From contig CP129470.1 in NCBI GenBank assembly GCA_030583685.1, positions 212,345 through 276,344 of the forward strand: 64,000 nt of DNA. The letters run 5' to 3'. The DNA is from Candidatus Dojkabacteria bacterium. Lineage in GTDB: Bacteria > Patescibacteriota > Dojkabacteria > GCA-002793355. Position 1 is the stretch's first letter. Every line of letters begins with the position of its first letter. This document shows, piece by piece, positions 1-64,000 of the stretch. The position numbers were made by a program, and so were the translations under genes. Below the pieces are notes generated by a model, which ran no database searches, had not been told where the DNA came from, and was given only the letters and a program-made list of their open reading frames with translations.

Positions 1-435
1 CGATTTCAGCGTGACGGGATTAATGCCAATTTTTCCTAAAAATTCATCAGGTAAAACATCTTGTTCGGGATTAAACGTAAAAACAATGTCATCTTTTAAG
101 TGAAAACTCGTCGGGAAAAAATCAACTAATTCTAAGGTTGAGTAGGGGATTGCCGCACAATGATACTCAGTGACATCATTTTCCTTTTGAACAGTTTTAT
201 GCAAGACGCAAAAAGGGATTATAATTCTAGTTGTGGAATCATCAACTTGCTCCTGCTTCATTTTGAATACGCCCTCTGCAACGACAGGAAGTGCTACTGA
301 GGAATCAACTTTCCATGTATTATTATCGTCCCAGGCAATCTGAGCTTCTCTCATAATCCATACCAATCCTCCGAGAAAAAGCGCAACAATAAGAGTAATG
401 AGTGAGATACCAACTACTTTCTTCTTCACCTGCAT
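1..435 (-). CDS. hypothetical membrane-anchored protein, truncated by window edge (145 aa visible, N-terminal TM helix)
   Basis: ATG at 433-435 (minus); reading frame open to position 1 with no stop (MQVKKKVVGISLITLIVALFLGGLVWIM...); absent from supplied ORF track because it runs off the edge; 40 bp downstream of the sortase gene on the same strand. Confidence 0.5.
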   Translation of the reverse strand, partial: MQVKKKVVGISLITLIVALFLGGLVWIMREAQIAWDDNNTWKVDSSVALPVVAEGVFKMKQEQVDDSTTRIIIPFCVLHKTVQKENDVTEYHCAAIPYSTLELVDFFPTSFHLKDDIVFTFNPEQDVLPDEFLGKIGINPVTLKS

Positions 436-475
436 AGCAACTTATACTAAAATTCACGACAAGTGGCAAGTTCTT

Positions 476-1186
476 CTATTGAATTCTCTGAGCGTACACG
501 ACAATCCTGACCGGCGACTTCAAATGCTTACAGGTGTACAAAATAATATCTGCATTGTAATCCGTAAGTTGTGTGTTTTCTTCTACTTTGTACACCTTGT
601 ACACATACGCTCGTTGCTCCCAAATCAACTGAAACGTATCGCCTTCTTTTAAATTAGGAAGGTTCGCGAATGTATTCGTTTTACGAAATGCAGAAGACCA
701 TTCTATATACCCATACCGATGGGCAGCAAGAATAATCGGAGAGTCATTTCGGAGGGGAGTTCCGAACTCAGGAACTCGCCAAATTCCATTATAGAGAGCT
801 CTCTTTGAGTCGTTTCCTTCTTGAAGGATACCATTGACGCCAATTTTGGGAATTTTCAAGGTATTCTCGCGAGGAAGAGATGCATCAAATTGAGGAAGTG
901 CCAAACGAGGTTTTTCAGTCGGTGTTGGGGTTGGGGTAAAACCAATTGGTGTAGGCGTTGTCGTTAGACTAGGGGTTGGACCAATAACGGCACCAATACC
1001 AATAAACCCTGTTAAAGTATCAACTTCATCTGATGTTGCTTCGACATTAATTCGATAATATACCCACGGGAGTGCTGGAATCAGTAATAAAATGGTGCCT
1101 GCTGTTATCAACAAAAAACCCACATACGATAAAATAAAGGAAATATCTTTTAAGGTTCGTTGTTTTCTGTCAACTGCAAACTCCAT
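476..1186 (-). CDS. sortase-family transpeptidase (N-terminal TM anchor, Pro/Thr-rich linker, catalytic domain)
   Basis: Catalytic His in IILAAHRYGY, Cys in ILYTCKH (TLxTC-like), Arg in SPVRIVVY about 10 aa later; N-terminal hydrophobic anchor; TPSLTTTPTPIGFTPTPTPTEKP linker. Confidence 0.78.
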   Translation of the reverse strand: MEFAVDRKQRTLKDISFILSYVGFLLITAGTILLLIPALPWVYYRINVEATSDEVDTLTGFIGIGAVIGPTPSLTTTPTPIGFTPTPTPTEKPRLALPQFDASLPRENTLKIPKIGVNGILQEGNDSKRALYNGIWRVPEFGTPLRNDSPIILAAHRYGYIEWSSAFRKTNTFANLPNLKEGDTFQLIWEQRAYVYKVYKVEENTQLTDYNADIILYTCKHLKSPVRIVVYAQRIQ

Positions 1187-1232
1187 AGGTGATTATAAAG
1201 CTTTAACGCGATTAGAGCAATGAAAGCGTTAA
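1187..1232 (-). promoter_or_regulatory. conserved 45-bp promoter/operator element upstream of sortase gene (-10 TATAAT at 1192-1197 on minus, 5 nt before ATG; -35-like TTGCTC/TTGCTT)
   Basis: ATTATAaaGCTTTaAcGCGATTaGAGCAATgAAaGCGTTAA is near-identical to elements at 2201-2246 and 3195-3238; TATAAT-cacct-ATG geometry implies a leaderless transcript. Confidence 0.55.
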
Positions 1233-1291
1233 TGAGGTGTGAGCTTCACAAGAAGGTAAAGCACCGAAGCGATTAAAGCTTCAAACTTGCG

Positions 1292-2200
1292 TTACCGTTT
1301 TGTCTTCAGCATTCTTGCCCCCATGAACGAAACGACCCCGACGACGTACAACATTCCACCCATCCAGAGTAAGATATCATCTGCAAAACCAGTATCCGTT
1401 GGAGTATGTGTCACCGATGGTGTTCTATCGACAGAAGTTAGCGGTGGAGATGGAGTTCTTGTGAGTGGTTCAGTTGTTGTGACGGGAACAGTCGTTGTAA
1501 CAGGAACGGTTGTCGTTACAGGAACGGTTGTTGTCACCGCGATTGCTTTCATCGCCCAGAGCGCTGCAGCATCATTAAAGTCAGCATCAACTGGGTCGCT
1601 TCCTCGAGTATCAGCGAAACAGGCAGCGGCAGTATCTATCGTATTTTTTTGGCGTTGATTATAAAGAAAGAGAGTACTCCCCGATTCAGATAAGTCAGGA
1701 TGCACTTCCTGTCGAGAGGCATCATCGAGGTCTGAAATTGAAATGACCGCATAATGCCCCGTTAGGCAATTTTCACCACTACACGGACAGCCCGTTCCAC
1801 AGGTGCTACGGTGAGGACTCACATTACTTGGCATCCAGCGAGGAAATGCGGTCGTACACGTTCCCCCGGTACAAATATAAAATTCATAGCGGTAGGTCTG
1901 CTCGGTCGCAGTTGGTGGGCGAGTATCCCATAACGTACCTCCTTCATTCGAATTGCGAGTAATTGTTGCAATCACCGCTCCGCCTTGTTTTACCAGCACT
2001 CTTACTCTGTGCTGACTTTTAAAATAAAAGCGCAGCTCATGATTCGGACGAGACTTCACATCGACATAATGTCTGTTAATGTAATTTGATGAATTACAGC
2101 TCACATTGGCCTGAGCCAGGACAGGCTTTTGGAATAACACAACATTCAGCAAGGAGAAGGCAATAATAAATGCAGAGAGAGTAATATTTCGTATAACCAT
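1292..2200 (-). CDS. secreted Cys-rich surface protein with VTTTVP repeats and C-terminal sorting domain (putative sortase substrate), paralog A
   Basis: N-terminal signal peptide (…VVLFQKPVLAQA); about 12 Cys in mature region; (VTTTVP)x3-4; C-terminus HTPTDTGFADDILLWMGGMLYVVGVVSFMGARMLKTKR = motif + hydrophobic helix + basic tail; adjacent sortase. Confidence 0.75.
   Translation of the reverse strand: MVIRNITLSAFIIAFSLLNVVLFQKPVLAQANVSCNSSNYINRHYVDVKSRPNHELRFYFKSQHRVRVLVKQGGAVIATITRNSNEGGTLWDTRPPTATEQTYRYEFYICTGGTCTTAFPRWMPSNVSPHRSTCGTGCPCSGENCLTGHYAVISISDLDDASRQEVHPDLSESGSTLFLYNQRQKNTIDTAAACFADTRGSDPVDADFNDAAALWAMKAIAVTTTVPVTTTVPVTTTVPVTTTEPLTRTPSPPLTSVDRTPSVTHTPTDTGFADDILLWMGGMLYVVGVVSFMGARMLKTKR
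1472..1537 (-). repeat. tandem 18-bp repeat (about 3.7 units) encoding VTTTVP linker
   Basis: gtgacgggaacagtcgtt / gtaacaggaacggttgtc / gttacaggaacggttgtt seen directly; generates the spurious antisense ORFs 1287..1658 and 2398..2607 in the ORF track. Confidence 0.7.
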
Positions 2201-2246
2201 AGGGTATTATAATGCTTTCACGCGATTGAAGCAATAAAAGCGTTAA
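2201..2246 (-). promoter_or_regulatory. conserved promoter/operator element upstream of paralog A (-10 TATAAT at 2206-2211 on minus, 5 nt before ATG)
   Basis: ATTATAatGCTTTcAcGCGATTgaAGCAATaAAaGCGTTAA; quasi-palindrome GCTTtCA-cgcgat-TGAAGC lies in the -35/spacer region. Confidence 0.55.
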
Positions 2247-2285
2247 GAACACGGCATTCTAGTTTTACTCCGCTTCAAACCTGCT

Positions 2286-3194
2286 TTATCGCTTCACCTT
2301 TAGTATTCTTGCCCCCATAAAGGAAACAACACCAACAACGTACAGAATTCCGCCCATCCATAACAATATATCATCTGCAAAACCAGTATCCGTTGGGGTG
2401 TGGGTCACTGATGGCGTTCGATCAACCGAAGTCAATGGCGGAGAAGGAGTTCTTGTTAATGGTTCAGTCGTCGTTACAGGGACAGTTGTCGTGACAGGAA
2501 CGGTTGTCGTAACCGGAGGAGATGTCGGGACTGTTTCTGCTTTTACTGACCAAACTGTTGCAAAATCATTAAAATCATCGTCTGCCGTACCTGCTTCTTC
2601 AGGTTGATCATTCCAACACACTAATGAAGTATCGCGGCCAACAGTTCGTTGTGCAGGAAGAAACAAACTATACCCACTGGTATTCAAATTATACAGTTGA
2701 TACTCGTTTGTTGTCGCACTATTTAATAATCCTTCATGGTTGATGAGTACAAAATGGTTGCCTTCAATAGGGCAACCTGTGCCACACTTTTTATCATGTG
2801 GTGCAACATTACTGGGCACCCAGCGGGGGACTAAGTCGCAATTTGTAAAGCCAGCATCATAACAACTAAAAAGGCGATATCGATAGGTGGTTTCCGTTGC
2901 TTGTGCTGGTCGCGTATCAATGAGCACGCTAGCACCATTAAACACATTTTTATTGACCGTTTGTATGACGGACCCATTTCGAGAGATCTCAACTTTCAAG
3001 TATGTATCTGCGCTCGCGTACATGCGGACAGAATGATTCGCAGGTGCTTTTATGTCAATAAACGATTGATTCTTGTAGTATGCTGCATTACAACTGACGT
3101 TCGCTTGGGCCATGACAGGCTTTTGCATGAGTACTGCATTCACAAAGGTAATTGCAATCACAAAGCTAGAGAGAATAATAGTTCGTATAACCAT
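2286..3194 (-). CDS. secreted Cys-rich surface protein with VTTTVP repeats and C-terminal sorting domain, paralog B (start trimmed to Met25 of track ORF 2286..3266)
   Basis: Start at 3192-3194 gives the same 302-aa length as paralog A and places ATG 6 nt after the conserved TATAAT; C-terminus HTPTDTGFADDILLWMGGILYVVGVVSFMGARILKVKR is nearly identical to paralog A; the N-terminal halves have diverged. Confidence 0.72.
   Translation of the reverse strand: MVIRTIILSSFVIAITFVNAVLMQKPVMAQANVSCNAAYYKNQSFIDIKAPANHSVRMYASADTYLKVEISRNGSVIQTVNKNVFNGASVLIDTRPAQATETTYRYRLFSCYDAGFTNCDLVPRWVPSNVAPHDKKCGTGCPIEGNHFVLINHEGLLNSATTNEYQLYNLNTSGYSLFLPAQRTVGRDTSLVCWNDQPEEAGTADDDFNDFATVWSVKAETVPTSPPVTTTVPVTTTVPVTTTEPLTRTPSPPLTSVDRTPSVTHTPTDTGFADDILLWMGGILYVVGVVSFMGARILKVKR
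2465..2514 (-). repeat. tandem 18-bp repeat encoding VTTTVP linker (paralog B copy)
   Basis: gtcgtcgttacagggacagttgtcgtgacaggaacggttgtcgtaacc. Confidence 0.6.
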
Positions 3195-3238
3195 AAGATG
3201 ATTATAGTGCTTTAAAGCGATTGAAGCAATTAATAAAC
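3195..3238 (-). promoter_or_regulatory. conserved promoter/operator element upstream of paralog B (-10 TATAAT at 3201-3206 on minus, 6 nt before ATG)
   Basis: ATTATAgtGCTTTaAaGCGATTgaAGCAATtAA aligns with the other two copies. Confidence 0.5.
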
Positions 3239-3343
3239 AGAGCAGATTAAGAGTGAATTGTAACAATATTGGATAGAAATGTCAATACTATAGGCCAACC
3301 AGCATTGTTTTGTTGTACCCTCGTAACACCGCCTTCTTATCAT

Positions 3344-3371
3344 TGACAGTGCCCTTGTCTTATAGTATAAT
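3344..3371 (+). promoter_or_regulatory. sigma70-type promoter: TTGACA (3344-3349), 16 bp spacer, TATAAT (3366-3371), ATG at 3377, implying a leaderless mRNA
   Basis: Perfect consensus hexamers read directly; only 5 nt between -10 and start codon; no Shine-Dalgarno. Confidence 0.6.
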
Positions 3372-3376
3372 ACTCC

Positions 3377-3604
3377 ATGAACAATACTACTGCTAAAAAA
3401 TTGGTTGTCGCATTATTCGTTTACATTACTTTTACAGGAGTAACTCTTGTACTTGCTGATGGAAACGGATCACCAAACCCCTACCATATACCCGTTGATA
3501 CGGGTATTAACTTTGACGCCAGCATACTTGCAGGTGCAGGGTTGTACGGAGTTGGTGTATTGATGACCAGTGGAGCGAAGGCTCTCAAAGCAAAACTTCA
3601 GTAA
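3377..3604 (+). CDS. 75-aa mini-protein: signal peptide, about 15-aa mature segment, then the same C-terminal sorting domain as the Cys-rich paralogs (putative minimal sortase substrate)
   Basis: MNNTTAKKLVVALFVYITFTGVTLVLA|DGNGSPNPYHIPVDTGINFDASILAGAGLYGVGVLMTSGAKALKAKLQ; H-I-P-V-D-T-G + hydrophobic helix + KALKAK tail aligns with HTPTDTGFADD…ARMLKTKR. Confidence 0.6.
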   Translation: MNNTTAKKLVVALFVYITFTGVTLVLADGNGSPNPYHIPVDTGINFDASILAGAGLYGVGVLMTSGAKALKAKLQ

Positions 3605-3605
3605 T

Positions 3606-3625
3606 CTAAGATCACTTAGTTTATT
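3606..3625 (+). terminator. weak hairpin (ctaag-atca-cttag) followed by TTTATT immediately before the next ATG; possible partial terminator/attenuator
   Basis: 5-bp stem and T-rich tail seen directly; weak. Confidence 0.25.
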
Positions 3626-4384
3626 ATGAAGTTTTCGCTCATCATTCCAGCAAAAAACGAAGAAAAGCGAATTGTCTTGCCATTATTGGATTATTATAAT
3701 GCATTACAACAACGCTTTGGGAACGGTCAGTTTGAAATCATCATTGTCGTCAATAACACAACGGACCGAACTGTTTCGCTTCTTAAATCCCTCACTTCTA
3801 TTCTTCGCGCAAACGAAATCAAAATTTTTGATATCGGAAATGCGGAATCAAAAGGAAGGTCTGTTTTGTATGGACTCAAAAAAGCAAAAGGGGACATAGT
3901 CGGGTTTACAGACGCAGATGGATCGTATAAATCTCAAGAAGTACTCAAATTCTACAGAAAATTAGTCACTTCAGAGGCAGATGCAATTATTCCTAATCGC
4001 TATTCTAAAAAGAGCGTGTTTACTGGGCACTTACCCATCATGCGTAAAATCTACAGTAGGTTCTTTAATTTGCTCGTACGATTTTTACTTGGATTATCCC
4101 ATAAAGATACGCAAGGAGGATTGAAGCTGTTTAGAAAAACTGCGGTGAAAAAAGTCCTTCCTTCTGTTGCGACCTTCGGATGGACCTTTGATGTCAGTAT
4201 TTTACATCAATTCAAACTACATGATTACACTGTTAAAGAATCAGCAATTGAGTGGACACACTATGACGGAGGATCAGTAAATTTTGTAAATACTGCCAGC
4301 AACATCATCAGGGAGCTCTATTTGCTCACCGTTTCTCACTATACAAGAAAGGCTCCCCTTGAACTTTTGTCCTTAAAAAATTAA
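3626..4384 (+). CDS. GT2 glycosyltransferase (Dpm1/polyprenyl-phosphate sugar synthase-like)
   Basis: LIIPAKNEE…; FTDADGSY (DXD region); 252 aa. Confidence 0.8.
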   Translation: MKFSLIIPAKNEEKRIVLPLLDYYNALQQRFGNGQFEIIIVVNNTTDRTVSLLKSLTSILRANEIKIFDIGNAESKGRSVLYGLKKAKGDIVGFTDADGSYKSQEVLKFYRKLVTSEADAIIPNRYSKKSVFTGHLPIMRKIYSRFFNLLVRFLLGLSHKDTQGGLKLFRKTAVKKVLPSVATFGWTFDVSILHQFKLHDYTVKESAIEWTHYDGGSVNFVNTASNIIRELYLLTVSHYTRKAPLELLSLKN

Positions 4385-4396
4385 AATGCTCAAAAT

Positions 4397-5509
4397 ATGA
4401 GCAAATTTCTTTGGTTTTCCTGGAAAGACAAAACCCACCCTTTGGCTGGTGGAGCAGAGGTTATTAGCACAGAACTGCAGAAGGGACTCATTGCGCAAGG
4501 CCATGAAGTCACTCTCATTACAAGTATGTATTCCGGAGCTAGGAAAGAAGAGATTATCAATGGTATCACCGTAATCAGGCTTTCGGCACCACGTGTATTA
4601 TTGCCATTCATCAGCGTTCTTTACTATCTCACCAAATTACGAGGAAAAGCAGACTATCTCATTGAAGAAGTCAATACTGCACCATACTTGTTAAATTACT
4701 TCAAGAAAAAGGAGAGAGTGGCACTCTTATTTCATCAACTTGCTGAGGAAGTTTGGGATTATGAATTCTCATTTCCCTTTAACTTACTCGGAAGATACGT
4801 ACTTGAACCAACTGCACTGTATTTGAACAAAATATCTAAGAGAACCGTTGTTATGTCAGAAAGTACAAAGAAAGGATTGCTGAAATACGGTTATACTGAA
4901 TCGACTGTTGCAATAATTTCAGAAGCCACAGATTTACAAAAGTTACAACCAAATGAAACAATTAAAAAAGCTCAAGACTTTACGGTCACCTATTTTGGGA
5001 GCATGCGTCATATGAAAAGACCCGAAGAAGTTATCAAAGCGTTTGCATCTTCGTTGCGAGGAACGTCAGCCAAGTTACTACTGGCGGGAGGTGCTAATGA
5101 AAAGCGAGCAAAGGAATTACTTGAATTGGTCGATACTCTCGGTCTTTCAGAACAAACCACCTGGATGGGAAGAATTAGCGACCAAGAAAAGCGCGAACTT
5201 TTCAAAAAATCACATGTCGTTTGTATGACCAGCATTAAAGAAGGGTGGGGGATTGTCATTATGGAAGCGGCATTTTTTGAGGCTGCAGGAGTTGTGTACG
5301 ACGTTGACGGACTCAGAGAGGCAGTCATCGACAAAAAAACTGGCATTATCGTAAAAAGTAACACATTTGAAAAACTAGGAGAAGCCCTCAAATTCTTGTA
5401 CGAACACCCAGATATCTGTAAGAAGTTAGGGGAAAACGCGAGAGAATTCAATGAAAAGTTTTCATTTGAACGAACATGCGCTGAGTTTATTGCAAGTATT
5501 GAAAAATAA
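4397..5509 (+). CDS. GT4 (GT-B fold) glycosyltransferase
   Basis: N-terminal HPLAGGAEV motif; C-terminal EGWGIVIMEAAFFEAAGVV (E-x7-E-like). Confidence 0.78.
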   Translation: MSKFLWFSWKDKTHPLAGGAEVISTELQKGLIAQGHEVTLITSMYSGARKEEIINGITVIRLSAPRVLLPFISVLYYLTKLRGKADYLIEEVNTAPYLLNYFKKKERVALLFHQLAEEVWDYEFSFPFNLLGRYVLEPTALYLNKISKRTVVMSESTKKGLLKYGYTESTVAIISEATDLQKLQPNETIKKAQDFTVTYFGSMRHMKRPEEVIKAFASSLRGTSAKLLLAGGANEKRAKELLELVDTLGLSEQTTWMGRISDQEKRELFKKSHVVCMTSIKEGWGIVIMEAAFFEAAGVVYDVDGLREAVIDKKTGIIVKSNTFEKLGEALKFLYEHPDICKKLGENAREFNEKFSFERTCAEFIASIEK

Positions 5510-7191
5510 TGAACACGTTATTATTTGTCGTAAAAAGTTTTATAACTTCACACTGGGGCAAACTTGTGGTTTTACTTGGGTGCGTCACTATACTCTTGAG
5601 CAACGTTGATTCGACAAAAACCATCATGGGGCTAGACAACGCCTCACCATGGTTCGGAATGACATATGTGTATAACCTCATCGAGGAAGCTGAATCTTTC
5701 GTCGAATTTGGACCAATCGTGTTCTCCCCGTTACTCCACATTGCATATGTGTTTACTGCTCAGGCATCACTCATTTCACAATTCGTTTACTGGGGCAATT
5801 TCTTCCTTGGGATTCTCGGTATTTTGTACTTATTCAATCGCACAATCAAGCTCGAGCATAATCTATTGAGTATCTCAGGGTTTATCCTGATTATCGCGCA
5901 TTTGTCGACAATTTGGATGTTTTCTCAACCGACTTTTCTGTTCACTCACGCGTTTGCAGGAATTCCTTGGTTAATTGTTCTTTTCCTTGGCCGAGATCGA
6001 CAGAATCAATTCTGGCTACTCCCCACAATTCTTGGCCTCTTTTCATTCTTGCCCACATATCTTAACCCTGTCGCATTTACGACATATTTTATATGTTCGC
6101 TGCTCCTTGCATACTTTTTGAAACAGGAAATGACCATCAAGAATATTTTGAGGAAAGGATTAATCGTAGGAGTAGCATTATTGCTATGTATTCAGGTAAC
6201 CATGCTTCTTACGGGAAAAGCAACAACAGTCTGGCATGATTTGCATACATACACACAATCTCAACTTGAGAACCAAGAAAACTTGCTCGCTTCAGAAGGG
6301 CTCCGCGCAAGTGAAATTGAACACAACTCCTTTACTAATGTTATGCGATTTGTAACAGGCTGGATTGAACTCAACGACCTTGACTCGCAAAGTTTATTTG
6401 TCCACACCGAGTTATACCAAAAGAATATTATCTTCATTGTTATTCAGCTTGCTCCGATTGTATTCATTATCTGGTGGTACTACCTGAAAAGACGAGGTAC
6501 TGCAAAACAGCGGCAGTTACTCACAACCTTTTTTATAACTGTCGTTCTTTGTTCCTCGTATTTCCTTATTTGGATTGGAAGAATTCCGTACCTGAGCGAT
6601 GCATGGCGATGGCCAACCAGTAAAGTGTGGCCACTGTTAACGTTGCCCGTGTGGTATCTCTTCTTGTCTGCAATGAGGGAACTTCCCGCAAAGGTGAAAA
6701 CTCGTGCAATTCTAATTTTTACCCTTGCAGCTTCACTTCTCACCTTCCCCTGGTTTTCTTCATTGAACAATTATCGCGACAGAGTTGATTACTTTGCTGC
6801 TTCAGAGGGAATAATGTCGCCCTATGTCAGTCATACTGTGCCACAAGAATATTTGCAGCTTCAAACACTTTCGAAGGAGGATACGATACTCGCTCTCGAT
6901 AAACCACAAAAAGGGTTTTATCGCTACTATCCTTGGGGATACTACGGCACCGATTTTCTGTCATTTCTCACGAAGGCAACAATCATTGACGGAACGAGAA
7001 CGAATGCTGTCAACCAGGACTATATGCAGTATCTACAGTATCCAAACAGCTGGAAAAGTGCGACCATAACGCATCTTCTTGTTAATAAGAATACTGAAGC
7101 ACTATCTCAAGATTTAGAAATTCTGCGACAAGTATACGACGTACTCCTCGATAACCAATACTTTACTTTATTGAAAATTACGTATGATTAG
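5509..7191 (+). CDS. polytopic membrane protein (560 aa, more than 12 TM), putative GT-C-type glycosyltransferase/polymerase
   Basis: Multiple hydrophobic helices plus C-terminal soluble region; start overlaps upstream stop (TAATG); within glycosylation cluster. Confidence 0.45.
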   Translation: MNTLLFVVKSFITSHWGKLVVLLGCVTILLSNVDSTKTIMGLDNASPWFGMTYVYNLIEEAESFVEFGPIVFSPLLHIAYVFTAQASLISQFVYWGNFFLGILGILYLFNRTIKLEHNLLSISGFILIIAHLSTIWMFSQPTFLFTHAFAGIPWLIVLFLGRDRQNQFWLLPTILGLFSFLPTYLNPVAFTTYFICSLLLAYFLKQEMTIKNILRKGLIVGVALLLCIQVTMLLTGKATTVWHDLHTYTQSQLENQENLLASEGLRASEIEHNSFTNVMRFVTGWIELNDLDSQSLFVHTELYQKNIIFIVIQLAPIVFIIWWYYLKRRGTAKQRQLLTTFFITVVLCSSYFLIWIGRIPYLSDAWRWPTSKVWPLLTLPVWYLFLSAMRELPAKVKTRAILIFTLAASLLTFPWFSSLNNYRDRVDYFAASEGIMSPYVSHTVPQEYLQLQTLSKEDTILALDKPQKGFYRYYPWGYYGTDFLSFLTKATIIDGTRTNAVNQDYMQYLQYPNSWKSATITHLLVNKNTEALSQDLEILRQVYDVLLDNQYFTLLKITYD

Positions 7192-7999
7192 CATTGTTGT
7201 TTCGACAAAAAATGAAGAAGAAAATATCGGTAGATTGATTGAGTCGCTCAAAGCACAAACATACCAGAATTTTGAATTCATTTGTGTCGACAACTTCAGT
7301 ACAGACAGAACTACTGAAATTGTCAAGCAATATGGGTATGACGTTATCAGTAAAGGTCCTGAACGTTCGGTACAACGAAATGAGGGAATTAAAAGAGCAA
7401 AAGGGGAGTGGATTTTGTGGCTTGATTGCGATATGTCACTCTTGCCTGAGACACTCGAAACCTGCGTAAAACTGGCATCAGAGCACAGTTACGATTACTT
7501 GACGATACAAGAAAAAATTCCAGAAGTTTCGCTGTTTGCCAAAATGCGTAATTTCGAAAACAAGCTCCTCCTCAAAACAGTTATTTCCGTCCCTCGGTTT
7601 ATCAAAAGTTCACTTTTCAAGGAAATTAACGGATTCGACGAATCAATGACTGGGGCAGAAGATTGGGATATGGCAAAACGGCTTTCCCAACTTTCGCCAC
7701 GTAAGGGAATTCTGTATGTTTCAGAGACACGCGGCATCATTCATCATGAAGAATCAGTTTCTTACAGGCGCTTTCTCGAGAAGAAAAAGTATTACACCGC
7801 AGGTTGTATTTTGTACGAGAGGAAATGGGGCTCACGAGACCAAGATGTTCGCAGACAACTCCATGCTATTCCACGGCTCTGGCATATTGTTTCTGCACCA
7901 GGGAACCTTCAAACAATACTGTCACGTCCAGTTCTCTTTCTCTATCTTCTTTTGGTAAAAGCGCTGCCATCTTTGTTCACGTATAAAACCAGCCAGTAA
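7184..7999 (+). CDS. GT2 glycosyltransferase
   Basis: MISIVVSTKNEEENIGRLIESLKAQTYQNFEFICVDNFSTDRT…WLDCDM. Confidence 0.8.
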   Translation: MISIVVSTKNEEENIGRLIESLKAQTYQNFEFICVDNFSTDRTTEIVKQYGYDVISKGPERSVQRNEGIKRAKGEWILWLDCDMSLLPETLETCVKLASEHSYDYLTIQEKIPEVSLFAKMRNFENKLLLKTVISVPRFIKSSLFKEINGFDESMTGAEDWDMAKRLSQLSPRKGILYVSETRGIIHHEESVSYRRFLEKKKYYTAGCILYERKWGSRDQDVRRQLHAIPRLWHIVSAPGNLQTILSRPVLFLYLLLVKALPSLFTYKTSQ

Positions 8000-10827
8000 C
8001 CTCCGAGTAGAAGCGGTGCAATCAGCGTAAATAACCGAACGTACCCAATGACTGTTGCGTCAAGATAATCAATTTCTATAGTCACGTTGCCTTCCGGTAA
8101 CAAAAACGCTTGCATAAATCCGTACGCTCTCACGCTTTCTAGCTCCACTCGTTCTCCCAATGATAGTTGGGCACTCGCTCGCCAACCTGGATCATATAAC
8201 TCACTCACAAGTAACACGTCGCCACGTTCATATTGCTGAACACCACCTGTAAAGCGAACAGGGGAGTGCCGCGTTAAGGAAATGTAGCTTCTATCTGATT
8301 TCGCTTGGATTGCAGAGGGAACAAACACGACAACTCCTGTTTGCAGCTCAATTTTGTCTTCTGTGGTTACCCATAGTTCCTCAGTTGAAAGACACGATAC
8401 TTGCTCTTGGTTTACCATGACCACTGCATCACGACAGAGTATTCGAAATTCTCCAGCAGGAAGGTGTAGTTCGCTTTCTTGTGCATACGATACCAACATT
8501 ATGGTATCACTTTCGATCTCTTGAGTTAAACGATCGACCTCATCTTCAGCAATCAACACAATTTCTTGAACGGCAGCGAAACCTTTTTTGTTTTGGACTG
8601 AAACTGAAATATTCTGAGTTACTTCATCAACAGACAGAATTCCAATACGTACCCAAGAAAAATGTGGGATTACCGATGCCGTTGAAACGCGTGTTGTTGC
8701 AGTATCAAAAACAAATTTAAGTTCATCGGACTTTGGTGAAAAGAATACACGAGCAAGTGCGACATAGGCACCTTTGCGTTCAGGAAGAGGAAGCGAAATC
8801 TCCATCGTTGCATCCTCCGCATAAGTAAATGCCGTCCCTCGGAACTTATCTGTCTGGTATGACGGAATCTCGAATTCTTGGAGATAATAAATAAACGGTT
8901 CCTGTACTAATTGAGCAGTTGTTCCCTTTGACCATATTTTTTCTGGAAGATGTCTATCCAGGCTTTCATAAACAGACGAAACTGTTGCCTGACAGCTCTG
9001 CTGTAAGCGGCAGTCGGAAACGATCATATCATAGGGAACTTCAGAGAGTTCTCGTATGCGCGTAGTGGACTGCACCGGTTGATCTACTGGAATAAACGAA
9101 AAGTTATTTTCACTTAATACATCCCAAACTCGAGGATCTTCAACGACATCGTACATGGTTTGTTGCACACGAGCATTAATTCCATCTTCAAGAAGCGCCG
9201 TCTTTCGAAGCAGAGAAGTATTGTCTGCAAACGTTGTTCCTCTTGTTGTTATTTGTGGTGGTTGTGCGCCAAAAATATCGTAGCGAGCGATGATGTGATT
9301 AATTAACAAATCTTTTGCGAGTTCACGAGAGTGTGATTCTTTTTCTAAATAGTTCGTCATCGGAAGGGTGACTGAACTTGAATTTCCATACCGATTGCCG
9401 ATACTTTTTGTTACCATGTCTGGCGTTTTACCAAAGTCCCACGATAATCGAGGTAACCCATACAGTTCAGGCCTTTCCGTAGGGGACAACCACAAAACTT
9501 TGCTATACTCCCCAATTTCTGTCTGTAACTCTGCATACTGTCGTGGAAAAATTACCGGCGAAAATGACTTCCACAGCAAAGAGAAGGAAAAATACGAAAA
9601 TACCAAAAAAAGCACACCGATTAATGGAATAAAACGACGAGATGCCAGTCCAACAAAAGACTTTTCTGAAAAAGTAGAGAAACTCACTGACCACACAAGA
9701 ACATACAGAATTGGTAACAGCAATAAAATCCTTGCCCATTCACGAAACACCAAAAACCCTCCCAGAATTCCTACTGAAGATGCCCACTCAACACCAGCAC
9801 GAACAATTTCATTATTCATGCCAGAACCAAGGATAAGAACAATTGCCGCAAACACGCTTAACGCAACAAGAAACCACACATCCCTCCAAGATTTGGTCAG
9901 AAGTGCACGTATCAGCAACACAACCAGAGAAACACCAGCAAAAATGGTAATCACTACTGCAATCGCTTGATAATACTGCATATCAGACATATCGGTCATG
10001 TACCACCAGTTGTTGGTAAAGGTCAGTGAATTTTCAACACTCCCATTCCGCGAGAGTAACTCAAACATTGAGATATTTGCAGGAATTGGATACTGCGAAG
10101 AAGGAAAGAGTAATGAGAGGAATATTTGAATATTCAAGACGAGGTAGCCAAGCGCACCAGAGAGAAGAAAACTGACCGCATTTTTTATTGACTTCCGCGC
10201 AACAAATAACGACAACAATCCAATCAACAATGCACCATATACCAACCCGTGAGGAAAGACAAAAAATTGACTAAATACTAAGGCAAGTGCAATGAGAGAA
10301 TGCTTTCTACCAAACTTCGCATAATCAAAAGCGAGCGATGCCAAATACGGAGTTACCAGATACCCAAACCAGATATAGATATGTATGACACGCCCAACGG
10401 CATAGAAATTCAGGAAGTAGAAAAGGAGTAGTGCGGCTACTGCAGTTGCACCCAATGGTGATTGTAATTCTTGACGAAATAATTTGTAAAAACCAAAAAC
10501 ACCAAGACTTAATGCAATTGCAGTCATTACCGACCACACCCACGACTCAGTTGCACCAAGAAGACTTGCTGCGAGAAAGAGAACACCCGGCAGCGATGCA
10601 TAGCGAAAATATTCTAACGAAAATGAAGACCCCGCGCTGTCATACGGAAAAAGAATTTTTTGAAAGGCTAAATCTCCTGATTTTGGACCAATCAAGGCAC
10701 TTAAATCGGCAAAGGAAAAGGTGAGAGAAGGCGCAAGAACAGGAAGTAAAATCATAATATGCGCCAGAAAAACAAGCGCGACTGCAACAAGAAAAATATA
10801 TAATGAAAACAACGGAAAGCGTTTCAT
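7942..10827 (-). CDS. YfhO-like GT-C membrane glycosyltransferase (962 aa; N-terminal about 13 TM, large C-terminal extracytoplasmic domain); start trimmed to MKRFPLFSLYIF
   Basis: Architecture typical of YfhO/ArnT-like enzymes that use polyprenyl-P-sugar donors; internal ATG at 10825-10827 avoids a 63-aa non-hydrophobic leader and clears the neighbouring gene. Confidence 0.5.
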   Translation of the reverse strand: MKRFPLFSLYIFLVAVALVFLAHIMILLPVLAPSLTFSFADLSALIGPKSGDLAFQKILFPYDSAGSSFSLEYFRYASLPGVLFLAASLLGATESWVWSVMTAIALSLGVFGFYKLFRQELQSPLGATAVAALLLFYFLNFYAVGRVIHIYIWFGYLVTPYLASLAFDYAKFGRKHSLIALALVFSQFFVFPHGLVYGALLIGLLSLFVARKSIKNAVSFLLSGALGYLVLNIQIFLSLLFPSSQYPIPANISMFELLSRNGSVENSLTFTNNWWYMTDMSDMQYYQAIAVVITIFAGVSLVVLLIRALLTKSWRDVWFLVALSVFAAIVLILGSGMNNEIVRAGVEWASSVGILGGFLVFREWARILLLLPILYVLVWSVSFSTFSEKSFVGLASRRFIPLIGVLFLVFSYFSFSLLWKSFSPVIFPRQYAELQTEIGEYSKVLWLSPTERPELYGLPRLSWDFGKTPDMVTKSIGNRYGNSSSVTLPMTNYLEKESHSRELAKDLLINHIIARYDIFGAQPPQITTRGTTFADNTSLLRKTALLEDGINARVQQTMYDVVEDPRVWDVLSENNFSFIPVDQPVQSTTRIRELSEVPYDMIVSDCRLQQSCQATVSSVYESLDRHLPEKIWSKGTTAQLVQEPFIYYLQEFEIPSYQTDKFRGTAFTYAEDATMEISLPLPERKGAYVALARVFFSPKSDELKFVFDTATTRVSTASVIPHFSWVRIGILSVDEVTQNISVSVQNKKGFAAVQEIVLIAEDEVDRLTQEIESDTIMLVSYAQESELHLPAGEFRILCRDAVVMVNQEQVSCLSTEELWVTTEDKIELQTGVVVFVPSAIQAKSDRSYISLTRHSPVRFTGGVQQYERGDVLLVSELYDPGWRASAQLSLGERVELESVRAYGFMQAFLLPEGNVTIEIDYLDATVIGYVRLFTLIAPLLLGGYWLVLYVNKDGSAFTKRR

Positions 10828-10928
10828 ATGATAGTGTAGTGAGTTTTTGGGAGAGAGTAAAGAGGAAAAAAGGTACTGCGGCTTCACAAAGTTCTTATGG
10901 GGTTTGTGAAGCCGAGCACGGCAAGATG

Positions 10929-11753
10929 TTACGGCGTAGGCACCTCCTGCAGGGCGAAGGAACAATTGGTTGGGTGGAAAATCTCCATGTTGTTCACTCC
11001 GGCATTCAGGTACCATACCTCCGCGAATTTCACATCCTGACCATTGATAGTCCCCTTGAAATCAAGATCACCTCGGAGAGGTGTGGTGGTTTCAATGGTC
11101 AAGGGACCGCACAAGCCAGGGAGATCCGTCTCGTGGAATTCTGTTCGACCATAAAGGTCTCCCTGCCACAGAATCGTTCCCGACGCCTCATGAGTTATCA
11201 CAACCCAGGCGATTGACGAAACTTCGACATCCTGATAGTACGTGAAAGGCGTGATGTCTTGTAGCGCGAACGCGCACTCGCCCTTCGGATGGCTCACGGA
11301 CAAGGTATTCCAGCCTTCAACGAGATACCACGCTTCCGCAAACTTTACGGATTCGCGATTAACATCGCCGGAGAAGTCAAGATCCCCTTTGAGCTCCTTC
11401 GTTGTGTAAACCCTCATTTCCCCGCTGCATATCGTCGGATAATCCGCGACGTGGAATTCCATCCTCCCAGTTAAGTCACCATCGACGATGGTGTCATTCT
11501 GGAAGTCCACGATCCTTACATATGCGGACCACGGCACCAGCGTCGCGGCTTCGGCAGCTTCGGCTTCGGGCGTCGCAGCTTCGGATTCGGGCGTCGCCGT
11601 GGTTTCGTCGGCTTCGGGCGCGGCAGTTTCGGTCGGCATCGCCGTCGGTTGCGCCTCATCAGCGGATGAGGTGGTGGTTACACGCATGGCAACAAACACC
11701 AGCGCAGCGACGATAATCGACGCTCCACCAATTTCAACGAACTTTTTAAACAT
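10929..11753 (-). CDS. secreted/anchored protein with acidic Ala/Glu/Pro/Thr linker and two internal about 90-aa Cys-containing repeats; compositionally foreign (GC-rich)
   Basis: N-terminal hydrophobic segment; ATPESEAATPEAEAAEAAT linker; repeat GDL.G..EFH..D.P..C…GDLDF.G…VKFAE.WYL…HP..C.FALQ twice; DNA at 11521-11700 is above 60% GC versus about 40% background; strong GGAGG Shine-Dalgarno 7 nt upstream. Confidence 0.6.
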   Translation of the reverse strand: MFKKFVEIGGASIIVAALVFVAMRVTTTSSADEAQPTAMPTETAAPEADETTATPESEAATPEAEAAEAATLVPWSAYVRIVDFQNDTIVDGDLTGRMEFHVADYPTICSGEMRVYTTKELKGDLDFSGDVNRESVKFAEAWYLVEGWNTLSVSHPKGECAFALQDITPFTYYQDVEVSSIAWVVITHEASGTILWQGDLYGRTEFHETDLPGLCGPLTIETTTPLRGDLDFKGTINGQDVKFAEVWYLNAGVNNMEIFHPTNCSFALQEVPTP

Positions 11754-11876
11754 GTTAGCCTCCTCAGCTAAAGAAAAAGGATGATACCTTGCATTCAGCC
11801 GTCACCAGGACGTACCAGGCTGAATGGTGCTAAATCTCGGGGTTCTCCCCAAAATCCAAGGACGATGGAAAACCCA

Positions 11877-11920
11877 TCTCACACACTCAACACCCCAAAA
11901 GAGTTGCTCAGTGTGTGAGA
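11877..11920. other. stable hairpin (11-bp perfect stem tctcacacact/agtgtgtgaga, 22-nt loop with extra internal pairing) in a 552-bp non-coding region
   Basis: Read directly; no adjacent U-tract; sits in the 3' UTR of 12306..14153 and in the 5' region of 10929..11753. Confidence 0.4.
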
Positions 11921-12305
11921 CAGAAGTCCATTCCCTCACCATTCATTACCATTTATCCGTAAATCTTTGCCGTTTGCTTGAATGATGTTTTCGGAGAGAC
12001 TGCACTCGAAAGTACAATTTCATCCTGAAACGTTCAAGCAGTTGTTAACGAACTGGAAGCTTTCGCTTCCCACGTGTTCCGGAGCTTTCGCATCTCAGAA
12101 CAGACAAACCACCAAAAATTTTGGTCGCATGGCTGTTCGGAGAAATTTCTTATAGTACGGGGTCAGATCTGGAATACATCATTCTTTTCTCCGAGGGCGT
12201 CCCCATTAATAAAGAGCAGTGGGGAATTATAACAAGTCCCATAGTCTTTGTCAAGGCCGCAAACCCGACTCTCATACTCCCCTTCGGGTGTTGTTATGTA
12301 ACTTT

Positions 12306-14153
12306 TTACGCCGCAGCTGGACCTGTCAAACGGAATATTTTTGCAAGAACTGGGTTATCGCGAAGGTCCCGTTGAGAAAGCTTGAAACGAGCCTTCTGCG
12401 TTTGAGCTTTCGATGCTTTTTGGAATTCAGGATGATTAATGAAATTCTTCAATATTCTCGTGAAATCTGATAATCGTACGTTTTCATCTCGTAGCAGAGC
12501 AGGATTTTCTACAAGATTCCAAATATATTGTGGATTCGCGGCAAACGCTACATTGTCTGTTTCCCACATATGCAAATAAGGTGGATCAAAAGCTAAATCA
12601 TCCGCAACCGTTGCAACAAAAACCATAGGATAAGCTTTATAAACTGTTCTGAAACATTCAATATACTCTGCAAACTCTTCTTGTCTTTTTTTTGTTACCA
12701 CATCAGGCATAGGAATTGGTGTGCCAAAATGAATTAAATCCCAATACTGTCGAGTGATTTCTTTTTCTGTTCTCACAGCATCTTGAACTGCCGCAACATC
12801 GCCCACGTTCTCTCCTTCCGCAGGAGTAGGGGATTCAAGAGTTGGCTGTACCGTTTCACTTCCGCCTTCTTCAACCACAGAATCCCCCCGGTCAGAGGGA
12901 TCTTCGGTCACTTCTTCAAGAAGTGTTGCTGATTGAATTTCTGTTTCAAATATGTGTCGTTCTGCTGCGCGATGGCTATGAAAATGCTCCATTTTATGCA
13001 AAAAATCTTCTCGAGAAAGTGGCTTATCTCTAAGTGCAGAAAAAAACTGCACAGCAAGATGTGTCATTTTTTCATCCCAATTTATGCTATCAGGGAACAT
13101 AATTGCTTTTGAAATTGCATCTGCCACAACTTCAATTGAAGCACCTTCAAAATATTGTTGATATTGCCAAAGAAGATCCCCGTCAAGCTCGACCATTCCT
13201 GATTGCATTTGTTCGAAAAGATATTTTCCAATACGGTAACACACAGATTTGTTATACGTTATTTCATTGTAGCTACTCACCTGTTGTTCTCGCATCATAA
13301 TCTCTAAGATGCCGAGAAACACACCGTAACCTGTCGTATTGATCCCTTCAAGATTAGGGTCTTGTCTAAATTGCTCCACCACCGTTCTCCCTATGTTCTT
13401 CCGAAATGACGGAATGTGATACATTGTTTCAGAATTGAAGAACAAATTGGGCAACTCAGTTGTTCGTTTCATAACTTGATTAACTGTTGCTGTAACCTCA
13501 AATAGCTTGTCTAATGGCAATACCGTTTCTGGAAACATGAGTCTGTAGTCACCGGCATGAACGCCTTCATGTACCATAACAAATCGCGCCCACTGACTAT
13601 TTGGATCGCCGTTCGATTCAACTGTTAACATTCTCTCATTAGGATCAAAAATTCCCGCAGCTAACAGATCTGTTGTATTAGAAATTGTCGATATAAAATA
13701 TCCAGCATTATTTCCAAAAAGAATTTGAACCAATTCAGCAGTTGAAATTGCATATGATTCCTTGTGAGGATCAAAATCGTACTTGGGATAGCTAGGTCCG
13801 TCCCAGTGAATATGCTGGGCGACATCGAGATCTTCCATAAACCTCTCTGGTAACGTTGTCAACTGCAAAGCCCTTCTCGCTTCAAGAATTTCGTACAGAT
13901 GATAATACTGTCGCGGAGTAAGTTCCTTGTCCCGTACATCACGAATCGCAATTATTTCATCTGGAAATATCCTACTGAGTGCAGAAGCAATAGGCACACC
14001 CAAAGCAAGCCCAACGGGAATACCAATCATACACCCAAGAATCAGTCGTCGTATTGCACCCGCATCTTGAGATTGATCGTAGTGGTTTTTTCCCTCGGTT
14101 TTGCTACCTCTCTTTGCCTGAGGTTCTTGTACTTGGTTTCTACGTCCCATCAT
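12306..14153 (-). CDS. large hypothetical protein (615 aa) with N-terminal TM helix and HExxH motif (putative zinc metallopeptidase-like)
   Basis: LILGCMIGIPVGLALGVPIASAL hydrophobic segment; VMVHEGVHAGDY; no other recognisable motif. Confidence 0.5.
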   Translation of the reverse strand: MMGRRNQVQEPQAKRGSKTEGKNHYDQSQDAGAIRRLILGCMIGIPVGLALGVPIASALSRIFPDEIIAIRDVRDKELTPRQYYHLYEILEARRALQLTTLPERFMEDLDVAQHIHWDGPSYPKYDFDPHKESYAISTAELVQILFGNNAGYFISTISNTTDLLAAGIFDPNERMLTVESNGDPNSQWARFVMVHEGVHAGDYRLMFPETVLPLDKLFEVTATVNQVMKRTTELPNLFFNSETMYHIPSFRKNIGRTVVEQFRQDPNLEGINTTGYGVFLGILEIMMREQQVSSYNEITYNKSVCYRIGKYLFEQMQSGMVELDGDLLWQYQQYFEGASIEVVADAISKAIMFPDSINWDEKMTHLAVQFFSALRDKPLSREDFLHKMEHFHSHRAAERHIFETEIQSATLLEEVTEDPSDRGDSVVEEGGSETVQPTLESPTPAEGENVGDVAAVQDAVRTEKEITRQYWDLIHFGTPIPMPDVVTKKRQEEFAEYIECFRTVYKAYPMVFVATVADDLAFDPPYLHMWETDNVAFAANPQYIWNLVENPALLRDENVRLSDFTRILKNFINHPEFQKASKAQTQKARFKLSQRDLRDNPVLAKIFRLTGPAAA

Positions 14154-14290
14154 AATTTCTTTTCAGTTAAAGATACTAGTTAAGGTCATCCTAACTGTAT
14201 ATATTTATTCAAATTTATTCTCCGCTTCAAATAATACCGCATTCCCCGATTGCTTTGCAAATAATGAGTTAAAAATGATATAATTCACCT

Positions 14291-16840
14291 ATGTCTTCTG
14301 CAGGACAAGAACCAAACCCAAAACCACCTTTATATAGACACTCAAGGCAGGATTCGAAGATCTATTATCTTCCAAACAGTGCTTCACAGATAGAGTCTGC
14401 AATAAAGAATGGTACTGTTTTCGTTATCCAACCAGGAAATGGCAATAGAATTGCCTCGAGGCCGAGTGAAAGTTCAACCTATCATGATGTTACGCCACAA
14501 AAGTTCGACAAAGAAAATCCTTCAGGATCGATACAGAAACTCGTGCAGACAATTCCCGATTCATTGCGAACTCCCGAATCACGTGGAGTCTTTTTTGTTA
14601 AACAAATTGCACTTTCACTACTTGAAGCACGTGGCCAAACAAGCTTACGGCAAGAAGACATTAGTGCTATTGCCCACGAAACTCTCAATGCGTTAACTAT
14701 TGCAATAAAAGAAAAGCACTGTGATGAGTCCTTAAGTGTCGATGAACAAAAAGATGCTCTTGCATTTGCAGCTAGTCTTACGAAGGCAACTCCTGAAAAA
14801 GTAGTAAAAACACTCGATAGTCATCTCGACGACGTTGCAGGTATAACAATTTCAAACATCCATGCTGCTGCGACACAGGTGAGAGAAGCTGCAGGAAATG
14901 CGCAGATTGCAATAGAAGCACCCCTATTTGTTCCAATGCAGATTGGCCCGGCAAAATCAAGAAGTGGCTTTACCGTGCAGGTCCTGGACAGTGATCGTAC
15001 ATTGTCTTATGTTGCAAATGCAGTAGATATGATGGAACTTGCTCCAAAACCGGCCGAGCCAGAACCTAATTCCTTGCTGAGAGGAATTGAACAACTTTCC
15101 CAGCGGAATGAACATTTCGAACGCATACAAAACGATACCGTAGGCAACGGTAATGTGGCAGAAATTACGATAGAAGTTGGTGGTCGAGAGATTCCTTTGC
15201 ACCTTGCCCTCGATATCCAAGGAAAACTTCCAAAAGATAATGTACAACCGTTTCTCCAGAGAGTTGCTGACAATATTGCCCAACATGCAAGCAAACCAGG
15301 AACTGTTGACGCATTCGTACAAACACTTGTTCAGCAAATTACAATTGTCGGCGGCGACTTAAACCTTACCTGCAATAATCTTGCATATTATGCACACGAC
15401 CCGAAGACAAATGGTGACTTTTATGGCTCTGTTGGCAATGCCCGAGTCCTTCTCGTTGATACTTCCAATCCTGCCAATACACGCCTGGCACGTGAAAACA
15501 AATTAGGAGTTCAATCGAAACCGAATATTGCCATTGTACTTGGTACAAATAACGCGCTAAACCCGTCAAACATTAATGAAGTTAGAAGCTTAGTTCAACA
15601 AAATCGACTCGAAGGTTACTTGAGATCAATACACCAACAACACGGAGCACTGAGGTTTATTCCTTCGGAGGAAAATTCCCATGTAACAACTGTCGCGAAT
15701 CGCATCAATGCAACGCTACGGGATGCCTTACAGGTAAACCCAGAGAGTAGAGACACGAAAATTGTCGCATTCCTCAAGGTAATGGCGACTCATATTGAGA
15801 GGTCGCAACTTCTCAGTATGTTTCAGAGATTGCCGAGCTTGAAAATTTTTGGATCACTTGTTGAAATTATCAAGAGAATTGACCAAAATGAAGATAAACT
15901 ACTCGACTTCATTAAGAACTTAAATATTGAACAAATAAAGAGCGCGCGAGATACGATAGCTCAGAGATTTGGAGATAATCCTCCCGAAATTCTCATGAGT
16001 GATTTCGATAAACTTATTAAGTTTTTGGAAGAGAAGCAACAAGACCTTAAACCACGACAACCGATGACGCAGCATGAGGGAGAATTGATGGGTGCTACAC
16101 AACCTACTAAAGCACAACGTCAGACGTGGATACAAGATAGAACAGAGGCCAAACAACAACTACTTCTTCAAGTAAAAGAGGTTCGTTCACACGCCAAACA
16201 TGAGGGACATACAGCACACACTTTTTCATTTGATTATGCTGGTGGTACATTGCATATTGCGATGACATCACCAACATTACCAGAGAAAGAATTAAAAGCA
16301 ATGTGGGTTAAACTTGGTGAGCCGTATGAATTTATGGAGGAATACAGACCAGAACAAAGGATAGGAGAACTTATTATGAGCTTCGATCAGGGGTTAAGAG
16401 CTCATCCAGCGACTACGGCAGTCGTTTCTGTTGCATATGTCGTTGATAATAAGACAGTACTCGCAACATATGGAGGAGAAAAACAAAGATCCTACCTATT
16501 AATGAAGGATGGAACGGTACGCGAAGTGTCAAAGTATCCACCGGAGCTGGGAGCACCAAACCTGACAATTTCTAATCCTCAGGTTATTACTCACGAAAGC
16601 GCAATTGGAATACTTATGATTGCTTCGGATCATCCAATTCCCGACGAAAGGCTTGGCTTACTTGGATTCCAAAATGGATTAGTGAAAGGTGATCTCATAA
16701 CACTTTTACAAATGGCAATTAGACAAGAAAACAACTTGGAAAAGGATCCCGATGTGGCGTATCAGTATATCGCTTTTGGAGAAAAAACAACTCCTCTTCA
16801 ACGTGAGGATTATCAACCAGAAACTTCACCTCTTTTCTAA
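14291..16840 (+). CDS. large hypothetical soluble protein (849 aa)
   Basis: Long ORF with no TM and no recognisable motif; TATAAT (14279-14284) 6 nt before ATG. Confidence 0.5.
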   Translation: MSSAGQEPNPKPPLYRHSRQDSKIYYLPNSASQIESAIKNGTVFVIQPGNGNRIASRPSESSTYHDVTPQKFDKENPSGSIQKLVQTIPDSLRTPESRGVFFVKQIALSLLEARGQTSLRQEDISAIAHETLNALTIAIKEKHCDESLSVDEQKDALAFAASLTKATPEKVVKTLDSHLDDVAGITISNIHAAATQVREAAGNAQIAIEAPLFVPMQIGPAKSRSGFTVQVLDSDRTLSYVANAVDMMELAPKPAEPEPNSLLRGIEQLSQRNEHFERIQNDTVGNGNVAEITIEVGGREIPLHLALDIQGKLPKDNVQPFLQRVADNIAQHASKPGTVDAFVQTLVQQITIVGGDLNLTCNNLAYYAHDPKTNGDFYGSVGNARVLLVDTSNPANTRLARENKLGVQSKPNIAIVLGTNNALNPSNINEVRSLVQQNRLEGYLRSIHQQHGALRFIPSEENSHVTTVANRINATLRDALQVNPESRDTKIVAFLKVMATHIERSQLLSMFQRLPSLKIFGSLVEIIKRIDQNEDKLLDFIKNLNIEQIKSARDTIAQRFGDNPPEILMSDFDKLIKFLEEKQQDLKPRQPMTQHEGELMGATQPTKAQRQTWIQDRTEAKQQLLLQVKEVRSHAKHEGHTAHTFSFDYAGGTLHIAMTSPTLPEKELKAMWVKLGEPYEFMEEYRPEQRIGELIMSFDQGLRAHPATTAVVSVAYVVDNKTVLATYGGEKQRSYLLMKDGTVREVSKYPPELGAPNLTISNPQVITHESAIGILMIASDHPIPDERLGLLGFQNGLVKGDLITLLQMAIRQENNLEKDPDVAYQYIAFGEKTTPLQREDYQPETSPLF

Positions 16841-18294
16841 GAACCCTGTTCTTGAGCCAGTATAAAGTCAGGCATTATATTCTTGTAATGACGGTTTTCT
16901 TTCATGGTATTTGCATTAATCGACATAAAAGGAACGCCCTTGGTCCACATGCCTCGAAACACCATTGAGCCTGTTCCTAACACCTCTTCTTGGGTTCGAG
17001 GTATAATGTTTCTTTGATTTAAATAACTATTAAGCGAGATTAATGCTGCCTCTTTTGCCTTCCTATTGTATGTTTGACCGTCAAGCCATGCAATGAGCCT
17101 ATTGGGATATTCTGTAAATAACTCCCATCTTCTAGTTTGAGGATCTCTTATTAAAAATGTTTTCTGAGTAAACAACCCTTGTTTGATACCTACCAACTCA
17201 ATGAAACCCCTCCCTTTTGCAGTCTGAAGAACATTCCTACCAAACCTATCTTCCAACATCCTGTCTACTCTTTGTCCCATGCCTTCCTCTAGTGTACTAT
17301 GAATAGCTCTCTTATAGGATTCCCTCGTTTCAGCGAGTGTCCTGATATATTCGCCCATTAGTTTCTTTTCAGCACGAGTATAATACATCCGTTCTATCGC
17401 ATGAGTAACGGCACCAAAACCATCCATTGTTGTTGTTCCAAGAGCAGTGAGTATTCTACGAGCAAATGGTGGAATGAAATCAAGTGCGGAATCGATTTCG
17501 CTTCGATTGGAATTCTGTCGTGCTTTAGGGACCCTCTGAGCTGTAGGCACAGCAGATTGATTTTCAAATTGCATAAACTGATCCTTCAAAGTGCTTGCTG
17601 CAAACCCGAACTCAGACATTTGCTCAGGAGGAGTTACTAATCTGACTGTAATTCCTGCAATATAATCTGCCAAACAATCTTCTTCGGTACTATTAATCCT
17701 TTTAGATTCACCAACCAGTTGTCCTCCTGTTAAACGATCGCTATCTCTAACAATTGTTTGCGTTGAAAAGTATTTTTTTGCAATACCTTCTCTTGAATCA
17801 GGATGAGCCAACGCATAGTGAGCAAGTGACGCAATCGCGATATCTGTCGAGAATGTCTTAAAGTTGCCTAATTTTTGAGTGGCTTCTGGATCTTCTTTGA
17901 TTTTAGTATCGTAAACTGCCCTGAGGATGTCAATTGTCTGCTTTGGCAAAACAGTAACAACATTAAAGTTCTTTCTAAATTCAGGATTTATCATTTGATC
18001 GACAATTTGTCCTGCAAATCTGTCTCCTAATCCTTTTTCAGCTGCCCGTAAAAGCGTTTTCACCGTAGACATAACTTGACGGGCGTTTCGGGTATCCTGT
18101 TCACCTGACTTAGGAATAGGTGCAATATATCTATCAAGTTTTGGGTTATTAAATCTTGACGTAACAACTTCTTTATCACTTAGTCCTTTTGCTGTAACAT
18201 TATACGATGATACATCTCCCTTAGGTTCGGGATAATACAACATAAATGGTTCAGGAGCAGTTTTAATTTCAACAGAGGGCGTATTACTGGACAT
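16837..18294 (-). CDS. hypothetical protein (485 aa)
   Basis: Long ORF convergent with and overlapping 14291..16840 by 4 bp; no recognisable motif. Confidence 0.5.
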   Translation of the reverse strand: MSSNTPSVEIKTAPEPFMLYYPEPKGDVSSYNVTAKGLSDKEVVTSRFNNPKLDRYIAPIPKSGEQDTRNARQVMSTVKTLLRAAEKGLGDRFAGQIVDQMINPEFRKNFNVVTVLPKQTIDILRAVYDTKIKEDPEATQKLGNFKTFSTDIAIASLAHYALAHPDSREGIAKKYFSTQTIVRDSDRLTGGQLVGESKRINSTEEDCLADYIAGITVRLVTPPEQMSEFGFAASTLKDQFMQFENQSAVPTAQRVPKARQNSNRSEIDSALDFIPPFARRILTALGTTTMDGFGAVTHAIERMYYTRAEKKLMGEYIRTLAETRESYKRAIHSTLEEGMGQRVDRMLEDRFGRNVLQTAKGRGFIELVGIKQGLFTQKTFLIRDPQTRRWELFTEYPNRLIAWLDGQTYNRKAKEAALISLNSYLNQRNIIPRTQEEVLGTGSMVFRGMWTKGVPFMSINANTMKENRHYKNIMPDFILAQEQGS

Positions 18295-18376
18295 TACAAA
18301 ACTCTACCACATTCCCACTTCAACCGCAAAACTGCTTGCCCTAGCATTCAGCAACGCATTCATTGTATAATTCCTC

Positions 18377-19897
18377 ATGTTAGACAATATCCGACAAACT
18401 CGGCTCCAGAAAATCCAAGCGCTCAGAGATCTGGGAATCAGCCCGTATGTATCTGCCAGAGCAGGCACCTTCCGTACAGAAACCGCCAAGAAGATCAAGG
18501 ATTCCTATGCAGAGCTCGAAAACAAGACCGTTACTGTTGTCGGAAAAGTCATGCTTCTCCGCAGTATTGGGAAAATTGCGTTTGCAACTATTCAAGACGA
18601 AACAGAAAAAATTCAATTATTTTTCAAAGAAGACGATATCACCGATGCACCGTTTTATACCAGCAACGAAGGAGCAGAGCAGGGGAGTGGCAAGCTTTCG
18701 AACAAAGCACTGAGCTACGAGCAAATGAGTTTGCTCGACATTGGTGATTACGTGCAAGCTATCGGGACTGTTGGAAAAACAAAAACAGGAGAAATCTCGG
18801 TCATGGTGAAAAGCTTTACCATTTTATCCAAATCAGTCCGTCCGATGCCTGAAAAATTTCACGGATTACAAAATGTAGAAACACGTTTGCGTAAACGCTA
18901 CTTGGATTTGATTACCGACAGTGAATTACGCGACATGTTCGTCAAGAAATCGATGTTTTGGAAAGCAATTCGCGACTTCATGGTTGGAGAAGGATTTTTG
19001 GAAGTTATTACCCCGATTATGGAAGAAACAACCGGTGGAGCAGATGCAACACCATTCGTCACCCACCACGACGCACTGGACGAAGATTTCTACCTTCGTA
19101 TTTCACCTGAATTACATTTAAAAAGATTGATTGGGGGAGGATACGAAAAAGTATTTGAAATTGGACCGAACTTTCGAAACGAAGGTATTGATGATGAACA
19201 CCTCCAAGAATTCTGGAACATGGAGTTCTATTGGGCATATGCAAACTTCTGGGACAATATGGAATTAGTGAAGAATTTGTATCGCTACATTGCGACCTCA
19301 GTTTTTAACCGCTCAACCTTTACTATGCGTGGACACGAAGTCGATTTTAGTAAAGAATGGGAATATATCGATTACGTTGAAACGATTCAAAAAGCGTTAG
19401 GTATTCATGTTTTAAACGCGACAGAGCAGGAGTTGAGAAATTGTTTGAGCGAGCGACGAGTGAAGTTCGAAGAAAATGCGAGTCGCGAGCGACTCACCGA
19501 TATTTTGTGGAAGCAAGTGCGCGTCAATATTCCAGGTCCCGTATTTCTTATCAACGAACCGACCTCAATGTCACCACTTGCACGTATCAGCGATGTCAAC
19601 CCGACGGTGACCGAGCGCTTCCACGTCATTATTGCAGGAAGTGAACTGGGTAACGGCTACACCGAGCTAATCGACCCACCAGACCAACTCGCTCGTTTTG
19701 AAAAACAACAAGCAATGCGCGACGCAGGCGACACCGAAGCACAGATGATTGACTACGATTTCGTTGAAATGCTTGAGTACGGCATGGCACCAACCACCGG
19801 TTTTGGCATGGGGGAGCGATTATTCTCCTTTATGGTGGACAAGCCAATGCGACAAACGACATTCTTTCCGCAAATGGGACGAAAGGTAAAGGGTTAA
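18377..19897 (+). CDS. lysS: lysyl-tRNA synthetase (class II)
   Basis: OB-fold N-domain then class II core FYLRISPELHLKRLIGGGYEKVFEIGPNFRNEGID…MEFYWAY; TATAAT at 18366-18371, 5 nt before ATG. Confidence 0.9.
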   Translation: MLDNIRQTRLQKIQALRDLGISPYVSARAGTFRTETAKKIKDSYAELENKTVTVVGKVMLLRSIGKIAFATIQDETEKIQLFFKEDDITDAPFYTSNEGAEQGSGKLSNKALSYEQMSLLDIGDYVQAIGTVGKTKTGEISVMVKSFTILSKSVRPMPEKFHGLQNVETRLRKRYLDLITDSELRDMFVKKSMFWKAIRDFMVGEGFLEVITPIMEETTGGADATPFVTHHDALDEDFYLRISPELHLKRLIGGGYEKVFEIGPNFRNEGIDDEHLQEFWNMEFYWAYANFWDNMELVKNLYRYIATSVFNRSTFTMRGHEVDFSKEWEYIDYVETIQKALGIHVLNATEQELRNCLSERRVKFEENASRERLTDILWKQVRVNIPGPVFLINEPTSMSPLARISDVNPTVTERFHVIIAGSELGNGYTELIDPPDQLARFEKQQAMRDAGDTEAQMIDYDFVEMLEYGMAPTTGFGMGERLFSFMVDKPMRQTTFFPQMGRKVKG

Positions 19898-19940
19898 GGC
19901 AAGACCAAAGCTTCAATCCCTTTTATACCTTCAAACCGCT

Positions 19941-20666
19941 TTAATTTGCTTTAATTTGCTTCAACACCTCAGCCATCAACGCTCTCATTTTCTTCACTTC
20001 CTCTCTCGTTGCGATAAACTCTTTTTTTGCAACGACTTCGGTTTCTGCCTCAGACAATGCATTATAATGAGACTTTGCTTTTTCGTATGATTCTTTCACC
20101 TCAATCATCTTTGATTGCGCTCCAGAAACATCAATACCCTCATTATTCAATTCTTCTATCTTTTTTTCGAGTACGGGAATAAACTTCGTTTCTAAATTAT
20201 TCAACACCTGCCTGAGTGAAACAGTATACCCATGCACGATATGCATCCTTCTGATTTCCTGAGAAACCGCAGTAAAGCGTTCTCTTGCTTCTCGCACTAA
20301 GCGTCGTACGGCAACAATGTCGTTTTGTTCATTAATCCTTTGAGATTGCGTCGTAAACCAGGTTATTTCTTCATCAATTTTCGTAACAATAAGCTGCTTT
20401 GTTTCCGTGTCCAAAGTTTTGTGAGAAATAACCCGAACTCGTAAACCATTCAGGCGTTGTAAAAATTGATTACGAAGGATAGTGATTGCAATTGTTTTTC
20501 CTTTTCTTGCTGCTGTCTCACGGGCTTGCTGTGAGACGTCAGAAGAAGTTTGCATTCTCCCACGTGGAGTAGGGGAGACAGTTTGTGCAGACACAGAGGG
20601 AGCCAATAACACCATCGTCGCCAATACAAGTGCGAGTATGCTGATACGTAAATTTTCTGTTTTCAT
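19941..20666 (-). CDS. secreted coiled-coil protein (signal peptide, 241 aa)
   Basis: MKTENLRISILALVLATMVLLAPSVSAQ signal; charged heptad-like remainder. Confidence 0.5.
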   Translation of the reverse strand: MKTENLRISILALVLATMVLLAPSVSAQTVSPTPRGRMQTSSDVSQQARETAARKGKTIAITILRNQFLQRLNGLRVRVISHKTLDTETKQLIVTKIDEEITWFTTQSQRINEQNDIVAVRRLVREARERFTAVSQEIRRMHIVHGYTVSLRQVLNNLETKFIPVLEKKIEELNNEGIDVSGAQSKMIEVKESYEKAKSHYNALSEAETEVVAKKEFIATREEVKKMRALMAEVLKQIKAN

Positions 20667-20667
20667 A

Positions 20668-21069
20668 TTACTCCTCCTCAGTTACTTGAGATAATTCCTT
20701 TTCCAACGTGGCAGCTTCTGTGCCTGACAAGTCCTTTTCCAAGGTATCTAATTCTCGAGCATTTCCCTCGACCGATGCAATATCTTCGTCTAATTCACGA
20801 GTGAATTGTACGTAATCTGCGTCAGATTCTAACGCTTGAATGGTACTCGTTGGTGTAGGAGTTGGTGTGATTGCCCCTTGCAACTCCGAGGAATTTCCCA
20901 TTTGAGGGTTAACACCAAGCATATTAATGACAACACCAACGACACCGAGCAGTATAATAAGTCCCAGAATCTTGAGTGATGCTTCCATTCCACCTCCATC
21001 CATGATATGTCCTGTTAATTTAGTGTGTGAAACACAGTTCATTGTACCGTTAGTACGATTTTTTTTCAA
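20668..21069 (-). CDS. small single-TM protein (start probably at an internal Met near MDGGGMEAS)
   Basis: One hydrophobic helix ILGLIILLGVVGVVINML then TPTPTPTS linker and acidic tail. Confidence 0.4.
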   Translation of the reverse strand: MKKNRTNGTMNCVSHTKLTGHIMDGGGMEASLKILGLIILLGVVGVVINMLGVNPQMGNSSELQGAITPTPTPTSTIQALESDADYVQFTRELDEDIASVEGNARELDTLEKDLSGTEAATLEKELSQVTEEE

Positions 21070-21128
21070 TTATTCACCTCAGTTAAAAACTTTGCTATAC
21101 TGACAAAATAATATTACCCTTATCTTCA

Positions 21129-24056
21129 ATGGAAATCACAAGACCCGAACAATCCACTCAAAAAAGTAACTCAAAGGTTGCAATACTTGCAGTTATTCTG
21201 GGTGCAATTCTCCTCCTTGCTCCGGTTGCCTACGTCTCTTATTCCAATAGGCAAGTAGACAAACGCACAGAGAACACTACCATACAAGTGTCTACAGATA
21301 ATGAAGAAATTCGAGGTGCAATTGCAAAAGAGTTACTCTATGTAGGATCAGGAGTATCCGATTATTACTCACCAACACTAGATGTTACCTTTACCGTTGA
21401 TACTTCGATTTTGGCAACTTCAGAAGGAGGAAAATCTGTTGCACTTTTTCCAAAAGACTTTAGTACTGGCAATACTGCACAACTTGAGCTCCTTGAAGAG
21501 GATCCTGTGACTTACTTTGCAGATTATTACCGAGGTTATACAAAACTGAATGTCAGTTCGCCGACAGAAAAGGAAGGATTTTCTGAATTTGTCGTTACTT
21601 ATGAACGGGAAGACTACCTGGAGAAAGGGAAAACACACGACATGACCATCACCATACTGTATCGCCACTTTCCTGAAGAGAAAAAATATGGAGTACTTCG
21701 AATCATAACGACAAGCCCCGCAGTTCTAAACGACCACCTCCGCGCACAATATGAAAAAGTTATGACATCACTCTCACTTTCACCCGAAAACGTTTCTCCA
21801 ACGGTGACAACAATACTGTCGGATTTGTCATTAACAGTAAAACTTGACAGAAAGCGATGGAGTATTTCATCACAAAATGATACTTATCTCTCTGCCAGCT
21901 ATGTTGCTGAAACATTTGATGAACCTCATGTCTTTGTCACGGTTTCCGGATATTCAAATTTTTCCAAAGACGGAATCGACGACCTAAAAGCAGAAATGGA
22001 AAGTGAAAAAACCGCCGCTCAAAAATATTACGAGAATGTCAAAATAACGAAAGACATAGCACTTTGGGACAAGAAAATAGGAGAGCAAGAGGCGGTTGTC
22101 TTTGAATATACCTATACCTCGAACGATGACACGGTGTATGTGCGTCACCTCTACAGCTACTCAGCAGACAAAAAAAACATCGTCACCGTCACAACGACAA
22201 AATTTGTTAAAACAAAAAGTACCTTTACAGGGGCCTATGCAGCAAACGACATTGACGCACTCTATGCTGGATTTTCGTATTCAGCCGATGTTAAAGGAGT
22301 AATGTCGCGCGTTGGCGCAACATCGGAACTTGGAATCGAGAAGCCTGCGGTTGTAGGAAAACTTGGTACGGTTCACCTTTCATCAACCTTGTGTGCTCAC
22401 CTAAAAATTAACGACACAACAAACCTTCCACGCCTTTCAACACGCACATTTGAAATTTGTTCAACAAGTTTCGGATCAGGTTTTTTTGTAAACGCATCAG
22501 GACATATCGTCACTAATGCTCACGTTGTTGCAAACAATCCATTCTCCTCACTTGAGGAACTCTTTACAAGCAGGAATTCGCAACTCTTTCAGGCAATTTA
22601 TTCCGAAATTTTCATGGATTTCATGGAATATTATGATGTCTCTGAAATTACTCCTGCCCAACAACAAGAATTTGAAAACCTTGTTCTTGTTCATATCTTG
22701 AGATTGATTGGACAGAAAAGAATAACGTTTGAGAATACAACGTATGAGATATATCTTGAGTCGGGCAAACCCTTCATAGTCGATACCGCTTCAGGAAAGC
22801 TAAAAGATCCAGAAAACTACATTAAACTTGAGTTAGTGCAAACCAATGCGCTTAAGAGCAAACTTGAACACCTCGGAACACTCATTGTCGAGAACAAAAA
22901 CTTGAACGAAAATCCATTTGTCTTAGATGTGGCCGATCTTGCCGTAGTGAAAGTCTTGAACTCAACAGGGAAATACCCAGTACTTGGGTTAGCAGATGCA
23001 AGAACCATTATTGAAGGTTCCCCACTCCTTACTATCGGATTCCCCGGCGTCGCTGATAACAGAGCACTCTTTTCTGAAGTATCTTCCATGAGCGCAACAA
23101 TCGCGAAAGGAAACATCAGCGCAGTGAAAACAAATCCAACCAACGCATTTAAGTTTATCCAAACCGATGCTTCAATTAACCGAGGAAATAGTGGCGGGCC
23201 GATGGTCAACCAAGTCGGCGATGTTGTTGGTGTTTCGACCTACATGATGGTTAGTGATAACGGCAATTACGGAGCAGGTGTTTCTGTTGAAGAAGTGGTA
23301 AAACTACTCAACAATGCAAATATTCAAACCAGCGAGAGCACCATTAGCACAACATTGCTTTCAGCACTTGAAAATATTCAAAAAGAGTATTACAGCTGGG
23401 CAGTGACTGACCTTGAAGCAGTTATTGCCGAATACCCACTCAGCAGATCACTCATTGAACCAATCAAGTTACTTGCACAAGAGCAAATTGACTCTGGAAA
23501 TGACAATACCCCGGTCTTAACCATCGGCAATTGGTACATTCATCCAGGAGACATGATTTACATTTTCATTGGGCTTGGAGTAGCACTTCTTTTGATGATC
23601 ATCGGTGTCGTTCTACTCTTGAGAAAACCAAAGGGCCCTAAAGTGGTGATGCCAACCCCAGAAACTCCAGCACAGCCAGTCGATACACTTCCAACCCCAC
23701 TATATGATCAAATCCCCGTCACCCCAATAGAAGCTACCCCTTCTGTACCTGTTGCTGAAGTAACACCAACAGCTGTCTCCACAACTACTGACCTTGGTGC
23801 AGTTTCTCACGAGAATGAAGCAGCAAACATACAACGCATGACCTCCGCAGAAATACAGCAACCAATGAACCCACTCCCACCGGTAACAACACAACCATCT
23901 GACGTTGTTGTACCATTACAACCAACAGAAGCAGAGCAACAATCATACGCCAACCAACCACCACAAACCTCGGGCACGACATCGGTCGCAACTTCTCAAT
24001 TACCACAAGAACCAGGACACGAAGAAATAGTTAATTCAAATGAGGAAAAACAATGA
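21129..24056 (+). CDS. membrane-anchored trypsin-like (S1C/HtrA-family) serine protease with large N-terminal domain, C-terminal TM helix and about 170-aa Pro/Thr/Gln-rich tail
   Basis: His in GSGFFVNASGHIVTNAHVV, Asp in DVADLAVVKV, Ser in INRGNSGGPMVN; N-terminal TM (AILAVILGAILLLAPVAYV); second TM IYIFIGLGVALLLMIIGVVLLL. Confidence 0.7.
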   Translation: MEITRPEQSTQKSNSKVAILAVILGAILLLAPVAYVSYSNRQVDKRTENTTIQVSTDNEEIRGAIAKELLYVGSGVSDYYSPTLDVTFTVDTSILATSEGGKSVALFPKDFSTGNTAQLELLEEDPVTYFADYYRGYTKLNVSSPTEKEGFSEFVVTYEREDYLEKGKTHDMTITILYRHFPEEKKYGVLRIITTSPAVLNDHLRAQYEKVMTSLSLSPENVSPTVTTILSDLSLTVKLDRKRWSISSQNDTYLSASYVAETFDEPHVFVTVSGYSNFSKDGIDDLKAEMESEKTAAQKYYENVKITKDIALWDKKIGEQEAVVFEYTYTSNDDTVYVRHLYSYSADKKNIVTVTTTKFVKTKSTFTGAYAANDIDALYAGFSYSADVKGVMSRVGATSELGIEKPAVVGKLGTVHLSSTLCAHLKINDTTNLPRLSTRTFEICSTSFGSGFFVNASGHIVTNAHVVANNPFSSLEELFTSRNSQLFQAIYSEIFMDFMEYYDVSEITPAQQQEFENLVLVHILRLIGQKRITFENTTYEIYLESGKPFIVDTASGKLKDPENYIKLELVQTNALKSKLEHLGTLIVENKNLNENPFVLDVADLAVVKVLNSTGKYPVLGLADARTIIEGSPLLTIGFPGVADNRALFSEVSSMSATIAKGNISAVKTNPTNAFKFIQTDASINRGNSGGPMVNQVGDVVGVSTYMMVSDNGNYGAGVSVEEVVKLLNNANIQTSESTISTTLLSALENIQKEYYSWAVTDLEAVIAEYPLSRSLIEPIKLLAQEQIDSGNDNTPVLTIGNWYIHPGDMIYIFIGLGVALLLMIIGVVLLLRKPKGPKVVMPTPETPAQPVDTLPTPLYDQIPVTPIEATPSVPVAEVTPTAVSTTTDLGAVSHENEAANIQRMTSAEIQQPMNPLPPVTTQPSDVVVPLQPTEAEQQSYANQPPQTSGTTSVATSQLPQEPGHEEIVNSNEEKQ

Positions 24057-25228
24057 GCGCAACAGATTTTTGGTATGAATTCACCGATTTACTCAAGAGT
24101 GGAGAAGCGGTTTTCTCAATCGGGAGCTTTGGTATTACCGGAAGTATGTTGCTCTGGGTTGTCGGTATCACCTTTGCAATTCTCCTGGTCTTCGGATTGC
24201 GAGCAGGATACAAATGGATAACCGGAGCAGATCTAAAGAAAGGAGAGCAGCAAGTCGCAAACACAGAAATAGCACCACCCGTAGAGCAACAAGCAAGTCC
24301 TTTACCTCAAAATAATGCCACAACTACCGCACAGACAGATGCATCCAATGAGACAGCTAAATCGCCCGTGGCATCAGCCTCTCCGCAGGAACTGCTGACT
24401 GATACCTCAGGAAGAAAACGCTCTCTTCACGACTTTGTTACGCCAGATGCGATTCATACCGATGTCGTGAAACAAACACTTAACAACGATTTCCCTTACG
24501 AAACACTTAAACCAAATCCAGTGAGTATTGGCGTTCCTGAAACAACAACACCTGCAACATCACCAGAGCCGAGTACACAACCTGTTTCACAAACAACAGA
24601 AGGAAATATCGCAGTGTCTGTTCAACAACCTCCCGTGAAACCCGATACTCCCGCGACAGATATTCCATCACCAGAAGTTAAAGCCAATGAGTCATTCAAA
24701 GAACCAATGACGTCATCTGTTACAGAATCAGGACAATCTGCAGCAACAACGCCACAAATTGCAGTGGCACTATCTCCACAAGAGAATACCCTCACTAATC
24801 CACCCAAAGAGGCAGCTACACCAGAAACTTCTGCGACTTCAGATACAATCACCCCTGTTGTTACAACGTCGTCACCCGCTGCTTCAATGATTCCAAACCA
24901 ACACGCAGATGTTTCCTCCGCTGCCGTCCAACAAGAACAACCACAACAGACAGCGCAGGTTCAGGCTCCGTCAACACTCCCCACCCAAGAAAAAGCAAGT
25001 TCACCTTCACCGGTAGTCGTCGCCGAGAGCTCTCAGTCAGTTCCACAAACAACATCACCACAAACACAACCTACAACTACAACAGCCGCTGCTCCTCAAA
25101 ATGCAGCTTTGCCACCATTACCAAAAACTGAACCTCGAGCATCAATGGTGGTTGGCGTAGCTGACGCGAAAGGCCCTGATGCAATTACAGCAAAAGAGTA
25201 TAACCCGGCAGATCCAGTTATTCCGTAA
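24053..25228 (+). CDS. membrane-anchored low-complexity (Pro/Thr/Ser/Gln-rich, probably disordered) protein
   Basis: Start overlaps previous stop (ATGA); TM at residues about 22-48, then biased composition. Confidence 0.5.
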   Translation: MSATDFWYEFTDLLKSGEAVFSIGSFGITGSMLLWVVGITFAILLVFGLRAGYKWITGADLKKGEQQVANTEIAPPVEQQASPLPQNNATTTAQTDASNETAKSPVASASPQELLTDTSGRKRSLHDFVTPDAIHTDVVKQTLNNDFPYETLKPNPVSIGVPETTTPATSPEPSTQPVSQTTEGNIAVSVQQPPVKPDTPATDIPSPEVKANESFKEPMTSSVTESGQSAATTPQIAVALSPQENTLTNPPKEAATPETSATSDTITPVVTTSSPAASMIPNQHADVSSAAVQQEQPQQTAQVQAPSTLPTQEKASSPSPVVVAESSQSVPQTTSPQTQPTTTTAAAPQNAALPPLPKTEPRASMVVGVADAKGPDAITAKEYNPADPVIP

Positions 25229-25964
25229 CGATTCCACAAAGGGAGAAAATCTCTGTTCGAACGGTATTGAATCCGTTTATTCGAGTTAGACTTGCAGAAT
25301 AATCCAATAAAATTTCCTCCAAATCTACCATAGTTTCTAGCAACTGCGCGATTCTTTTCTTCTGCTCCCACTGTAATTCAAGGAGCACATTGAACATCCT
25401 CACTTTTTCTTCCAAACCACCCCTAATCCGTGACTTTCCTAATGAGGAAATTGCTGCCTTACTTTCAACTAGAGAAAGAACAAGCTTCATGCCATTTGGT
25501 TTTGTTTTACTTAGACGATCTGTTATCTTCTGAGACTGAGCAACGGCAATTGCCTCACCATAGACAAGCAGTTGTTCAACCAAAGTACCTAAATCAAAAA
25601 GAATTGCGGCATACTCATCATTACGTTGAAGATTTTGGAAATAGAGAAGCGAAACAAACAGTTCTGAAACTGAAACGATTTGTGTTATGTTTTCAAGTGT
25701 TTGAACCCCCTCCACGGTCAACCCTGTAAATGAACGTGCTAATAACGGTTTGTCAAAGTCTTTTGCAATCTTATTAAAGAAGTTTGTTCTTTCCTTGTTC
25801 ATTGCTTCTGTATTAACGGTACCAAGAGGGAACACAGCAGAAAACCACTTTGCCAAAAGAAGATGCCTCACCTGTTGTTCGGCTTGCTTTCCATGAAACA
25901 TGTCATCTAGGCCACAGATAATCCGAATATACGCATCTTTATTTTTTGTTCCATCCTGTTTCAT
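25218..25964 (-). CDS. hypothetical protein (248 aa)
   Basis: ORF only. Confidence 0.4.
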   Translation of the reverse strand: MKQDGTKNKDAYIRIICGLDDMFHGKQAEQQVRHLLLAKWFSAVFPLGTVNTEAMNKERTNFFNKIAKDFDKPLLARSFTGLTVEGVQTLENITQIVSVSELFVSLLYFQNLQRNDEYAAILFDLGTLVEQLLVYGEAIAVAQSQKITDRLSKTKPNGMKLVLSLVESKAAISSLGKSRIRGGLEEKVRMFNVLLELQWEQKKRIAQLLETMVDLEEILLDYSASLTRINGFNTVRTEIFSLCGIVTE

Positions 25965-26018
25965 CGCTCATTGTAACACTCGCATTGCGAATATTCGAGA
26001 AAAGACTTACAATTCGTT

Positions 26019-26939
26019 ATGGCAATGAAAAAAATTTCTTGGGTACTTCCCATTTTTAACGAACAAGAAAATCTGCCAAGACTGTATAGTGCCCTGCAAA
26101 CGCTTCGAGAACATCTTAAAGAACGGTACCTCGTTGAATTCATCTTTGTTGACGACGGGAGCAAGGACAATTCACTTGAACAATTAACGAAGCTCTATGA
26201 AAAAGATCCAGATGTGAATGTATTGTCTTTTTCTCGCAATTTCGGCCATCAGATTGCAATTACCGCAGGATTAGACGCTGCAACCGGAGACGCCATAATT
26301 TTCATGGATGCAGATCTTCAAGACCCCCCAGAAGTTTGCTACGACCTGATTACAGCTTGGGAGCAGGGGAGTGATGTTGCCTACGCAAAACGGAGAAAAA
26401 GAAAAGATAGTTTCCTGAAAAAACTAACTGCATATATTTTCTATCGAGTGCTTCGTAAATTTGCGGAAATCGATATCCCTGCCGACACCGGCGATTTCCG
26501 CCTCATTACTCGACAGGTTGCCGACACACTTAAAACATTCCCAGAGAAGCACCGATTTATGCGTGGTTTGGTCAGTTACATTGGATTCAAACAAACTCCT
26601 GTTTTATTTGATAGAAACGAAAGAAAAGCAGGAAAGTCCGGCTATTCGATAAAAAAAATGTTTCGCCTGGCAGAAGATGCTTTCACCGGATTTTCACTTG
26701 CACCGATTATGATTGTTGGTGTTTTAGGAACCCTCCTTGCACTTATTGGACTCGCGGGAACAGTGCTTGGATTGTTTCTGCCGTCTGAGCTGCTCATCAT
26801 TATTAGCTTTATGACCGCATTATCTGGCGTTATTATGGTCTCTCTGGCCACGATAGGGCAATATATTGGCAGAACATATCAACAAGTGCAAGATAGACCT
26901 TTGTATATTTTGCAAAAAAAATTACTGCATTCCCCATGA
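26019..26939 (+). CDS. GT2 polyprenyl-phosphate glycosyltransferase (GtrB/ArnC/Dpm1-like) with C-terminal TM helices
   Basis: VLPIFNEQENL…FIFVDDGSKDNS…FSRNFGHQIAITAGLDAATGDAIIFMDADLQDPP; two C-terminal hydrophobic helices. Confidence 0.82.
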   Translation: MAMKKISWVLPIFNEQENLPRLYSALQTLREHLKERYLVEFIFVDDGSKDNSLEQLTKLYEKDPDVNVLSFSRNFGHQIAITAGLDAATGDAIIFMDADLQDPPEVCYDLITAWEQGSDVAYAKRRKRKDSFLKKLTAYIFYRVLRKFAEIDIPADTGDFRLITRQVADTLKTFPEKHRFMRGLVSYIGFKQTPVLFDRNERKAGKSGYSIKKMFRLAEDAFTGFSLAPIMIVGVLGTLLALIGLAGTVLGLFLPSELLIIISFMTALSGVIMVSLATIGQYIGRTYQQVQDRPLYILQKKLLHSP

Positions 26940-28297
26940 AAAAAGTTGCCGTCATTGGAGCAGGGTTTACGGGCTTAACTGCAGCTTACGAACTCAGTAA
27001 AAAAGGATTTGAGGTCACCGTTTTCGAAAAGAGCACAGATATTGGTGGTCTTGCCGGTGGTTTTACGTTGCAAGGAGCTTCACTCGAAAAAGCATATCAC
27101 CATCTCTTTAAATCTGATACCGACATTCTCAAACTCATTGCTGAACTTGGACTTCGTGAAGAATTAAAATGGTTCGAAAGCAAAGTTGGAATGATTGTTC
27201 GAGAGAAAGACAGTAGTGGACAGATAACCTCAAGAACGCTCCCGTTCAACGGTGTCAAAGACCTTCTTTTCTACAAACCACTCTCATTTTTCAACCGTCT
27301 TCGTGCAGGTGCAGTGCTATTCTTTTTGCAAAAATTTACCCTTTGGGAAATGCTCATTGCAACACCCGCAGCAACCTGGATGAAAAAAGCATCTGGTATG
27401 CAAGTTATGGAAAAAATTTGGACTCCGTTGTTGAGTGGAAAGTTTGCTCATTTCGCAGAAAAAGTTTCTATGGCATGGCTCTGGGCTCGTATTCATATTC
27501 GTGCAAATTCTCGAACGAGTATCTTTGAAAAAGAGTTACTGGCATACCCTAGAAATGGCTTCCATTCAATCGCAAAAAAGCTTGCGGAACAGATTGCCCA
27601 GCTACAAAATAAAAAGGAACAAGACGTCATTAAAACAACAACGACAATCGAGAAAATAGCGTACAACGATGACGGAACTGCCGAATTATACATTGACAAG
27701 AAGAAGCATTCTTTTGACGCCATCGTGGCAACAATTCCTGCAAAAGCATTTTCTGCACTCATAGCTCCAGAAGCACAACAGAAACTTGATCTGAACAAGA
27801 AAGTTATCGATTACTTGGGTGCAGTTGTGCTCGTGTTTACCTCATCACAATCACTCTCCAAGTTCTACTGGCACACGATTACCGATACAACAGCACCATT
27901 TCTTGTTTTTTTGCAGCACACGAATCTTGTTCCAACCTCCTGGTATAACGGTCAGCAGGTCTATTACATTGGCGTGTATATTCCTCACGAACATCGCTAC
28001 TTTTCACCAGAGATGACACCTGAGAAGATTCAGAAAGAGTGGTTCTCCTATGTGAAACAGGTGTTCCACGAATTCGACGAGAATAAAATCGCCGAAGCAC
28101 ATCTCTTCAAGTTCCCGTTTGCCCAACATGTTGTTGATACCGCCTATCCTGAAAAAATTTTACCGTACAAATTACCGTTGCCTCACACTTATTTGGCGAA
28201 CTTCTCACAAATATTTCCTGAAGACCGGGGAACAAATTATGCCGTTCGAGAAGGAAAGAAAATTGCAGACCTTGTTGCGGAAGAACTGCTACAATAA
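26936..28297 (+). CDS. FAD-dependent oxidoreductase (amine-oxidase/protoporphyrinogen-oxidase/UDP-galactopyranose-mutase superfamily)
   Basis: N-terminal Rossmann VAVIGAGFTGLTAAYEL…VTVFEKSTDIGGLAGG. Confidence 0.65.
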   Translation: MKKVAVIGAGFTGLTAAYELSKKGFEVTVFEKSTDIGGLAGGFTLQGASLEKAYHHLFKSDTDILKLIAELGLREELKWFESKVGMIVREKDSSGQITSRTLPFNGVKDLLFYKPLSFFNRLRAGAVLFFLQKFTLWEMLIATPAATWMKKASGMQVMEKIWTPLLSGKFAHFAEKVSMAWLWARIHIRANSRTSIFEKELLAYPRNGFHSIAKKLAEQIAQLQNKKEQDVIKTTTTIEKIAYNDDGTAELYIDKKKHSFDAIVATIPAKAFSALIAPEAQQKLDLNKKVIDYLGAVVLVFTSSQSLSKFYWHTITDTTAPFLVFLQHTNLVPTSWYNGQQVYYIGVYIPHEHRYFSPEMTPEKIQKEWFSYVKQVFHEFDENKIAEAHLFKFPFAQHVVDTAYPEKILPYKLPLPHTYLANFSQIFPEDRGTNYAVREGKKIADLVAEELLQ

Positions 28298-28303
28298 GCA
28301 TCT

Positions 28304-29533
28304 ATGATTGATTTGCGAACGCCAAAACATTTGGTATTACTCGGCTTTCCACTCCAAACTGGAGCATATTCCTACGAAACAACCGCCTTTGCCACCGCCG
28401 TTTTTGAAGAGCTACTGACACGCTGGGAAAAACAAGATGAATTCCTCACTAAGCACCTTGCAAAACTAAGTTTCGTAGGCGTAGCAGAGCAGAGCGGAGT
28501 ACTCACCAATTTTTCGAAGCGATTTCAAAAAGCAAACGTTGTTTCTATACCGCCGAAAGCCCCAAATAATAGTTTTTTCTCGTTCGTATTGCAACAAACT
28601 ATTTGGAAGTCACGTCTTGCCACATACCTCAAAACAAGCGTTATTCCAACAGTACTCTTGTCGCCGACCGATTATCTGTCCATTCCAAATGCAGCAACCT
28701 ATACTGCAATTTTTGTACCAGAAATTGCAGAAAAAAGACTCGCTCCGGAACAAAAATCAGGAGTGTCGAGCATTCTTTCACTCATTACGCAACAAACAAG
28801 TAAAAAGTCCCTCACAACTGCCGACTGTTTATACACTTGCTCCCACGATTCCGCCCAAGCAATTCAAAAGAACTATGGAGCAGAAAAGATACCAACTGTT
28901 TTGCAACTTGGAAATAAGTATGCAAACGCTGATACCACCGCATTATTGCGACAACCTGCGCCAATTCGCGACCCGTATTTTATGTACATCGGAACATACA
29001 CACAAAAAGATAATATGGCTGGACTTATGTCGGGCTTTGCAACATTTATCCGAAGCTACGAGGACACAAACCACACGAAAATTGTTTTTGCGGGAGGGAA
29101 TGGTTACAAAAAGATCCTCATTTCACTCGCTAAAAAAGAGGGAATTCTCGAAAACCTTCTCCTCCTTGAGCAACTGTCAGCAGAAGAGCAGGCAAGTTAT
29201 TTAGTTCATTCACTCGGATTACTGAGGTTACCCACCGAAGCCGCCAGCGGTCTCCCTGAAACAGAAGCACTTGCCCTTGGTGTTCCTGTTATTTCTGCCG
29301 AGCTTCCGGCAATTCGTGAAATGACGCAAGAGTTCGCTATTTTATTACCCCCACATCATCCAGAAACGGCAGCTCCACTGGTGTACAAACTTGCGAAAAA
29401 GAAAATATCACAAGAGCATAGAATCATCGCTGCAACACACGCTAAACAACTGACCTGGCAACACACAACTGATACGCTGTTAACCCACCTTATTGAGTAC
29501 TGCGAAGAGCATAAACCAAGGCAAATTGTCTGA
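28304..29533 (+). CDS. GT4-like glycosyltransferase (divergent N-domain)
   Basis: C-terminal PTEAASGLPETEALALGVPVISAELPAIREM (E-x7-E region). Confidence 0.5.
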   Translation: MIDLRTPKHLVLLGFPLQTGAYSYETTAFATAVFEELLTRWEKQDEFLTKHLAKLSFVGVAEQSGVLTNFSKRFQKANVVSIPPKAPNNSFFSFVLQQTIWKSRLATYLKTSVIPTVLLSPTDYLSIPNAATYTAIFVPEIAEKRLAPEQKSGVSSILSLITQQTSKKSLTTADCLYTCSHDSAQAIQKNYGAEKIPTVLQLGNKYANADTTALLRQPAPIRDPYFMYIGTYTQKDNMAGLMSGFATFIRSYEDTNHTKIVFAGGNGYKKILISLAKKEGILENLLLLEQLSAEEQASYLVHSLGLLRLPTEAASGLPETEALALGVPVISAELPAIREMTQEFAILLPPHHPETAAPLVYKLAKKKISQEHRIIAATHAKQLTWQHTTDTLLTHLIEYCEEHKPRQIV

Positions 29534-29669
29534 ATCGAACCTGTGCTACGTAAGTACTTCACTACGCCTTTCTTTATATCATTCTTGTTTTAATTCGCTT
29601 CAACACCTTAAAATTGCTTTCCCTCCCTGAAACCTCTATAATAATCCAACCAACTTAACTACCTCATAC

Positions 29670-30209
29670 ATGGCATCGGCGAAACAAGCTGCACCAACCA
29701 TTCTCATCATCGAAGATAATCAAGATTTAGTCGAAATGTACCGCCTGAAGTTGTCGCTGGAAGGCTTCCGCGTGGAAACCGCACTTGATGGAGAACAGGG
29801 CTTACTGCGCGCCGTTGAATCCAAGCCAGATCTCATTCTTCTCGATATTTTGATGCCCAACATGAACGGATTTGAAGTTCTCAAAGCATTAAAGAATAAC
29901 TCGCAAATTACGGCAAAAATCATTGTGCTTTCCAACCTTGGCCAGTACGAAAACATCCGCGAAGCAAAGGCGCTTGGCGCAACTGAGTATTTAGTCAAAG
30001 CAAATACCACGCCAACCATGGTTGTGGCAAAAATTAAAGAGTTACTCGGCATTGTAGACGTTGCAAAACCGGCAAACGGCAAAACCGCAGAAAAAGATTC
30101 AGACGAAATCATTGCCGAAAAGTTACAGCGCTACAAAAAACTGCTTGACGAAGGCGTTATTACGCAACAAGAGTTTGATGAGATTAAGAAGAAGTTGCTG
30201 TTTAGTTAA
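29670..30209 (+). CDS. stand-alone response-regulator receiver domain with C-terminal SHOCT-like motif (no DNA-binding output)
   Basis: ILIIEDNQDL…DLILLDILMPNMNGFEVLKALK (CheY-like D-D-K); C-terminal KLQRYKKLLDEGVITQQEFDEIKKKLL. Confidence 0.75.
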   Translation: MASAKQAAPTILIIEDNQDLVEMYRLKLSLEGFRVETALDGEQGLLRAVESKPDLILLDILMPNMNGFEVLKALKNNSQITAKIIVLSNLGQYENIREAKALGATEYLVKANTTPTMVVAKIKELLGIVDVAKPANGKTAEKDSDEIIAEKLQRYKKLLDEGVITQQEFDEIKKKLLFS

Positions 30210-30217
30210 CGACTGCT

Positions 30218-31750
30218 ATGTGGAACATTATACTCACTGCCCTTGAAATCTTTGAAGCCTTGCTCATGGCAAATACAAAGGTACTTCGCTTGGTTATTAC
30301 CAAGAGTCCTGCCTGGTTATTTTCTCTATTGAGTAAGCAAAAAATCATTGTTTACCTCAATGCAACTGCGCAGAAAGTTCCCGCATATATGGCCTTTTTA
30401 AAAAGTAATGGATATACCTGGAGACCTCTCCTCTCAAGACGGGATATTTCAAAACTTCCCGAGACAACCAAGGAAAATTATGTGTTAGCCCACTCACTTG
30501 AACAACGGATGCTCTTAGGAAAACTTCCCCAAGCAGGAAGTATTGATGAGTCAGCGGGAAGCACCGGCAAGGCAACCATGTGGGTTAGGTCATACCAGGA
30601 GGAACAAAAATTACTCAGATTGATTACGTTCGCACTTGATTATACCTTTCAGTCATTTTCGAAAAAAAACATAGTCGTATTAAACTGTTGGTCCAATGGT
30701 CCATGGGCAACCGGTATAAAATTTGCCTTTATTGCACAACAGAGCACCATCGTCAAAGCAATCGGTACCAACAAACAAAATGTCATCGACACCATTACAA
30801 CATTAGGAAACAAGTATGAATATGTCCTTTGTGGATATCCGCCTTTTATGAAAGAAGTTGTTGATCATGGTGAAGAAATGGGCATTAAATGGTCCGACTA
30901 TCGAGTAAACATTGTCACAGGAGGAGAAGGATTTTCTGAAGGATGGAGAGATTTCATGCGTAACAAAATTAAAGGTTCACAAGGAGAAGTCTATTCTGCC
31001 TATGGGGCATCAGATATTGATATTGGTATCGCATTTGAAACTGACTTCTCCATAGCGTTACGTAAAAAACTCACTTCGGATAGTGTTCTCAGAAAAAGAG
31101 TCTTGCGTGACGAACGAATTCCACTGTTTATTGGCCAATATAACCCACTGATCTACTATATCGAGGTTTCTCCGCAGGGAGAATTAATCTATACCCTCAT
31201 GAATCAGAAAACTGCATCACCCAAAATACGATACAATCTTAAGGATTCTGGAACCCTTTTGGACTATTCAGAAGCTGCAGAAATACTCACAACAGGAAAT
31301 CATCGACAATTACTTAAACAGTCAATGAAACTTCCACTTGTAGTCGTTTACGGAAGAAGTGATGGAACAATCTCCCTTGATGGAGCAAATATATATCCTG
31401 CAGATGTGCAACATGCATTATTTTCTTCCGATCTTGGAAGTAAAATTCATTCTTTCTTTCTTGATACCGCATATGAGGCAGATCAATCAATATACTTTGC
31501 TGTTCATCTTGAACTTACAGAACAAACAAAACTGAGTTCACTCTCACAACAGCAGATTCAATCGACGACAAATCTCATCATATCGCATCTTTCCTCGGTC
31601 AACCAAGACTTCGCAGAAAGCTACGAGAATAATCGAGCGTCATTAACGCCACAACTTCACCTTCATGAATACGGAAGTGACCAGTTCAAACACAATACTG
31701 GCCGCATAAAACATGCCTATTATGCTAAAAAGTCAACCGTAAAACCATGA
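30218..31750 (+). CDS. CapK/PaaK/F390-synthetase-family adenylate-forming enzyme
   Basis: ISKLPETTKENY…SAGSTGKATMW matches the PaaK-type FPFTTKQDLRDNYP…SSGTTGKPT block. Confidence 0.6.
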   Translation: MWNIILTALEIFEALLMANTKVLRLVITKSPAWLFSLLSKQKIIVYLNATAQKVPAYMAFLKSNGYTWRPLLSRRDISKLPETTKENYVLAHSLEQRMLLGKLPQAGSIDESAGSTGKATMWVRSYQEEQKLLRLITFALDYTFQSFSKKNIVVLNCWSNGPWATGIKFAFIAQQSTIVKAIGTNKQNVIDTITTLGNKYEYVLCGYPPFMKEVVDHGEEMGIKWSDYRVNIVTGGEGFSEGWRDFMRNKIKGSQGEVYSAYGASDIDIGIAFETDFSIALRKKLTSDSVLRKRVLRDERIPLFIGQYNPLIYYIEVSPQGELIYTLMNQKTASPKIRYNLKDSGTLLDYSEAAEILTTGNHRQLLKQSMKLPLVVVYGRSDGTISLDGANIYPADVQHALFSSDLGSKIHSFFLDTAYEADQSIYFAVHLELTEQTKLSSLSQQQIQSTTNLIISHLSSVNQDFAESYENNRASLTPQLHLHEYGSDQFKHNTGRIKHAYYAKKSTVKP

Positions 31751-33849
31751 TCTCTGTCGCGGTGATTGGCCTTGTTGGGATTCTCAATCTCGTCCTTGGG
31801 CTTACTGCTGTCATTAAATCAAGACGAAACACTGCCGCCAAGTATTACTTTCTCATTACCATATGTACCGTTCTTTGGATAATTCCATTACTTTTATTAG
31901 AATATACACCCCAAGATGAATACAAGCTCCTATTTGCGAGATTTGCCTTTATTGGACCAACTTTTTTGCCTGTGGCACTTTACGGTTTCATTGCTCATTT
32001 TCCCAAAAACACAACTATCTATTCGGAGCCTTTACACAGAATCATCCTTATATTTGGGCTCATTTTCTTAACAATCGCACTAACGGGAAATCATTTCATC
32101 ACACAGGCAATAACCCAAAATGGTTACACCATCTATGAATATGGCTATCAATACACCTTGTACTTCATCTATCTTGCAGGAGGTATTTTTGGGCAACTTT
32201 TTTGGATGTATCGAAAATTCAAGAAGTCAGTAGGTCTTGACCAACTGAGAATAAAATACCTGTTAACTGGCTTTGTTCTGTCTGCAAGTGGGGCATTGGT
32301 CATGAATATGGTATTTCCGATGCTCGGGTTTGATTCAGTCGCCTTGTTCGGACCAATAAGCACTCTTTTTCTTTTCTATTTCACAACACAAGCAATTATT
32401 TATCACCGTTTATTTGATATTGGTACCTTTGTAGCAAATCTTGTAGAAACAATTGCTCTTGCAACATTCTTCTATGTCATCATTTTCTCGGTAAGGACCA
32501 TACAAATACAAGTTCTCGAACTTTCTTTTTACGATCCTCTCAATATATTCATAGACCTTGTTTTCGCATTTCTTGTTGCCTCAAACATTAAAACCATCAT
32601 CAGACTGATTGCAAAAATTGTTGGTAGATTATTAATCACAGATAAAATTCAGGTTGAACAAATAATTAAAGAATTTGATAAACTCAGAATCAAATCTTTA
32701 TCACTTTCAGATTATCTTCAAAAAGTTGAAGTCATCATCAATTCACAACTGCCCAAATCAAAAGCAAAACTGGAACAGTCACAGGATTTCACCAGCGGCC
32801 TGAATGTATTGCGATTTACTCGAGAAAAATTATACATTCGTCAAGAAATTCTGACTTCCCAACAAAAAGCTAAATTTATGAAACAGTGGCAGATTGGAAT
32901 ATTATCACGATTATCCGACGAGATCACCCTCGTCTTTGCAGAAAAAGATGGACAACATGCCTACACAAAGCAAGAAATAGAGGCAATTTCATACATTTCT
33001 CAACGACTTCACGTTTCAATTGCAGAAAGAAGCTTGTTTGAGCAAACTAAAAACTTCAACAAAATATTACAAAAGAAGGTCCAGCAACAAACAAACAAAC
33101 TCATGAGAGCAAACAACAAACTCAAAGAGCTTGATAAAGCAAAAAGTGATTTTATCTCAATGGCAAGCCATCAGTTGAGAACTCCAATTTCCGTTATTAA
33201 GGGATACCTTACCATGATTACCAACGGCGATTTAGGACCAATTTCAAAAGAAGTGACTACTTCGGTAGAACGCGTCATTAGAAATACCGATCAACTGAAT
33301 AATATTGTTGAGGATATCTTGAATGCATCAAGAATAGAGCAAGGAAGGCTCCATATTAACCCTGCGCCGACTAATTTACTTCAGATGACCATTACCGCGA
33401 TTCAGGAACTTTCTGCACGTGCAGAGGAAAAAAACATTCAAATAAAAACAGACCTTCCAACGAAAATAAACAACCTTATCCTCGATCAAACAAAAATTTT
33501 CGAAGCAATTCTCAACTTGATTGACAATGCAATCAGTTATACGCAACAGGGATCTGTCAGCATCTCCTTAAAAGAAACCACAGAATTCATAACACTTTCT
33601 ATCCAAGATACCGGAATAGGAATTCCAAAGGATAAGCATGACCAAATCTTTAAGCGATTTTCTAGACTCGACAACGCAAAACAGATTCGCCCAGATGGAA
33701 CGGGGATTGGATTGTTTATTGCTAAGAAAATTATTGAAGCACATAATGGAGCAATTTGGTTCGAGAGCGAAGAGCACAAGGGATCAACCTTCTATGTAGA
33801 ATTTCCCAAAAAACAACTATCTGTTTCGTCGACTAAGACGACAAAATAG
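31747..33849 (+). CDS. sensor histidine kinase with N-terminal polytopic (about 7 TM) sensor domain
   Basis: HisKA FISMASHQLRTPISVIKGY; HATPase_c DTGIGIP…GTGIGLFIAKKIIEAHNGAIWFESEEHKGSTFYVEFP. Confidence 0.85.
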   Translation: MISVAVIGLVGILNLVLGLTAVIKSRRNTAAKYYFLITICTVLWIIPLLLLEYTPQDEYKLLFARFAFIGPTFLPVALYGFIAHFPKNTTIYSEPLHRIILIFGLIFLTIALTGNHFITQAITQNGYTIYEYGYQYTLYFIYLAGGIFGQLFWMYRKFKKSVGLDQLRIKYLLTGFVLSASGALVMNMVFPMLGFDSVALFGPISTLFLFYFTTQAIIYHRLFDIGTFVANLVETIALATFFYVIIFSVRTIQIQVLELSFYDPLNIFIDLVFAFLVASNIKTIIRLIAKIVGRLLITDKIQVEQIIKEFDKLRIKSLSLSDYLQKVEVIINSQLPKSKAKLEQSQDFTSGLNVLRFTREKLYIRQEILTSQQKAKFMKQWQIGILSRLSDEITLVFAEKDGQHAYTKQEIEAISYISQRLHVSIAERSLFEQTKNFNKILQKKVQQQTNKLMRANNKLKELDKAKSDFISMASHQLRTPISVIKGYLTMITNGDLGPISKEVTTSVERVIRNTDQLNNIVEDILNASRIEQGRLHINPAPTNLLQMTITAIQELSARAEEKNIQIKTDLPTKINNLILDQTKIFEAILNLIDNAISYTQQGSVSISLKETTEFITLSIQDTGIGIPKDKHDQIFKRFSRLDNAKQIRPDGTGIGLFIAKKIIEAHNGAIWFESEEHKGSTFYVEFPKKQLSVSSTKTTK

Positions 33850-33898
33850 CTCTTTTCATGCTATAATTCGCCAACTAATCAACTAAATCAGACTTTTT

Positions 33899-34462
33899 AT
33901 GGCACAAACCGACTCAATCCGAAAAAGCATGTTTATCATGTTTAATAACGAACCATACTTTATTACTGACGCAGAATTTTATTCTCCCGGTAAAGGTTCG
34001 GCATTCACCCGTGTAAAAATGAAAAATCTGAACACGAACCGCGTTATTCCCTTCACCTTCAAATCTGGAGAACGAGTAGAGGAGTTGTCGGTCAATTTCA
34101 AAACGATGCAATACTTGTTCAGCGACGATTCATCATCAACCTTTATGGATCCCGCAACGTACGAACAAGCCTCGATTTCTAATGATTTACTCCAAAACTA
34201 TTTGCAGTACATGAAAGCAGGGGAGAGCTATATTTTGATTGTCTACCAAGAGCAACCAATTTCCATAAAATTCCCCCCTCAGGTCACCTTAGAAGTTACG
34301 GAAACTGCCCCAGCGGTCAGGGGAAACACCGCGAATAACGCCACCAAAGAAGCAATCGTCGAAACCGGAGCAAAAATTCAAGTTCCTCTTTTTATCGATA
34401 TCGGAGAAAAAATCAAAATCGATCCGGAATACGGAACGTATCAGGGAAGGTCAACGGAATAA
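33899..34462 (+). CDS. efp: elongation factor P
   Basis: 187 aa; SPGKGSAFTRVK loop with conserved Lys at the K34-equivalent position. Confidence 0.85.
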   Translation: MAQTDSIRKSMFIMFNNEPYFITDAEFYSPGKGSAFTRVKMKNLNTNRVIPFTFKSGERVEELSVNFKTMQYLFSDDSSSTFMDPATYEQASISNDLLQNYLQYMKAGESYILIVYQEQPISIKFPPQVTLEVTETAPAVRGNTANNATKEAIVETGAKIQVPLFIDIGEKIKIDPEYGTYQGRSTE

Positions 34463-34490
34463 GGTATCCATCCTCAGGGATGATAATACC
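34463..34490. terminator. imperfect hairpin (ggtat…catcc-tcag-ggatg…atacc) spanning the convergent stop codons of efp and 34474..35217; possible bidirectional terminator (no U-tract)
   Basis: Inverted repeat read directly. Confidence 0.25.
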
Positions 34491-35217
34491 TGTAGCTCGT
34501 ATAATCCTTCAGTGTTTGACTATAAAGCTCCCACAATTCTTTCTGATTGATACCCATAAGTATGACAAGTGCTCGAGGTAGTGTCCTATCAAGCGCCAAT
34601 TCGTCGTAAGGTAAATTACTATTTTCAATTGAACTTAAAAAGTTTTTTGCCTCCAGATAGGTTCCATTAACACGAGGATCTCTAAATAAGTCTTGAAGAG
34701 ATACTCGAATAAACCTAAAAGGTTTTTTTTTCCGTTCGTCAGAAAAAACTTTTTTCAATCTGTAAATAGGAACTGCAAAGAGAGAGTGCCGCATTGCAAT
34801 AACATACTCTTGCAAATGAGCTGGTAAAGCAGACAGATCCGGTAACATCAACATATCGTTAACACTGATCACGTCACCAGTGAGTTGCTTCTCTCTTAGT
34901 TCAAATATCGCCTGAATTACTTTTGAGGAAATTGAATACAAATTGTTTTGTAATATACGCACACCCTCATCAAACTTATTTTGGCTGTCAGCAGAAACAG
35001 TCACAAGTCCATCTTGCCTTACAGTAACCAATTGTGGGTATGGATTATTATTTATCATCGACGCTCTTTTGCCAGCAGCAGCAAATGAAAGTAACGTAAA
35101 ATACGCTTGCAATGTCGCATCTTGGACAGGTTCGTTATATTTTTCTTGGAGTTCTCTTAAAATAGTCAAACTTGTACATGAAGTCGGAATGTTATTGAAA
35201 TCCGCACTCGCAATCAT
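34474..35217 (-). CDS. hypothetical protein (247 aa) between efp and epmA
   Basis: ORF only. Confidence 0.4.
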   Translation of the reverse strand: MIASADFNNIPTSCTSLTILRELQEKYNEPVQDATLQAYFTLLSFAAAGKRASMINNNPYPQLVTVRQDGLVTVSADSQNKFDEGVRILQNNLYSISSKVIQAIFELREKQLTGDVISVNDMLMLPDLSALPAHLQEYVIAMRHSLFAVPIYRLKKVFSDERKKKPFRFIRVSLQDLFRDPRVNGTYLEAKNFLSSIENSNLPYDELALDRTLPRALVILMGINQKELWELYSQTLKDYTSYRYYHP

Positions 35218-35262
35218 ATCCTATATTATAACACTTGCAAACTGTTTCCGCTATAATCCTTT

Positions 35263-36330
35263 ATGAACACCTCATTTTTCAAGCAGCTCATTGCAAACCC
35301 TGCAACGAAAGAGCAGTACCTCTTAAAGCTACAAATAATCCAATTGATCCGTGACTTTTTTCGAGAGAGGAAGTACATAGAAATTGAGCCTCCAATTCTT
35401 AATAACGCCCTTATTCCCGAATCATATCTTGATATTTACCAAACAGAGGAGAGGAGAGTCGGCCTTGACGGGATTGTGAGAAAAAATAAGTACTTAATGA
35501 CCTCCCCTGAAGCATTTCAAAAGAAGCTACTCGCCGCAGGTTTTGGAAGCAATTTTGCCATTACTCGGAGTTTTCGTAACGGGGAGCCACTATCAGGCAA
35601 ACATTTAGGTGAATTTTCGATGCTTGAGTGGTACGAGCAGGGAAGTACATACACAAATGTCATGCAAACAACAGAGGAATTGTTTACCTTCATTGCAAAC
35701 AATCTCAATTTGTCGCAAAAAATCACCTATAACTCCGCAAATATCGATATTTCAACGCCATGGCCGCGTATGAGCATGCGAGATTTGTTTCAAGAGTTTC
35801 TCTCGATAGATTTGGAGGAAACCTGGTCTCCAGAAGACAATGCTTTTTCCGTGAAACATTTGACACAGAAAGTTGTCGAAAAGAATCTCCCGATTACGGT
35901 GGAAACATCAACAACATGGGAAGAATTATTCAATCAACTCTTTCTCACTTATGTCGAACCTGCACTTCCAACCGAGAAGCCCGTTATTGTCATGGATTTC
36001 CCTCACGAACTTTCTCCACTCGCACGCCCAAGACCAGGAGAGAAGCACCAAGGCAATCTTTGGGCGGAACGATTTGAAGTGATGATTGCCGGGCTCGAAA
36101 TTTGCGATACGTATACGGAAAACACTGACGCTGCACTGCAAAAATCCACCTTTGAACACGAAATTTCCAAAATCTCAACCAAGAAGGTACATACACCGTA
36201 CGACTTTGATTGGGAATTTGTTGAAGCACTTGAGCATGGCCTTCCTGATTGCAGTGGGAACGCACTAGGGATTGACAGGTTGGTTATGTTTTTTGGGAAT
36301 TACGATTCTATTCTTGACATCGCAGCATAG
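35263..36330 (+). CDS. epmA: EF-P lysine-34 lysyltransferase (truncated LysRS paralog, PoxA/GenX)
   Basis: Class II core without anticodon-binding domain; FRNGEPLSGKHLGEFSMLEWY; C-terminal GNALGIDRLVMFF; TATAAT at 35252-35257, 5 nt before ATG. Confidence 0.8.
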   Translation: MNTSFFKQLIANPATKEQYLLKLQIIQLIRDFFRERKYIEIEPPILNNALIPESYLDIYQTEERRVGLDGIVRKNKYLMTSPEAFQKKLLAAGFGSNFAITRSFRNGEPLSGKHLGEFSMLEWYEQGSTYTNVMQTTEELFTFIANNLNLSQKITYNSANIDISTPWPRMSMRDLFQEFLSIDLEETWSPEDNAFSVKHLTQKVVEKNLPITVETSTTWEELFNQLFLTYVEPALPTEKPVIVMDFPHELSPLARPRPGEKHQGNLWAERFEVMIAGLEICDTYTENTDAALQKSTFEHEISKISTKKVHTPYDFDWEFVEALEHGLPDCSGNALGIDRLVMFFGNYDSILDIAA

Positions 36331-36348
36331 ATAAGCGTTAATACGCTC

Positions 36349-37419
36349 ATGAACTCGAAGGATGTTATAGAATACTCTGAATTCGGGTTCGACACCCAAA
36401 CCTACGTCCGACTGCAACAACAAGCACTTACCGAACGTATTCACCAGTTCCCTAACGGTACACTCTACTTAGAAATCGGAGGAAAGTTTCTGTATGATCC
36501 CCATGCAGCTCGGGTTCTACCGGGCTTCATACCCACGATTAAGCCGAAAATTTTCACCGAAGTTGGCGAGAAGTACTCAGTCATTTACTGCGTTAACGCT
36601 GAAGATATCGAAGGCAATCGGATGCTCCATAATACCGGAGAAACATACACAGAAACAACGCTCTCCCTTATCCATTCTTTTGAAGAAAGTTTGGGTGAAA
36701 AACCCCAAATTGCAATTAATGTAGTATCCACCTGGTCAGAATCGCTCAAACAATTTCGGGAAACACTCGAAAGAAAGGGATATCAAACATATCTCCGCTA
36801 TAAAATAGCAGGATATCCCCAAGCCGAACAAGTTATTTCCGAAGAAGGGTACGGAAAGGATGAGTACATTCCCGTAACCGAACCCCTCGTACTCGTCATC
36901 GGGCCGGCATCAAATAGTGGGAAACTCTCAACCTGCCTCGGGCAAGTATATCTTGACCAGAGACATGGGAGAGATTCAGGGTTTGCAAAATACGAACTTT
37001 TCCCAATTCATAATCTTCCCCTTGGACACCCCGTCAATCTCGCCTATGAGGCAGCAACAGCAGATATCGGCGACTACAACCTGTATGACCCATACCACAG
37101 CGCAGCCTATGACATACACGATGCGGTTAATTACAACCGCGACGTCGATGCGTTTCCGATTATTCAGACACTCCTGCAAAAAATCGTTCCTGAGAACAAC
37201 TTTATGCATCGTTATAAATCTCCCACAGATATGGGAATGAATAAAGCTGGCTTTGCTATTACCAATGACAAACTAGTTGCTCGAACAGCGACAGAAGAGA
37301 TTAAACGGAGAATTCAATGGTTCTCAGAACAGGTTGCAAATGGTCACGGAGAAACGCAATGGGTAGAAAAGTGCAAAACACTCTTAGAAAGAGCACTGAA
37401 ATACCAACCGCGGAACTAA
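36349..37419 (+). CDS. hypothetical protein (356 aa) apparently co-transcribed with epmA
   Basis: 18-bp gap after epmA on the same strand; no motif recognised. Confidence 0.45.
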   Translation: MNSKDVIEYSEFGFDTQTYVRLQQQALTERIHQFPNGTLYLEIGGKFLYDPHAARVLPGFIPTIKPKIFTEVGEKYSVIYCVNAEDIEGNRMLHNTGETYTETTLSLIHSFEESLGEKPQIAINVVSTWSESLKQFRETLERKGYQTYLRYKIAGYPQAEQVISEEGYGKDEYIPVTEPLVLVIGPASNSGKLSTCLGQVYLDQRHGRDSGFAKYELFPIHNLPLGHPVNLAYEAATADIGDYNLYDPYHSAAYDIHDAVNYNRDVDAFPIIQTLLQKIVPENNFMHRYKSPTDMGMNKAGFAITNDKLVARTATEEIKRRIQWFSEQVANGHGETQWVEKCKTLLERALKYQPRN

Positions 37420-37458
37420 ACAATTGCATTACCACTCATTTTCTAGTTTAATACGACA

Positions 37459-38430
37459 ATGAGAAAGGTTGGACAGAATTTCTTTTGGGGCGGAATTATG
37501 GCCCTTGGTGAACTGTTACCAGGAGTCGGCATGCAAACAGTTGCAATAATTGCCGGGCTCTACGACGACATGATTATGTTCTTTTATCAAGGCACAGAGT
37601 TTGTCCGAATTCTCCTGCAATTTTTTTTCCAGAAAGCAAAAAAAGAGGACGTTATAACTGCTTTTTGGGCAATTGATTGGAAGTTTGGTATTCCCGTTGC
37701 GGTATCCCTTGTGTTTATTGTTGCACTTCTCTCGGGCCCCATTCACACTGCATTTGAAACTTACCCGGCACAATTAGCCGCAATTTCATTTGGATTGGTA
37801 TTCGGCACACTCCCCATTCCACTTCGAGAAATGACACAGAAAACATGGAAAGAAGTACTTCTTGCCGGCACAACCTTTATTGCTTTTGTCATCTTCTTCT
37901 CACTCAATGCAACTGAGTTTGGAGTTGCCAGAGAAATAAATGTCTTTCTGTATTTCGTCGCAGGGCTTATCGCTGCATTTGCGGGGTTTTTCCCGGGTAT
38001 CAGCATTTCCTTCGCACTTTTAATCATGGGGCTCTATCAACCATTGTTTGGTGCAATCAATCAACTGATCTCAGGTAACTGGTCGCTTCCTGCGTTGGCA
38101 ACTATCTTCTTTTTTGGTTCAGGACTGCTTCTCGGTATGTTGTTCTGTGTCCGCATGCTTTCTTATTTTCTTCACAAATATCGAACACTCTTTCTTGCGT
38201 TTATTTTTGGGCTCATTGCAGCATCGTTACGGGCAGTGTGGCCCTTTTTGTCAGAAACGGGAGAAGTACTCTTACCGTGGGAAGTACGAATTAGCACCTT
38301 TACCTCACAAGTTGCCCTCATTACTGTTGCATTTCTCCTCGTAAGTGGTGTTAGAAAACTCGCAGAAGGAAAGGGAACCTTTTCAACGAGTTTCGGTCCA
38401 AAAGAGAAAACTATTGTCACGACTTATTAA
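37459..38430 (+). CDS. polytopic integral membrane protein (about 8-9 TM; DUF368-like is a guess)
   Basis: Hydropathy only. Confidence 0.45.
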
Positions 38431-38446
38431 CTGGTATACTACCACC

Positions 38447-38938
38447 ATGAAAAAACAACCTATCCCGGCAAACCCATCACTCATGAAACTTACAGAGTAT
38501 ATTGTGCCAACAATTATTTGGCTCGCACTCATCAGTGCATTAATTTTAGTTTATTATGTTATGACAAACAACGGAACAACAACATCACAAGGAACGCCAC
38601 AAACAGTCGATTCTGACTCCTTTGCAATCAAAACAGTGCAAGAAGGCACAGGAGAAGAGGGTGCAAAAAATGGCCAGACCGTTTCTGTTCACTATACCGG
38701 AAGGCTAAAAGACGGAACGAAATTCGACAGTTCACTTGATAGAAACGAGCCCTTTAGCTTTACGCTTGGTGCAGGAGAAGTTATCCAAGGGTGGGACCTC
38801 GGCGTTTTGGGAATGAAAATTGGAGAAAAGCGAGAATTAACCATTCCTGCCTCCCTCGGTTATGGAGCATCAGGGGTCGGTCCAATTCCTCCCAATGCAA
38901 CGCTCATTTTCGAAGTGGAAATGATACAATTCGAATAG
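38447..38938 (+). CDS. membrane-anchored FKBP-type peptidyl-prolyl cis-trans isomerase (start trimmed to [10 protein letters not shown])
   Basis: [16 protein letters not shown]…[38 protein letters not shown]…[13 protein letters not shown]; N-terminal TM. Confidence 0.8.
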
Positions 38939-38991
38939 TGACAAAAACACAAGACTACGAAACTACCAAAGACTTTAGTCGACTTGACTTC

Positions 38992-39981
38992 ATGAAGGTA
39001 AGTGCTGCCTACGGTGTATCTGGTTGTGCAGCCCTTTTATTGCCTGGTCTGCTTCGTTTTATGAGGCACATCGACACAGAAGAACCTCCACTTTTTTCTC
39101 CAGTTATCAACAGTTACCAATTAAGACAACTCCAAACAGCTGGCCACCAATACGACACGCACGATACTTCATTCCTTGAACCGAAATTTCCTTTCTCTCT
39201 CGAGCAGGCAATGAGCAGTTTAAAAAGCACCCGGTTCTTTAATGCCACCAGAAAAGACAAACTTCCCCTTCATGCGTCGCAAATTAACCAAGCAATGTAT
39301 CCAAATTTTTTTAATTCGACCTCGATTGATTCGGTTTTCTATATGTATAACGCGTGTGTCCCTGCAGTTTTCGCGACCGTTATGAGGTTATTTGAATACA
39401 TGCGAAATGGCAATCCTGAAACAACGATTGCGAATACTGCACTTCATATCAGGGAGGGGTACTTTACTGATACGAACGATCAAAGACTCCCAAACTACCT
39501 CGGAGGAGAACCTCAAACAAACCCTGCTATTATTCCTCAAGCGCTCGAACAACTCGACACAACACAAGGTCTCTTCCAAGTAGTTACCTTACTGCCAGAA
39601 ATCCAATTACATGAAGCTGAGAAAAAATCGGTTATCCTGTTTTCGGATAGTAAAATTGCGCAAATTCTGAAAGATGCCAAGGAGCAAGTGACTGAGAAAG
39701 GGGGTATCGTACTTTTCCTCACTGTCACGCCGATGGGCGGAACTAACCTCTTTGGACACATTATTGCAACGACAAACACCTCTGCCGACATGCAGCGTCG
39801 AATCACCGTATTAAATCCAATGAATCAAATGGCCATTTCTGCGAGTTTTGACACTACTTTCCCCTTGAGAGATTTCTCTAAGTTTGGAATTCCCACCCCA
39901 AATAGAGGAATATACTATGCTATCGGAGTTATTCCGACTTTCCTCTCAGACCAAAACAAGAAGCAGAGAGTCCCTTTATGA
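38992..39981 (+). CDS. hypothetical protein (329 aa; start trimmed to MKVSAAYG); possible papain-like Cys-His fold
   Basis: VSGCAALLLPG near N-terminus and FGHIIA near C-terminus could be a Cys/His dyad; speculative. Confidence 0.35.
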   Translation: MKVSAAYGVSGCAALLLPGLLRFMRHIDTEEPPLFSPVINSYQLRQLQTAGHQYDTHDTSFLEPKFPFSLEQAMSSLKSTRFFNATRKDKLPLHASQINQAMYPNFFNSTSIDSVFYMYNACVPAVFATVMRLFEYMRNGNPETTIANTALHIREGYFTDTNDQRLPNYLGGEPQTNPAIIPQALEQLDTTQGLFQVVTLLPEIQLHEAEKKSVILFSDSKIAQILKDAKEQVTEKGGIVLFLTVTPMGGTNLFGHIIATTNTSADMQRRITVLNPMNQMAISASFDTTFPLRDFSKFGIPTPNRGIYYAIGVIPTFLSDQNKKQRVPL

Positions 39982-40085
39982 TTGACTTCTCCCACATTTT
40001 CCCATAGAATAACAAAGCTGACCGACAAGGAGAAGCGCCACTATTTCGTGATAGACACGACCATTTGAACTGATTACAACAAGAT

Positions 40086-42998
40086 ATGCCAAAAGACAAA
40101 ACACCAGTACCAGAAGATGTTAAAAAACTCATTGAGGAGCAAATTGCAGAAAACGAAGCACCAGAATCTCCTGTAACCCCGACAGAGGAATCAGATGACT
40201 ATAAAACTGCCACTGGTGACCTTGAAATTGGCGAAAAAACAGACGAAGGGATTAGCGACCTCTTAACGACCGGTGCCGGACTCAAAGCGGGTGAAACGGT
40301 CTCAATTTCAATTACAGACGAACTGAAGAAAGACTTTATCGATTACGCAATGAGTGTTATCGTTGATCGTGCTATTCCTGACGTAAAAGATGGATTGAAA
40401 CCTTCACAGCGTCGAGTTGCTGTTGCTATGCGAGATCTTACCTTGTGGCCAACAGGTGCAACCAGAAAGTCTGCAAAAGTTGTCGGTGAAGCAATGGGTA
40501 ACTACCACCCACACGGTGATCAAGCAATTTACCAAACATTGGTCAATATGGTGCAACCCTTTACCATGCGGTATCCACTCGTTCATGGACAGGGAAACTT
40601 CGGTTCAATCGACGGTGATGTTGCCGCGAGTATGCGTTATACCGAAGCAAAATTTTCGAAAATTGCGGTTGAACTCTTGAAAGATATTGATAAAGGTACC
40701 GTCTTGTACCGAGTCAACTACGATGGAACACGAAACGAACCGACAACACTTCCTGCAGCGTTTCCAAATCTTCTTGCTAACGGCACAAGTGGTATTGCTG
40801 TCGGTATGGCCACAAAAATTCCACCTCACAACTTAGGTGAATTGATTGATGCCTTAATTGCCATGATCGAGACAGGCAATCAATGGGAGGGCAGGTCGAT
40901 CTACAACGCACTTCGAGGGATGCGTGAACAAAAGACTCGAGTGCCGCAAATCCTTAACGCAGAGCCGTTTGAATACTGGGAAAACTATGTCTCTCCAAAC
41001 GATCCACAATACAAAGAGAAAGTTGCCGCATTACAAAAATATATCAAAGAAGGTGTTATTGTAGAAAATATACAGGAACTTGGGTTTTCACGTGAATCTC
41101 TCGATACTATACTCAAAGACTTCCAAGGTAATCCCGTGCTTTCACTATATCCGAAATTCCAATCTTCGGTCACCACAACCGACTTGATGCAGCATATTAA
41201 AGGTCCCGATTTTCCGACAGGTGGTCAGATCTACAATCAAAAAGACATCCTCCATTTCTACGAAACCGGAAACGGAAGAGTAAAGATGCGTGGAGTCATG
41301 GCCGTTGAAGAAACAAACACCGGAAAACAAGCAATTGTCATTACAGAAATTCCATTCCAGGTGAATAAAGCGGTGTTGATGGAGCAGATAGCTCAACTCA
41401 TTCATGACGGAAAAATCGAAGGTGTTAAGGATTTGCGCGATGAATCATCAAAGAATGAGATTCGCATTTATATCGAAGTAAAATCCGGTCATTCTCCTCA
41501 AATTATCATGCAAAAACTGTACAAGTTCACCCCCTTACAGATGAACTTTAACGCTAACATGATTGCATTAGTTGACGACGAACCCCGAACACTCACCCTC
41601 AAACGAATGCTTGAATTGTATCTCGAGCATCGAATGACCGTTTTCATTCGCAAACTCGAATTCGAACTTGCGCAAAACAAATACCAAGCACATATCCTAG
41701 AAGGATTATTAAAAGCACTCGATTTCATAGATGAGGTCATCAAAATTATTCGTGCAGCAAAAGACCAAGAAGAAGCAAAAACCAACTTAATGGCACGCTT
41801 TGATCTGACTGATGTCCAAGCTCAAGCAATTCTTGATATGCAGTTGCGAAAACTTGCGGCACTCGAACGACAAAAAATCCAAGACGATTACGACGGACTT
41901 CTCGAAAATATCAAGCACCATGAAATGTATCTTGAGAAAGAATCCATGATTTTGGAAATGGTGAAGACTGATTTACTTGAGGTCAAAGAAAAATATGCTG
42001 ATAAACGTCGAACAAAGGTCTATAAAGGTGATGTTGATGAGCCGCAGGAGGAAGATTTAGTGGCAAATGAGCCTACTTTCGTTACCATCAGCAAAACCGG
42101 GTACATCAAGCGCGTTTCCCCGGAGGAATATCGCTTACAACATCGTGGTGGCAAAGGTTCAATTGGCGCAAAGTTGAAAGAAAATGACTACATTAATCAC
42201 GTCCTGTTGTGTAACACTCACGACTGGTTACTCGTCTTCATGTCAGATGGAAAAGTCTTCAAACTTCGTGGGTATGAAATCCCCGAAGCAAAAAAGGTTG
42301 CCAAAGGACTGCCAATTGTGAATCTTCTCCAGATTACGCCAAATACTGTGGTAAGTTCATTGTTATCGCTACAGAGTCGAGCAGAAGGCAAGTTTATCGC
42401 GATGGCTACCGCTAATGGAATCGTCAAGAAAACGAGTCTCTCAGAATACGACAACATACGCAGAAACGGACTCGTATCAATCGTTCTGAAAGCTGGCGAT
42501 CGTTTGGTTCAAGCACAATTAACAACGGGCGAGGATGAATTGATTCTTGTCACCAAAAAAGGAAAATCAATTAGATTCCCAGAAAAGGAAGTAAAAGAAA
42601 GTGGTCGAAATACCATGGGCGTCAAAGGAATTGGCATGAAAAAGGATGATCAGGTAATTTCATTTGATGTCGTGAACAACAATGCAGATTTGTTACTCAC
42701 CGTTTCCGCTAAAGGTTTTGGAAAGTGCACCGCGCTGTCTGAGTTCAAACAACAACATCGTGGCGGTTCAGGTATTTATGCGGCAAAAATTGGAACAAAA
42801 ACAGGTGATTTACAAGTCGCACGAATCTTTACAGAAGAGAGTAGAAAGGAAGATACAGAAATCATCTTGATTTCGAGTCAAGGCCAAGTGATTAAGACAA
42901 ACTTTAAGAATGTTCCAGTTCTTGGGAACAGACAGACCTACGGGGTCAAAGTCTTCAGAGTTGCCGACGGCGACGAGGTAATTGGGTTGGCGAGTTAA
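40086..42998 (+). CDS. gyrA: DNA gyrase subunit A (with about 60-aa acidic N-terminal extension)
   Basis: AMRYTEAK, GNYHPHGD, active-site region, C-terminal beta-pinwheel repeats. Confidence 0.9.
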   Translation: MPKDKTPVPEDVKKLIEEQIAENEAPESPVTPTEESDDYKTATGDLEIGEKTDEGISDLLTTGAGLKAGETVSISITDELKKDFIDYAMSVIVDRAIPDVKDGLKPSQRRVAVAMRDLTLWPTGATRKSAKVVGEAMGNYHPHGDQAIYQTLVNMVQPFTMRYPLVHGQGNFGSIDGDVAASMRYTEAKFSKIAVELLKDIDKGTVLYRVNYDGTRNEPTTLPAAFPNLLANGTSGIAVGMATKIPPHNLGELIDALIAMIETGNQWEGRSIYNALRGMREQKTRVPQILNAEPFEYWENYVSPNDPQYKEKVAALQKYIKEGVIVENIQELGFSRESLDTILKDFQGNPVLSLYPKFQSSVTTTDLMQHIKGPDFPTGGQIYNQKDILHFYETGNGRVKMRGVMAVEETNTGKQAIVITEIPFQVNKAVLMEQIAQLIHDGKIEGVKDLRDESSKNEIRIYIEVKSGHSPQIIMQKLYKFTPLQMNFNANMIALVDDEPRTLTLKRMLELYLEHRMTVFIRKLEFELAQNKYQAHILEGLLKALDFIDEVIKIIRAAKDQEEAKTNLMARFDLTDVQAQAILDMQLRKLAALERQKIQDDYDGLLENIKHHEMYLEKESMILEMVKTDLLEVKEKYADKRRTKVYKGDVDEPQEEDLVANEPTFVTISKTGYIKRVSPEEYRLQHRGGKGSIGAKLKENDYINHVLLCNTHDWLLVFMSDGKVFKLRGYEIPEAKKVAKGLPIVNLLQITPNTVVSSLLSLQSRAEGKFIAMATANGIVKKTSLSEYDNIRRNGLVSIVLKAGDRLVQAQLTTGEDELILVTKKGKSIRFPEKEVKESGRNTMGVKGIGMKKDDQVISFDVVNNNADLLLTVSAKGFGKCTALSEFKQQHRGGSGIYAAKIGTKTGDLQVARIFTEESRKEDTEIILISSQGQVIKTNFKNVPVLGNRQTYGVKVFRVADGDEVIGLAS

Positions 42999-43091
42999 CA
43001 GAGAGGTGAAGATAACTCTACCTCCGACTACATCTACGATTTGGATACGCAATATACGCAGATTATCCTCAAGCCACAGGACTAGGAGCCA

Positions 43092-44225
43092 TCAATCCTT
43101 TTCCTTCGCTGGATGGAATTGGTAATGCGTGTCTTCAGCGAACTTATCGCTCGTATGCACATATCTGGTCGTTGTCTGTAAACTTTCATGGCCTAACAAT
43201 ACTTGAATCGCAGCGGGATTAGCGCCATTTTCGGCAAGATACGTTGCATACGCATGGCGGATGCTGTGAGCGCTCATGGGAACCACGATCTCTAAAATTC
43301 GGCGATAATGGGCAATTTTCATTTGTAAATAATTGGTTGAAAGTCGCGGATCAGCGCCTTTTCTCCTGCTGCCACTTTTCGGCAAAAACAGAGCAGGGTA
43401 GGAGTCTCCCCTTTTTGCGACGTATGCATGAATATGCCCTACTGCCCGTGGTGTTAAGTACACAAACCGCTGTTTCTTTCCCTTTCCGGTTATAAACAAC
43501 TTTCCATCAGAGTTTACTTGGTCGCGATTAATACTCACAACTTCCGAAATTCGCATGCCTGTTGCCAACAAAAGCTCCAAAGCTGCTCTATTTCGCAACG
43601 CAATCTCCTCATCAGGTTCATACTGTGTCGGAGCTTCTACCAGTGCGATTACCTCATCAAGTGTTGGGACTTGAGGTTTCTTCTTTGCAATGCGAACCAG
43701 TTGTACCGCATCTGGAGGAATAGGTGCTGGATAATCGTATTCGACCAGAAACCGTAAATAATTTCTGAGCGATACAAGAATTCTATTTACAGAAAGTGCG
43801 TCAAGCGTTTCTGGGTTATTATTCTTCACAAAGCCTCCTTTTTTCGTATTTTGAAGGCTATTTCGGTCGACTGACTGTGTATCGTTTGATTTTGGGCCGT
43901 TTTTAGCAACATCACCGGCACTTGTGGGCTTTTCCTTAGCCACCTGTGTATCATTACGTTTTCTTTCATTTTCTAAAAAGGTAGAAATATGCTTTCGCTC
44001 TTTTAACCATCCCTTAAAATAGGTAACCGTAAGTTTGGTAACCTGCGCGAAAGACACCCCTTCCCCGACCAAATATTCGGCAAAAAACGTGAGATCTCGG
44101 TTGTAGTTATAGACAGTCTCATCACTGTAATTATTGTTGTATAGATGAAGTAAAAACTCGTTTTGATGTCCCAATTTTGGTCGTTTATCGTCACCCGTTA
44201 ACTGCTGAATAGATATCTTGCGCAT
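43092..44225 (-). CDS. tyrosine site-specific recombinase (XerC/XerD-like) with about 60-aa low-complexity insertion
   Basis: N-terminal core-binding domain; C-terminal HSIRHAYATYL…LLGHESLQTTTRYVH (R-H-R-Y catalytic motif). Confidence 0.8.
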   Translation of the reverse strand: MRKISIQQLTGDDKRPKLGHQNEFLLHLYNNNYSDETVYNYNRDLTFFAEYLVGEGVSFAQVTKLTVTYFKGWLKERKHISTFLENERKRNDTQVAKEKPTSAGDVAKNGPKSNDTQSVDRNSLQNTKKGGFVKNNNPETLDALSVNRILVSLRNYLRFLVEYDYPAPIPPDAVQLVRIAKKKPQVPTLDEVIALVEAPTQYEPDEEIALRNRAALELLLATGMRISEVVSINRDQVNSDGKLFITGKGKKQRFVYLTPRAVGHIHAYVAKRGDSYPALFLPKSGSRRKGADPRLSTNYLQMKIAHYRRILEIVVPMSAHSIRHAYATYLAENGANPAAIQVLLGHESLQTTTRYVHTSDKFAEDTHYQFHPAKEKD

Positions 44226-44431
44226 AACAGAGTATACGCAAAAGAAAGTGTTTTACCAAGGACAACCAGCTTGGGGAAGAGGTATCTGAGAAAACAGGAT
44301 AGAAATCGAAAATTCCGAATTAATTCGAATTACTCGGTGAATTAAACAGAATAATAAATCTGAATTATGATTCACAGTAACTTACAATCAAACAGCGCAA
44401 GTAGGGCACTTCTCCCGCACTGAGAGATTTG

Positions 44432-44461
44432 GACTGAGTATAAGGGAGATTATACTCAGTC
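44432..44461. other. perfect 12-bp-stem hairpin (gactgagtataa-gggaga-ttatactcagtc) about 200 bp upstream of the recombinase start
   Basis: Read directly. Confidence 0.45.
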
Positions 44462-44650
44462 TGCTGGTCGGCCAACTTTCCCTCATAACGCTGGTTACCG
44501 CGTTGAGTATCAAGATTTCTTAAACCTACCACATCTTGCGAGAAGAATAGATGAAAATATTCTATTTTTATGACTTAATTACGTGAATTATTCTTGCAAA
44601 CCATCCACTCCCCTCGATAATTGCACATTTAAATGCCAGACCTATTTGAT

Positions 44651-44677
44651 ATTTACTATAGGATTATTTACTATGGG
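44651..44677. repeat. tandem direct repeat ATTTACTATRGG (period 15, 2 copies) at the 3' end of the membrane-protein gene
   Basis: atttactataggatt / atttactatgggact. Confidence 0.4.
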
Positions 44678-44706
44678 ACTATACTTATCCACACTCCTCC
44701 CCTCCT

Positions 44707-45693
44707 CTAGACCACCATGCCAATCAATAAAAACAGCGCAGATACCGCTGCTAACTCAATTTTTGTCGTGAAATTTAAGGTATTTTGTTCTTTATGGACG
44801 ACATACCCAATAAATACATATGCTCCCAAACTTGCGAGAATTCCTGCAACCCAGGCAAAAGGTGAAATGAGCACGGCAAAATACATTAAAAGTACCGTAA
44901 AAAGGGAGGAAAGTGCCACAAAAATCCAAAATCTTTTTCCTTGTGGAACGAAATAATGCCAAAGTGACACCACGACCAAGCTCACAAGGATTCCGAAAAT
45001 GACCGATACAACTGACAAAATATCATATTTTTGTGCAACAATAAGCGGAACGAGCCTATCAAAGGCGGTATAACTTAGTAAAAAGATCGTGACGATACTT
45101 GAAATGTACGCTACTGACTCCCCTAGCCTACTCAGGGGTATGGTATAAAACAACGTGACATTGAGGATATTTACCGCTAATGCGAGAATATACAGTAAAG
45201 TCATAAACATAAAAATTGCTCCGGTAAAAAATCCCCAAAGGTAAACTCGATTAATTCCTCCCACAAATACCGTTGAGAGAAACAGTGAATTTGCAACAAC
45301 CAACACCGACGGAAGTAACAAGACTGACCAATACGATTCCCTTCTCACCTGGCCCTTGAGCCCCCAAATCATGCTCACATACGTCAAGGCTCCTAACCCA
45401 AGTGATACCATCAGAACCCATACAAATGAAAGATTCTCTGGTAAGAGATACGCTTTTAAGAGTGCATACAAAAACGGAATTCCCAAGGCAACAACCATTA
45501 AACGTACTCGCTTTGGAAGATCTTTGAATTGCTTTTCTCCTGGAGCAAGGAGAACTTGAAAGTTTGACCTGATTTGATCAATTTGTTGCAAAATCTTTCC
45601 CCACGGAGAATCATCACTTAAAAACACAGACCGCGTATCAACCACGACCGAAACTTCATTTTTGTGACGGGGTTGAGAGTGATGCTGTACCAT
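44707..45693 (-). CDS. polytopic membrane protein of unknown function (about 8 TM)
   Basis: Hydropathy only. Confidence 0.45.
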   Translation of the reverse strand: MVQHHSQPRHKNEVSVVVDTRSVFLSDDSPWGKILQQIDQIRSNFQVLLAPGEKQFKDLPKRVRLMVVALGIPFLYALLKAYLLPENLSFVWVLMVSLGLGALTYVSMIWGLKGQVRRESYWSVLLLPSVLVVANSLFLSTVFVGGINRVYLWGFFTGAIFMFMTLLYILALAVNILNVTLFYTIPLSRLGESVAYISSIVTIFLLSYTAFDRLVPLIVAQKYDILSVVSVIFGILVSLVVVSLWHYFVPQGKRFWIFVALSSLFTVLLMYFAVLISPFAWVAGILASLGAYVFIGYVVHKEQNTLNFTTKIELAAVSALFLLIGMVV

Positions 45694-45712
45694 AGAGACA
45701 CTATAAAAGAGT

Positions 45713-46762
45713 TTATATCATTTGTCCAAGATGTTCATAGACTAATTTTGTCACCATCCTGCCCCGTGAGGTGCGTTTCAAAAACCCTGCTCGCATCAAA
45801 TAGGGCTCATATACCGCCTCCAAGGTGTCTTCGTCTTCACCTACTGCTGCAGCGAGAGTCTTTAATCCTACGGGTCCTCCGTCATATTTTTCAATCATGG
45901 TACGAAGGATGGCCTGATCGAGCCGATCTAACCCATAGACGTCAATTCCAAGCAAATCAAGTGTATCTGCAGCAATTTTTTGTGTAATCCGCTCCTTTTC
46001 TCCATGTACAAGCGCAAATTCCTTGACACGTCGCAGTAACCTCACTGCAATTCTCGCTGTTCCTCTTGCCCTCCGTGCAATTTCTGTAAGTGCTTCTGCA
46101 TCTGCTTGCAAGTGATCTTGCTTAACCAAACGTTCGAGCATCATCTCTAATTCCTGTGTCGCATAGAAATCCAAATGCAAATGGACACCAAACCTGTCGC
46201 GAAGTGGCGAGGAAAGCAACCCAATTCGTGTTGTTGCACCGACTAAGGTGAACGGTGGTAAGGTGAAGCGAACCGACTGAGACGCGGTCCCCTGTCCAAC
46301 AATAATATCTATTTGGAAATCCTCCATTGCGGGGTACAAAAGTTCCTCAACTGGTTTTCGAAGTCGATGGATTTCATCGATAAAAAGCACATCTCCTGCC
46401 GCAAGATTGGTAAGAATTGCAATCAAATCTGCTTGTCGTTCAATTGCTGGGCCAGAGGTAACTTTTATGGTAACTCCTAATTCATTGGCAAGAATATGCG
46501 CCAACGTTGTCTTACCCAACCCAGGAGGACCATAGAAAAGTACATGGTCGGCAGCTGTTTTCTCACTCTTTTCCCACTTTTTCTTGGTTGCATGCACGAG
46601 CAAAGACAAAATGTGCTTTTCATTCTGTCGCCCAATAAGTTCTGTTAATTTCTGTGGACGCAACGAGACCTCCGGGACCTGTTGATTCCCGATTTGCTCG
46701 GCTCGAGCGAGTTTTTTTACGAGGATTCGATCATCAGAATCACTGTTTGAGGTAATAATCAT
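45713..46762 (-). CDS. ruvB: Holliday junction branch-migration ATPase RuvB
   Basis: LFYGPPGLGKTTLAHILANELG…VLFIDEIHRL. Confidence 0.9.
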   Translation of the reverse strand: MIITSNSDSDDRILVKKLARAEQIGNQQVPEVSLRPQKLTELIGRQNEKHILSLLVHATKKKWEKSEKTAADHVLFYGPPGLGKTTLAHILANELGVTIKVTSGPAIERQADLIAILTNLAAGDVLFIDEIHRLRKPVEELLYPAMEDFQIDIIVGQGTASQSVRFTLPPFTLVGATTRIGLLSSPLRDRFGVHLHLDFYATQELEMMLERLVKQDHLQADAEALTEIARRARGTARIAVRLLRRVKEFALVHGEKERITQKIAADTLDLLGIDVYGLDRLDQAILRTMIEKYDGGPVGLKTLAAAVGEDEDTLEAVYEPYLMRAGFLKRTSRGRMVTKLVYEHLGQMI

Positions 46763-46764
46763 CC

Positions 46765-47382
46765 TTATTTTTGTTGCAAAATCAGTTGAACCTTTTCTGC
46801 TGTTGTTTTCTCCCCTTGTTGTGCGAGCAATGGCGCGGCGGCAGTAACGGCCTCACGCGCTGCAACTGCTGAGTATCCAAGTTTGCGAAGAGTCGCGATA
46901 ACATCGGCAAACTCATCAATTGACGAAGCGTTTCCTACTAATGATTTAACTGAAGGAAGCTCTTGTGATAATTCCAAAATTATCTTTGCGGCAGTTTTTT
47001 TCCCAATGCCTGGAACCTTTGTAATTGCTTCAATGCTCTGTTCACGAATTGCCGACTGTAATCCTTCTACTCCAAGAGAATCGATTATAAATAACCCAGT
47101 CTTCGGACCAACGCCCTGTACATCTAATAAACGTAGAAAATATCGTAACTTCTCTTTTATGGTGAATCCAAGCAAATAATGATCATTTTCAGAATGGACC
47201 AGATACGTCCACAGAGAAGCCATCTGGCCGTCTGTAAACAGCGCAGCGGTATGAGCTGTTACGACAACTGAAATGCCAACTCCAGGTGCCGTGAGGGACG
47301 ACTGAGACCAAACAACAACTGAAGAAGTATTTTTTCCTGTTTGAAACACCTCTAACACTATTCCTTGAACAAATCCTACCAT
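46765..47382 (-). CDS. ruvA: Holliday junction DNA helicase RuvA
   Basis: OB domain, HhH (GIGKKTAAKIILEL), C-terminal domain III. Confidence 0.85.
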   Translation of the reverse strand: MVGFVQGIVLEVFQTGKNTSSVVVWSQSSLTAPGVGISVVVTAHTAALFTDGQMASLWTYLVHSENDHYLLGFTIKEKLRYFLRLLDVQGVGPKTGLFIIDSLGVEGLQSAIREQSIEAITKVPGIGKKTAAKIILELSQELPSVKSLVGNASSIDEFADVIATLRKLGYSAVAAREAVTAAAPLLAQQGEKTTAEKVQLILQQK

Positions 47383-47845
47383 CGTTTTGTATTATAGCAC
47401 CTTACCGCTGATGAAAATTCCGAGCTTCTTCGATATCACATAGTATGTCCGTTCCGTTGTGTACACATACCACAATGACAACAAATACAATCATGAGACG
47501 CTTTTGAGACGCTTATCTTCTCAAAATTATTCGTTTTTTACCGACATTTCTAAACCTCCTCAACAAGGATTGCAACGAAACAACTTCGCGATTGCCCAAA
47601 TAATACCTATGTCGTGTTTCACCAACAAACAAATACCTCCAGAAATTGCTTTCTAGCCAAATTCTTGCAATTTACAACAGTACAACAAAAATAGTCAACT
47701 GCGGTAATCCGTGATTGTGACAGTACTTAGTTATATATGAGCAATAGCGCATTTCTCAGAAAGCACTATACAACAGTCGCTGGACTTATAGCCAAAACTA
47801 CAAGGACACGTACCACGTGCAAATTTGAGTAAAATAGTGATTACT

Positions 47846-48946
47846 TTATGCAATTTCAGAGATTTTTAGGGAAATCTGTTGTACTTTCCCTTTAAGCTCA
47901 AACAAAACACTTACTGCTGTTAACCCGAGAGTACCCGTGTGGGTATTCGAATACCCATACATTGGATCATTTTTGACCGGTGCACCAAGGAAACGCGCTT
48001 GTGCTCTAATCTGGTGAGTCCTCCCTGTATGCGGTATAAATAATAGATCTACTTCAGTTTCATTCACAGCGATAATATAAATGTCGCTGCGACAGGGCTT
48101 AATTCCTATTAAATTGCTCTTTTCTCGCTCATCTGCCTGGTAAACCATATACGGAGTTCCCTTTTTTCGTCCGATGTATCCATCCAAAACAATCGGCTTT
48201 TGCGACATTGTTACTGCTTTGACGAGTTCAGGAACTGATGCATATTTCTGTAATGAAGGTAAAGAGGCTTTTCGCAAATACTCAATCGCCTTTGAGAGCT
48301 TCGGATGAAGGCTTGCGGTAAATTCGCAACGGGCGACATAGTACTTTTGTAAGGTTCGTTGCTGAAACTGCGCTTTGATTGAGTTATACGTCTCCATATT
48401 CTTTGCAAACAACAATACTCCTTGTGTATCCTTATCTAAGCGATGCAACAGTCCAGCACGAGGAATATAACGATGCTCGCGTCGCATATATTTGATAAAT
48501 TGATACACCATACTGTCTGCTCCGCGGTCTCCTCTTCCAGGATGAGATAATACCCCCGGGGGTTTATTAACAGCCAAAACATCGTCACTCTCAAAGATAA
48601 TCGAGGGTTTCAAATCTCCCGCCCGAGCAACCCTTCTTTCATCTAATTCAATATCTTTTTCACTTGCGTCCCACGCGTCAGCTTCTGCATCTTGCCTGAC
48701 ACCTGTACTGTAAACGGCGATCATTTGTTGAACCTTCTCTTCGTCGAGGAGTGGTACTTGCTTGTCTGGATTAAAGGAAAACCCTTTTTTCTTGATGATT
48801 TCATTATTGTACGTTACACCGCCACTCATCAGTAACCTTTCGATATACGATCGAGATAACTTTGTTCCATACTTCTTTTCAATATAGTCCTGCAAATAGG
48901 TGTCAAGCCGAATCATGTTACCAATAATACACAAGTAAGGCGCCAA
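47846..48946 (-). CDS. RluA-family 23S rRNA pseudouridine synthase (RluD/RluC-like) with N-terminal S4 domain
   Basis: S4 at N-terminus; VLAVNKPPGVLSHP; HRLDKDTQGVLLFAKN. Confidence 0.8.
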   Translation of the reverse strand: MAPYLCIIGNMIRLDTYLQDYIEKKYGTKLSRSYIERLLMSGGVTYNNEIIKKKGFSFNPDKQVPLLDEEKVQQMIAVYSTGVRQDAEADAWDASEKDIELDERRVARAGDLKPSIIFESDDVLAVNKPPGVLSHPGRGDRGADSMVYQFIKYMRREHRYIPRAGLLHRLDKDTQGVLLFAKNMETYNSIKAQFQQRTLQKYYVARCEFTASLHPKLSKAIEYLRKASLPSLQKYASVPELVKAVTMSQKPIVLDGYIGRKKGTPYMVYQADEREKSNLIGIKPCRSDIYIIAVNETEVDLLFIPHTGRTHQIRAQARFLGAPVKNDPMYGYSNTHTGTLGLTAVSVLFELKGKVQQISLKISEIA

Positions 48947-49421
48947 AATAGGCTAAAATAGCAAGGCAACAGGTAAGACTACGGAGAATAAAGTTTCTCA
49001 TAATTCCCCTTTTTTCCAGTTTCAAACGTCGCGCCAACGAAATTGTCGGAATGAAAATATATAAGATGAGCAAGAAACCAAAAAGTCCCCAGAGAACGGG
49101 AAGAAATACTCCTTCAGAAAATTGCAACACTCTCCAGGGGAAAAGCGTTAACCAGATGGTTTCTGTCGCGGTTCTACTATACGGCAATAAGCCCCAGGGA
49201 ACCTCGGTATATCGCGCGAGATTGAGTCCCATCCAGACAAGTCGAGCTGCGAGTAACGAAATCACCCCAGAAATAAAAATTTCGTCAAAAAACGTAAATG
49301 AGGATTTTGAGTGTTTAATCCCAAGCTCTCGAAGCCGCTCCCAGATTGATAATGCCGTTTTCCAGCACCAATAACTGAGAAGCACAGCCCCTAGCGCCCA
49401 TAAAAAGGCTTCTATCATCAT
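48918..49421 (-). CDS. small membrane protein (4 TM) of unknown function
   Basis: Hydropathy only. Confidence 0.4.
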   Translation of the reverse strand: MMIEAFLWALGAVLLSYWCWKTALSIWERLRELGIKHSKSSFTFFDEIFISGVISLLAARLVWMGLNLARYTEVPWGLLPYSRTATETIWLTLFPWRVLQFSEGVFLPVLWGLFGFLLILYIFIPTISLARRLKLEKRGIMRNFILRSLTCCLAILAYFGALLVYYW

Positions 49422-50176
49422 TATTTTCTCTCTTCTGTGGGTTTATCATGCTCTTTCTTCTCAGCAGTCGCTTCGGATTTCGCAGTGTCGCTCTCAACTT
49501 TCTGCTTTTTTGTGGGCAATAACTTTTTTTTAATTGATCCGAGTGCTTGTCTGGCATTTGTGCCCAGCTTTTTTAATGCGGAAAACCGTTCACGCGTTTC
49601 TTTTTCTTGAGAAGGTACCTGTGCTTCTCCTTTTGTTTTTTGAACAACTGTTTCTTTTTTCTCACCAATTTGTCTTCCACACTGCGAACAGTGGAGATTG
49701 TAGATGCTTTGACTTGCTTCACACCCTGGACAGACGGTATTCATTTGCGTACCACAAGCAGCACAGAAATTGTGCGTTATTGGAACCAATGTGCCACAGG
49801 TTGGGCAATCATTCACGGAACTTAATTCATTCATAAGATACTTGCTTTCCAATTTGGTCCACTGATTCTCGTCTAAAGTCACTGCAGGTCGCATAAACAA
49901 ATAGCCGACAAGTCCTAAAAGATTAAATGGCAAGACAAAAAGAAACCATAACACGGCAATTTGCCATTGTTTATACCGAGAGCTCGCATCAATCGCAACC
50001 CACAAGGCAAACACTAACCAAATAATGAACACCCATAAGCCTAATAACCGAAAAACCAACATGACATCAATACCGATAATCTGCTGGAATAGATCTTGCA
50101 AGTATGTCCCGAAGTTACCGGGATCCGTTGTTTGGGCGAGTAATCGTTGCATTGCATTGCTATTCAAATGAGTCAC
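49421..50176 (-). CDS. membrane protein with double zinc-ribbon (CPTCG…CAACG, CPGC…CSQCG) and Lys-rich tail; annotated GTG start abuts tRNA-Leu, the ATG at 50152 is more plausible
   Basis: Four CxxC pairs; 2-3 TM helices. Confidence 0.5.
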   Translation of the reverse strand: MTHLNSNAMQRLLAQTTDPGNFGTYLQDLFQQIIGIDVMLVFRLLGLWVFIIWLVFALWVAIDASSRYKQWQIAVLWFLFVLPFNLLGLVGYLFMRPAVTLDENQWTKLESKYLMNELSSVNDCPTCGTLVPITHNFCAACGTQMNTVCPGCEASQSIYNLHCSQCGRQIGEKKETVVQKTKGEAQVPSQEKETRERFSALKKLGTNARQALGSIKKKLLPTKKQKVESDTAKSEATAEKKEHDKPTEERK

Positions 50177-50177
50177 T

Positions 50178-50263
50178 TGGGCAGGGAGGGAGTCGAACCC
50201 TCACGCGGGGGTAACCCGCAAGAGATTTTGAGTCTCCCGTGTCTGCCATTCCACCACCTGCCC
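50178..50263 (-). tRNA. tRNA-Leu (anticodon CAA), type II with long variable arm
   Basis: Reverse complement folds as 7-bp acceptor stem GGGCAGG/CCTGCCC, anticodon stem GGAGA/TCTCT with loop CTCAAAA (anticodon CAA), variable stem GCGGG/CCCGC, T-arm GAGGG-TTCGACT-CCCTC, discriminator A; CCA not encoded. Confidence 0.9.
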
Positions 50264-50337
50264 AAAGTAAGGAATTATAGCAAGAAGCCAGCACAAAGTA
50301 CAACAGACGAGCATAGCTGCATTCTTTTCTTGCCTTC

Positions 50338-51315
50338 TCACACATTGATACAATTTGTGTCACTTCCTTTCAGAAAATTTTTCACATTATCAACAAAGAT
50401 CTTACCTAACGTTTCAGAAGATTCACGTGAAATTCCTGCGATGTGCGGCGTAACGATAACATTAGGAAGTCGAATCATCTCTTGAATCTGAAGCGAGGCT
50501 TCTTTTGAGTAGAAGGGCTCCTCCAAAAGTACGTCAAGTACCGCACCAGCAATCTTTCCCTCTAGTATGACTTCTGCTAATGCATACTCATCAACCACAG
50601 TATTTCTCGCTGTGTTTACCAAAATGGCATCATCTCTCATTTGCTGCAATTCTTCTTTACCAATTAAGTGCCGAGTTTCCATAGTCAATGGAACTGCTAA
50701 AACAAGTATATGCGACCGTGCAAGCAATTTTTCTAGTGTAATAAATCCGTCGACACCCATTTTTTGCTGCTTCTCTTTCGTTGGATGCTTTGTGTGCGCC
50801 AAAACCTCCAGTCCATATCCACGTGCAATACTTGCAATACGCTGGGCAATATTACCACTTCCCACAATGCCAATCGTCTTTCCATAGAGTTCCCTACCGA
50901 CAAAGTGTCGATAGGACCACCCCCCTGCGCGAACATGTGCCTGAGCAGCGGGAATATGTCTGAAAAGCGACGTTATCAACGCAAACACAAATTCTGCAAC
51001 GGCATTTGCATTAAAACCTGCACAATTATAGACTTTCACTCCTTTTTTCCGAGCATATGCCACATCAATATTATCGAATCCAACCGCCTGACAGAAAATA
51101 GCTTGTGCGTGCGGTAACGCGTCAATGAGCTTCCTATCAACTTTCAAAGGAATATCCACTGTTAATAATTCGGCATTTTTTCCACGTTCAACTGCTTCCA
51201 GCCACGTACTCGGGTTATCTTTTGGAATAAATATCGATGAAATCTCGGGTAACCTCTTTATTGCAGAAAAAAACTTTTTATCGACGTACGGTAAATCGAG
51301 TGATGCAAATTTCAT
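50338..51315 (-). CDS. D-isomer-specific 2-hydroxyacid dehydrogenase (catalytic paralog)
   Basis: GIVGSGNIAQRIA (NAD-binding), VNTARN (Arg), DVLLEEP (Glu), VTPHIAG (His). Confidence 0.8.
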   Translation of the reverse strand: MKFASLDLPYVDKKFFSAIKRLPEISSIFIPKDNPSTWLEAVERGKNAELLTVDIPLKVDRKLIDALPHAQAIFCQAVGFDNIDVAYARKKGVKVYNCAGFNANAVAEFVFALITSLFRHIPAAQAHVRAGGWSYRHFVGRELYGKTIGIVGSGNIAQRIASIARGYGLEVLAHTKHPTKEKQQKMGVDGFITLEKLLARSHILVLAVPLTMETRHLIGKEELQQMRDDAILVNTARNTVVDEYALAEVILEGKIAGAVLDVLLEEPFYSKEASLQIQEMIRLPNVIVTPHIAGISRESSETLGKIFVDNVKNFLKGSDTNCINV

Positions 51316-51316
51316 A

Positions 51317-52576
51317 TTAAAATAGTAACAAATCAGATTTTCCTTGCGCATACGAAACTAACCGTTGTACGGTATATTCATTCATTTTTCTTACTGAATC
51401 GCTGGTATACCAGCCAATATCTGGCGTAATGAGTACATTCGGAAGGTGCATTAGTTTTCGGGCCTCGGTTAACGAGCCTTCTTGAAGTTCGGGATAATAA
51501 TCAAAAGCAAGACCTTTGATTAACCCTTGATACATTTTTTCCCTAACCCCTTGATAGTCGATATATTGGTGTTTATATACACTTATCAAATAGACAGGTC
51601 TCGTTAGTTTTGAAAGAAAACGATGATCTAATTTTCCAACTAAATCTTTATATTCATCACCAGTCCAAGAGAAATAGTAAATATCACCCGTTTCAAATAT
51701 TTCCTCTTCTGTTGCAAAACGACTGACGCCAAAGCGTGTTGGATCAACACTCAAGTCTTCTGTGTATATTCCAATTTCAACACCAAGTCCACGCAATAGA
51801 ACCACCAAATCTTCGGTTCCCAACTCTGTCCCGAAAATGATTACCTTTTTCCCTCGCAATTGCTCACCTTTAAAGTAGCGAAATTCCGTAACACCCGTTG
51901 ATGCTTGTGCAGCTGCTTCCACGGTTGCTCGAAGCAAGGCAAAGGTTTGTGACAAAACGTATTCAGTTACTGCAGTTGATTTATAGTCATAGGGTATGTT
52001 CGAGAGATGAAGGTTTCGTTCTTTCATCGCCACGATATCGACATACCGATACATATGTGTCGTTAAATGCATGTATTCAAGTTGTGGAAGCTGCTTCAAT
52101 AGCGTTTCAGTGACCTTCCCTGCATAATTATTGATGATAACCTGACTATGCTTCGCCCGTTTAACAAATTCGTCATCGGGAACATATAATTGTGTATGAG
52201 AATAGTCAGAAATCTCGTAATACTCTTCCAATTTTCTTCGCGCATCGGGAAGCAAATCAAAGTAATTCACAATCGCAAGTGATTTCTTTCCTTTGCCTGC
52301 ATGACTCCGTGCATGGTGTGAGCTTTCCAGAATCTTGTTAAGCCCCTGTTTGTATTGAGTAATTTTCCGAAGAAAGTAGGCAGTAACCACTGCTTCCTCC
52401 GCAAGATAATAGACTCTCACACGGCCTTTTTTGCTTGTTTTGACAATCCCCTCCGCAATAGCCTTTCGCAAATGATGTCTCGCCGCAGTTCGTTTAAAAC
52501 CAAAAGACTCCATCAACTGATATACCGTTACTGTTTTTTGTTTTCGAAGTAACGTGACAAGCTCCACCATTTCCAT
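51317..52576 (-). CDS. winged-HTH regulator fused to a degenerate (pseudo-enzyme) D-2-hydroxyacid-dehydrogenase-like domain
   Basis: N-terminal TVYQLMESFGFKRTAARHHLRKAIAEGIV (HTH); C-terminal 2-HADH fold with PNVLITPDIG (His replaced by Asp), NAD motif degraded to IIFGTELGTE, Arg of NTARG lost. Confidence 0.6.
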   Translation of the reverse strand: MEMVELVTLLRKQKTVTVYQLMESFGFKRTAARHHLRKAIAEGIVKTSKKGRVRVYYLAEEAVVTAYFLRKITQYKQGLNKILESSHHARSHAGKGKKSLAIVNYFDLLPDARRKLEEYYEISDYSHTQLYVPDDEFVKRAKHSQVIINNYAGKVTETLLKQLPQLEYMHLTTHMYRYVDIVAMKERNLHLSNIPYDYKSTAVTEYVLSQTFALLRATVEAAAQASTGVTEFRYFKGEQLRGKKVIIFGTELGTEDLVVLLRGLGVEIGIYTEDLSVDPTRFGVSRFATEEEIFETGDIYYFSWTGDEYKDLVGKLDHRFLSKLTRPVYLISVYKHQYIDYQGVREKMYQGLIKGLAFDYYPELQEGSLTEARKLMHLPNVLITPDIGWYTSDSVRKMNEYTVQRLVSYAQGKSDLLLF

Positions 52577-52686
52577 AGCTATATTTTACAGTCACAAACT
52601 GGCTAACACAATAGCCAATTCATAATCACATATCGCTCTACAACGATTACCTAATCGACAGACCTTCTTAATAAATAAAAACGCCG

Positions 52687-54006
52687 CTATTCCTGTTCTT
52701 TCGACAGATTTCTGAAGCTCGCCATTTCTTTTACCCAGGCGAGTTCGATTGAACCCGTTGGACCGTTTCGATGTTTCGCCACTTTTATCTCGGCAATACC
52801 TTTCTTTTCTGTCTCTGGATCGTAATAATCCTCACGATGAATAAACATAACGACATCTGCGTCTTGCTCGATTGATCCAGAATCACGTAAATCTGACAAT
52901 TGCGGTAATTTGTCTGGTCGATCTTCAGTTTTACGAGACAGCTGAGAAAGCGCGATAACAGGCACACGCAACTCACGCGCCATATTCTTCAATTCTTGAG
53001 AAATCTGAGATACTTCCTGAACTCTTCCCTCTCGGGTGTTTCCTTGAATTAACTGCAAATAATCAATAAAGATGGCGTCAAGCCCCTGTTCCATATACAA
53101 TCGACGCGCTTTTGTACGCACTTCAACTATATTTGCTCCAGGAGTATCGTCAATTGAGATATGTAGGTCAGAAAGAATACCAGTACCTTCCGAAAGTCTG
53201 GCGAACTCTTCCTCTGTGAGTTTTCCGGTACGCATATCCCACAATCCAACACCACTTTGCGATGAAAGTAACCGAGATGCTAATTGACTTTGCGACATTT
53301 CTAACGAGAAAATTGCCACCTTATTTCCTGCGAGAGCGATATTTCTTGTCATATCCAACATGAACGAAGACTTACCCATTGAGGGACGTGCGGCAAGAAT
53401 AATCAAATCGGATTTTTGCAATCCACCAAGCATGCCATCAACATCGCGGAAGCCTGTGGGTACCCCCAGTAATGATCCATCTGCAACATTTACTTGAGCA
53501 GCTTCTTCATACACTTGTTCCAAGACATCTGCAATACGTGTAAACCCTTTATCGACACCCTGTACAGATACGGTAAACAATTCGTGCTGTGACTGGTTAA
53601 CGACATCGTTTGTAGGCTTTTCCTCATCAAATGCCAAGTCGGTAATAGTTGCTGCAGCAGAAATAAGGCTTCGTCTCAAGGCTTTTTCTTTAATCGTTTT
53701 TGCGTATTGTTCGGCGTGCGCCGAGGTTGGCACAGACTCAATCAACTCTACAAGATACGACCTTCCCCCTACTTCCTGAATGACATTTTGTTTTTGTAAG
53801 AAATCGGTTAATGTCAATTGATCAATCGATACCGAAGCCATAAAAAGATCAGACATTGCCTTGTAGATGATTCCATGCCGCTTCTCATAAAAATGCTCTG
53901 GCTTTAAAAAAGACAATACTTTTACCAGTGCATCACGATCAAGCAAAATTGCCCCAAGAATACTCTTCTCAGCATCTACATTTTGTGGAGGAAGTCGCTG
54001 CGCCAT
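52687..54006 (-). CDS. dnaB: replicative DNA helicase DnaB
   Basis: Walker A GKSSFMLDM…; RecA-like C-domain; N-terminal DnaB domain. Confidence 0.9.
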   Translation of the reverse strand: MAQRLPPQNVDAEKSILGAILLDRDALVKVLSFLKPEHFYEKRHGIIYKAMSDLFMASVSIDQLTLTDFLQKQNVIQEVGGRSYLVELIESVPTSAHAEQYAKTIKEKALRRSLISAAATITDLAFDEEKPTNDVVNQSQHELFTVSVQGVDKGFTRIADVLEQVYEEAAQVNVADGSLLGVPTGFRDVDGMLGGLQKSDLIILAARPSMGKSSFMLDMTRNIALAGNKVAIFSLEMSQSQLASRLLSSQSGVGLWDMRTGKLTEEEFARLSEGTGILSDLHISIDDTPGANIVEVRTKARRLYMEQGLDAIFIDYLQLIQGNTREGRVQEVSQISQELKNMARELRVPVIALSQLSRKTEDRPDKLPQLSDLRDSGSIEQDADVVMFIHREDYYDPETEKKGIAEIKVAKHRNGPTGSIELAWVKEMASFRNLSKEQE

Positions 54007-54056
54007 ACTGTATCAATTATACCGTATCCAAAATTTAGCTGGGCAGCCGTAATCAC

Positions 54057-54650
54057 CTACACAAGTGCCGTCACTGTCATGGTTACAATGCCATCTCGAG
54101 CACTTGCTTCAATCTTCTTTACCGTCACTTTTTCGCTTTCATGGACCTCACTTAAACCAGTTTTCTTTTTGTATTCTTCTGTATACGTAGAAAGGACGAC
54201 ATGGAAAGGTTCAAAATCAAGTTGTCTGCCTGACAATGCCGTATCATGACCAACAAGAACATCGATTGGCGCATATTGCTTCACAAAGGAATCGCTTGGT
54301 TCTGATTGAAAGAAGCCGACAGTGCCTTCAGATGTGTCCAATACATAATGAACTACCGAGTCAAGGCTACTCCCCTTCAGATGAACATCCTTGATACGAT
54401 ACTCACCTGCTGAGAAAATGACAATCGCATCTTGGTTGTTCTTCAGATCCTGCGAAAACAAATCCCACTCCTCTACGTTCTCTGGAGTATTTACCGGTTC
54501 GACAACGGTAACAAGAACAATATCAATGTCCTCGGGAATTTTCCCAGCCAACTCTGCCGGTGACGCAAGAGGAGAAAGAAACCAGAGTACTTTTGTCTCC
54601 TTTACTTCAAGGCGAATGGCATTAATTTTCTTTAATTTCGTAAACTGCAT
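54057..54650 (-). CDS. hypothetical protein (197 aa) upstream of dnaB; not recognisable as ribosomal protein L9
   Basis: ORF only. Confidence 0.4.
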   Translation of the reverse strand: MQFTKLKKINAIRLEVKETKVLWFLSPLASPAELAGKIPEDIDIVLVTVVEPVNTPENVEEWDLFSQDLKNNQDAIVIFSAGEYRIKDVHLKGSSLDSVVHYVLDTSEGTVGFFQSEPSDSFVKQYAPIDVLVGHDTALSGRQLDFEPFHVVLSTYTEEYKKKTGLSEVHESEKVTVKKIEASARDGIVTMTVTALV

Positions 54651-54669
54651 AAGGGATTATAGCACCTCT

Positions 54670-54900
54670 CTATTTCAATAAATCAGAAAGATTCTCTAAA
54701 GATGCCATGATTTTGTCTTTGGTATGCTCCTCAATTAATGCAATCTTTGTGTTTTCCAATGAGGAAATCACTGCGCTTAACTGGATGAGAATCTGCTTGA
54801 CCTCGGTTTTTGGATCGTCAATCATTCGCTGTACGGCTTTAACTTGACCTTCACTTCTTTTCAGTCGATTGACTAATTGTTCCCGAACTTCCTGCTTCAT
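54670..54900 (-). CDS. CsoR/RcnR/FrmR-family (DUF156) small transcriptional repressor lacking the usual metal-binding Cys
   Basis: LVNRLKRSEGQVKAVQRMIDD…ILIQLSAVISSLEN aligns with the CsoR helix 1-2 signature. Confidence 0.6.
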   Translation of the reverse strand: MKQEVREQLVNRLKRSEGQVKAVQRMIDDPKTEVKQILIQLSAVISSLENTKIALIEEHTKDKIMASLENLSDLLK

Positions 54901-54941
54901 TGGACACAGTATATACCCCCCAGGGTATTTTCGTCAACACT

Positions 54942-54970
54942 TTGTGAGAACTTCGAATTACGCGTATAAT
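54942..54970 (+). promoter_or_regulatory. promoter TTGTGA (54942-54947), 17 bp spacer, TATAAT (54965-54970), ATG at 54977 (leaderless)
   Basis: Read directly. Confidence 0.5.
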
Positions 54971-54976
54971 ACCGGT

Positions 54977-55468
54977 ATGGAGCTCGTTCCTTATCAAGCA
55001 AAACGTGGGAAGAAGTACCCGTCAGGGACTACCTCTGAAATTGCATTGTTATCTGAACTTTCAGCACTACTCTCTCAACTTCCCGAAGGAAATGCCCGTT
55101 TTGTTCCTGACACAGCCACACGGGTACTCGGCAAACAGGTATTCCCTACAACACTTACGCAAACCGACGCAATAGCAATATTTGCCCCTGTGTTATCAGA
55201 GAAACAGGGAGACCGTATACCGTTATTTCTCCTTGAGCTCCCCGTATTGCTTCTTTCCTCTCTGTCTTCTCAACAGAAACTTCGCAGACCGTACAAGCTC
55301 TTGCCAAAACCCTATCAAAAACGCATCAAAACGACATACACGAGCAAACAGACACGCGATGGCTTAGCCACATTTCTTGACTCAAAAAAGAAAGCACGCA
55401 GGTATATGAGAATTTTCCATAAGCGACTGGGACTCTATACAAAAAGAAAACCACCGTTTCAAGATTAA
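54977..55468 (+). CDS. hypothetical basic protein (163 aa; start trimmed from track ORF 54869..55468)
   Basis: Internal Met MELVPYQAKRGKK sits 6 nt after a perfect TATAAT. Confidence 0.4.
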   Translation: MELVPYQAKRGKKYPSGTTSEIALLSELSALLSQLPEGNARFVPDTATRVLGKQVFPTTLTQTDAIAIFAPVLSEKQGDRIPLFLLELPVLLLSSLSSQQKLRRPYKLLPKPYQKRIKTTYTSKQTRDGLATFLDSKKKARRYMRIFHKRLGLYTKRKPPFQD

Positions 55469-55745
55469 AGCAGTCGTAATTGCTCATCACCACTCAGGGC
55501 AAGCGTATCAAATACAATCTCCATTCTACTCCTCCACCCACTCTTTGTCCGCGTTATTACTTCAGGAATATCAAGCATATGATACACATCGTACGAATAT
55601 TACAGTATTGACATCAAAATACGAGAACATGCCATCGTCAGCTTCGTAAAACATAGCAGGAACTATATCCCGTACCAACCTCGACATCTGTTACTTGATT
55701 TTACCACCACGCCACTCTAACTGATTCAGAAGGCGAACGCAACTT

Positions 55746-56951
55746 CTAACTCACAATTCCACCGCCAAGAATTTCTACCTCTCGGATTTCGGTTCTTGTT
55801 TCATTGCCCGTGAAATATTTATATAGGTCGCTTGCCGAACTCGAGACCTGCGTTTTTTCCGCATATTTGTCTTCTTTTTCTCCCTCGCAAATCATAACCC
55901 CTTGTCCTTCAGCAGGGGCCCAAAACATTCTTGAATCTTGGGAAACTACCATCGCCCTATCGTTGACAAAATTTGTAATAGTCGCACGATACGGTCTTTC
56001 TCGATACCGGAGCGCTACCATCACTTCTTGCCCTTCGTAAAACTGTTCGGAAATCGAATGAAGTTGAGCAACTGCTATGTTCTCCTTCAGAAGGTGAGCG
56101 TTGTCGTGTCCTTGCGCAATGTAGAGCTGATTTGAAGACGGTTCCTTCTTCACAACAAAATATGGTGCGTCTGTGCTACTCACGCCAATTCCCTGTCGCT
56201 GCCCAATGGTATAGAACCATAACCCTTGATGACGCCCCACCACGTCGCCTGATTGAATATCAACAATATCTCCAGGATTTGTGTCCAAGTGTTCACGTAT
56301 AAAGTCGCGAACATCGATATCCCCTACAAAACAAATCCCTTGACTATCTTTTTTTGTTGCATTGGGTAACCCAAAGTGTTGGGCAAGTATTCTTACCTCT
56401 TTTTTATAATAATTCCCTAGCGGAAAGGTCGCTCGCTGTAATTGTTCAGCAGAAATCCGTTGCAAGAAATATCCTTGATCCTTCGTTGCGTCTAACGCAG
56501 TAAACAACCCTAATGTACCAGACGCTTCCCAGGGGAATTCTGACATACTTCGTCTTCTGGCATAATGGCCTGTTGCAATATAGGCGGCTCCTTCTTCGCG
56601 TGCTCGCTGCGCAAAACTATCAAATTTAATCAAGTTGTTGCAAAAAATATCTGGGTTTGGAGTCCTACCCGCTTTATATTCTGAAAAGAAATAGTCAAGA
56701 ACACGAGCTTTATATTCTTTTTCAAAGTTGTACACCTTCCACGGAATTCCTAAATGCGTTGCCACTTTCTCAACGTCAGCAACTTCCTCCTCCCACGGGC
56801 AACGTGCAGAAACACCGAAATTATCGGCCCAATTTTTCATATACACACCGACAACGGGATACCCGGCATGAACGAGCAGCGCTGCTGCCACTGCACTGTC
56901 AACTCCTCCTGACAAAGCAACATAGATTGTCGGTTTCTGCGAACTTTTCAC
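55746..56951 (-). CDS. mnmA: tRNA-specific 2-thiouridylase
   Basis: PP-loop VALSGGVDSAVAA; C-terminal MnmA domains. Confidence 0.88.
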   Translation of the reverse strand: MKSSQKPTIYVALSGGVDSAVAAALLVHAGYPVVGVYMKNWADNFGVSARCPWEEEVADVEKVATHLGIPWKVYNFEKEYKARVLDYFFSEYKAGRTPNPDIFCNNLIKFDSFAQRAREEGAAYIATGHYARRRSMSEFPWEASGTLGLFTALDATKDQGYFLQRISAEQLQRATFPLGNYYKKEVRILAQHFGLPNATKKDSQGICFVGDIDVRDFIREHLDTNPGDIVDIQSGDVVGRHQGLWFYTIGQRQGIGVSSTDAPYFVVKKEPSSNQLYIAQGHDNAHLLKENIAVAQLHSISEQFYEGQEVMVALRYRERPYRATITNFVNDRAMVVSQDSRMFWAPAEGQGVMICEGEKEDKYAEKTQVSSSASDLYKYFTGNETRTEIREVEILGGGIVS

Positions 56952-56957
56952 AGTGTA

Positions 56958-58148
56958 TTATATCGCAATTGTCAGAAAAAAGCTTCTCTTCTTTCCCCAC
57001 TTACGAGTAATGGCATCAATTGCCATCATTGCTTTCTGCTCTTTCAAGGATTGGTCCCCACTCATCATTTTCGACGGGAAAAACGCCAGTTGTTTACTAT
57101 TTTCTGGTGTTAAATCAAATAAATAGACTCCCGCCCTCTTGACTTCATCACCTTCTGACATCACCTGTGGCAGCACATCACTGACAAATTTTGTAAATGT
57201 TGGCGTGTATGCTGTTGCTGGTACAAATGTTGTATGCTGTTGCACACCAAGCATAACGCCCGTTCGCTTAAACCGATTGCCTTGCAGAAAAAGCCCCATT
57301 GCTCCAGCAACCTCTTGATGTTGTCGTAACTGTTGACCAGCTCGATGACATAACGCAAAAAGTTTTTTCTCAACTTCCGAACGAGTTGTTATTGCCTGTC
57401 GGTATGATTCACTACACAAAATTGATTGTGCCGGTTTTGGAACTTGCCTTCCGTGAAAGCACGACTTCCCTTGTAATTCCTGAATTGTATACGCGAGCGT
57501 AACCGAAAATTTTTTTCGGAAAGAAATTGGATCCACTGCGGCCAACTCACCAGCAGTCGAAATTCCATAGGCAAGAAGTTTCTTGCGCAGAGCTCTTCCA
57601 ATCCCCCAGACATCGCCGACAGGAATATGTGGTAAAACCTCGGGCACCTCTTTGTCATCAAGCACAGAAACCCCATGCGGTAATTTTTTAGCTCGCTTGA
57701 CCGCAACTTTCGCCAGAGTCTTGGTTGCAGCAATTCCGACAGAAACAGGAATCCCTGTCCACTGTTTTATTTTATCCCTCACTCGACAACACCTTGCCTC
57801 AAACTCTGTTACCGCCCCCTTGGCAGGGAAAAATACAAATGATTCATCAATTGAATACTCTTCAACAAAGGGAAACTCTTCCCTGATAATAGTCACAATT
57901 CGCTGAGATATGTCGCCATATAAGGAGAAATGTGTCGGTATGACCACAACCCCCTGCTCCTCTAATAACTCCTGAATCTGAAACAGTGGTGCAGCCATTT
58001 GAATCCCTAACGCTTTTGCCTCCTCAGAACGAGCGAGAATAATACCTCCTGGGTTTGCAACAACGACAGGAATCCCCTGTAATTTTGGGTTCACTACTCG
58101 TTCGCAAGAAACATAAAAATTGTTTGCATCAAAGACTGCATAATACAC
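56958..58148 (-). CDS. Y-family translesion DNA polymerase (DinB/UmuC-like)
   Basis: MYYAVFDANNFYVSCERVVNPKLQGIPVVVA…; IMS/UmuC palm. Confidence 0.85.
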   Translation of the reverse strand: MYYAVFDANNFYVSCERVVNPKLQGIPVVVANPGGIILARSEEAKALGIQMAAPLFQIQELLEEQGVVVIPTHFSLYGDISQRIVTIIREEFPFVEEYSIDESFVFFPAKGAVTEFEARCCRVRDKIKQWTGIPVSVGIAATKTLAKVAVKRAKKLPHGVSVLDDKEVPEVLPHIPVGDVWGIGRALRKKLLAYGISTAGELAAVDPISFRKKFSVTLAYTIQELQGKSCFHGRQVPKPAQSILCSESYRQAITTRSEVEKKLFALCHRAGQQLRQHQEVAGAMGLFLQGNRFKRTGVMLGVQQHTTFVPATAYTPTFTKFVSDVLPQVMSEGDEVKRAGVYLFDLTPENSKQLAFFPSKMMSGDQSLKEQKAMMAIDAITRKWGKKRSFFLTIAI

Positions 58149-58164
58149 GCTTTATTATACAGAA

Positions 58165-58578
58165 TTACGAGGAAACCGAGTGAATAACAAAAGTCACGAC
58201 TCCCCAGAGTTCAATATTCATTCCTTCTTCCAACAGTATCGGAGCATACTCAGAATTACCTGCAACGAGATACTGCTTGCCGCCTTGTATCTGCAAGTAC
58301 TTAACCGTAAAGGTGCCATCAACAACAGCCACAACGACTTGACCGTTTTTGGGCTCTTTTGCTCTATCAACGATAATAATATCCCCTGAAAAAATTCCCG
58401 CCTCCTGCATTGAATGCCCTTGTACCTCAATAAAATATGTTGCCGCAGGATGTTCAACAAGATGGGTGAGTAAATCGAAATTTTGCTGGTTGACTGCCGG
58501 GTTAGGCAGCAAAAAACCTGCAGTAACACCAGTGACGACACTAGATTTCAGTTGTTTCTGTTTACGTTGTTTTTTCAT
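58165..58578 (-). CDS. S24 LexA-family self-cleaving peptidase without DNA-binding domain (UmuD-like); start trimmed to MKKQRKQ
   Basis: GHSMQEAGIFSGDIIIVDRAKEPKNGQVVVAVVDGTFTVK (Ser…Lys dyad); Ala-Gly in VTAGF; immediately upstream of the Y-family polymerase. Confidence 0.7.
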   Translation of the reverse strand: MKKQRKQKQLKSSVVTGVTAGFLLPNPAVNQQNFDLLTHLVEHPAATYFIEVQGHSMQEAGIFSGDIIIVDRAKEPKNGQVVVAVVDGTFTVKYLQIQGGKQYLVAGNSEYAPILLEEGMNIELWGVVTFVIHSVSS

Positions 58579-59704
58579 AAAGTCGTGCAGGAATAGCAAC
58601 AAGTAACGCACCCACAGATGAAGCAATAAATACGCCTGGAACGCCAGCGAACGCAGCAATATATCCCAGCAGAGGTCTGTTCCCTGACGTCAGAATGCGC
58701 CCGACAATCTGCAGTTGCGCAATTCCAATATCAAGATCATCCTCATCTTTCATGCCTTCGGCAACCATTGCTTTTACAACGGGAGAAGTGCCTCGAGTCG
58801 CTGCGCCAGCAAGAAGTAATAATACAGAAATAACCCATACATCGGTAACTAACAACAACCCCAAGAGGGAAAGAACCATTACGATTTCGCCAATAATCAG
58901 TGCCTCTCCTAGCCCCCTTTTTTTCGACAACTTTCCTAATAAAACTCTTCCTCCTGCGTAACCCACAAAAAGCAACAAGGATAGTTGCCCTGCCATGAGA
59001 TCCGAAAACCCTTTCTCTGATAACAAAAGGGGAAGGAATAAATATAACGAGGCAGAAGAAAAGGAATCAAGAAGCTGAGCGACACCTGCATAAGAATATT
59101 TTTTGTTTTTGAAAAGTGACGCATCGAAAAATTTGATTTTTATGTGTTTACTGATTGTTGCCCGTAACGAGTCATAGGAGGAAAGCGCTTGTGCTTGAAA
59201 TACCGCGACAACCATTGAAAATATCCCAGCGATTATTGCAACCTGTTGAACCCCAATCGTCGCTAATCCTGCGACCACGACACTCGATGCAAGCAATCTT
59301 CCAATATCTCCCATCACTCCATTCATCGCCATTGCTCCTGCTCTATCCCCACGTTTCGTCATTTTTGCCATAGTTACCGTTCCCGTTGCTTCCTCTAATC
59401 CTGAGGCAAAGCCTGCGAGCAAATAGGTAACTCCGAAAAGGAGTGTAGAATTGCTGAAGGCAAGAAGAAACCACGATAACGAATTTAAAACCAGCGAAAA
59501 AATCAAGGAAAAATATCTTCCATACCGCTGTGCAACCAGTGCGCTCGCAGCACCTCCGACAACCTGCATCGACGCGAATAACGCGCTAAAGATACCCACA
59601 TGCCAAACCGTCAAGTGCCCTTGCAACACTATCATGGGAAGAACCAAGAGAATGCTAATTTCCCATGCTTTCGAAATAATTTTTTGAAATAATATGGCTT
59701 TCAT
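58562..59704 (-). CDS. MFS-type transporter (12 TM)
   Basis: Hydropathy, size, Gly-rich helices. Confidence 0.6.
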   Translation of the reverse strand: MKAILFQKIISKAWEISILLVLPMIVLQGHLTVWHVGIFSALFASMQVVGGAASALVAQRYGRYFSLIFSLVLNSLSWFLLAFSNSTLLFGVTYLLAGFASGLEEATGTVTMAKMTKRGDRAGAMAMNGVMGDIGRLLASSVVVAGLATIGVQQVAIIAGIFSMVVAVFQAQALSSYDSLRATISKHIKIKFFDASLFKNKKYSYAGVAQLLDSFSSASLYLFLPLLLSEKGFSDLMAGQLSLLLFVGYAGGRVLLGKLSKKRGLGEALIIGEIVMVLSLLGLLLVTDVWVISVLLLLAGAATRGTSPVVKAMVAEGMKDEDDLDIGIAQLQIVGRILTSGNRPLLGYIAAFAGVPGVFIASSVGALLVAIPARLYEKTT

Positions 59705-59908
59705 TTTCTCATAATGCTATAATTCCCTCATGCAACAGAGATATTGTATCATCTCAACTCTCTTCACTACCCCTCGGGGTTAGTTTTTTACATCGTTGCA
59801 TACATTTTCACACAAAATTGCAAGGGGGTACTCATATCCCTTACGAGAAAGGCAAAAATATGAGATGATTGCTGTAACAACAGCAGAACTAATCTTGATT
59901 ACGAAACA

Positions 59909-61690
59909 ATGAAAAAAGAAAAATTCGAAGAATCACAACATTACAAACTCTTCCACACAGCAGAACATGTCTTTGCACAAGCGATCTCTGAACTTTATCC
60001 TGGGAACATTCAACTTGCCGTTGCCCACCTTGACGAAGACGGCTTTTCCAATGATGCTAAATGGTCGCACGCGATAACCATTGAAGAATTGCCAAAAATC
60101 GAGAAAAAGATGCAGGAAATCATCAAAAAGGACTTGCCTATTCGTAAAGAAGTGGTGAGTTACGAACAAGCAAAAGAATTATTCAAAAACAACTCTTTCA
60201 AATTAGAGTGGCTTGAAGAAATTGCCGCAGCGGATAAAGAAATTTCTCTTTACTGGACGGGTGACGAATATGTTGACCTGTGTAAAGGACCTCACGTTGC
60301 AAGTACAGGGAAAATCAAAGCATTCAAACTTCTTTCAATTGCAGGTGCCTACTGGCGCGCAGACGAAAAGAACGATATGTTAACTCGCGTGTATGGTATT
60401 GCTTTCGAATCTCAGCAAGAATTAGAAGACTACTTACAGCGACTTGAGGAAGCAAAACTTCGTGATCATAGAAAAATTGGAAAGGACTTAGACCTTTTTG
60501 TATTTTCTGAAACAGTGGGGAAAGGTCTGCCTTTATGGACGCCGCGCGGAGCGACGATTCGCCGAGAAATTGAGCGATACATTGTTGATGAAGAAATAAG
60601 ACGAGGGTATCTGCACGTCAACACTCCAGATATTGCACGCATTCAACTCTACGAAAAGTCTGGGCATTATCCCTACTATAAAGAAAGTATGTATGCACCA
60701 ATTCAAGACGAAGACGAGCAATTCATGCTTCGTCCGATGACGTGTCCCCATCACTTTGAGTTATACCTCAGTAAACAACGCAGTTATCGAGAACTTCCAA
60801 TGCGAATTGCGGAACTCGCACAGTTATATCGGTATGAGAAATCAGGCGAACTCTCTGGACTTCTCCGAGTTCGAACCTTCTGTCTTGCAGATGCTCACAT
60901 AGTGGCGAAACCGGACCAAGCAAAAGCAATGATTGCGGAGGTTCTTGACCTCATCGAAGATATTGCGCAAACATTAGGACTAAAAACTGGAGAAAATTAT
61001 CTCTTCAGACTCTCCCTCGGGGACAGAAATGATACGAAGAAGTACTTCAAAGATGATGCTTCATGGGAATTTGCAGAAAATGTACTCCGAGAAGTCTTGA
61101 TTGAAAGGAAGGCGAACTACTACGAAGCAGAAAATGAAGCAGCTTTTTATGGTCCCAAAATTGATGTGCAGATGAAAAACGTACTTGGCAAGGAAGATAC
61201 TGCCTTTACGGTCCAGTACGATTTCGTTATGCCGAAACGTTTCAAAATGGCATACATTGCAGAAGATGGACAGGAAAAAGAACCAATCGTCATTCATCGA
61301 TCTTCAATTGGTGCAATTGAGCGATCAATCGGATTCTTGATTGAACATTACGCAGGATCATTCCCTGTTTGGCTACATCCAGAGCAAGTCGTTATTATTC
61401 CAATCGGCGAAGAGCAAAAAGAGTACGCACGTGAAATTGCTGAAAAAATGAAAGCTGCGATTCCGGGTATCCGATTGTCCGTAGACGAAGACAATAACAC
61501 GCTCGGAAAGCGAATTCGCAACGCACAACAACAAAAAGTTCCGTACATGCTTATTCTCGGTAAAAATGAGGTAGCCAACAATACGGTCAGTATGCGCCTA
61601 AGAAACGGAGAAAACAGCAATGACCAAACGTTGGAGCACGTTATTGAGCGAATCTCTGAAAAAATACGGGAGAAATCATTAGAGTTGTAG
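59909..61690 (+). CDS. thrS: threonyl-tRNA synthetase lacking the N-terminal TGS domain
   Basis: N2 editing-domain HTAEH motif at residues about 16-20; class II catalytic core; C-terminal anticodon-binding domain; 593 aa. Confidence 0.88.
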   Translation: MKKEKFEESQHYKLFHTAEHVFAQAISELYPGNIQLAVAHLDEDGFSNDAKWSHAITIEELPKIEKKMQEIIKKDLPIRKEVVSYEQAKELFKNNSFKLEWLEEIAAADKEISLYWTGDEYVDLCKGPHVASTGKIKAFKLLSIAGAYWRADEKNDMLTRVYGIAFESQQELEDYLQRLEEAKLRDHRKIGKDLDLFVFSETVGKGLPLWTPRGATIRREIERYIVDEEIRRGYLHVNTPDIARIQLYEKSGHYPYYKESMYAPIQDEDEQFMLRPMTCPHHFELYLSKQRSYRELPMRIAELAQLYRYEKSGELSGLLRVRTFCLADAHIVAKPDQAKAMIAEVLDLIEDIAQTLGLKTGENYLFRLSLGDRNDTKKYFKDDASWEFAENVLREVLIERKANYYEAENEAAFYGPKIDVQMKNVLGKEDTAFTVQYDFVMPKRFKMAYIAEDGQEKEPIVIHRSSIGAIERSIGFLIEHYAGSFPVWLHPEQVVIIPIGEEQKEYAREIAEKMKAAIPGIRLSVDEDNNTLGKRIRNAQQQKVPYMLILGKNEVANNTVSMRLRNGENSNDQTLEHVIERISEKIREKSLEL

Positions 61691-61693
61691 TAT

Positions 61694-62182
61694 ATGAGCA
61701 AGGTTGTCAAGAATGAGATAATCCTGACTCGTTTTCAACGGCAGTATATTCCCGACCTACTCGCACTTGGAAATGAATATGACCACTTCTACAAAAATCT
61801 CGATCCGGAGTATCAAGACACTGAAATATACCTGACTGATAAAGAATGGATAGAAGAATTGTTAACCAATCCAAACAGAACTACCTATCTTGCGTACCAA
61901 AAAGGTAACTCTCGACTGTCTGGTTTTATCAGCTACTTTGTGATTACAGAGCTCAAAGCAGTATTTATTGAAGATTTATTCGTTTCACAAAACATCAGGA
62001 AAAAAGGTTTTGGACAAGCTCTCCTCCAGAAAGCAAAAGATTACGCTTCCAGCAAGCACTTTTCCGTTCTTTTTTATGTCACTCACGGGAACAACAATGC
62101 ACTCGAATTCTATCAAAAACAAGGATTCTCAAGAGATAAGAATGTCTGGATGACTAACAAGTACGCTATAATGAATACGTAA
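61694..62182 (+). CDS. GNAT-family N-acetyltransferase
   Basis: IRKKGFGQALLQKAKDYA…ALEFYQKQGF (motif A). Confidence 0.7.
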   Translation: MSKVVKNEIILTRFQRQYIPDLLALGNEYDHFYKNLDPEYQDTEIYLTDKEWIEELLTNPNRTTYLAYQKGNSRLSGFISYFVITELKAVFIEDLFVSQNIRKKGFGQALLQKAKDYASSKHFSVLFYVTHGNNNALEFYQKQGFSRDKNVWMTNKYAIMNT

Positions 62183-62185
62183 CAT

Positions 62186-62935
62186 ATGAAAACTGCACTC
62201 ATAACCGGAACCAGTTCAGGCATTGGAGAAGCCTTTGCAAAAACGCTACTCGATCTTGGTTGGTATGTCATTGGTATCTCTCGTCGACAGAATATCGAAC
62301 TTGAACAACATTCGAACTTTACGCAAATTACCATGGATCTTTCAAAACCTGTCGATCAGTTGTTCCTTCAGAAACACCTTGGGACACGTACGGTAAACCT
62401 TTTAGTTAACAACGCGGGTACACTCAAATTAACTCAGTCAGCTGAATGGGACGAGGATAACTACACACGAAGCATATCTGTTCACTATCGTGCGCCATTA
62501 CAACTTCTCGCGTTGTTGCGAAAAAATCTTTCGGGAGGTATGGTATTGTCTGTACTTTCAACGGCATCACATATTGGATGGGACAATTATGCGTACTACG
62601 GGGCATCGAAAGCAGCACTCTGGCTTCATATGAAATCATTCGCAGTGGGAAATCCTGATATTACCTGTATTTCATTACATCCAAGCATGGTTGACACCCC
62701 GATTACTGAAATTGATTCGTGGAAACCTGCAGAACGGAAAGAGTTTATGACTACAACGGAGATGAGTCGTATACTGACGCAACTCGTTACAGGTGTACTC
62801 TCCCTTCCCTCTGGATCTTCTCTCTTCATTGCCAATGAATGGGAACGAAGCGATCTCGCTCTATTTGGTGAAAAGACATATTTCTACAACACAGATACTG
62901 ATGAGTTAAAGCAACTTCCAAACCATGCTCTTTAA
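62186..62935 (+). CDS. short-chain dehydrogenase/reductase (SDR)
   Basis: TGTSSGIGEA; YGASKAAL (YxxxK). Confidence 0.8.
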   Translation: MKTALITGTSSGIGEAFAKTLLDLGWYVIGISRRQNIELEQHSNFTQITMDLSKPVDQLFLQKHLGTRTVNLLVNNAGTLKLTQSAEWDEDNYTRSISVHYRAPLQLLALLRKNLSGGMVLSVLSTASHIGWDNYAYYGASKAALWLHMKSFAVGNPDITCISLHPSMVDTPITEIDSWKPAERKEFMTTTEMSRILTQLVTGVLSLPSGSSLFIANEWERSDLALFGEKTYFYNTDTDELKQLPNHAL

Positions 62936-63545
62936 ATTATTCTTCCAACTTCTCAAAAACATTCGCTGGCTGATTGGAATTGTCATACTCGTCTTGTTTA
63001 TTTCTCTTGCAGCGACCAAATACTCCACATTGAAAGAAACTCCCCTCGGACAGTACCTTCCAGACATTTCCCTGACCGATTGGACTCACTTGTTGCCACA
63101 AAAAAACGATACAGCTACTGACTCTTCACACCTCCCCGACACAATTTCACTCACTATCACAAAATCCTCAGGGCAAACCATTTCTTTCACCACCGAAGTC
63201 GCACAAACCGAAGAACAGAGAACGCTTGGCTTGATGCACCGCTCCTCGCTCCCTACGTATGGAGGAATGTTTTTTGTTTTCCCTGCCGATAGTATGTCTG
63301 GGTTTTGGATGAAAAATTGCGAAATTTCACTTGATATGCTTTTTATTGATGAACAGATGAAAATTGTAGATATTGTTCACCGAGCGCAACCTTGCTCTGA
63401 AATTGACCCAAAACAGGAGCAGTGCCCGATATACAACTCACGATACCCGTATCGCTACGTTCTTGAAATAAAGGGAGGAACAGCAGAACGTAATGAGATT
63501 ACACTTGGGAATAATGTTTCTATCGATGAACCACCACAAAAGTAG
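62925..63545 (+). CDS. DUF192 (COG1430) domain protein with N-terminal TM
   Basis: RTLGLMHRSSLP…GMFFVF…ISLDMLFIDEQMKIVDI. Confidence 0.6.
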   Translation: MLFKLFFQLLKNIRWLIGIVILVLFISLAATKYSTLKETPLGQYLPDISLTDWTHLLPQKNDTATDSSHLPDTISLTITKSSGQTISFTTEVAQTEEQRTLGLMHRSSLPTYGGMFFVFPADSMSGFWMKNCEISLDMLFIDEQMKIVDIVHRAQPCSEIDPKQEQCPIYNSRYPYRYVLEIKGGTAERNEITLGNNVSIDEPPQK

Positions 63546-63993
63546 TATCAGACGTATTTTTTTCTAGATACTGAAAATCACTACTGTTGACTAATTTTGA
63601 GAGATCAACTGTTTTTCGAGTATAAATCCCTTCTGATGGCAATCGGGCTCCACGTTCCAAATTCAGCGTTTGATAGACTCCGTCGTTCCAGAAGTATACC
63701 TTTTCTTTACTTGCATCGATCTCAACATATTGCTGGGTAAATTGTGTTCCCGCCATGCTTGGCATTTCATCTGAAACAACTAATTGTATTGAACCAATAT
63801 TTTTGCGTGTTTGTTCTGCTTCGCCGGTAAGTTGACAATAAGGAACTGCCGTAGCAACAGTCGTTTTTAGTTGTTCGGCTAGATTTTCGTAATTAACTCG
63901 CCAATCATGCTTGAGTACTTGGGCAACTGCACCCGAACCCGTAACAAGAATATACTCCTCAACTCCTAATGGCTGCTGACGAAAATACGCCAT
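63520..63993 (-). CDS. hypothetical protein (157 aa, Rossmann-like ILVTGSGAVAQ at N-terminus); true start may lie beyond the window
   Basis: ORF; ATG only 7 nt from the window end. Confidence 0.35.
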   Translation of the reverse strand: MAYFRQQPLGVEEYILVTGSGAVAQVLKHDWRVNYENLAEQLKTTVATAVPYCQLTGEAEQTRKNIGSIQLVVSDEMPSMAGTQFTQQYVEIDASKEKVYFWNDGVYQTLNLERGARLPSEGIYTRKTVDLSKLVNSSDFQYLEKNTSDTTFVVVHR

Positions 63994-64000
63994 TGCGCAC

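Follow-up and report, generated by a model that had tools for sequence, protein, structure and literature searches.

The locus lies in a window of 64 kb (the whole stretch of DNA analysed) out of the ~0.89-Mb genome of a Candidatus Dojkabacteria bacterium (CPR). It comprises, on the minus strand, a sortase gene and two genes encoding 302-aa paralogs (A and B) and, on the plus strand, the gene of a 75-aa mini-protein. A sequence-only reading had proposed a sortase locus with three substrates carrying non-LPXTG tripartite C-termini, one of them a mini-substrate; when the window was translated, all four ORFs were present and they, with their C-termini, matched that description exactly. The membrane protein said to be cut off at the window edge is likewise there, as the first part of a 519-aa protein whose N-terminus carries a membrane anchor. 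This protein gave no match in a Pfam search and has no recognisable domain; it is given only as context to the sortase system. The features are as follows.

1-435, minus strand: 5' part of the gene downstream of the sortase (N-terminus of the 519-aa protein)
476-1186, minus strand: sortase gene, 236 aa
506-508, minus strand: catalytic Arg227, codon checked, SP[IV]R context
530-532, minus strand: catalytic Cys219, codon checked, LYTC context (TLxTC-like)
719-721, minus strand: catalytic His156, codon checked, AAHR context
1192-1220, minus strand: 29-bp promoter-like element TTGCTCTAATCGCGTTAAAGCTTTATAAT, copy 1, TATAAT ending 5 nt before the sortase ATG
1292-2200, minus strand: paralog A, 302 aa
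1295-1408, minus strand: sorting module of paralog A, H265-T-P-T-D-T-G, spacer FADD, transmembrane helix, tail KTKR
2206-2234, minus strand: 29-bp element, copy 2, ending 5 nt before the paralog A ATG
2286-3194, minus strand: paralog B, 302 aa from ATG 3194, the ORF being readable back to TTG 3266
2289-2402, minus strand: sorting module of paralog B, HTPTDTGFADD, transmembrane helix, tail KVKR
3201-3229, minus strand: 29-bp element, copy 3, ending 6 nt before the paralog B ATG
3285-3257, minus strand: second sigma-70-like site near paralog B, TTGACA-17-TACAAT
3343-3371, plus strand: sigma-70 consensus of the mini-protein gene, TTGACA, 17 nt, TATAAT (12/12 matches), ending 5 nt before the ATG
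3377-3604, plus strand: putative mini-substrate gene, 75 aa
3377-3457, plus strand: signal peptide of the mini-protein, residues 1-27
3458-3502, plus strand: predicted mature peptide DGNGSPNPYHIPVDT, roughly 15 residues, Pro/Tyr/His-rich
3485-3601, plus strand: sorting signal of the mini-protein, H37 to Q75

The three copies of the 29-bp element (none expected by chance in the window) are all at the sortase locus. The third one, together with the alignment with paralog A and protein P0001, supports position 3194 as the start of paralog B; a mechanical ORF call gave 2286-3266 from the TTG, and the homologous ATG was preferred. For the mini-protein gene, the perfect consensus located 5 nt before the ATG suggests that the transcript is strongly expressed and probably leaderless. 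No peptidoglycan synthesis genes were found in the annotated part of the window; an envelope context is indicated in one related locus (L015) by a VanY D,D-carboxypeptidase near the sortase.

By its sequence, catalytic triad and modelled eight-stranded beta-barrel fold, the product of the sortase gene is a member of the sortase superfamily and a predicted transpeptidase. It matched the Pfam Sortase family (PF04203) over residues 110-234 with E=2.6e-12 (47.0 bits versus a gathering score of 26.6); a membrane helix at its N-terminus is joined through a disordered Pro/Thr linker (about 62-108) to the catalytic barrel, which is compact (109-236). H156, C219 and R227 were invariant among 32 homologues. 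The AF2 model had a pLDDT of 83.7 overall, above 90 over most of 109-236, with the N-terminal helix spanning 2-61; when it was compared with the PDB using Foldseek, the top 50 matches were all sortases (E about 1e-8), the best being class C and class A enzymes at about 20% identity. Against the NCBIfam class models the protein remained under every curated cut-off (24.3 versus 160 bits for class E, 19.8 versus 165 for class D, 19.2 versus 160 for class C and 24.2 versus 39.35 for TIGR01076) and there was no match at E<=1 to the class A, B and F models. Its best PDB sequence match was at E=2.9e-5. As judged from these scores, it is outside all curated class A-F models, which bears out the claim that it stands apart from the LPXTG-specific classes (19-24 bits against cut-offs of 160-165).

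The three proteins end alike: H-x-P-x-D-T-G is separated by a short acidic spacer from a transmembrane helix, after which comes a basic tail. The C-terminus of paralog A translates as HTPTDTGFADDILLWMGGMLYVVGVVSFMGARMLKTKR, that of paralog B has I in place of M at two positions and V in place of T at one, and that of the mini-protein is HIPVDTGINFDASILAGAGLYGVGVLMTSGAKALKAKLQ; the stretches spanning the motif are PYHIPVDTGINFD and SVTHTPTDTGFADD. A scan of the six frames of the whole window for a P-x-[DNEST]-T-G-like motif with a hydrophobic stretch and then a basic tail behind it returned the same three ORFs plus one non-matching short ORF. Within the window the motif is H-[TI]-P-[TV]-D-T-G, as had been read from the sequence (P-x-D-T-G with an upstream His), but this is not its general form: among relatives it becomes H-x-P-x-x-T-G, with D or E at P2 in the lineage of the window and P, N or Q elsewhere. 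A search for a sortase residue co-varying with the P2 residue found none.

The tripartite layout was seen in the three window proteins and in 97 relatives. Conservation in 70 mini-proteins was 65 for H, 67 for P, 65 for T, 58 for G and 51 for an acidic residue at P4'; in 27 large substrates it was 27/27 for H, T and G and 26/27 for P. With both groups pooled, T was conserved in 92/97 and G in 85/97, and it is on the conservation of these two residues that we infer cleavage between Thr and Gly and an amide linkage to peptidoglycan. The spacer between motif and helix measures 4-6 residues and contains a conserved Asp/Glu. In a census of the six-frame ORFs of 1.17 Mb of related loci (864,288 ORF residues), 60 of the 61 occurrences of H.P..TG were located 30-55 residues from the ORF C-terminus, a placement far beyond chance. 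The presence of the module on further proteins, which had been made a test of the system, was borne out in relatives, where about 70 mini-proteins and no fewer than 27 larger ones carry it. At least 22 unrelated larger proteins end in the module, including fn3-repeat, Cys-rich-repeat, BD-FAE esterase and lectin-like ones; it therefore behaves as a general sorting signal.

Co-occurrence with the sortase clade was also found. A strict scan placed a HxPxxTG-type substrate by the sortase in 63 of 80 related loci, 48 of them having it 0-205 bp downstream on the same strand, and relaxed scans brought the number to about 73/80. Of the seven loci without a substrate, six extend no more than about 800 bp beyond the sortase gene. 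Since adjacent genes are inherited together, this synteny can count only in part as independent support for an enzyme-substrate relation. In a close relative, L001, a large substrate is present and no mini-protein lies within 10 kb.

The mini-protein is identical to P0137, annotated 'hypothetical protein QY312_01165'. A mature peptide of roughly 15 residues had been taken as an unusual product; the size was upheld, but it is no oddity of one locus, as homologues adjoin the sortase in about 70 loci. Typically they are 70-100 aa long, are encoded 50-200 bp downstream of the sortase and have a mature part of about 14-35 residues, mostly made of the conserved motif PY-x-PH-x-P-x-x-T. Between strains, the mature peptide plus motif keeps 14/16 residues and the signal peptide 10/27. 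Of the roles suggested for the peptide, those of wall cap and decoy are hypothetical. A pilin role is made less likely by the lack of Lys in DGNGSPNPYHIPVDT and of any conserved Lys in the mature part of the 70 mini-proteins; a sortase-assembled pilin (class C substrate) was rejected for want of a pilin-motif Lys in the mature mini-peptide.

Paralog A consists of a signal peptide, probably cut after AQA30, a beta-sandwich lectin-like domain bearing CGTGC and D-x-D-F-N-D motifs, a Thr/Pro/Val linker and the sorting module; paralog B shares this architecture. They had been called Cys-rich, which holds modestly (8 Cys in A, 6 in B). Their N-domains are about 40-50% identical and their last 72 residues 96% identical. 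The near identity of linkers and sorting domains is thus real, but it does not reflect a recent copy: 36 of the last 72 codons differ synonymously and 3 non-synonymously (pS=0.62, dN=0.04), so that recent duplication or gene conversion was rejected, and the near-saturation of synonymous sites points to strong purifying selection. The N-domain gave no Pfam match and no PDB sequence match, and at sequence level it is no member of the LecB family. Its D-x-D-F-N-D-A stretch aligns to residues 96-108 of LecB, which hold the calcium-binding D-N-D-Y-N-D-A (LecB reference sequence checked against 1OUR/1GZT), and D207, N209 and D210 were invariant, F208 nearly so, in 13 homologues. In this calcium-binding stretch the domains resemble LecB-type calcium lectins, and the large paralogs are probably glycan-binding adhesins with a LecB-like putative calcium site. 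The PA-IIL/LecB lectins (1GZT) and thrombocorticin (7F91) are the closest known counterparts; compared with LecB, the paralog domain has about double the length, and it contains conserved Cys pairs as well as the CGTGC motif.

How does the system compare with known ones? As with housekeeping sortases (class A, class E of Actinobacteria, class F of Cutibacterium), we have a membrane-anchored Cys transpeptidase, here predicted, with a His-Cys-Arg triad, substrates combining an N-terminal signal peptide with a C-terminal motif, spacer, helix and basic tail, a conserved T-G dipeptide, and one enzyme for several unrelated surface proteins. Its catalytic domain is short in comparison (about 128 residues) and only about 20% identical to solved sortases. 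The known class motifs are LPXTG, (N/S/P)PXTG, LPXTA and LAXTG (PMC8225981, Table 1). The present motif lacks the L-P-x-T-G, LAxTG or NPxTG signature (Pro or Ala two before Thr): unlike in LPXTG/LAXTG signals, Pro is three before Thr (P4, not P3), an almost invariant His is at P6 and an acidic residue at P4'. The three window modules gave no match at E<=1 to LPXTG_anchor (TIGR01167) or Gram_pos_anchor (PF00746); the mini-protein of one relative exceeded the LPXTG_anchor cut-off (18.2 versus 15.9 bits) and five more reached 13-14 bits. Among the papers and the Pfam and NCBIfam models that the analysis turned up, none describes the motif or the mini-protein.

A non-LPXTG sortase adjoining its cognate substrate as a conserved unit recalls SrtB-IsdC (NPQTN) and the class D sortases of Bacillus. 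Known dedicated sortase substrates are folded domains, such as the NEAT domain of IsdC; unlike in SrtB-IsdC, the partner is here a 70-100-aa precursor leaving about 14-35 mature residues. Sortase substrates of about 100 residues are known in the EF2685/EF0750 family of Firmicutes (NF053819, model length 105), which uses LPXTG and has a mature part several times longer, as judged from the NCBIfam name and model length. A few mini-proteins matched this model weakly (E about 0.005) and in the signal-peptide region only; at 13-17 bits against a cut-off of 47, homology was rejected. A tripartite C-terminal domain on many unrelated proteins is also a property of exosortase, archaeosortase, rhombosortase and myxosortase signals (PEP-CTERM, PGF-CTERM, GlyGly-CTERM, MYXO-CTERM). 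Signals of this intramembrane-protease type have no motif-helix spacer and depend on multi-pass intramembrane enzymes for their cleavage, a spacer being typical of the sortase type (Haft, 10.1101/2023.06.07.544157). With a 4-6-residue spacer and a single-pass sortase as neighbour, such a system was ruled out.

The reading that we hold to be quite probable is sortase-mediated surface anchoring through a H-x-P-x-x-T-G signal instead of LPXTG. It builds on what was observed: the genes present, the catalytic triad and fold of the enzyme, the conserved motif, the synteny and the recurrence of the module on unrelated proteins. Which bond is cut and which acceptor is used are proposed by analogy, and what the mini-peptide does is likewise a proposal. 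The three precursors would be exported by Sec, lose their signal peptides and be retained in the membrane by the C-terminal helix and basic tail, the acidic spacer offering the motif to the extracytoplasmic sortase domain. Cys219, helped by His156 and Arg227, would attack the Thr-Gly bond, and a wall-precursor amine would resolve the acyl-enzyme, joining the Thr carboxyl to peptidoglycan. The products would be two wall-anchored beta-sandwich proteins on Thr/Pro stalks and the DGNGSPNPYHIPVDT peptide.

The fate of the mini-protein could differ. Its processing by the sortase might end in hydrolytic release, head-to-tail cyclisation, transfer to another acceptor (a protein N-terminus or a non-peptidoglycan polymer) or a wall-bound amine accepting other substrates, the pair being a dedicated peptide-maturation or adaptor system and the large proteins still ordinary anchored substrates. 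The two-gene unit is indeed kept throughout the clade, frequently where no further substrate is close by, the mature peptide is nearly all conserved motif with little 'cargo', and in the window its gene has the perfect promoter and heads a glycosyltransferase cluster (3626-7999); in Woesebacteria-type mini-proteins, moreover, two conserved Cys (C-x3-YGGGVVCG) hint at a small knot that is folded and possibly bioactive. We nevertheless find this unlikely: the large surface proteins bear the same signal, so that the same fate is the simplest reading, signal-peptidase cleavage is predicted to leave D/S/E-G... at the N-terminus and not a conserved Gly nucleophile, a conserved Lys is absent, and the neighbouring genes do not consistently include one for an exporter, immunity or a receptor.

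That the modules are plain membrane anchors, and the mini-protein an uncleaved two-helix hairpin that uses its conserved extracellular loop to bind the sortase or some other partner (e.g. as a regulatory pseudo-substrate or assembly factor), would suit a protein that is essentially two hydrophobic helices and a 15-residue joining loop, as well as modules that reach no curated sorting-signal model in the window and a cleavage argued by analogy. It is very improbable in our view, because a plain anchor would not require unrelated proteins to share an invariant H-x-P-x-x-T-G whose distance from the helix is fixed, and because T-G dipeptide, acidic spacer and basic tail follow the grammar of LPXTG signals, with one member above the LPXTG_anchor cut-off; conserved signal-peptidase-type A-x-A sites (VLA|DG, ALA|SG and similar) also precede the mature peptide. 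Slighter still is the chance that a genuine signal is cut by an enzyme encoded elsewhere (another sortase or an unrelated protease) while the adjacent sortase serves canonical substrates. The window shows 64 kb of the genome, and locus L039 has an LPKTG protein 6 kb from the sortase; this was the only canonical LPxTG protein in the 1.17 Mb of related loci, no second sortase or multi-pass sorting protease was recognised next to the motif-bearing genes, and these are tightly syntenic with the sortase clade.

To conclude, genomes of Dojkabacteria and of the Microgenomates group widely retain the mini-protein as the partner of this sortase clade, and the large substrates are lineage-specific additions reusing the same signal. 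The HxPxxTG system is a real and new variant of sortase sorting, in which, by analogy with known sortases, cleavage and attachment to the wall would take place.

All the ORFs named in the sequence-only reading of the locus, which had proposed a non-LPXTG sortase system with a mini-substrate, were present in the ORF listing:

476-1186, minus strand: sortase, 236 aa
1292-2200, minus strand: paralog A, a large putative substrate, 302 aa
2286-3194, minus strand: paralog B, the second large putative substrate, 302 aa from the ATG at 3194
3377-3604, plus strand: mini-protein, 75 aa, divergent from the paralogs

The start retained for paralog B agrees with paralog A and the homologues; the mechanical ORF reaches back to a TTG at 3266. 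Each of the three non-sortase proteins has a signal-peptide-like N-terminal segment. At the C-terminus the motif H-x-P-x-D-T-G is followed by a short acidic spacer, a hydrophobic run of about 20 residues and a tail of Lys/Arg; a six-frame scan found this arrangement confined to these three genes within the 64-kb window. At the window edge (1-435, minus strand), the truncated membrane protein noted earlier proved to be the first part of a protein of 519 aa, which has a membrane anchor at its N-terminus and no domain that could be recognised. In the same-species locus L081, which extends the window past coordinate 1, the stretch 10752-15694 holds this 519-aa membrane-anchored protein and an 1126-aa protein, on the sortase strand and downstream of it, both without Pfam match; the next gene codes for an AddA/UvrD-type helicase-nuclease. 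Two antisense ORFs overlapping the paralog linkers (1287-1658, plus strand, 123 aa, and 2398-2607, plus strand, 69 aa; VVVTGTVVVTG...) are almost certainly no genes: they are by-products of the ACN/GTN-rich coding of Thr/Val repeats.

The sortase matched Pfam PF04203 at 47 bits, and its His156 (AAHR), Cys219 (LYTC) and Arg227 were invariant among 32 aligned homologues. In its confident AlphaFold2 model (pLDDT 83.7), a helix at the N-terminus is joined by a disordered linker of Pro/Thr to a compact barrel (109-236). The top Foldseek matches in the PDB were all sortases with about 20% identity, mostly from class C and class A. A database protein identical to the window's carries the annotation 'sortase [Candidatus Dojkabacteria bacterium]', which places the window in a CPR (Patescibacteria) genome. 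The enzyme is nevertheless outside every curated class: the NCBIfam class C, D and E models gave 19-24 bits against cut-offs of 160-165, those of class A, B and F did not match it, and no PDB sortase was matched by its family profile at better than E=2.9e-5.

Relatives were collected by scanning the sortase alignment against one genome per GTDB species: 192 were confirmed and the best 80 loci, from Dojkabacteria, Woesebacteria, Chisholmbacteria and other Microgenomates-group genomes, were analysed. The association with a mini-substrate held: among these best 80 of 192, a strict scan (for an ORF of 70-130 aa, at most 3 kb from the sortase, in which an H-x-P-x-x-T-G-like motif is followed by helix and basic tail) found a mini-type ORF in 63 loci, 0-205 bp downstream of the sortase and on the same strand in 48 of them. 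Relaxed scans and tblastn revealed one in further loci (L004, L005, L009, L011, L012, L034, L041, L062 and L076); in L001 the only substrate was a large one, and in six of the remaining loci the sequence stops at most about 800 bp past the sortase gene. The closest relatives (L002-L005) keep the window layout: the sortase is immediately preceded by one or two genes for large substrates, upstream of which lies the mini-gene in divergent orientation.

Some peculiarities of these loci deserve mention. GTDB representative MAGs carrying the sortase and mini-protein cassette are often titled 'uncultured Gammaproteobacteria', 'Pseudomonadales' or 'Saccharibacteria' (e.g. L034, L041, L052, L054, L062, L063); these look like mislabelled bins, and several of the names are evidently wrong. 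The sole ORF with a canonical LPxTG tail in the 1.17 Mb of sortase neighbourhoods, a 186-aa protein (TLPKTGAELW...; L039, 16684-17244), lies 6 kb away from an HxPxxTG-type sortase and mini-protein pair. The complete Dojkabacteria genome CP129477.1 (L006) has tandem mini-genes (11331-11561 and 11787-12026) in which the motif is without His and ends in T-S, not T-G (SPYVDPEDTS, SPYITPEETS). A protein without Pfam match, about 900-1130 aa long, is encoded in Woesebacteria-type loci 1.5-3 kb downstream of the sortase; its conserved C-terminus (...VNSWANGW...FYWPQLLEWGG...) is followed by a helix:

L045, 12121-14880
L051, 12384-15113
L052, 7683-10742
L062, 5270-8317
L063, 12106-15501
L072, 12167-15220

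The peptides spanning the window sorting motifs are NPYHIPVDTGINFD and SVTHTPTDTGFADD, and the conservation of each position across the family is as follows.

Conservation of the sorting motif, numbered around the presumed Thr-Gly cut
P6, His: 65/70 mini-proteins; 27/27 large proteins
P4, Pro: 67/70 mini-proteins; 26/27 large proteins
P1, Thr: 65/70 mini-proteins; 27/27 large proteins
P1', Gly: 58/70 mini-proteins; 27/27 large proteins
P4': Asp in 51/70 mini-proteins; Asp or Glu in 26/27 large proteins

Position P3 was variable; P2 was Asp/Glu in the window's lineage and many others, and elsewhere Pro (H-K-P-L-P-T-G), Asn or Gln. No sortase column co-varied with P2 (D/E versus P) past a 75% threshold, the groups being confounded by phylogeny. 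The known sorting motifs are LPXTG, (N/S/P)PXTG, LPXTA and LAXTG (PMC8225981); in contrast to them, H-x-P-x-x-T-G has its Pro one residue farther from Thr and an extra His two residues upstream. As a control, H.P..TG was counted in six-frame ORFs of at least 45 aa over the 1.17 Mb of loci: 60 of its 61 occurrences were placed 30-55 residues from the ORF end. A hydrophilic spacer between motif and helix marks sortase-type signals as opposed to those cut by intramembrane enzymes (Haft preprint). The curated LPXTG_anchor cut-off was passed by the L039 mini-protein (18.2 versus 15.9 bits) and narrowly missed by five others, as fits a divergent relative of the LPXTG anchor; the window's own three modules did not match that model.

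Further carriers of the module were returned by an exhaustive HMMER search of 1.84 billion representative proteins. The 30 proteins obtained are no clean module census, because the query profile spanned the full length of the database proteins P0001 and P0002 (364 positions) and not the 38-residue module alone. The same C-terminal module, with the consensus ...T-H-x-P-x-[DE]-T-G-F-[AES]-[DE]-[DN]..L.Y.GG.LY..G...F..AR..., was found on at least 22 proteins, 190-574 aa long, whose N-terminal parts are unrelated. Among them are Cys-rich repeat proteins, a BD-FAE/carboxylesterase-type hydrolase (P0126) and members of the paralog family, some with fibronectin-III-like repeats (P0130) and some without. 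Sorting signals are characteristically reused on secreted proteins that have nothing else in common, and the module thus behaves as a general signal and not as a family trait.

The two paralogs had been described as diverged N-terminal domains on nearly identical linkers and sorting domains; they are indeed about 40-50% identical over the N-terminal 220 residues and identical at 69 of the last 72. Recent duplication or gene conversion as the origin of these identical C-termini is ruled out by the codons: the last 72 of A (1295-1510, minus strand) and B (2289-2504, minus strand) differ synonymously at 36 and non-synonymously at 3 (pS 0.62, dN 0.04), so that the identity is maintained by purifying selection. 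Unexpectedly, not only the sorting motif but also the Thr/Pro/Val linker is constrained, which is unusual for a stalk region. The sequence (R/x)-T-P-S-V-T-H-T-P-x-[DE]-T-G is found repeatedly across species, and recognition may therefore reach upstream of His; glycosylation sites or an extended recognition sequence are possible reasons for the linker constraint. In the family alignment CGT (134-136) is invariant, with G137 and C138 nearly so (CGTGC motif); C194, D197, D207, N209 and D210 are likewise invariant, with F208 nearly so (D-x-D-F-N-D motif). With moderate confidence only, we take paralogs A and B for probable adhesins, carried on Thr/Pro stalks, that bind glycans in a calcium-dependent manner. 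Searched with the family profile, the PDB gave no sequence match even at E<=10. The hhalign match to LecB was restricted to a 13-residue calcium-site motif, and the lectin reading therefore stays a hypothesis.

Cleavage of the window mini-protein by signal peptidase (between VLA and DG) and between Thr and Gly would yield the 15-residue product DGNGSPNPYHIPVDT. Elsewhere in Dojkabacteria the predicted mature peptides have 14-21 residues and are rich in P-Y-x-P repeats (e.g. DGYTPYGPHIPEDT, DGNPYGPYNPYEPHKPIPT). In Microgenomates-group mini-proteins the predicted mature part is of about 24-35 residues, and a conserved Cys pair, C-x3-YGGGVVCG, precedes the H-x-P-V-[EDN]-T-G motif (L016, L039, L041, L045, L051, L052, L067, L072 and L076, where the mini-ORF comes shortly after the sortase); the pair has the look of a small disulfide loop. 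When 5.8 billion proteins were searched with a profile, 80 mini-protein members came up; all bear the name 'hypothetical protein' and none contains a Pfam domain. NCBIfam scans of Dojkabacteria-type subsets gave noise-level matches only, as did the comparison with NF053819 (105 positions), the NCBIfam model for small enterococcal sortase-dependent proteins.

In the same-species loci L081 and L082 the sortase is 100% identical to the window's and the mini-protein only at 42 of 80 positions: mature peptide and motif are kept at 14/16, the signal peptide at 10/27 and the anchor at 18/32. Comparison of L081 7606-8901 and L082 5429-6724 with window 2286-3604 places a recombination breakpoint within the first ~60 codons of paralog B; paralog A is nearly identical, divergence starts in paralog B, and beyond the breakpoint the mini-gene (52% identity) and the glycosyltransferase cluster are a different version. 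The pilin or pilus-base role suggested for the mini-protein is unlikely: mature mini-peptides have neither a conserved Lys nor a conserved N-terminal Gly, which disfavours pilin-like polymerisation. We consider it possible, if rather improbable, that sortase and mini-protein form a dedicated system whose product is the peptide itself, Pro/Tyr/His-rich and short or, in Microgenomates, Cys-looped, serving as a wall-dense docking or adaptor element or being released or cyclised; if true, this would be a primary sortase function not described before.

The surroundings of the mini-gene and the paralogs contain the following elements:

3343-3371, plus strand: TTGACA-17-TATAAT, a perfect sigma-70 consensus, ending 5 nt before the mini-gene ATG
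1192-1220, 2206-2234 and 3201-3229, minus strand: 29-bp element TTGCTYNAATCGCNNNAAAGCNNTATAAT, exactly three copies in 64 kb
3626-4384, plus strand: GT2
4397-5509, plus strand: GT4
5509-7191, plus strand: multi-pass membrane protein, 560 aa
7184-7999, plus strand: second GT2

No Shine-Dalgarno sequence precedes the mini-protein start codon, and the arrangement implies a strong, probably leaderless transcript. Sortase, paralog A and paralog B each have a 29-bp copy that ends 5-6 nt ahead of the ATG, and among the loci the copies are confined to the same-species ones (L081-L083): the element may be a shared promoter or operator, and its positions suggest co-regulated, short-leader or leaderless transcripts. 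The tightly packed glycosyltransferase cluster (3626-7999, plus strand) follows the mini-gene after 21 bp; the two may belong to a single operon, which would link the mini-peptide with the synthesis of glycans. The window mini-peptide has an N-G-S sequon, absent from the L081 version. A VanY D,D-carboxypeptidase is encoded two genes upstream of the sortase in L015; in the window, Pfam annotation of about 30 other genes gave housekeeping and glycosyltransferase genes and no mur or PBP gene. Farther away, at 21129-24056 (plus strand), lies a gene for a protein of 975 aa, in which a trypsin-like peptidase domain takes up residues 590-720 and the remainder has none that could be recognised.

Taken as a whole, the comparative evidence supports the system proposed from the sequence: a sortase clade outside classes A-F which would read the variant signal H-x-P-x-x-T-G and has a conserved mini-substrate as partner. 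What we infer is which bond is cut, which acceptor is used and what the mini-peptide does for the cell. Neither in Pfam and NCBIfam (June 2026) nor in the literature that could be searched on CPR/Patescibacteria sortases and new sortase classes was a description of the motif or the mini-protein found; a 2026 preprint on CPR pili deals with donor-strand exchange, not sortase. Sortases are near-ubiquitous in Microgenomates-group CPR bacteria (PMC6744442). For protein ligation, a sortase whose motif has its Pro shifted and a His upstream could serve as an enzyme orthogonal to SrtA. To our knowledge, the proteins anchored by the Microgenomates-group enzymes and the signal they read have not been described so far. 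The conservation of the mini-substrate suggests a sortase function, the installing or maturing of a 14-35-residue peptide, of which we know no characterised counterpart. With a defined signal (H-x-P-x-x-T-G followed by spacer, helix and basic tail), one could predict which surface proteins these organisms, uncultured and probably episymbiotic, anchor to the wall, among them candidate host-binding lectins, fn3-repeat proteins and esterases.

Follow-up and report, generated by a model that had tools for sequence, protein, structure and literature searches.

The window, that is, the whole 64 kb stretch of DNA that we analysed, carries on its minus strand two tandem genes, here called A and B, whose products both belong to the 2-hydroxyacid dehydrogenase (2HADH) fold (Table 1). 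Both open reading frames lie where the earlier note had placed them, except for the start of gene B, which is most likely the conserved MKF at position 51315 instead of 51351. With this start the apparent 35-nt overlap between the two genes vanishes, and a single nucleotide separates the stop codon of A from the start of B. The product of A is 100% identical to a protein from a Candidatus Dojkabacteria MAG that is annotated only as 'NAD(P)-dependent oxidoreductase'.

Table 1. Features of the A-B locus, in positions of the window (wHTH, winged helix-turn-helix; AF2, AlphaFold2).
Feature	Position	Strand	Details and basis
Gene B, canonical 2HADH	50338..51315	minus	325 aa; GSGNIA (aa 152-157), R237, E266, H291; Pfam, PDB match
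Gene A, wHTH/pseudo-2HADH fusion	51317..52576	minus	419 aa; stop codon 51317-51319; ORF list
Gene A, dead 2HADH-fold domain	51320..52285	minus	aa 98-419; Foldseek and residue alignments
Gene A, D386	51419-51421	minus	
Gene A, K335-H336	51569-51574	minus	
Gene A, degenerate P-loop	51815-51832	minus	G249-T-E251-L-G-T254
Gene A, long linker helix and disordered connector	52286..52396	minus	aa 61-87, then aa 88-97; AF2
Gene A, wHTH of ArsR/MarR/TrmB type	52397..52576	minus	aa 1-60; AF2 and profile matches
Gene A, recognition helix	52475-52480 (R33 and H34 codons)	minus	aa 29-41 (RTAARHHLRKAIA)
Inferred promoter	52583..52611	minus	-35-like TTGTGT (52606-52611) in the palindrome spacer; 17-nt spacer; -10 TAAAAT (52583-52588)
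Candidate operator	52600..52617	.	perfect 18-bp palindrome TGGCTA-TTGTGT-TAGCCA; ends 23 nt 5' of the A ATG

The product of gene B keeps the motifs of a canonical 2HADH, as the earlier note had read for the downstream gene. It scores 182 bits (6.5e-54) on the Pfam model 2-Hacid_dh_C, it matches PDB 6bii at 183 bits, and its closest solved relatives are archaeal glyoxylate/hydroxypyruvate reductases. The catalytic triad is complete, and the cofactor motif is of the GxGxxA type (G152-S-G-N-I-A). There is no Asp at the end of beta-2, where the sequence reads HTKHP, and this hints at NADP(H) as the cofactor.

The C-terminal part of A belongs to the D-isomer-specific 2HADH superfamily both by homology and by fold. 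It exceeds the Pfam gathering cut-offs (GA) of 2-Hacid_dh (PF00389; 47 bits, GA 24.6) and 2-Hacid_dh_C (PF02826; 37.4 bits, GA 25.1), and the AF2 model of A, with its two-lobed body, retrieves 2HADH enzymes and CtBP from the PDB in Foldseek searches (E 1e-18 to 4e-20, probability 1.00). The N-terminal part falls within the ArsR/SmtB-MarR-TrmB class of winged-HTH domains, so that the DNA-binding fold proposed for it is upheld by sequence profiles as well as by structure prediction. The HTH_5 model scores full-length A slightly below its cut-off of 22 bits (21.6 bits) and the first 90 aa alone above it (25.4 bits); the MarR, HTH_20, HTH_24, IclR and TrmB models each match this domain in 10-11 of the 24 family members, and a profile of the domain matches the PDB structures of AdcR, SmtB and ArsR at 1e-7 to 1e-8. 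The predicted topology is a three-helix bundle followed by a beta-hairpin wing (H3-13, H18-25, H29-41, E45-50, E53-58), at a pLDDT of about 86-90. Over the whole model the mean pLDDT is 82 and the Rossmann core is folded with confidence; residues 87-93 and the conserved loop 218-234 stay below a pLDDT of 50, and the pTM of 0.58 makes the inter-domain geometry uncertain. Two homologous proteins (hereafter designated by P-numbers), P0017 and P0018, carry an insertion of about 45 aa in the linker region with respect to the other family members.

Alignments of A to 1dxy, B and other canonical enzymes revealed a lost active site. PNVLITPDIG of A pairs with PNVVLSPHIA, which places Asp386 at the catalytic His, and ISVYKH pairs with NTARxx. 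The replacement of the His had been read correctly in the earlier note, which also saw the Arg as lost; it is indeed absent, but conservatively replaced by Lys335 rather than simply lost. The column of the catalytic Glu contains E363 in A, yet it varies across the family. The Arg-Glu-His triad of working enzymes is thus missing from A and present in B in the same alignment. The NAD-binding motif is also eroded: only the first Gly of the P-loop, G249, is invariant, and in the ungapped alignment the second Gly is Glu or Asp in most family members and the third is gone. BLASTP places instead a 2-residue insertion in the P-loop of A, which would disrupt the loop equally. The other hallmark of a working enzyme, a GxGxx[GA] loop together with an acidic or basic residue ending beta-2, is likewise missing, with T272 occupying the site of the beta-2 Asp. 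Judged from its sequence, classical NAD(H) binding by A looks impaired. The neighbouring E273 is acidic in 22 of 23 members and D359 is retained, and the conservation of both may leave room for residual nucleotide binding.

The 23 close homologues (36-60% identity) carry D386 and K335 without exception, which argues that the loss of the active site is no chance feature. Around the former active site there is a well-conserved set of residues comprising K335, H336 (at least 90%), D386, W389, T391, T173 and Y178. The wider fusion clade contains Glu (or Gly, Ala, Phe) in the His column and neither the Arg nor the P-loop, and it does not keep Lys335. All family members with a named organism come from bacteria of the candidate phyla radiation (CPR).

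The 2HADH part of A has a mean pairwise identity of 49.1%, close to the 49.7% of B, and its wHTH and linker together have 26.7%; the identities of A and B correlate (r = 0.90). Likewise, the most conserved 9-mers of A (LSQTFALLR, LPNVLITPD, FKGEQLRGK, YMHLTTHMY and PVYLISVYK) map to elements of the former active site. By these measures, the dead domain of A is held under purifying selection of enzyme grade. A pseudogene or a decaying gene can be discarded, because every homologue has an uninterrupted reading frame and conservation of the dead domain equals that of the active enzyme. The constraint on this domain exceeds that of most sensor domains, an observation that counts against reading A as a sensor-repressor.

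Gene A is homologous to the B-type enzymes and to the archaeal reductases over the whole 2HADH body. With B it has in common a loop, G-x-x-x-[FY]-[RK]-x-F-x-G-x-EL-x-GK, as well as the Thr that occupies the site of the beta-2 Asp. The loop, in the form G-x-x-x-[FY]-[RK]-x-F-x-G-x-[EQ]-L, is common to A and B and invariant in A. Unlike the B-type enzymes, A has neither the triad nor a P-loop, carries a STHMYRYVD substrate loop in place of AVGFDNIDV, and possesses an additional 97 aa of wHTH and helix. Its nearest relatives are, among the matches listed, the B-type enzymes of the CPR, with 84.7 bits to B versus 53.7 bits to the best PDB chain, and a duplicated B-like gene is the most likely origin of A. 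The duplication in tandem was not recent, nor did gene conversion follow: identity between A and B is only about 22%, and A resembles its own B (21.9%) no more than the B of other genomes (21.8%).

We then examined the genomic context of A in homologous loci, designated by L-numbers, with WIN for the locus in the window. Genome and metagenome scans covered five loci each, partly redundant, and the statistics on the operator are drawn from about 13 independent loci. In each of the 13 close loci, and also in the distant locus L013, B comes directly after A (named loci: WIN, L001, L003-L008, L010, L021-L023 and L013), and the flanking genes are otherwise unrelated. The distance between the stop codon of A and the start of B is 1-4 nt in 10 of the 13 close loci and 207 nt in L005, and both genes overlap by 4 nt in L013. 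No obvious Shine-Dalgarno sequence was seen before B at the ten short junctions and, together with such short gaps, this suggests a near-stoichiometric co-translation of A and B. Coupling of this kind is commoner for the subunits of a complex than for a regulator and its target. There are also variants of the arrangement: the distant fusion P0059 (L014) has no B partner and an upstream palindrome of its own, so the fusion protein can work without B, and P0039 is a dead paralog devoid of the HTH that is translationally coupled to another 2HADH gene.

The region upstream of A contains a candidate operator, a palindrome that occurs once in the window when up to one mismatch is allowed (0.35 expected by chance). 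In the loci, which add up to about 154 kb, all exact matches are directly 5' of A, one per locus, and an unbiased search for inverted repeats gave arms of 9 nt in WIN, L001 and L007, with an identical offset in the three. In all, the palindrome is found at nine independent loci: it is exact in WIN, L001, L007, L008, L010, L019, L021 and L023, and L006 is added once the symmetric position may vary. It ends 23-25 nt from the start codon of A in eight of the nine loci and 35 nt from it in L001; in L019 the flanks have diverged, yet the palindrome and the -10 box are kept. The palindrome search returned only a variant with an 8-nt spacer in L005 and no recognisable site in L003. A generic promoter element is ruled out as an explanation, since the window contains a single copy and the loci carry no others. 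A relaxed-mismatch search for additional regulon members in the window yielded only matches at background level.

The inferred promoter is interlocked with the palindrome, and its -10 box lies 6 nt from the ATG of A, a distance that implies that the A-B mRNA is probably leaderless. By eye and by comparison across loci, an equivalent arrangement was recognised in L006, L007, L008, L010, L019 and L021, where TTGnnn in the spacer is followed after 17 nt by TATAAT or TATACT and, 5-6 nt further on, by the start codon. In some loci the right half-site itself resembles a -35 hexamer (TTGACA in L010 and L004). A generic scan of 50100-52800 for sigma-70 promoters and terminators gave nothing useful on the minus strand; it missed the inferred promoter because TTGTGT fits only three of the six -35 positions. 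No riboswitch or leader RNA was found with Rfam upstream of A or B, a tRNA being the sole match.

The sequence of the palindrome varies with that of the recognition helix. R-H-H in the helix (WIN, L001, L022) goes with GGCTA half-sites, and L or I with TGTCTA half-sites (L006, L007, L008, L010, L019, L021, L023); L004 and L005, from the L/I group, have only approximate sites of the TGTCAA type. The pairing does not simply follow overall relatedness, because WIN is nearer to the TGTCTA group (58% identity) than to L001 (40%) despite its GGCTA site. From this we predict a candidate specificity code at half-site position 3, with Arg33 for G and Leu or Ile for T. A conserved palindrome on its own promoter, at a fixed distance and co-varying with the recognition helix, is what would be expected of an autoregulated one-component transcription factor. 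The autoregulation that the earlier note deemed plausible thus gains support from a site that is unique in the window and recurs in nine loci with unrelated flanks. The palindrome could also be bound by a factor other than A.

All the evidence presented here is computational. We favour, with a probability of roughly 60%, that A represses its own operon, A-B, as a homodimer and uses the pseudo-dehydrogenase as its sensor. Accommodating the above features, A and B would constitute a self-contained, autoregulated two-gene operon, and A a one-component transcription factor whose wHTH domains, as a homodimer, would bind TGGCTA-N6-TAGCCA; the perfect two-fold symmetry of the site fits a homodimer. 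Because the palindrome is centred on the -35 element, bound A should occlude RNA polymerase and repress both genes together. The C-terminal domain, putatively an ancient duplicate of a B-type dehydrogenase that lost its hydride-transfer chemistry, is most likely where A dimerises, as it is in every 2HADH, and most likely also contains a remodelled cleft for a small-molecule signal. This signal, we infer, would most plausibly be a 2-oxo or 2-hydroxy carboxylate tied to the reaction of B, and its binding would alter domain closure, releasing A from DNA or tightening it.

The Rossmann domain of A might instead bind NAD(P)H/NAD(P)+ through a non-canonical loop, with the dinucleotide ratio setting DNA binding in the manner of Rex or CtBP, so that the redox state would tune how strongly the reductase B, which consumes NAD(P)H, is expressed; we consider this rather unlikely. 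It is consistent with the confidently predicted Rossmann core, with the conservation of G249, D359 and the acidic residue at E273, and with the presence among the structural matches of CtBP, a transcriptional regulator of 2HADH fold that works in this way. Against it stand the Glu or Asp that replaces the second P-loop Gly in most members, the loss of the third Gly, or alternatively the equally disruptive insertion placed by BLASTP, and the complete absence of a P-loop from the distant fusion clade. Gly172 of CtBP1/BARS is presumably the second P-loop Gly, which fits the flanking L182 and V185 in the title of 7kwm and the verified sequence. The equivalent substitution in CtBP1/BARS, G172E (title of 3ga0), impairs NAD(H) binding. 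Of the ligand- or NAD(H)-sensing pseudo-enzyme envisaged in the earlier note, the dead domain stands and the NAD(H) half is weakened, with Glu or Asp at this very position.

The earlier analogy with CtBP is loose. CtBP1, CtBP2 and BARS share the 2HADH fold with A and serve in transcription control, and A matches CtBP weakly in sequence (E about 1e-4) and well in structure (E about 1e-18). Unlike A, CtBP keeps GxGxxG, Arg, Glu and His and a weak dehydrogenase activity, and it needs NAD(H) to oligomerise (PMC6303947, PMC11071220). Besides, CtBP itself lacks a DNA-binding domain and depends on PxDLS motifs for its recruitment, whereas A has an intrinsic wHTH and a dead active site. With the NAD motif and the triad absent and a wHTH present, A does not belong to the CtBP family; nor, with its nearest relatives among the matches listed being B-type enzymes from the CPR, does its sequence make it a CtBP orthologue. 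By analogy, Rex is a closer functional counterpart of A than CtBP. Rex, from Gram-positives and Thermus, is also a one-component regulator; its winged helix is N-terminal and its C-terminal Rossmann sensor also gives the dimer, and the palindromic operators that it binds lie at promoters of genes for fermentation dehydrogenases (PMC2883068). However, the Rossmann domain of Rex is of the CoA-binding type and not of 2HADH fold, keeps a functional GxGxxG and binds NADH, while the 2HADH body of A is two-lobed, its P-loop is degenerate, and its apparent target is only its own operon with the paralog. No Rex domain model appeared among the Pfam and NCBIfam matches of A up to E = 1, and A is not a member of the Rex family.

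We regard as improbable that A acts through a heteromer, its dead domain pairing with B via the canonical 2HADH dimer interface, either as a regulatory pseudo-subunit that modulates the activity of B or as a DNA-binding adaptor for a B that senses the state of its substrate or cofactor. The strict adjacency of both genes, with gaps of 1-4 nt and the overlap in L013, would suit such a complex, as would their divergence in step and under equal constraint, and the coupling of the HTH-less paralog P0039 to a 2HADH gene. The loop that A has in common with B does not vary within A and is modelled with low confidence in the monomer, as would befit an interface element, and 2HADHs are obligate dimers (PMC6303947). 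Conversely, the perfect symmetry of the operator implies two identical DNA-binding domains, and hence A2 or at least A2B2; the P0059 clade has no B partner, and 207 nt separate A from B in L005. That A is no closer to its own B speaks against gene conversion only, and not against interaction. One version of this idea, which we hold to be a long shot, makes A the DNA-anchoring pseudo-subunit of an A2B2 (or A-B) complex in which B is the real sensor and its domain closure, triggered by substrate or NAD(P)H, is relayed through the 2HADH interface to the winged helices of A. If true, enzyme flux would directly gate the transcription of its own operon, in a self-contained prokaryotic counterpart of CtBP-type metabolic corepression built from paralogous enzyme and pseudoenzyme.

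It is very improbable that A is still an enzyme, with an active site re-invented from Lys335, His336 and Asp386 for another substrate or chemistry and a wHTH for localisation or a trigger-enzyme role: the conserved residues round the former active site and the conservation of A at the level of a working enzyme would agree with it. However, hydride transfer depends on a dinucleotide being bound, for which A has only a degenerate P-loop; the Lys-His pair and the Asp give way in the distant fusion clade to Glu without any basic residue; and to our knowledge no 2HADH works without the His-Glu pair (PMC6303947).

A is not an ArsR/SmtB metalloregulator, with 33.3 bits on the NCBIfam model HTH_metalloreg versus a cut-off of 55; in the AF2 model a single long helix leads from the wing to the 2HADH body, and an alpha-5 dimerisation helix is not predicted. 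Several bacterial regulators have sensors derived from enzymes, such as the aminotransferase fold of MocR/GabR, the ROK kinase fold and the Nudix fold of NrtR, as well as SorC/CggR and TrmB, and in fungi the SDR fold of NmrA. In these, an enzyme fold, usually inactivated, is joined to an HTH as a ligand sensor, often beside the pathway that it controls. A resembles them in design principle, its putative sensor being a 2HADH fold, for which no described member of this group was found. The TrmB model matches 10 of the 24 N-terminal domains, although the sugar-binding C-terminal domain of TrmB is unrelated to A. Full-text literature searches retrieved nothing relevant on an HTH-2HADH fusion or on a CPR regulator of the A type, and the classification paper on 2HADHs (PMC6303947) mentions no HTH fusion.

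Together, our results indicate that the A-B cassette is an uncharacterised type of enzyme-derived bacterial regulator, built on a design principle that is already known, and that the 2HADH fold joins the enzyme folds recruited as bacterial sensor domains. CPR bacteria (Patescibacteria) have tiny genomes with few recognisable regulators, and almost no characterised transcription factors. The cassette is compact and experimentally tractable, with one protein, one 18-bp operator and one target enzyme, and should the ligand turn out to be an intermediate of fermentation, the pair might be used as a small orthogonal biosensor. The proteins of the A family are now labelled 'NAD(P)-dependent oxidoreductase' or 'phosphoglycerate dehydrogenase-like', and these labels inflate the apparent metabolic capacity of CPR genomes. 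Finally, A illustrates how a pseudoenzyme may evolve, through duplication, loss of chemistry and gain of a DNA-binding domain, while the constraint typical of an enzyme is kept.

On wholly computational evidence, we give a probability of about 0.6 to the reading that gene A, a fusion of a winged helix-turn-helix (wHTH) and a pseudo-2-hydroxyacid dehydrogenase (2HADH) domain, encodes a homodimeric autorepressor of its operon with gene B, the adjoining canonical 2HADH paralog. A dimer on the candidate operator, an 18-bp palindrome upstream of A (TGGCTA-N6-TAGCCA), would block sigma region 4 and thereby cause autorepression; the pseudo-dehydrogenase domain would supply dimerisation, and its remodelled cleft would bind a ligand.

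Residues ~100-414 of A match the Pfam models 2-Hacid_dh and 2-Hacid_dh_C, each above its gathering score, and residues 3-46 match the ArsR-type HTH_5, slightly under the Pfam cut-off in a full-length scan and with 25.4 bits (cut-off 22) when the first 90 residues are used alone. The MarR, HTH_20, HTH_24, IclR and TrmB models each match 10-11 of the 24 family members, and a profile of the N-terminal domain retrieved AdcR, SmtB and ArsR-family structures (E 1e-7 to 1e-8). In the AlphaFold2 model (mean pLDDT 82), residues 3-58 form H1-H2-H3 and a beta-hairpin wing (pLDDT 86-90), followed by a long helix (61-87), a short disordered connector and a two-lobed alpha/beta body, for which Foldseek returned 2HADH enzymes and CtBP with probability 1.00 (E 4e-20 to 1e-17) and query-normalised TM-scores of at most 0.63. 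These profile and structure comparisons bear out both domains proposed in the earlier note; no PDB chain retrieved by Foldseek spans A's wHTH in addition to its 2HADH body. In two homologues, P0017 and P0018, a stretch of ~45 residues, rich in Gly, Gln and Leu, is inserted after the linker helix, ahead of the 2HADH body.

Catalytic positions were assigned by alignment to D-HicDH (1dxy), B with nine B orthologues and further canonical enzymes. A has Asp386 (PNVLITPDIG) for the catalytic His, Lys335 followed by His336 (ISVYKH) for the substrate Arg, Thr272 for the beta-2 Asp, and G249-T-E251-L-G-T254 for GxGxxG; E363 occupies the position of the catalytic Glu, in a column that varies across the family. 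All 23 homologues (36-60% identity) share D386, K335 and G249, and H336 reaches at least 90% conservation. Most of them have Glu or Asp in place of the second P-loop Gly, and the third Gly shows no conservation. The replacement of His and the erosion of GxGxxG had been described previously and hold in these homologues, where only G249 of the Gly residues is invariant; the Arg is absent as claimed, but its site holds an invariant Lys. BLASTP places a two-residue insertion in A's P-loop instead of an ungapped match, and under either alignment the tight beta1-alphaA turn is disrupted. By inferred numbering, we take G172 of CtBP1/BARS to be the second P-loop Gly. This numbering agrees with the checked CtBP1 sequence and with the residues L182 and V185 named in the 7kwm title. 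In the ungapped alignment, E251 falls at the site of the CtBP1/BARS mutation G172E, which impairs NAD(H) binding (title of PDB 3ga0 and published literature). As judged from sequence, the dehydrogenase chemistry of A is gone, and its loss is a family trait.

Rex is nearest to A in function, and a nucleotide is a possible ligand because an acidic residue beside the beta-2 Asp site (E273) is conserved and D359 is retained. It is nevertheless unlikely that A is a Rex-like NAD(P)H sensor, the main counter-argument being its P-loop. Of the ligand or NAD(H) sensing suggested earlier, a ligand cleft is favoured, and the NAD(H) half is weakened by the degenerate P-loop. The positive charge retained at Lys335, together with A's link to B, points to a 2-oxo or 2-hydroxy acid as the autorepressor's ligand.

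An unbiased search for inverted repeats in the 220 nt upstream of A gave, at one common offset in the window and two homologous loci (L001 and L007), 9-nt arms (one mismatch) separated by 6 nt. The resulting pattern TGKCTA-N6-TAGMCA occurs a single time in the 64 kb window with up to one mismatch tolerated (0.35 occurrences expected by chance), and all five exact matches to TGKCWA-N6-TWGMCA in ~154 kb (window plus loci) lie just upstream of A. After adding L019, L021 and L023 and counting L006, the palindrome occurs in nine independent loci, with 23-25 nt between its end and the start codon in eight and 35 nt in L001 (the L010 start was reset to the conserved VNEITLL before counting). L004 has a one-mismatch palindrome, L022 a degenerate one and L005 a variant with an 8-nt spacer; none was found upstream of A in L003. 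The upstream regions of L019 and L008 differ throughout except for the palindrome and the -10 box. In most palindrome loci the spacer opens with TTG, 17 nt upstream of a -10 box (TATAAT, TATACT or TAAAAT) that itself lies 5-6 nt ahead of the start codon (window 52577-52617; L006, L007, L008, L010, L019, L021). We infer a promoter with its -35 element at the operator centre and, because the -10 box lies so close to the start codon, a leaderless transcript of A; a generic promoter scan did not call this promoter.

Half-sites vary with residues 33-35 of the recognition helix: R-H-H accompanies GGCTA (window, L001, L022), L/I then Y/H accompanies TGTCTA (L006, L007, L008, L010, L019, L021, L023), and L/I then Y accompanies TGTCAA (L004, L005; approximate sites only). 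Arg-guanine contacts are a classical readout. Overall, the window protein shares 58% identity with the TGTCTA group but only 40% with L001, so simple phylogeny does not explain the correlation. Of the available evidence, this co-variation points most strongly to A itself as reader of the palindrome; with the fixed position of the latter in nine loci, it supports the autoregulation considered plausible in the earlier note.

A is directly followed by B in 13 of 13 close loci (window, L001, L003-L008, L010, L021-L023) and, with a 4-nt overlap, in the distant-clade L013; only L007 shares synteny with the window beyond the pair, whose neighbours in the window have unrelated housekeeping functions. 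Since the N-terminus MKF(V/A)(S/A)(L/V)D is conserved in ten B homologues, 51315 is the most likely start of B (325 aa), 1 nt past A's TAA stop. In 10 of the 13 close loci, 1-4 nt separate A's stop from B's start; L001 and L022 have 20 nt there, and L005 has 207 nt. No Shine-Dalgarno sequence is visible for B, which together with the 1-4 nt gap suggests translation by termination-reinitiation coupling. No terminator-like hairpin was called between B and the downstream tRNA-Leu(CAA); a TATAAT-containing stretch immediately precedes this tRNA gene.

Such tight coupling would also fit an A-B heteromer, as would a shared conserved loop poorly modelled in the monomer (pLDDT < 50 at 218-234) and the coupled HTH-less pair in L015; however, the operator is symmetric and the clade of the distant fusion P0059 (L014) lacks any B partner, which argue against an obligate complex, and we consider a heteromer quite improbable. 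That A is a re-invented enzyme is very improbable. In L015, the upstream paralog (330 aa) keeps GAGAVA, lacks the Arg and has the His loop VTHNSAF; the downstream one (P0039) keeps GAGKIG, lacks the Arg and has Asp for His (TPDMAWYT) exactly as family A. The two may represent an intermediate from before the fusion, or else an enzyme-pseudoenzyme pair that has no DNA-binding domain.

Coordinates of the features in the window and in homologous loci
Feature	Locus	Position	Strand	Remark
Gene A	window	51317-52576	-	419-aa ORF
ORF behind gene B, as listed	window	50338-51351	-	head-to-tail with A
tRNA-Leu(CAA)	window	50177-50264	-	73 nt downstream of B's stop
DnaB gene	window			upstream of A-B
MnmA and Pol IV genes	window			further upstream of A-B
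Zinc-ribbon protein, RluD-like pseudouridine synthase, RuvA/RuvB genes	window			downstream of A-B
ORF, 197 aa	window	54057-54650	-	no Pfam match at E <= 1e-5
ORF, 328 aa	window	44707-45693	-	no Pfam match at E <= 1e-5
ORF, 167 aa	window	48918-49421	-	no Pfam match at E <= 1e-5
Candidate operator	window	52600-52617		23 nt upstream of A's ATG; matches TGKCTA-N6-TAGMCA
Second small inverted repeat, CGATTA-gg-TAATCG	window	~52646-52659		~81 nt upstream of A start, between DnaB stop and operator; not seen in other loci
One-mismatch operator copy	L001	6068-6085		in coding region; ends 84 nt past start
Fusion gene with the P0017/P0018 insertion	L001	6001-7389
Fusion gene with the P0017/P0018 insertion	L022	1501-2874
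A-B spacer	L005	5832-6038		207 nt versus 1-20 nt elsewhere; run of GTAATGA/GTGATGA-like short repeats and GC-rich hairpin-like segment (GCGCCAGAGGCGC)
TrmB-family gene	L004	8249-9061	-	regulator gene, directly adjoins A-B; L004, L005 and L006 otherwise non-syntenic
TrmB-family gene	L005	3663-4436	-	as L004
TrmB-family gene	L005	1092-1892	+	as L004
TrmB-family gene	L006	8166-8954	-	as L004
HTH-less, non-canonical 2HADH paralogs	L015	2289-4258		tandem, 4-nt overlap
P0059	L014	530-1750		distant, high-GC fusion; flanked by GntR/UTRA regulator and alpha-amylase genes; own, different palindrome AGTCCAGTA-a-TACTGGACG begins 48 nt upstream of start codon

B retains G152-S-G-N-I-A, R237, E266 and H291, confirming the NAD motif and Arg/Glu/His triad reported for it. 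Among solved structures it is closest to archaeal glyoxylate/hydroxypyruvate reductases (6bii, 183 bits), and it falls under every NCBIfam equivalog cut-off. HTKHP stands in for the beta-2 Asp, which hints at NADP(H) as cofactor. Over 36 locus pairs, the 2HADH part of A averages 49.1% identity, B 49.7% and wHTH plus linker 26.7%, and the identities of A and B correlate (r = 0.90). The best-conserved stretches of A are former active-site elements: the substrate loop (YMHLTTHMY), alpha-A helix (LSQTFALLR), pre-Rossmann loop (FKGEQLRGK), Arg-site strand (PVYLISVYK) and His-site loop (LPNVLITPD); this pattern indicates that the domain is more than a passive scaffold.

A scores higher against its own B (84.7 bits) than against the best PDB enzyme (53.7 bits), and hence most likely goes back to a B-like gene that was duplicated long ago. 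Its equal distance from its own B (21.9% identity) and from foreign B (21.8%) excludes a recent duplication as well as gene conversion. When 1.84 billion representatives were searched exhaustively by profile, 36 proteins matched at E <= 1e-30. Among the best 150 matches, at least ~27 clusters are full-length fusions (match beginning at profile position 2-15): a close clade (E < 1e-149), P0028 (1e-81) and a distant clade (1e-65 to 1e-23) that lacks the Arg and the P-loop and has Glu (TPEIG), Gly, Ala or Phe in the His column. The top HTH-less matches include partner-type proteins, such as P0041, the B partner in L013. Close relatives of A occur in 5 of 185,579 species-level genomes, all from the candidate phyla radiation (CPR): Dojkabacteria, Shapirobacteria and MAGs labelled Saccharibacteria; other sources name Roizmanbacteria and Parcubacteria. 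A Candidatus Dojkabacteria (CPR) MAG protein identical to A (100%) is annotated solely as 'NAD(P)-dependent oxidoreductase'.

We found no description of HTH-2HADH regulators in the literature; the fusion is noted solely by the JGI automatic label 'phosphoglycerate dehydrogenase-like enzyme/predicted transcriptional regulator'. CtBP is the nearest regulatory relative of A in fold, and enzyme-derived sensor regulators such as MocR, ROK, NrtR, TrmB and NmrA share its design. A does not qualify as a member of Rex, CtBP or ArsR/SmtB proper, nor as a working 2HADH enzyme. To our knowledge, almost no regulators are known in the CPR lineage; A would be a clean, testable one.
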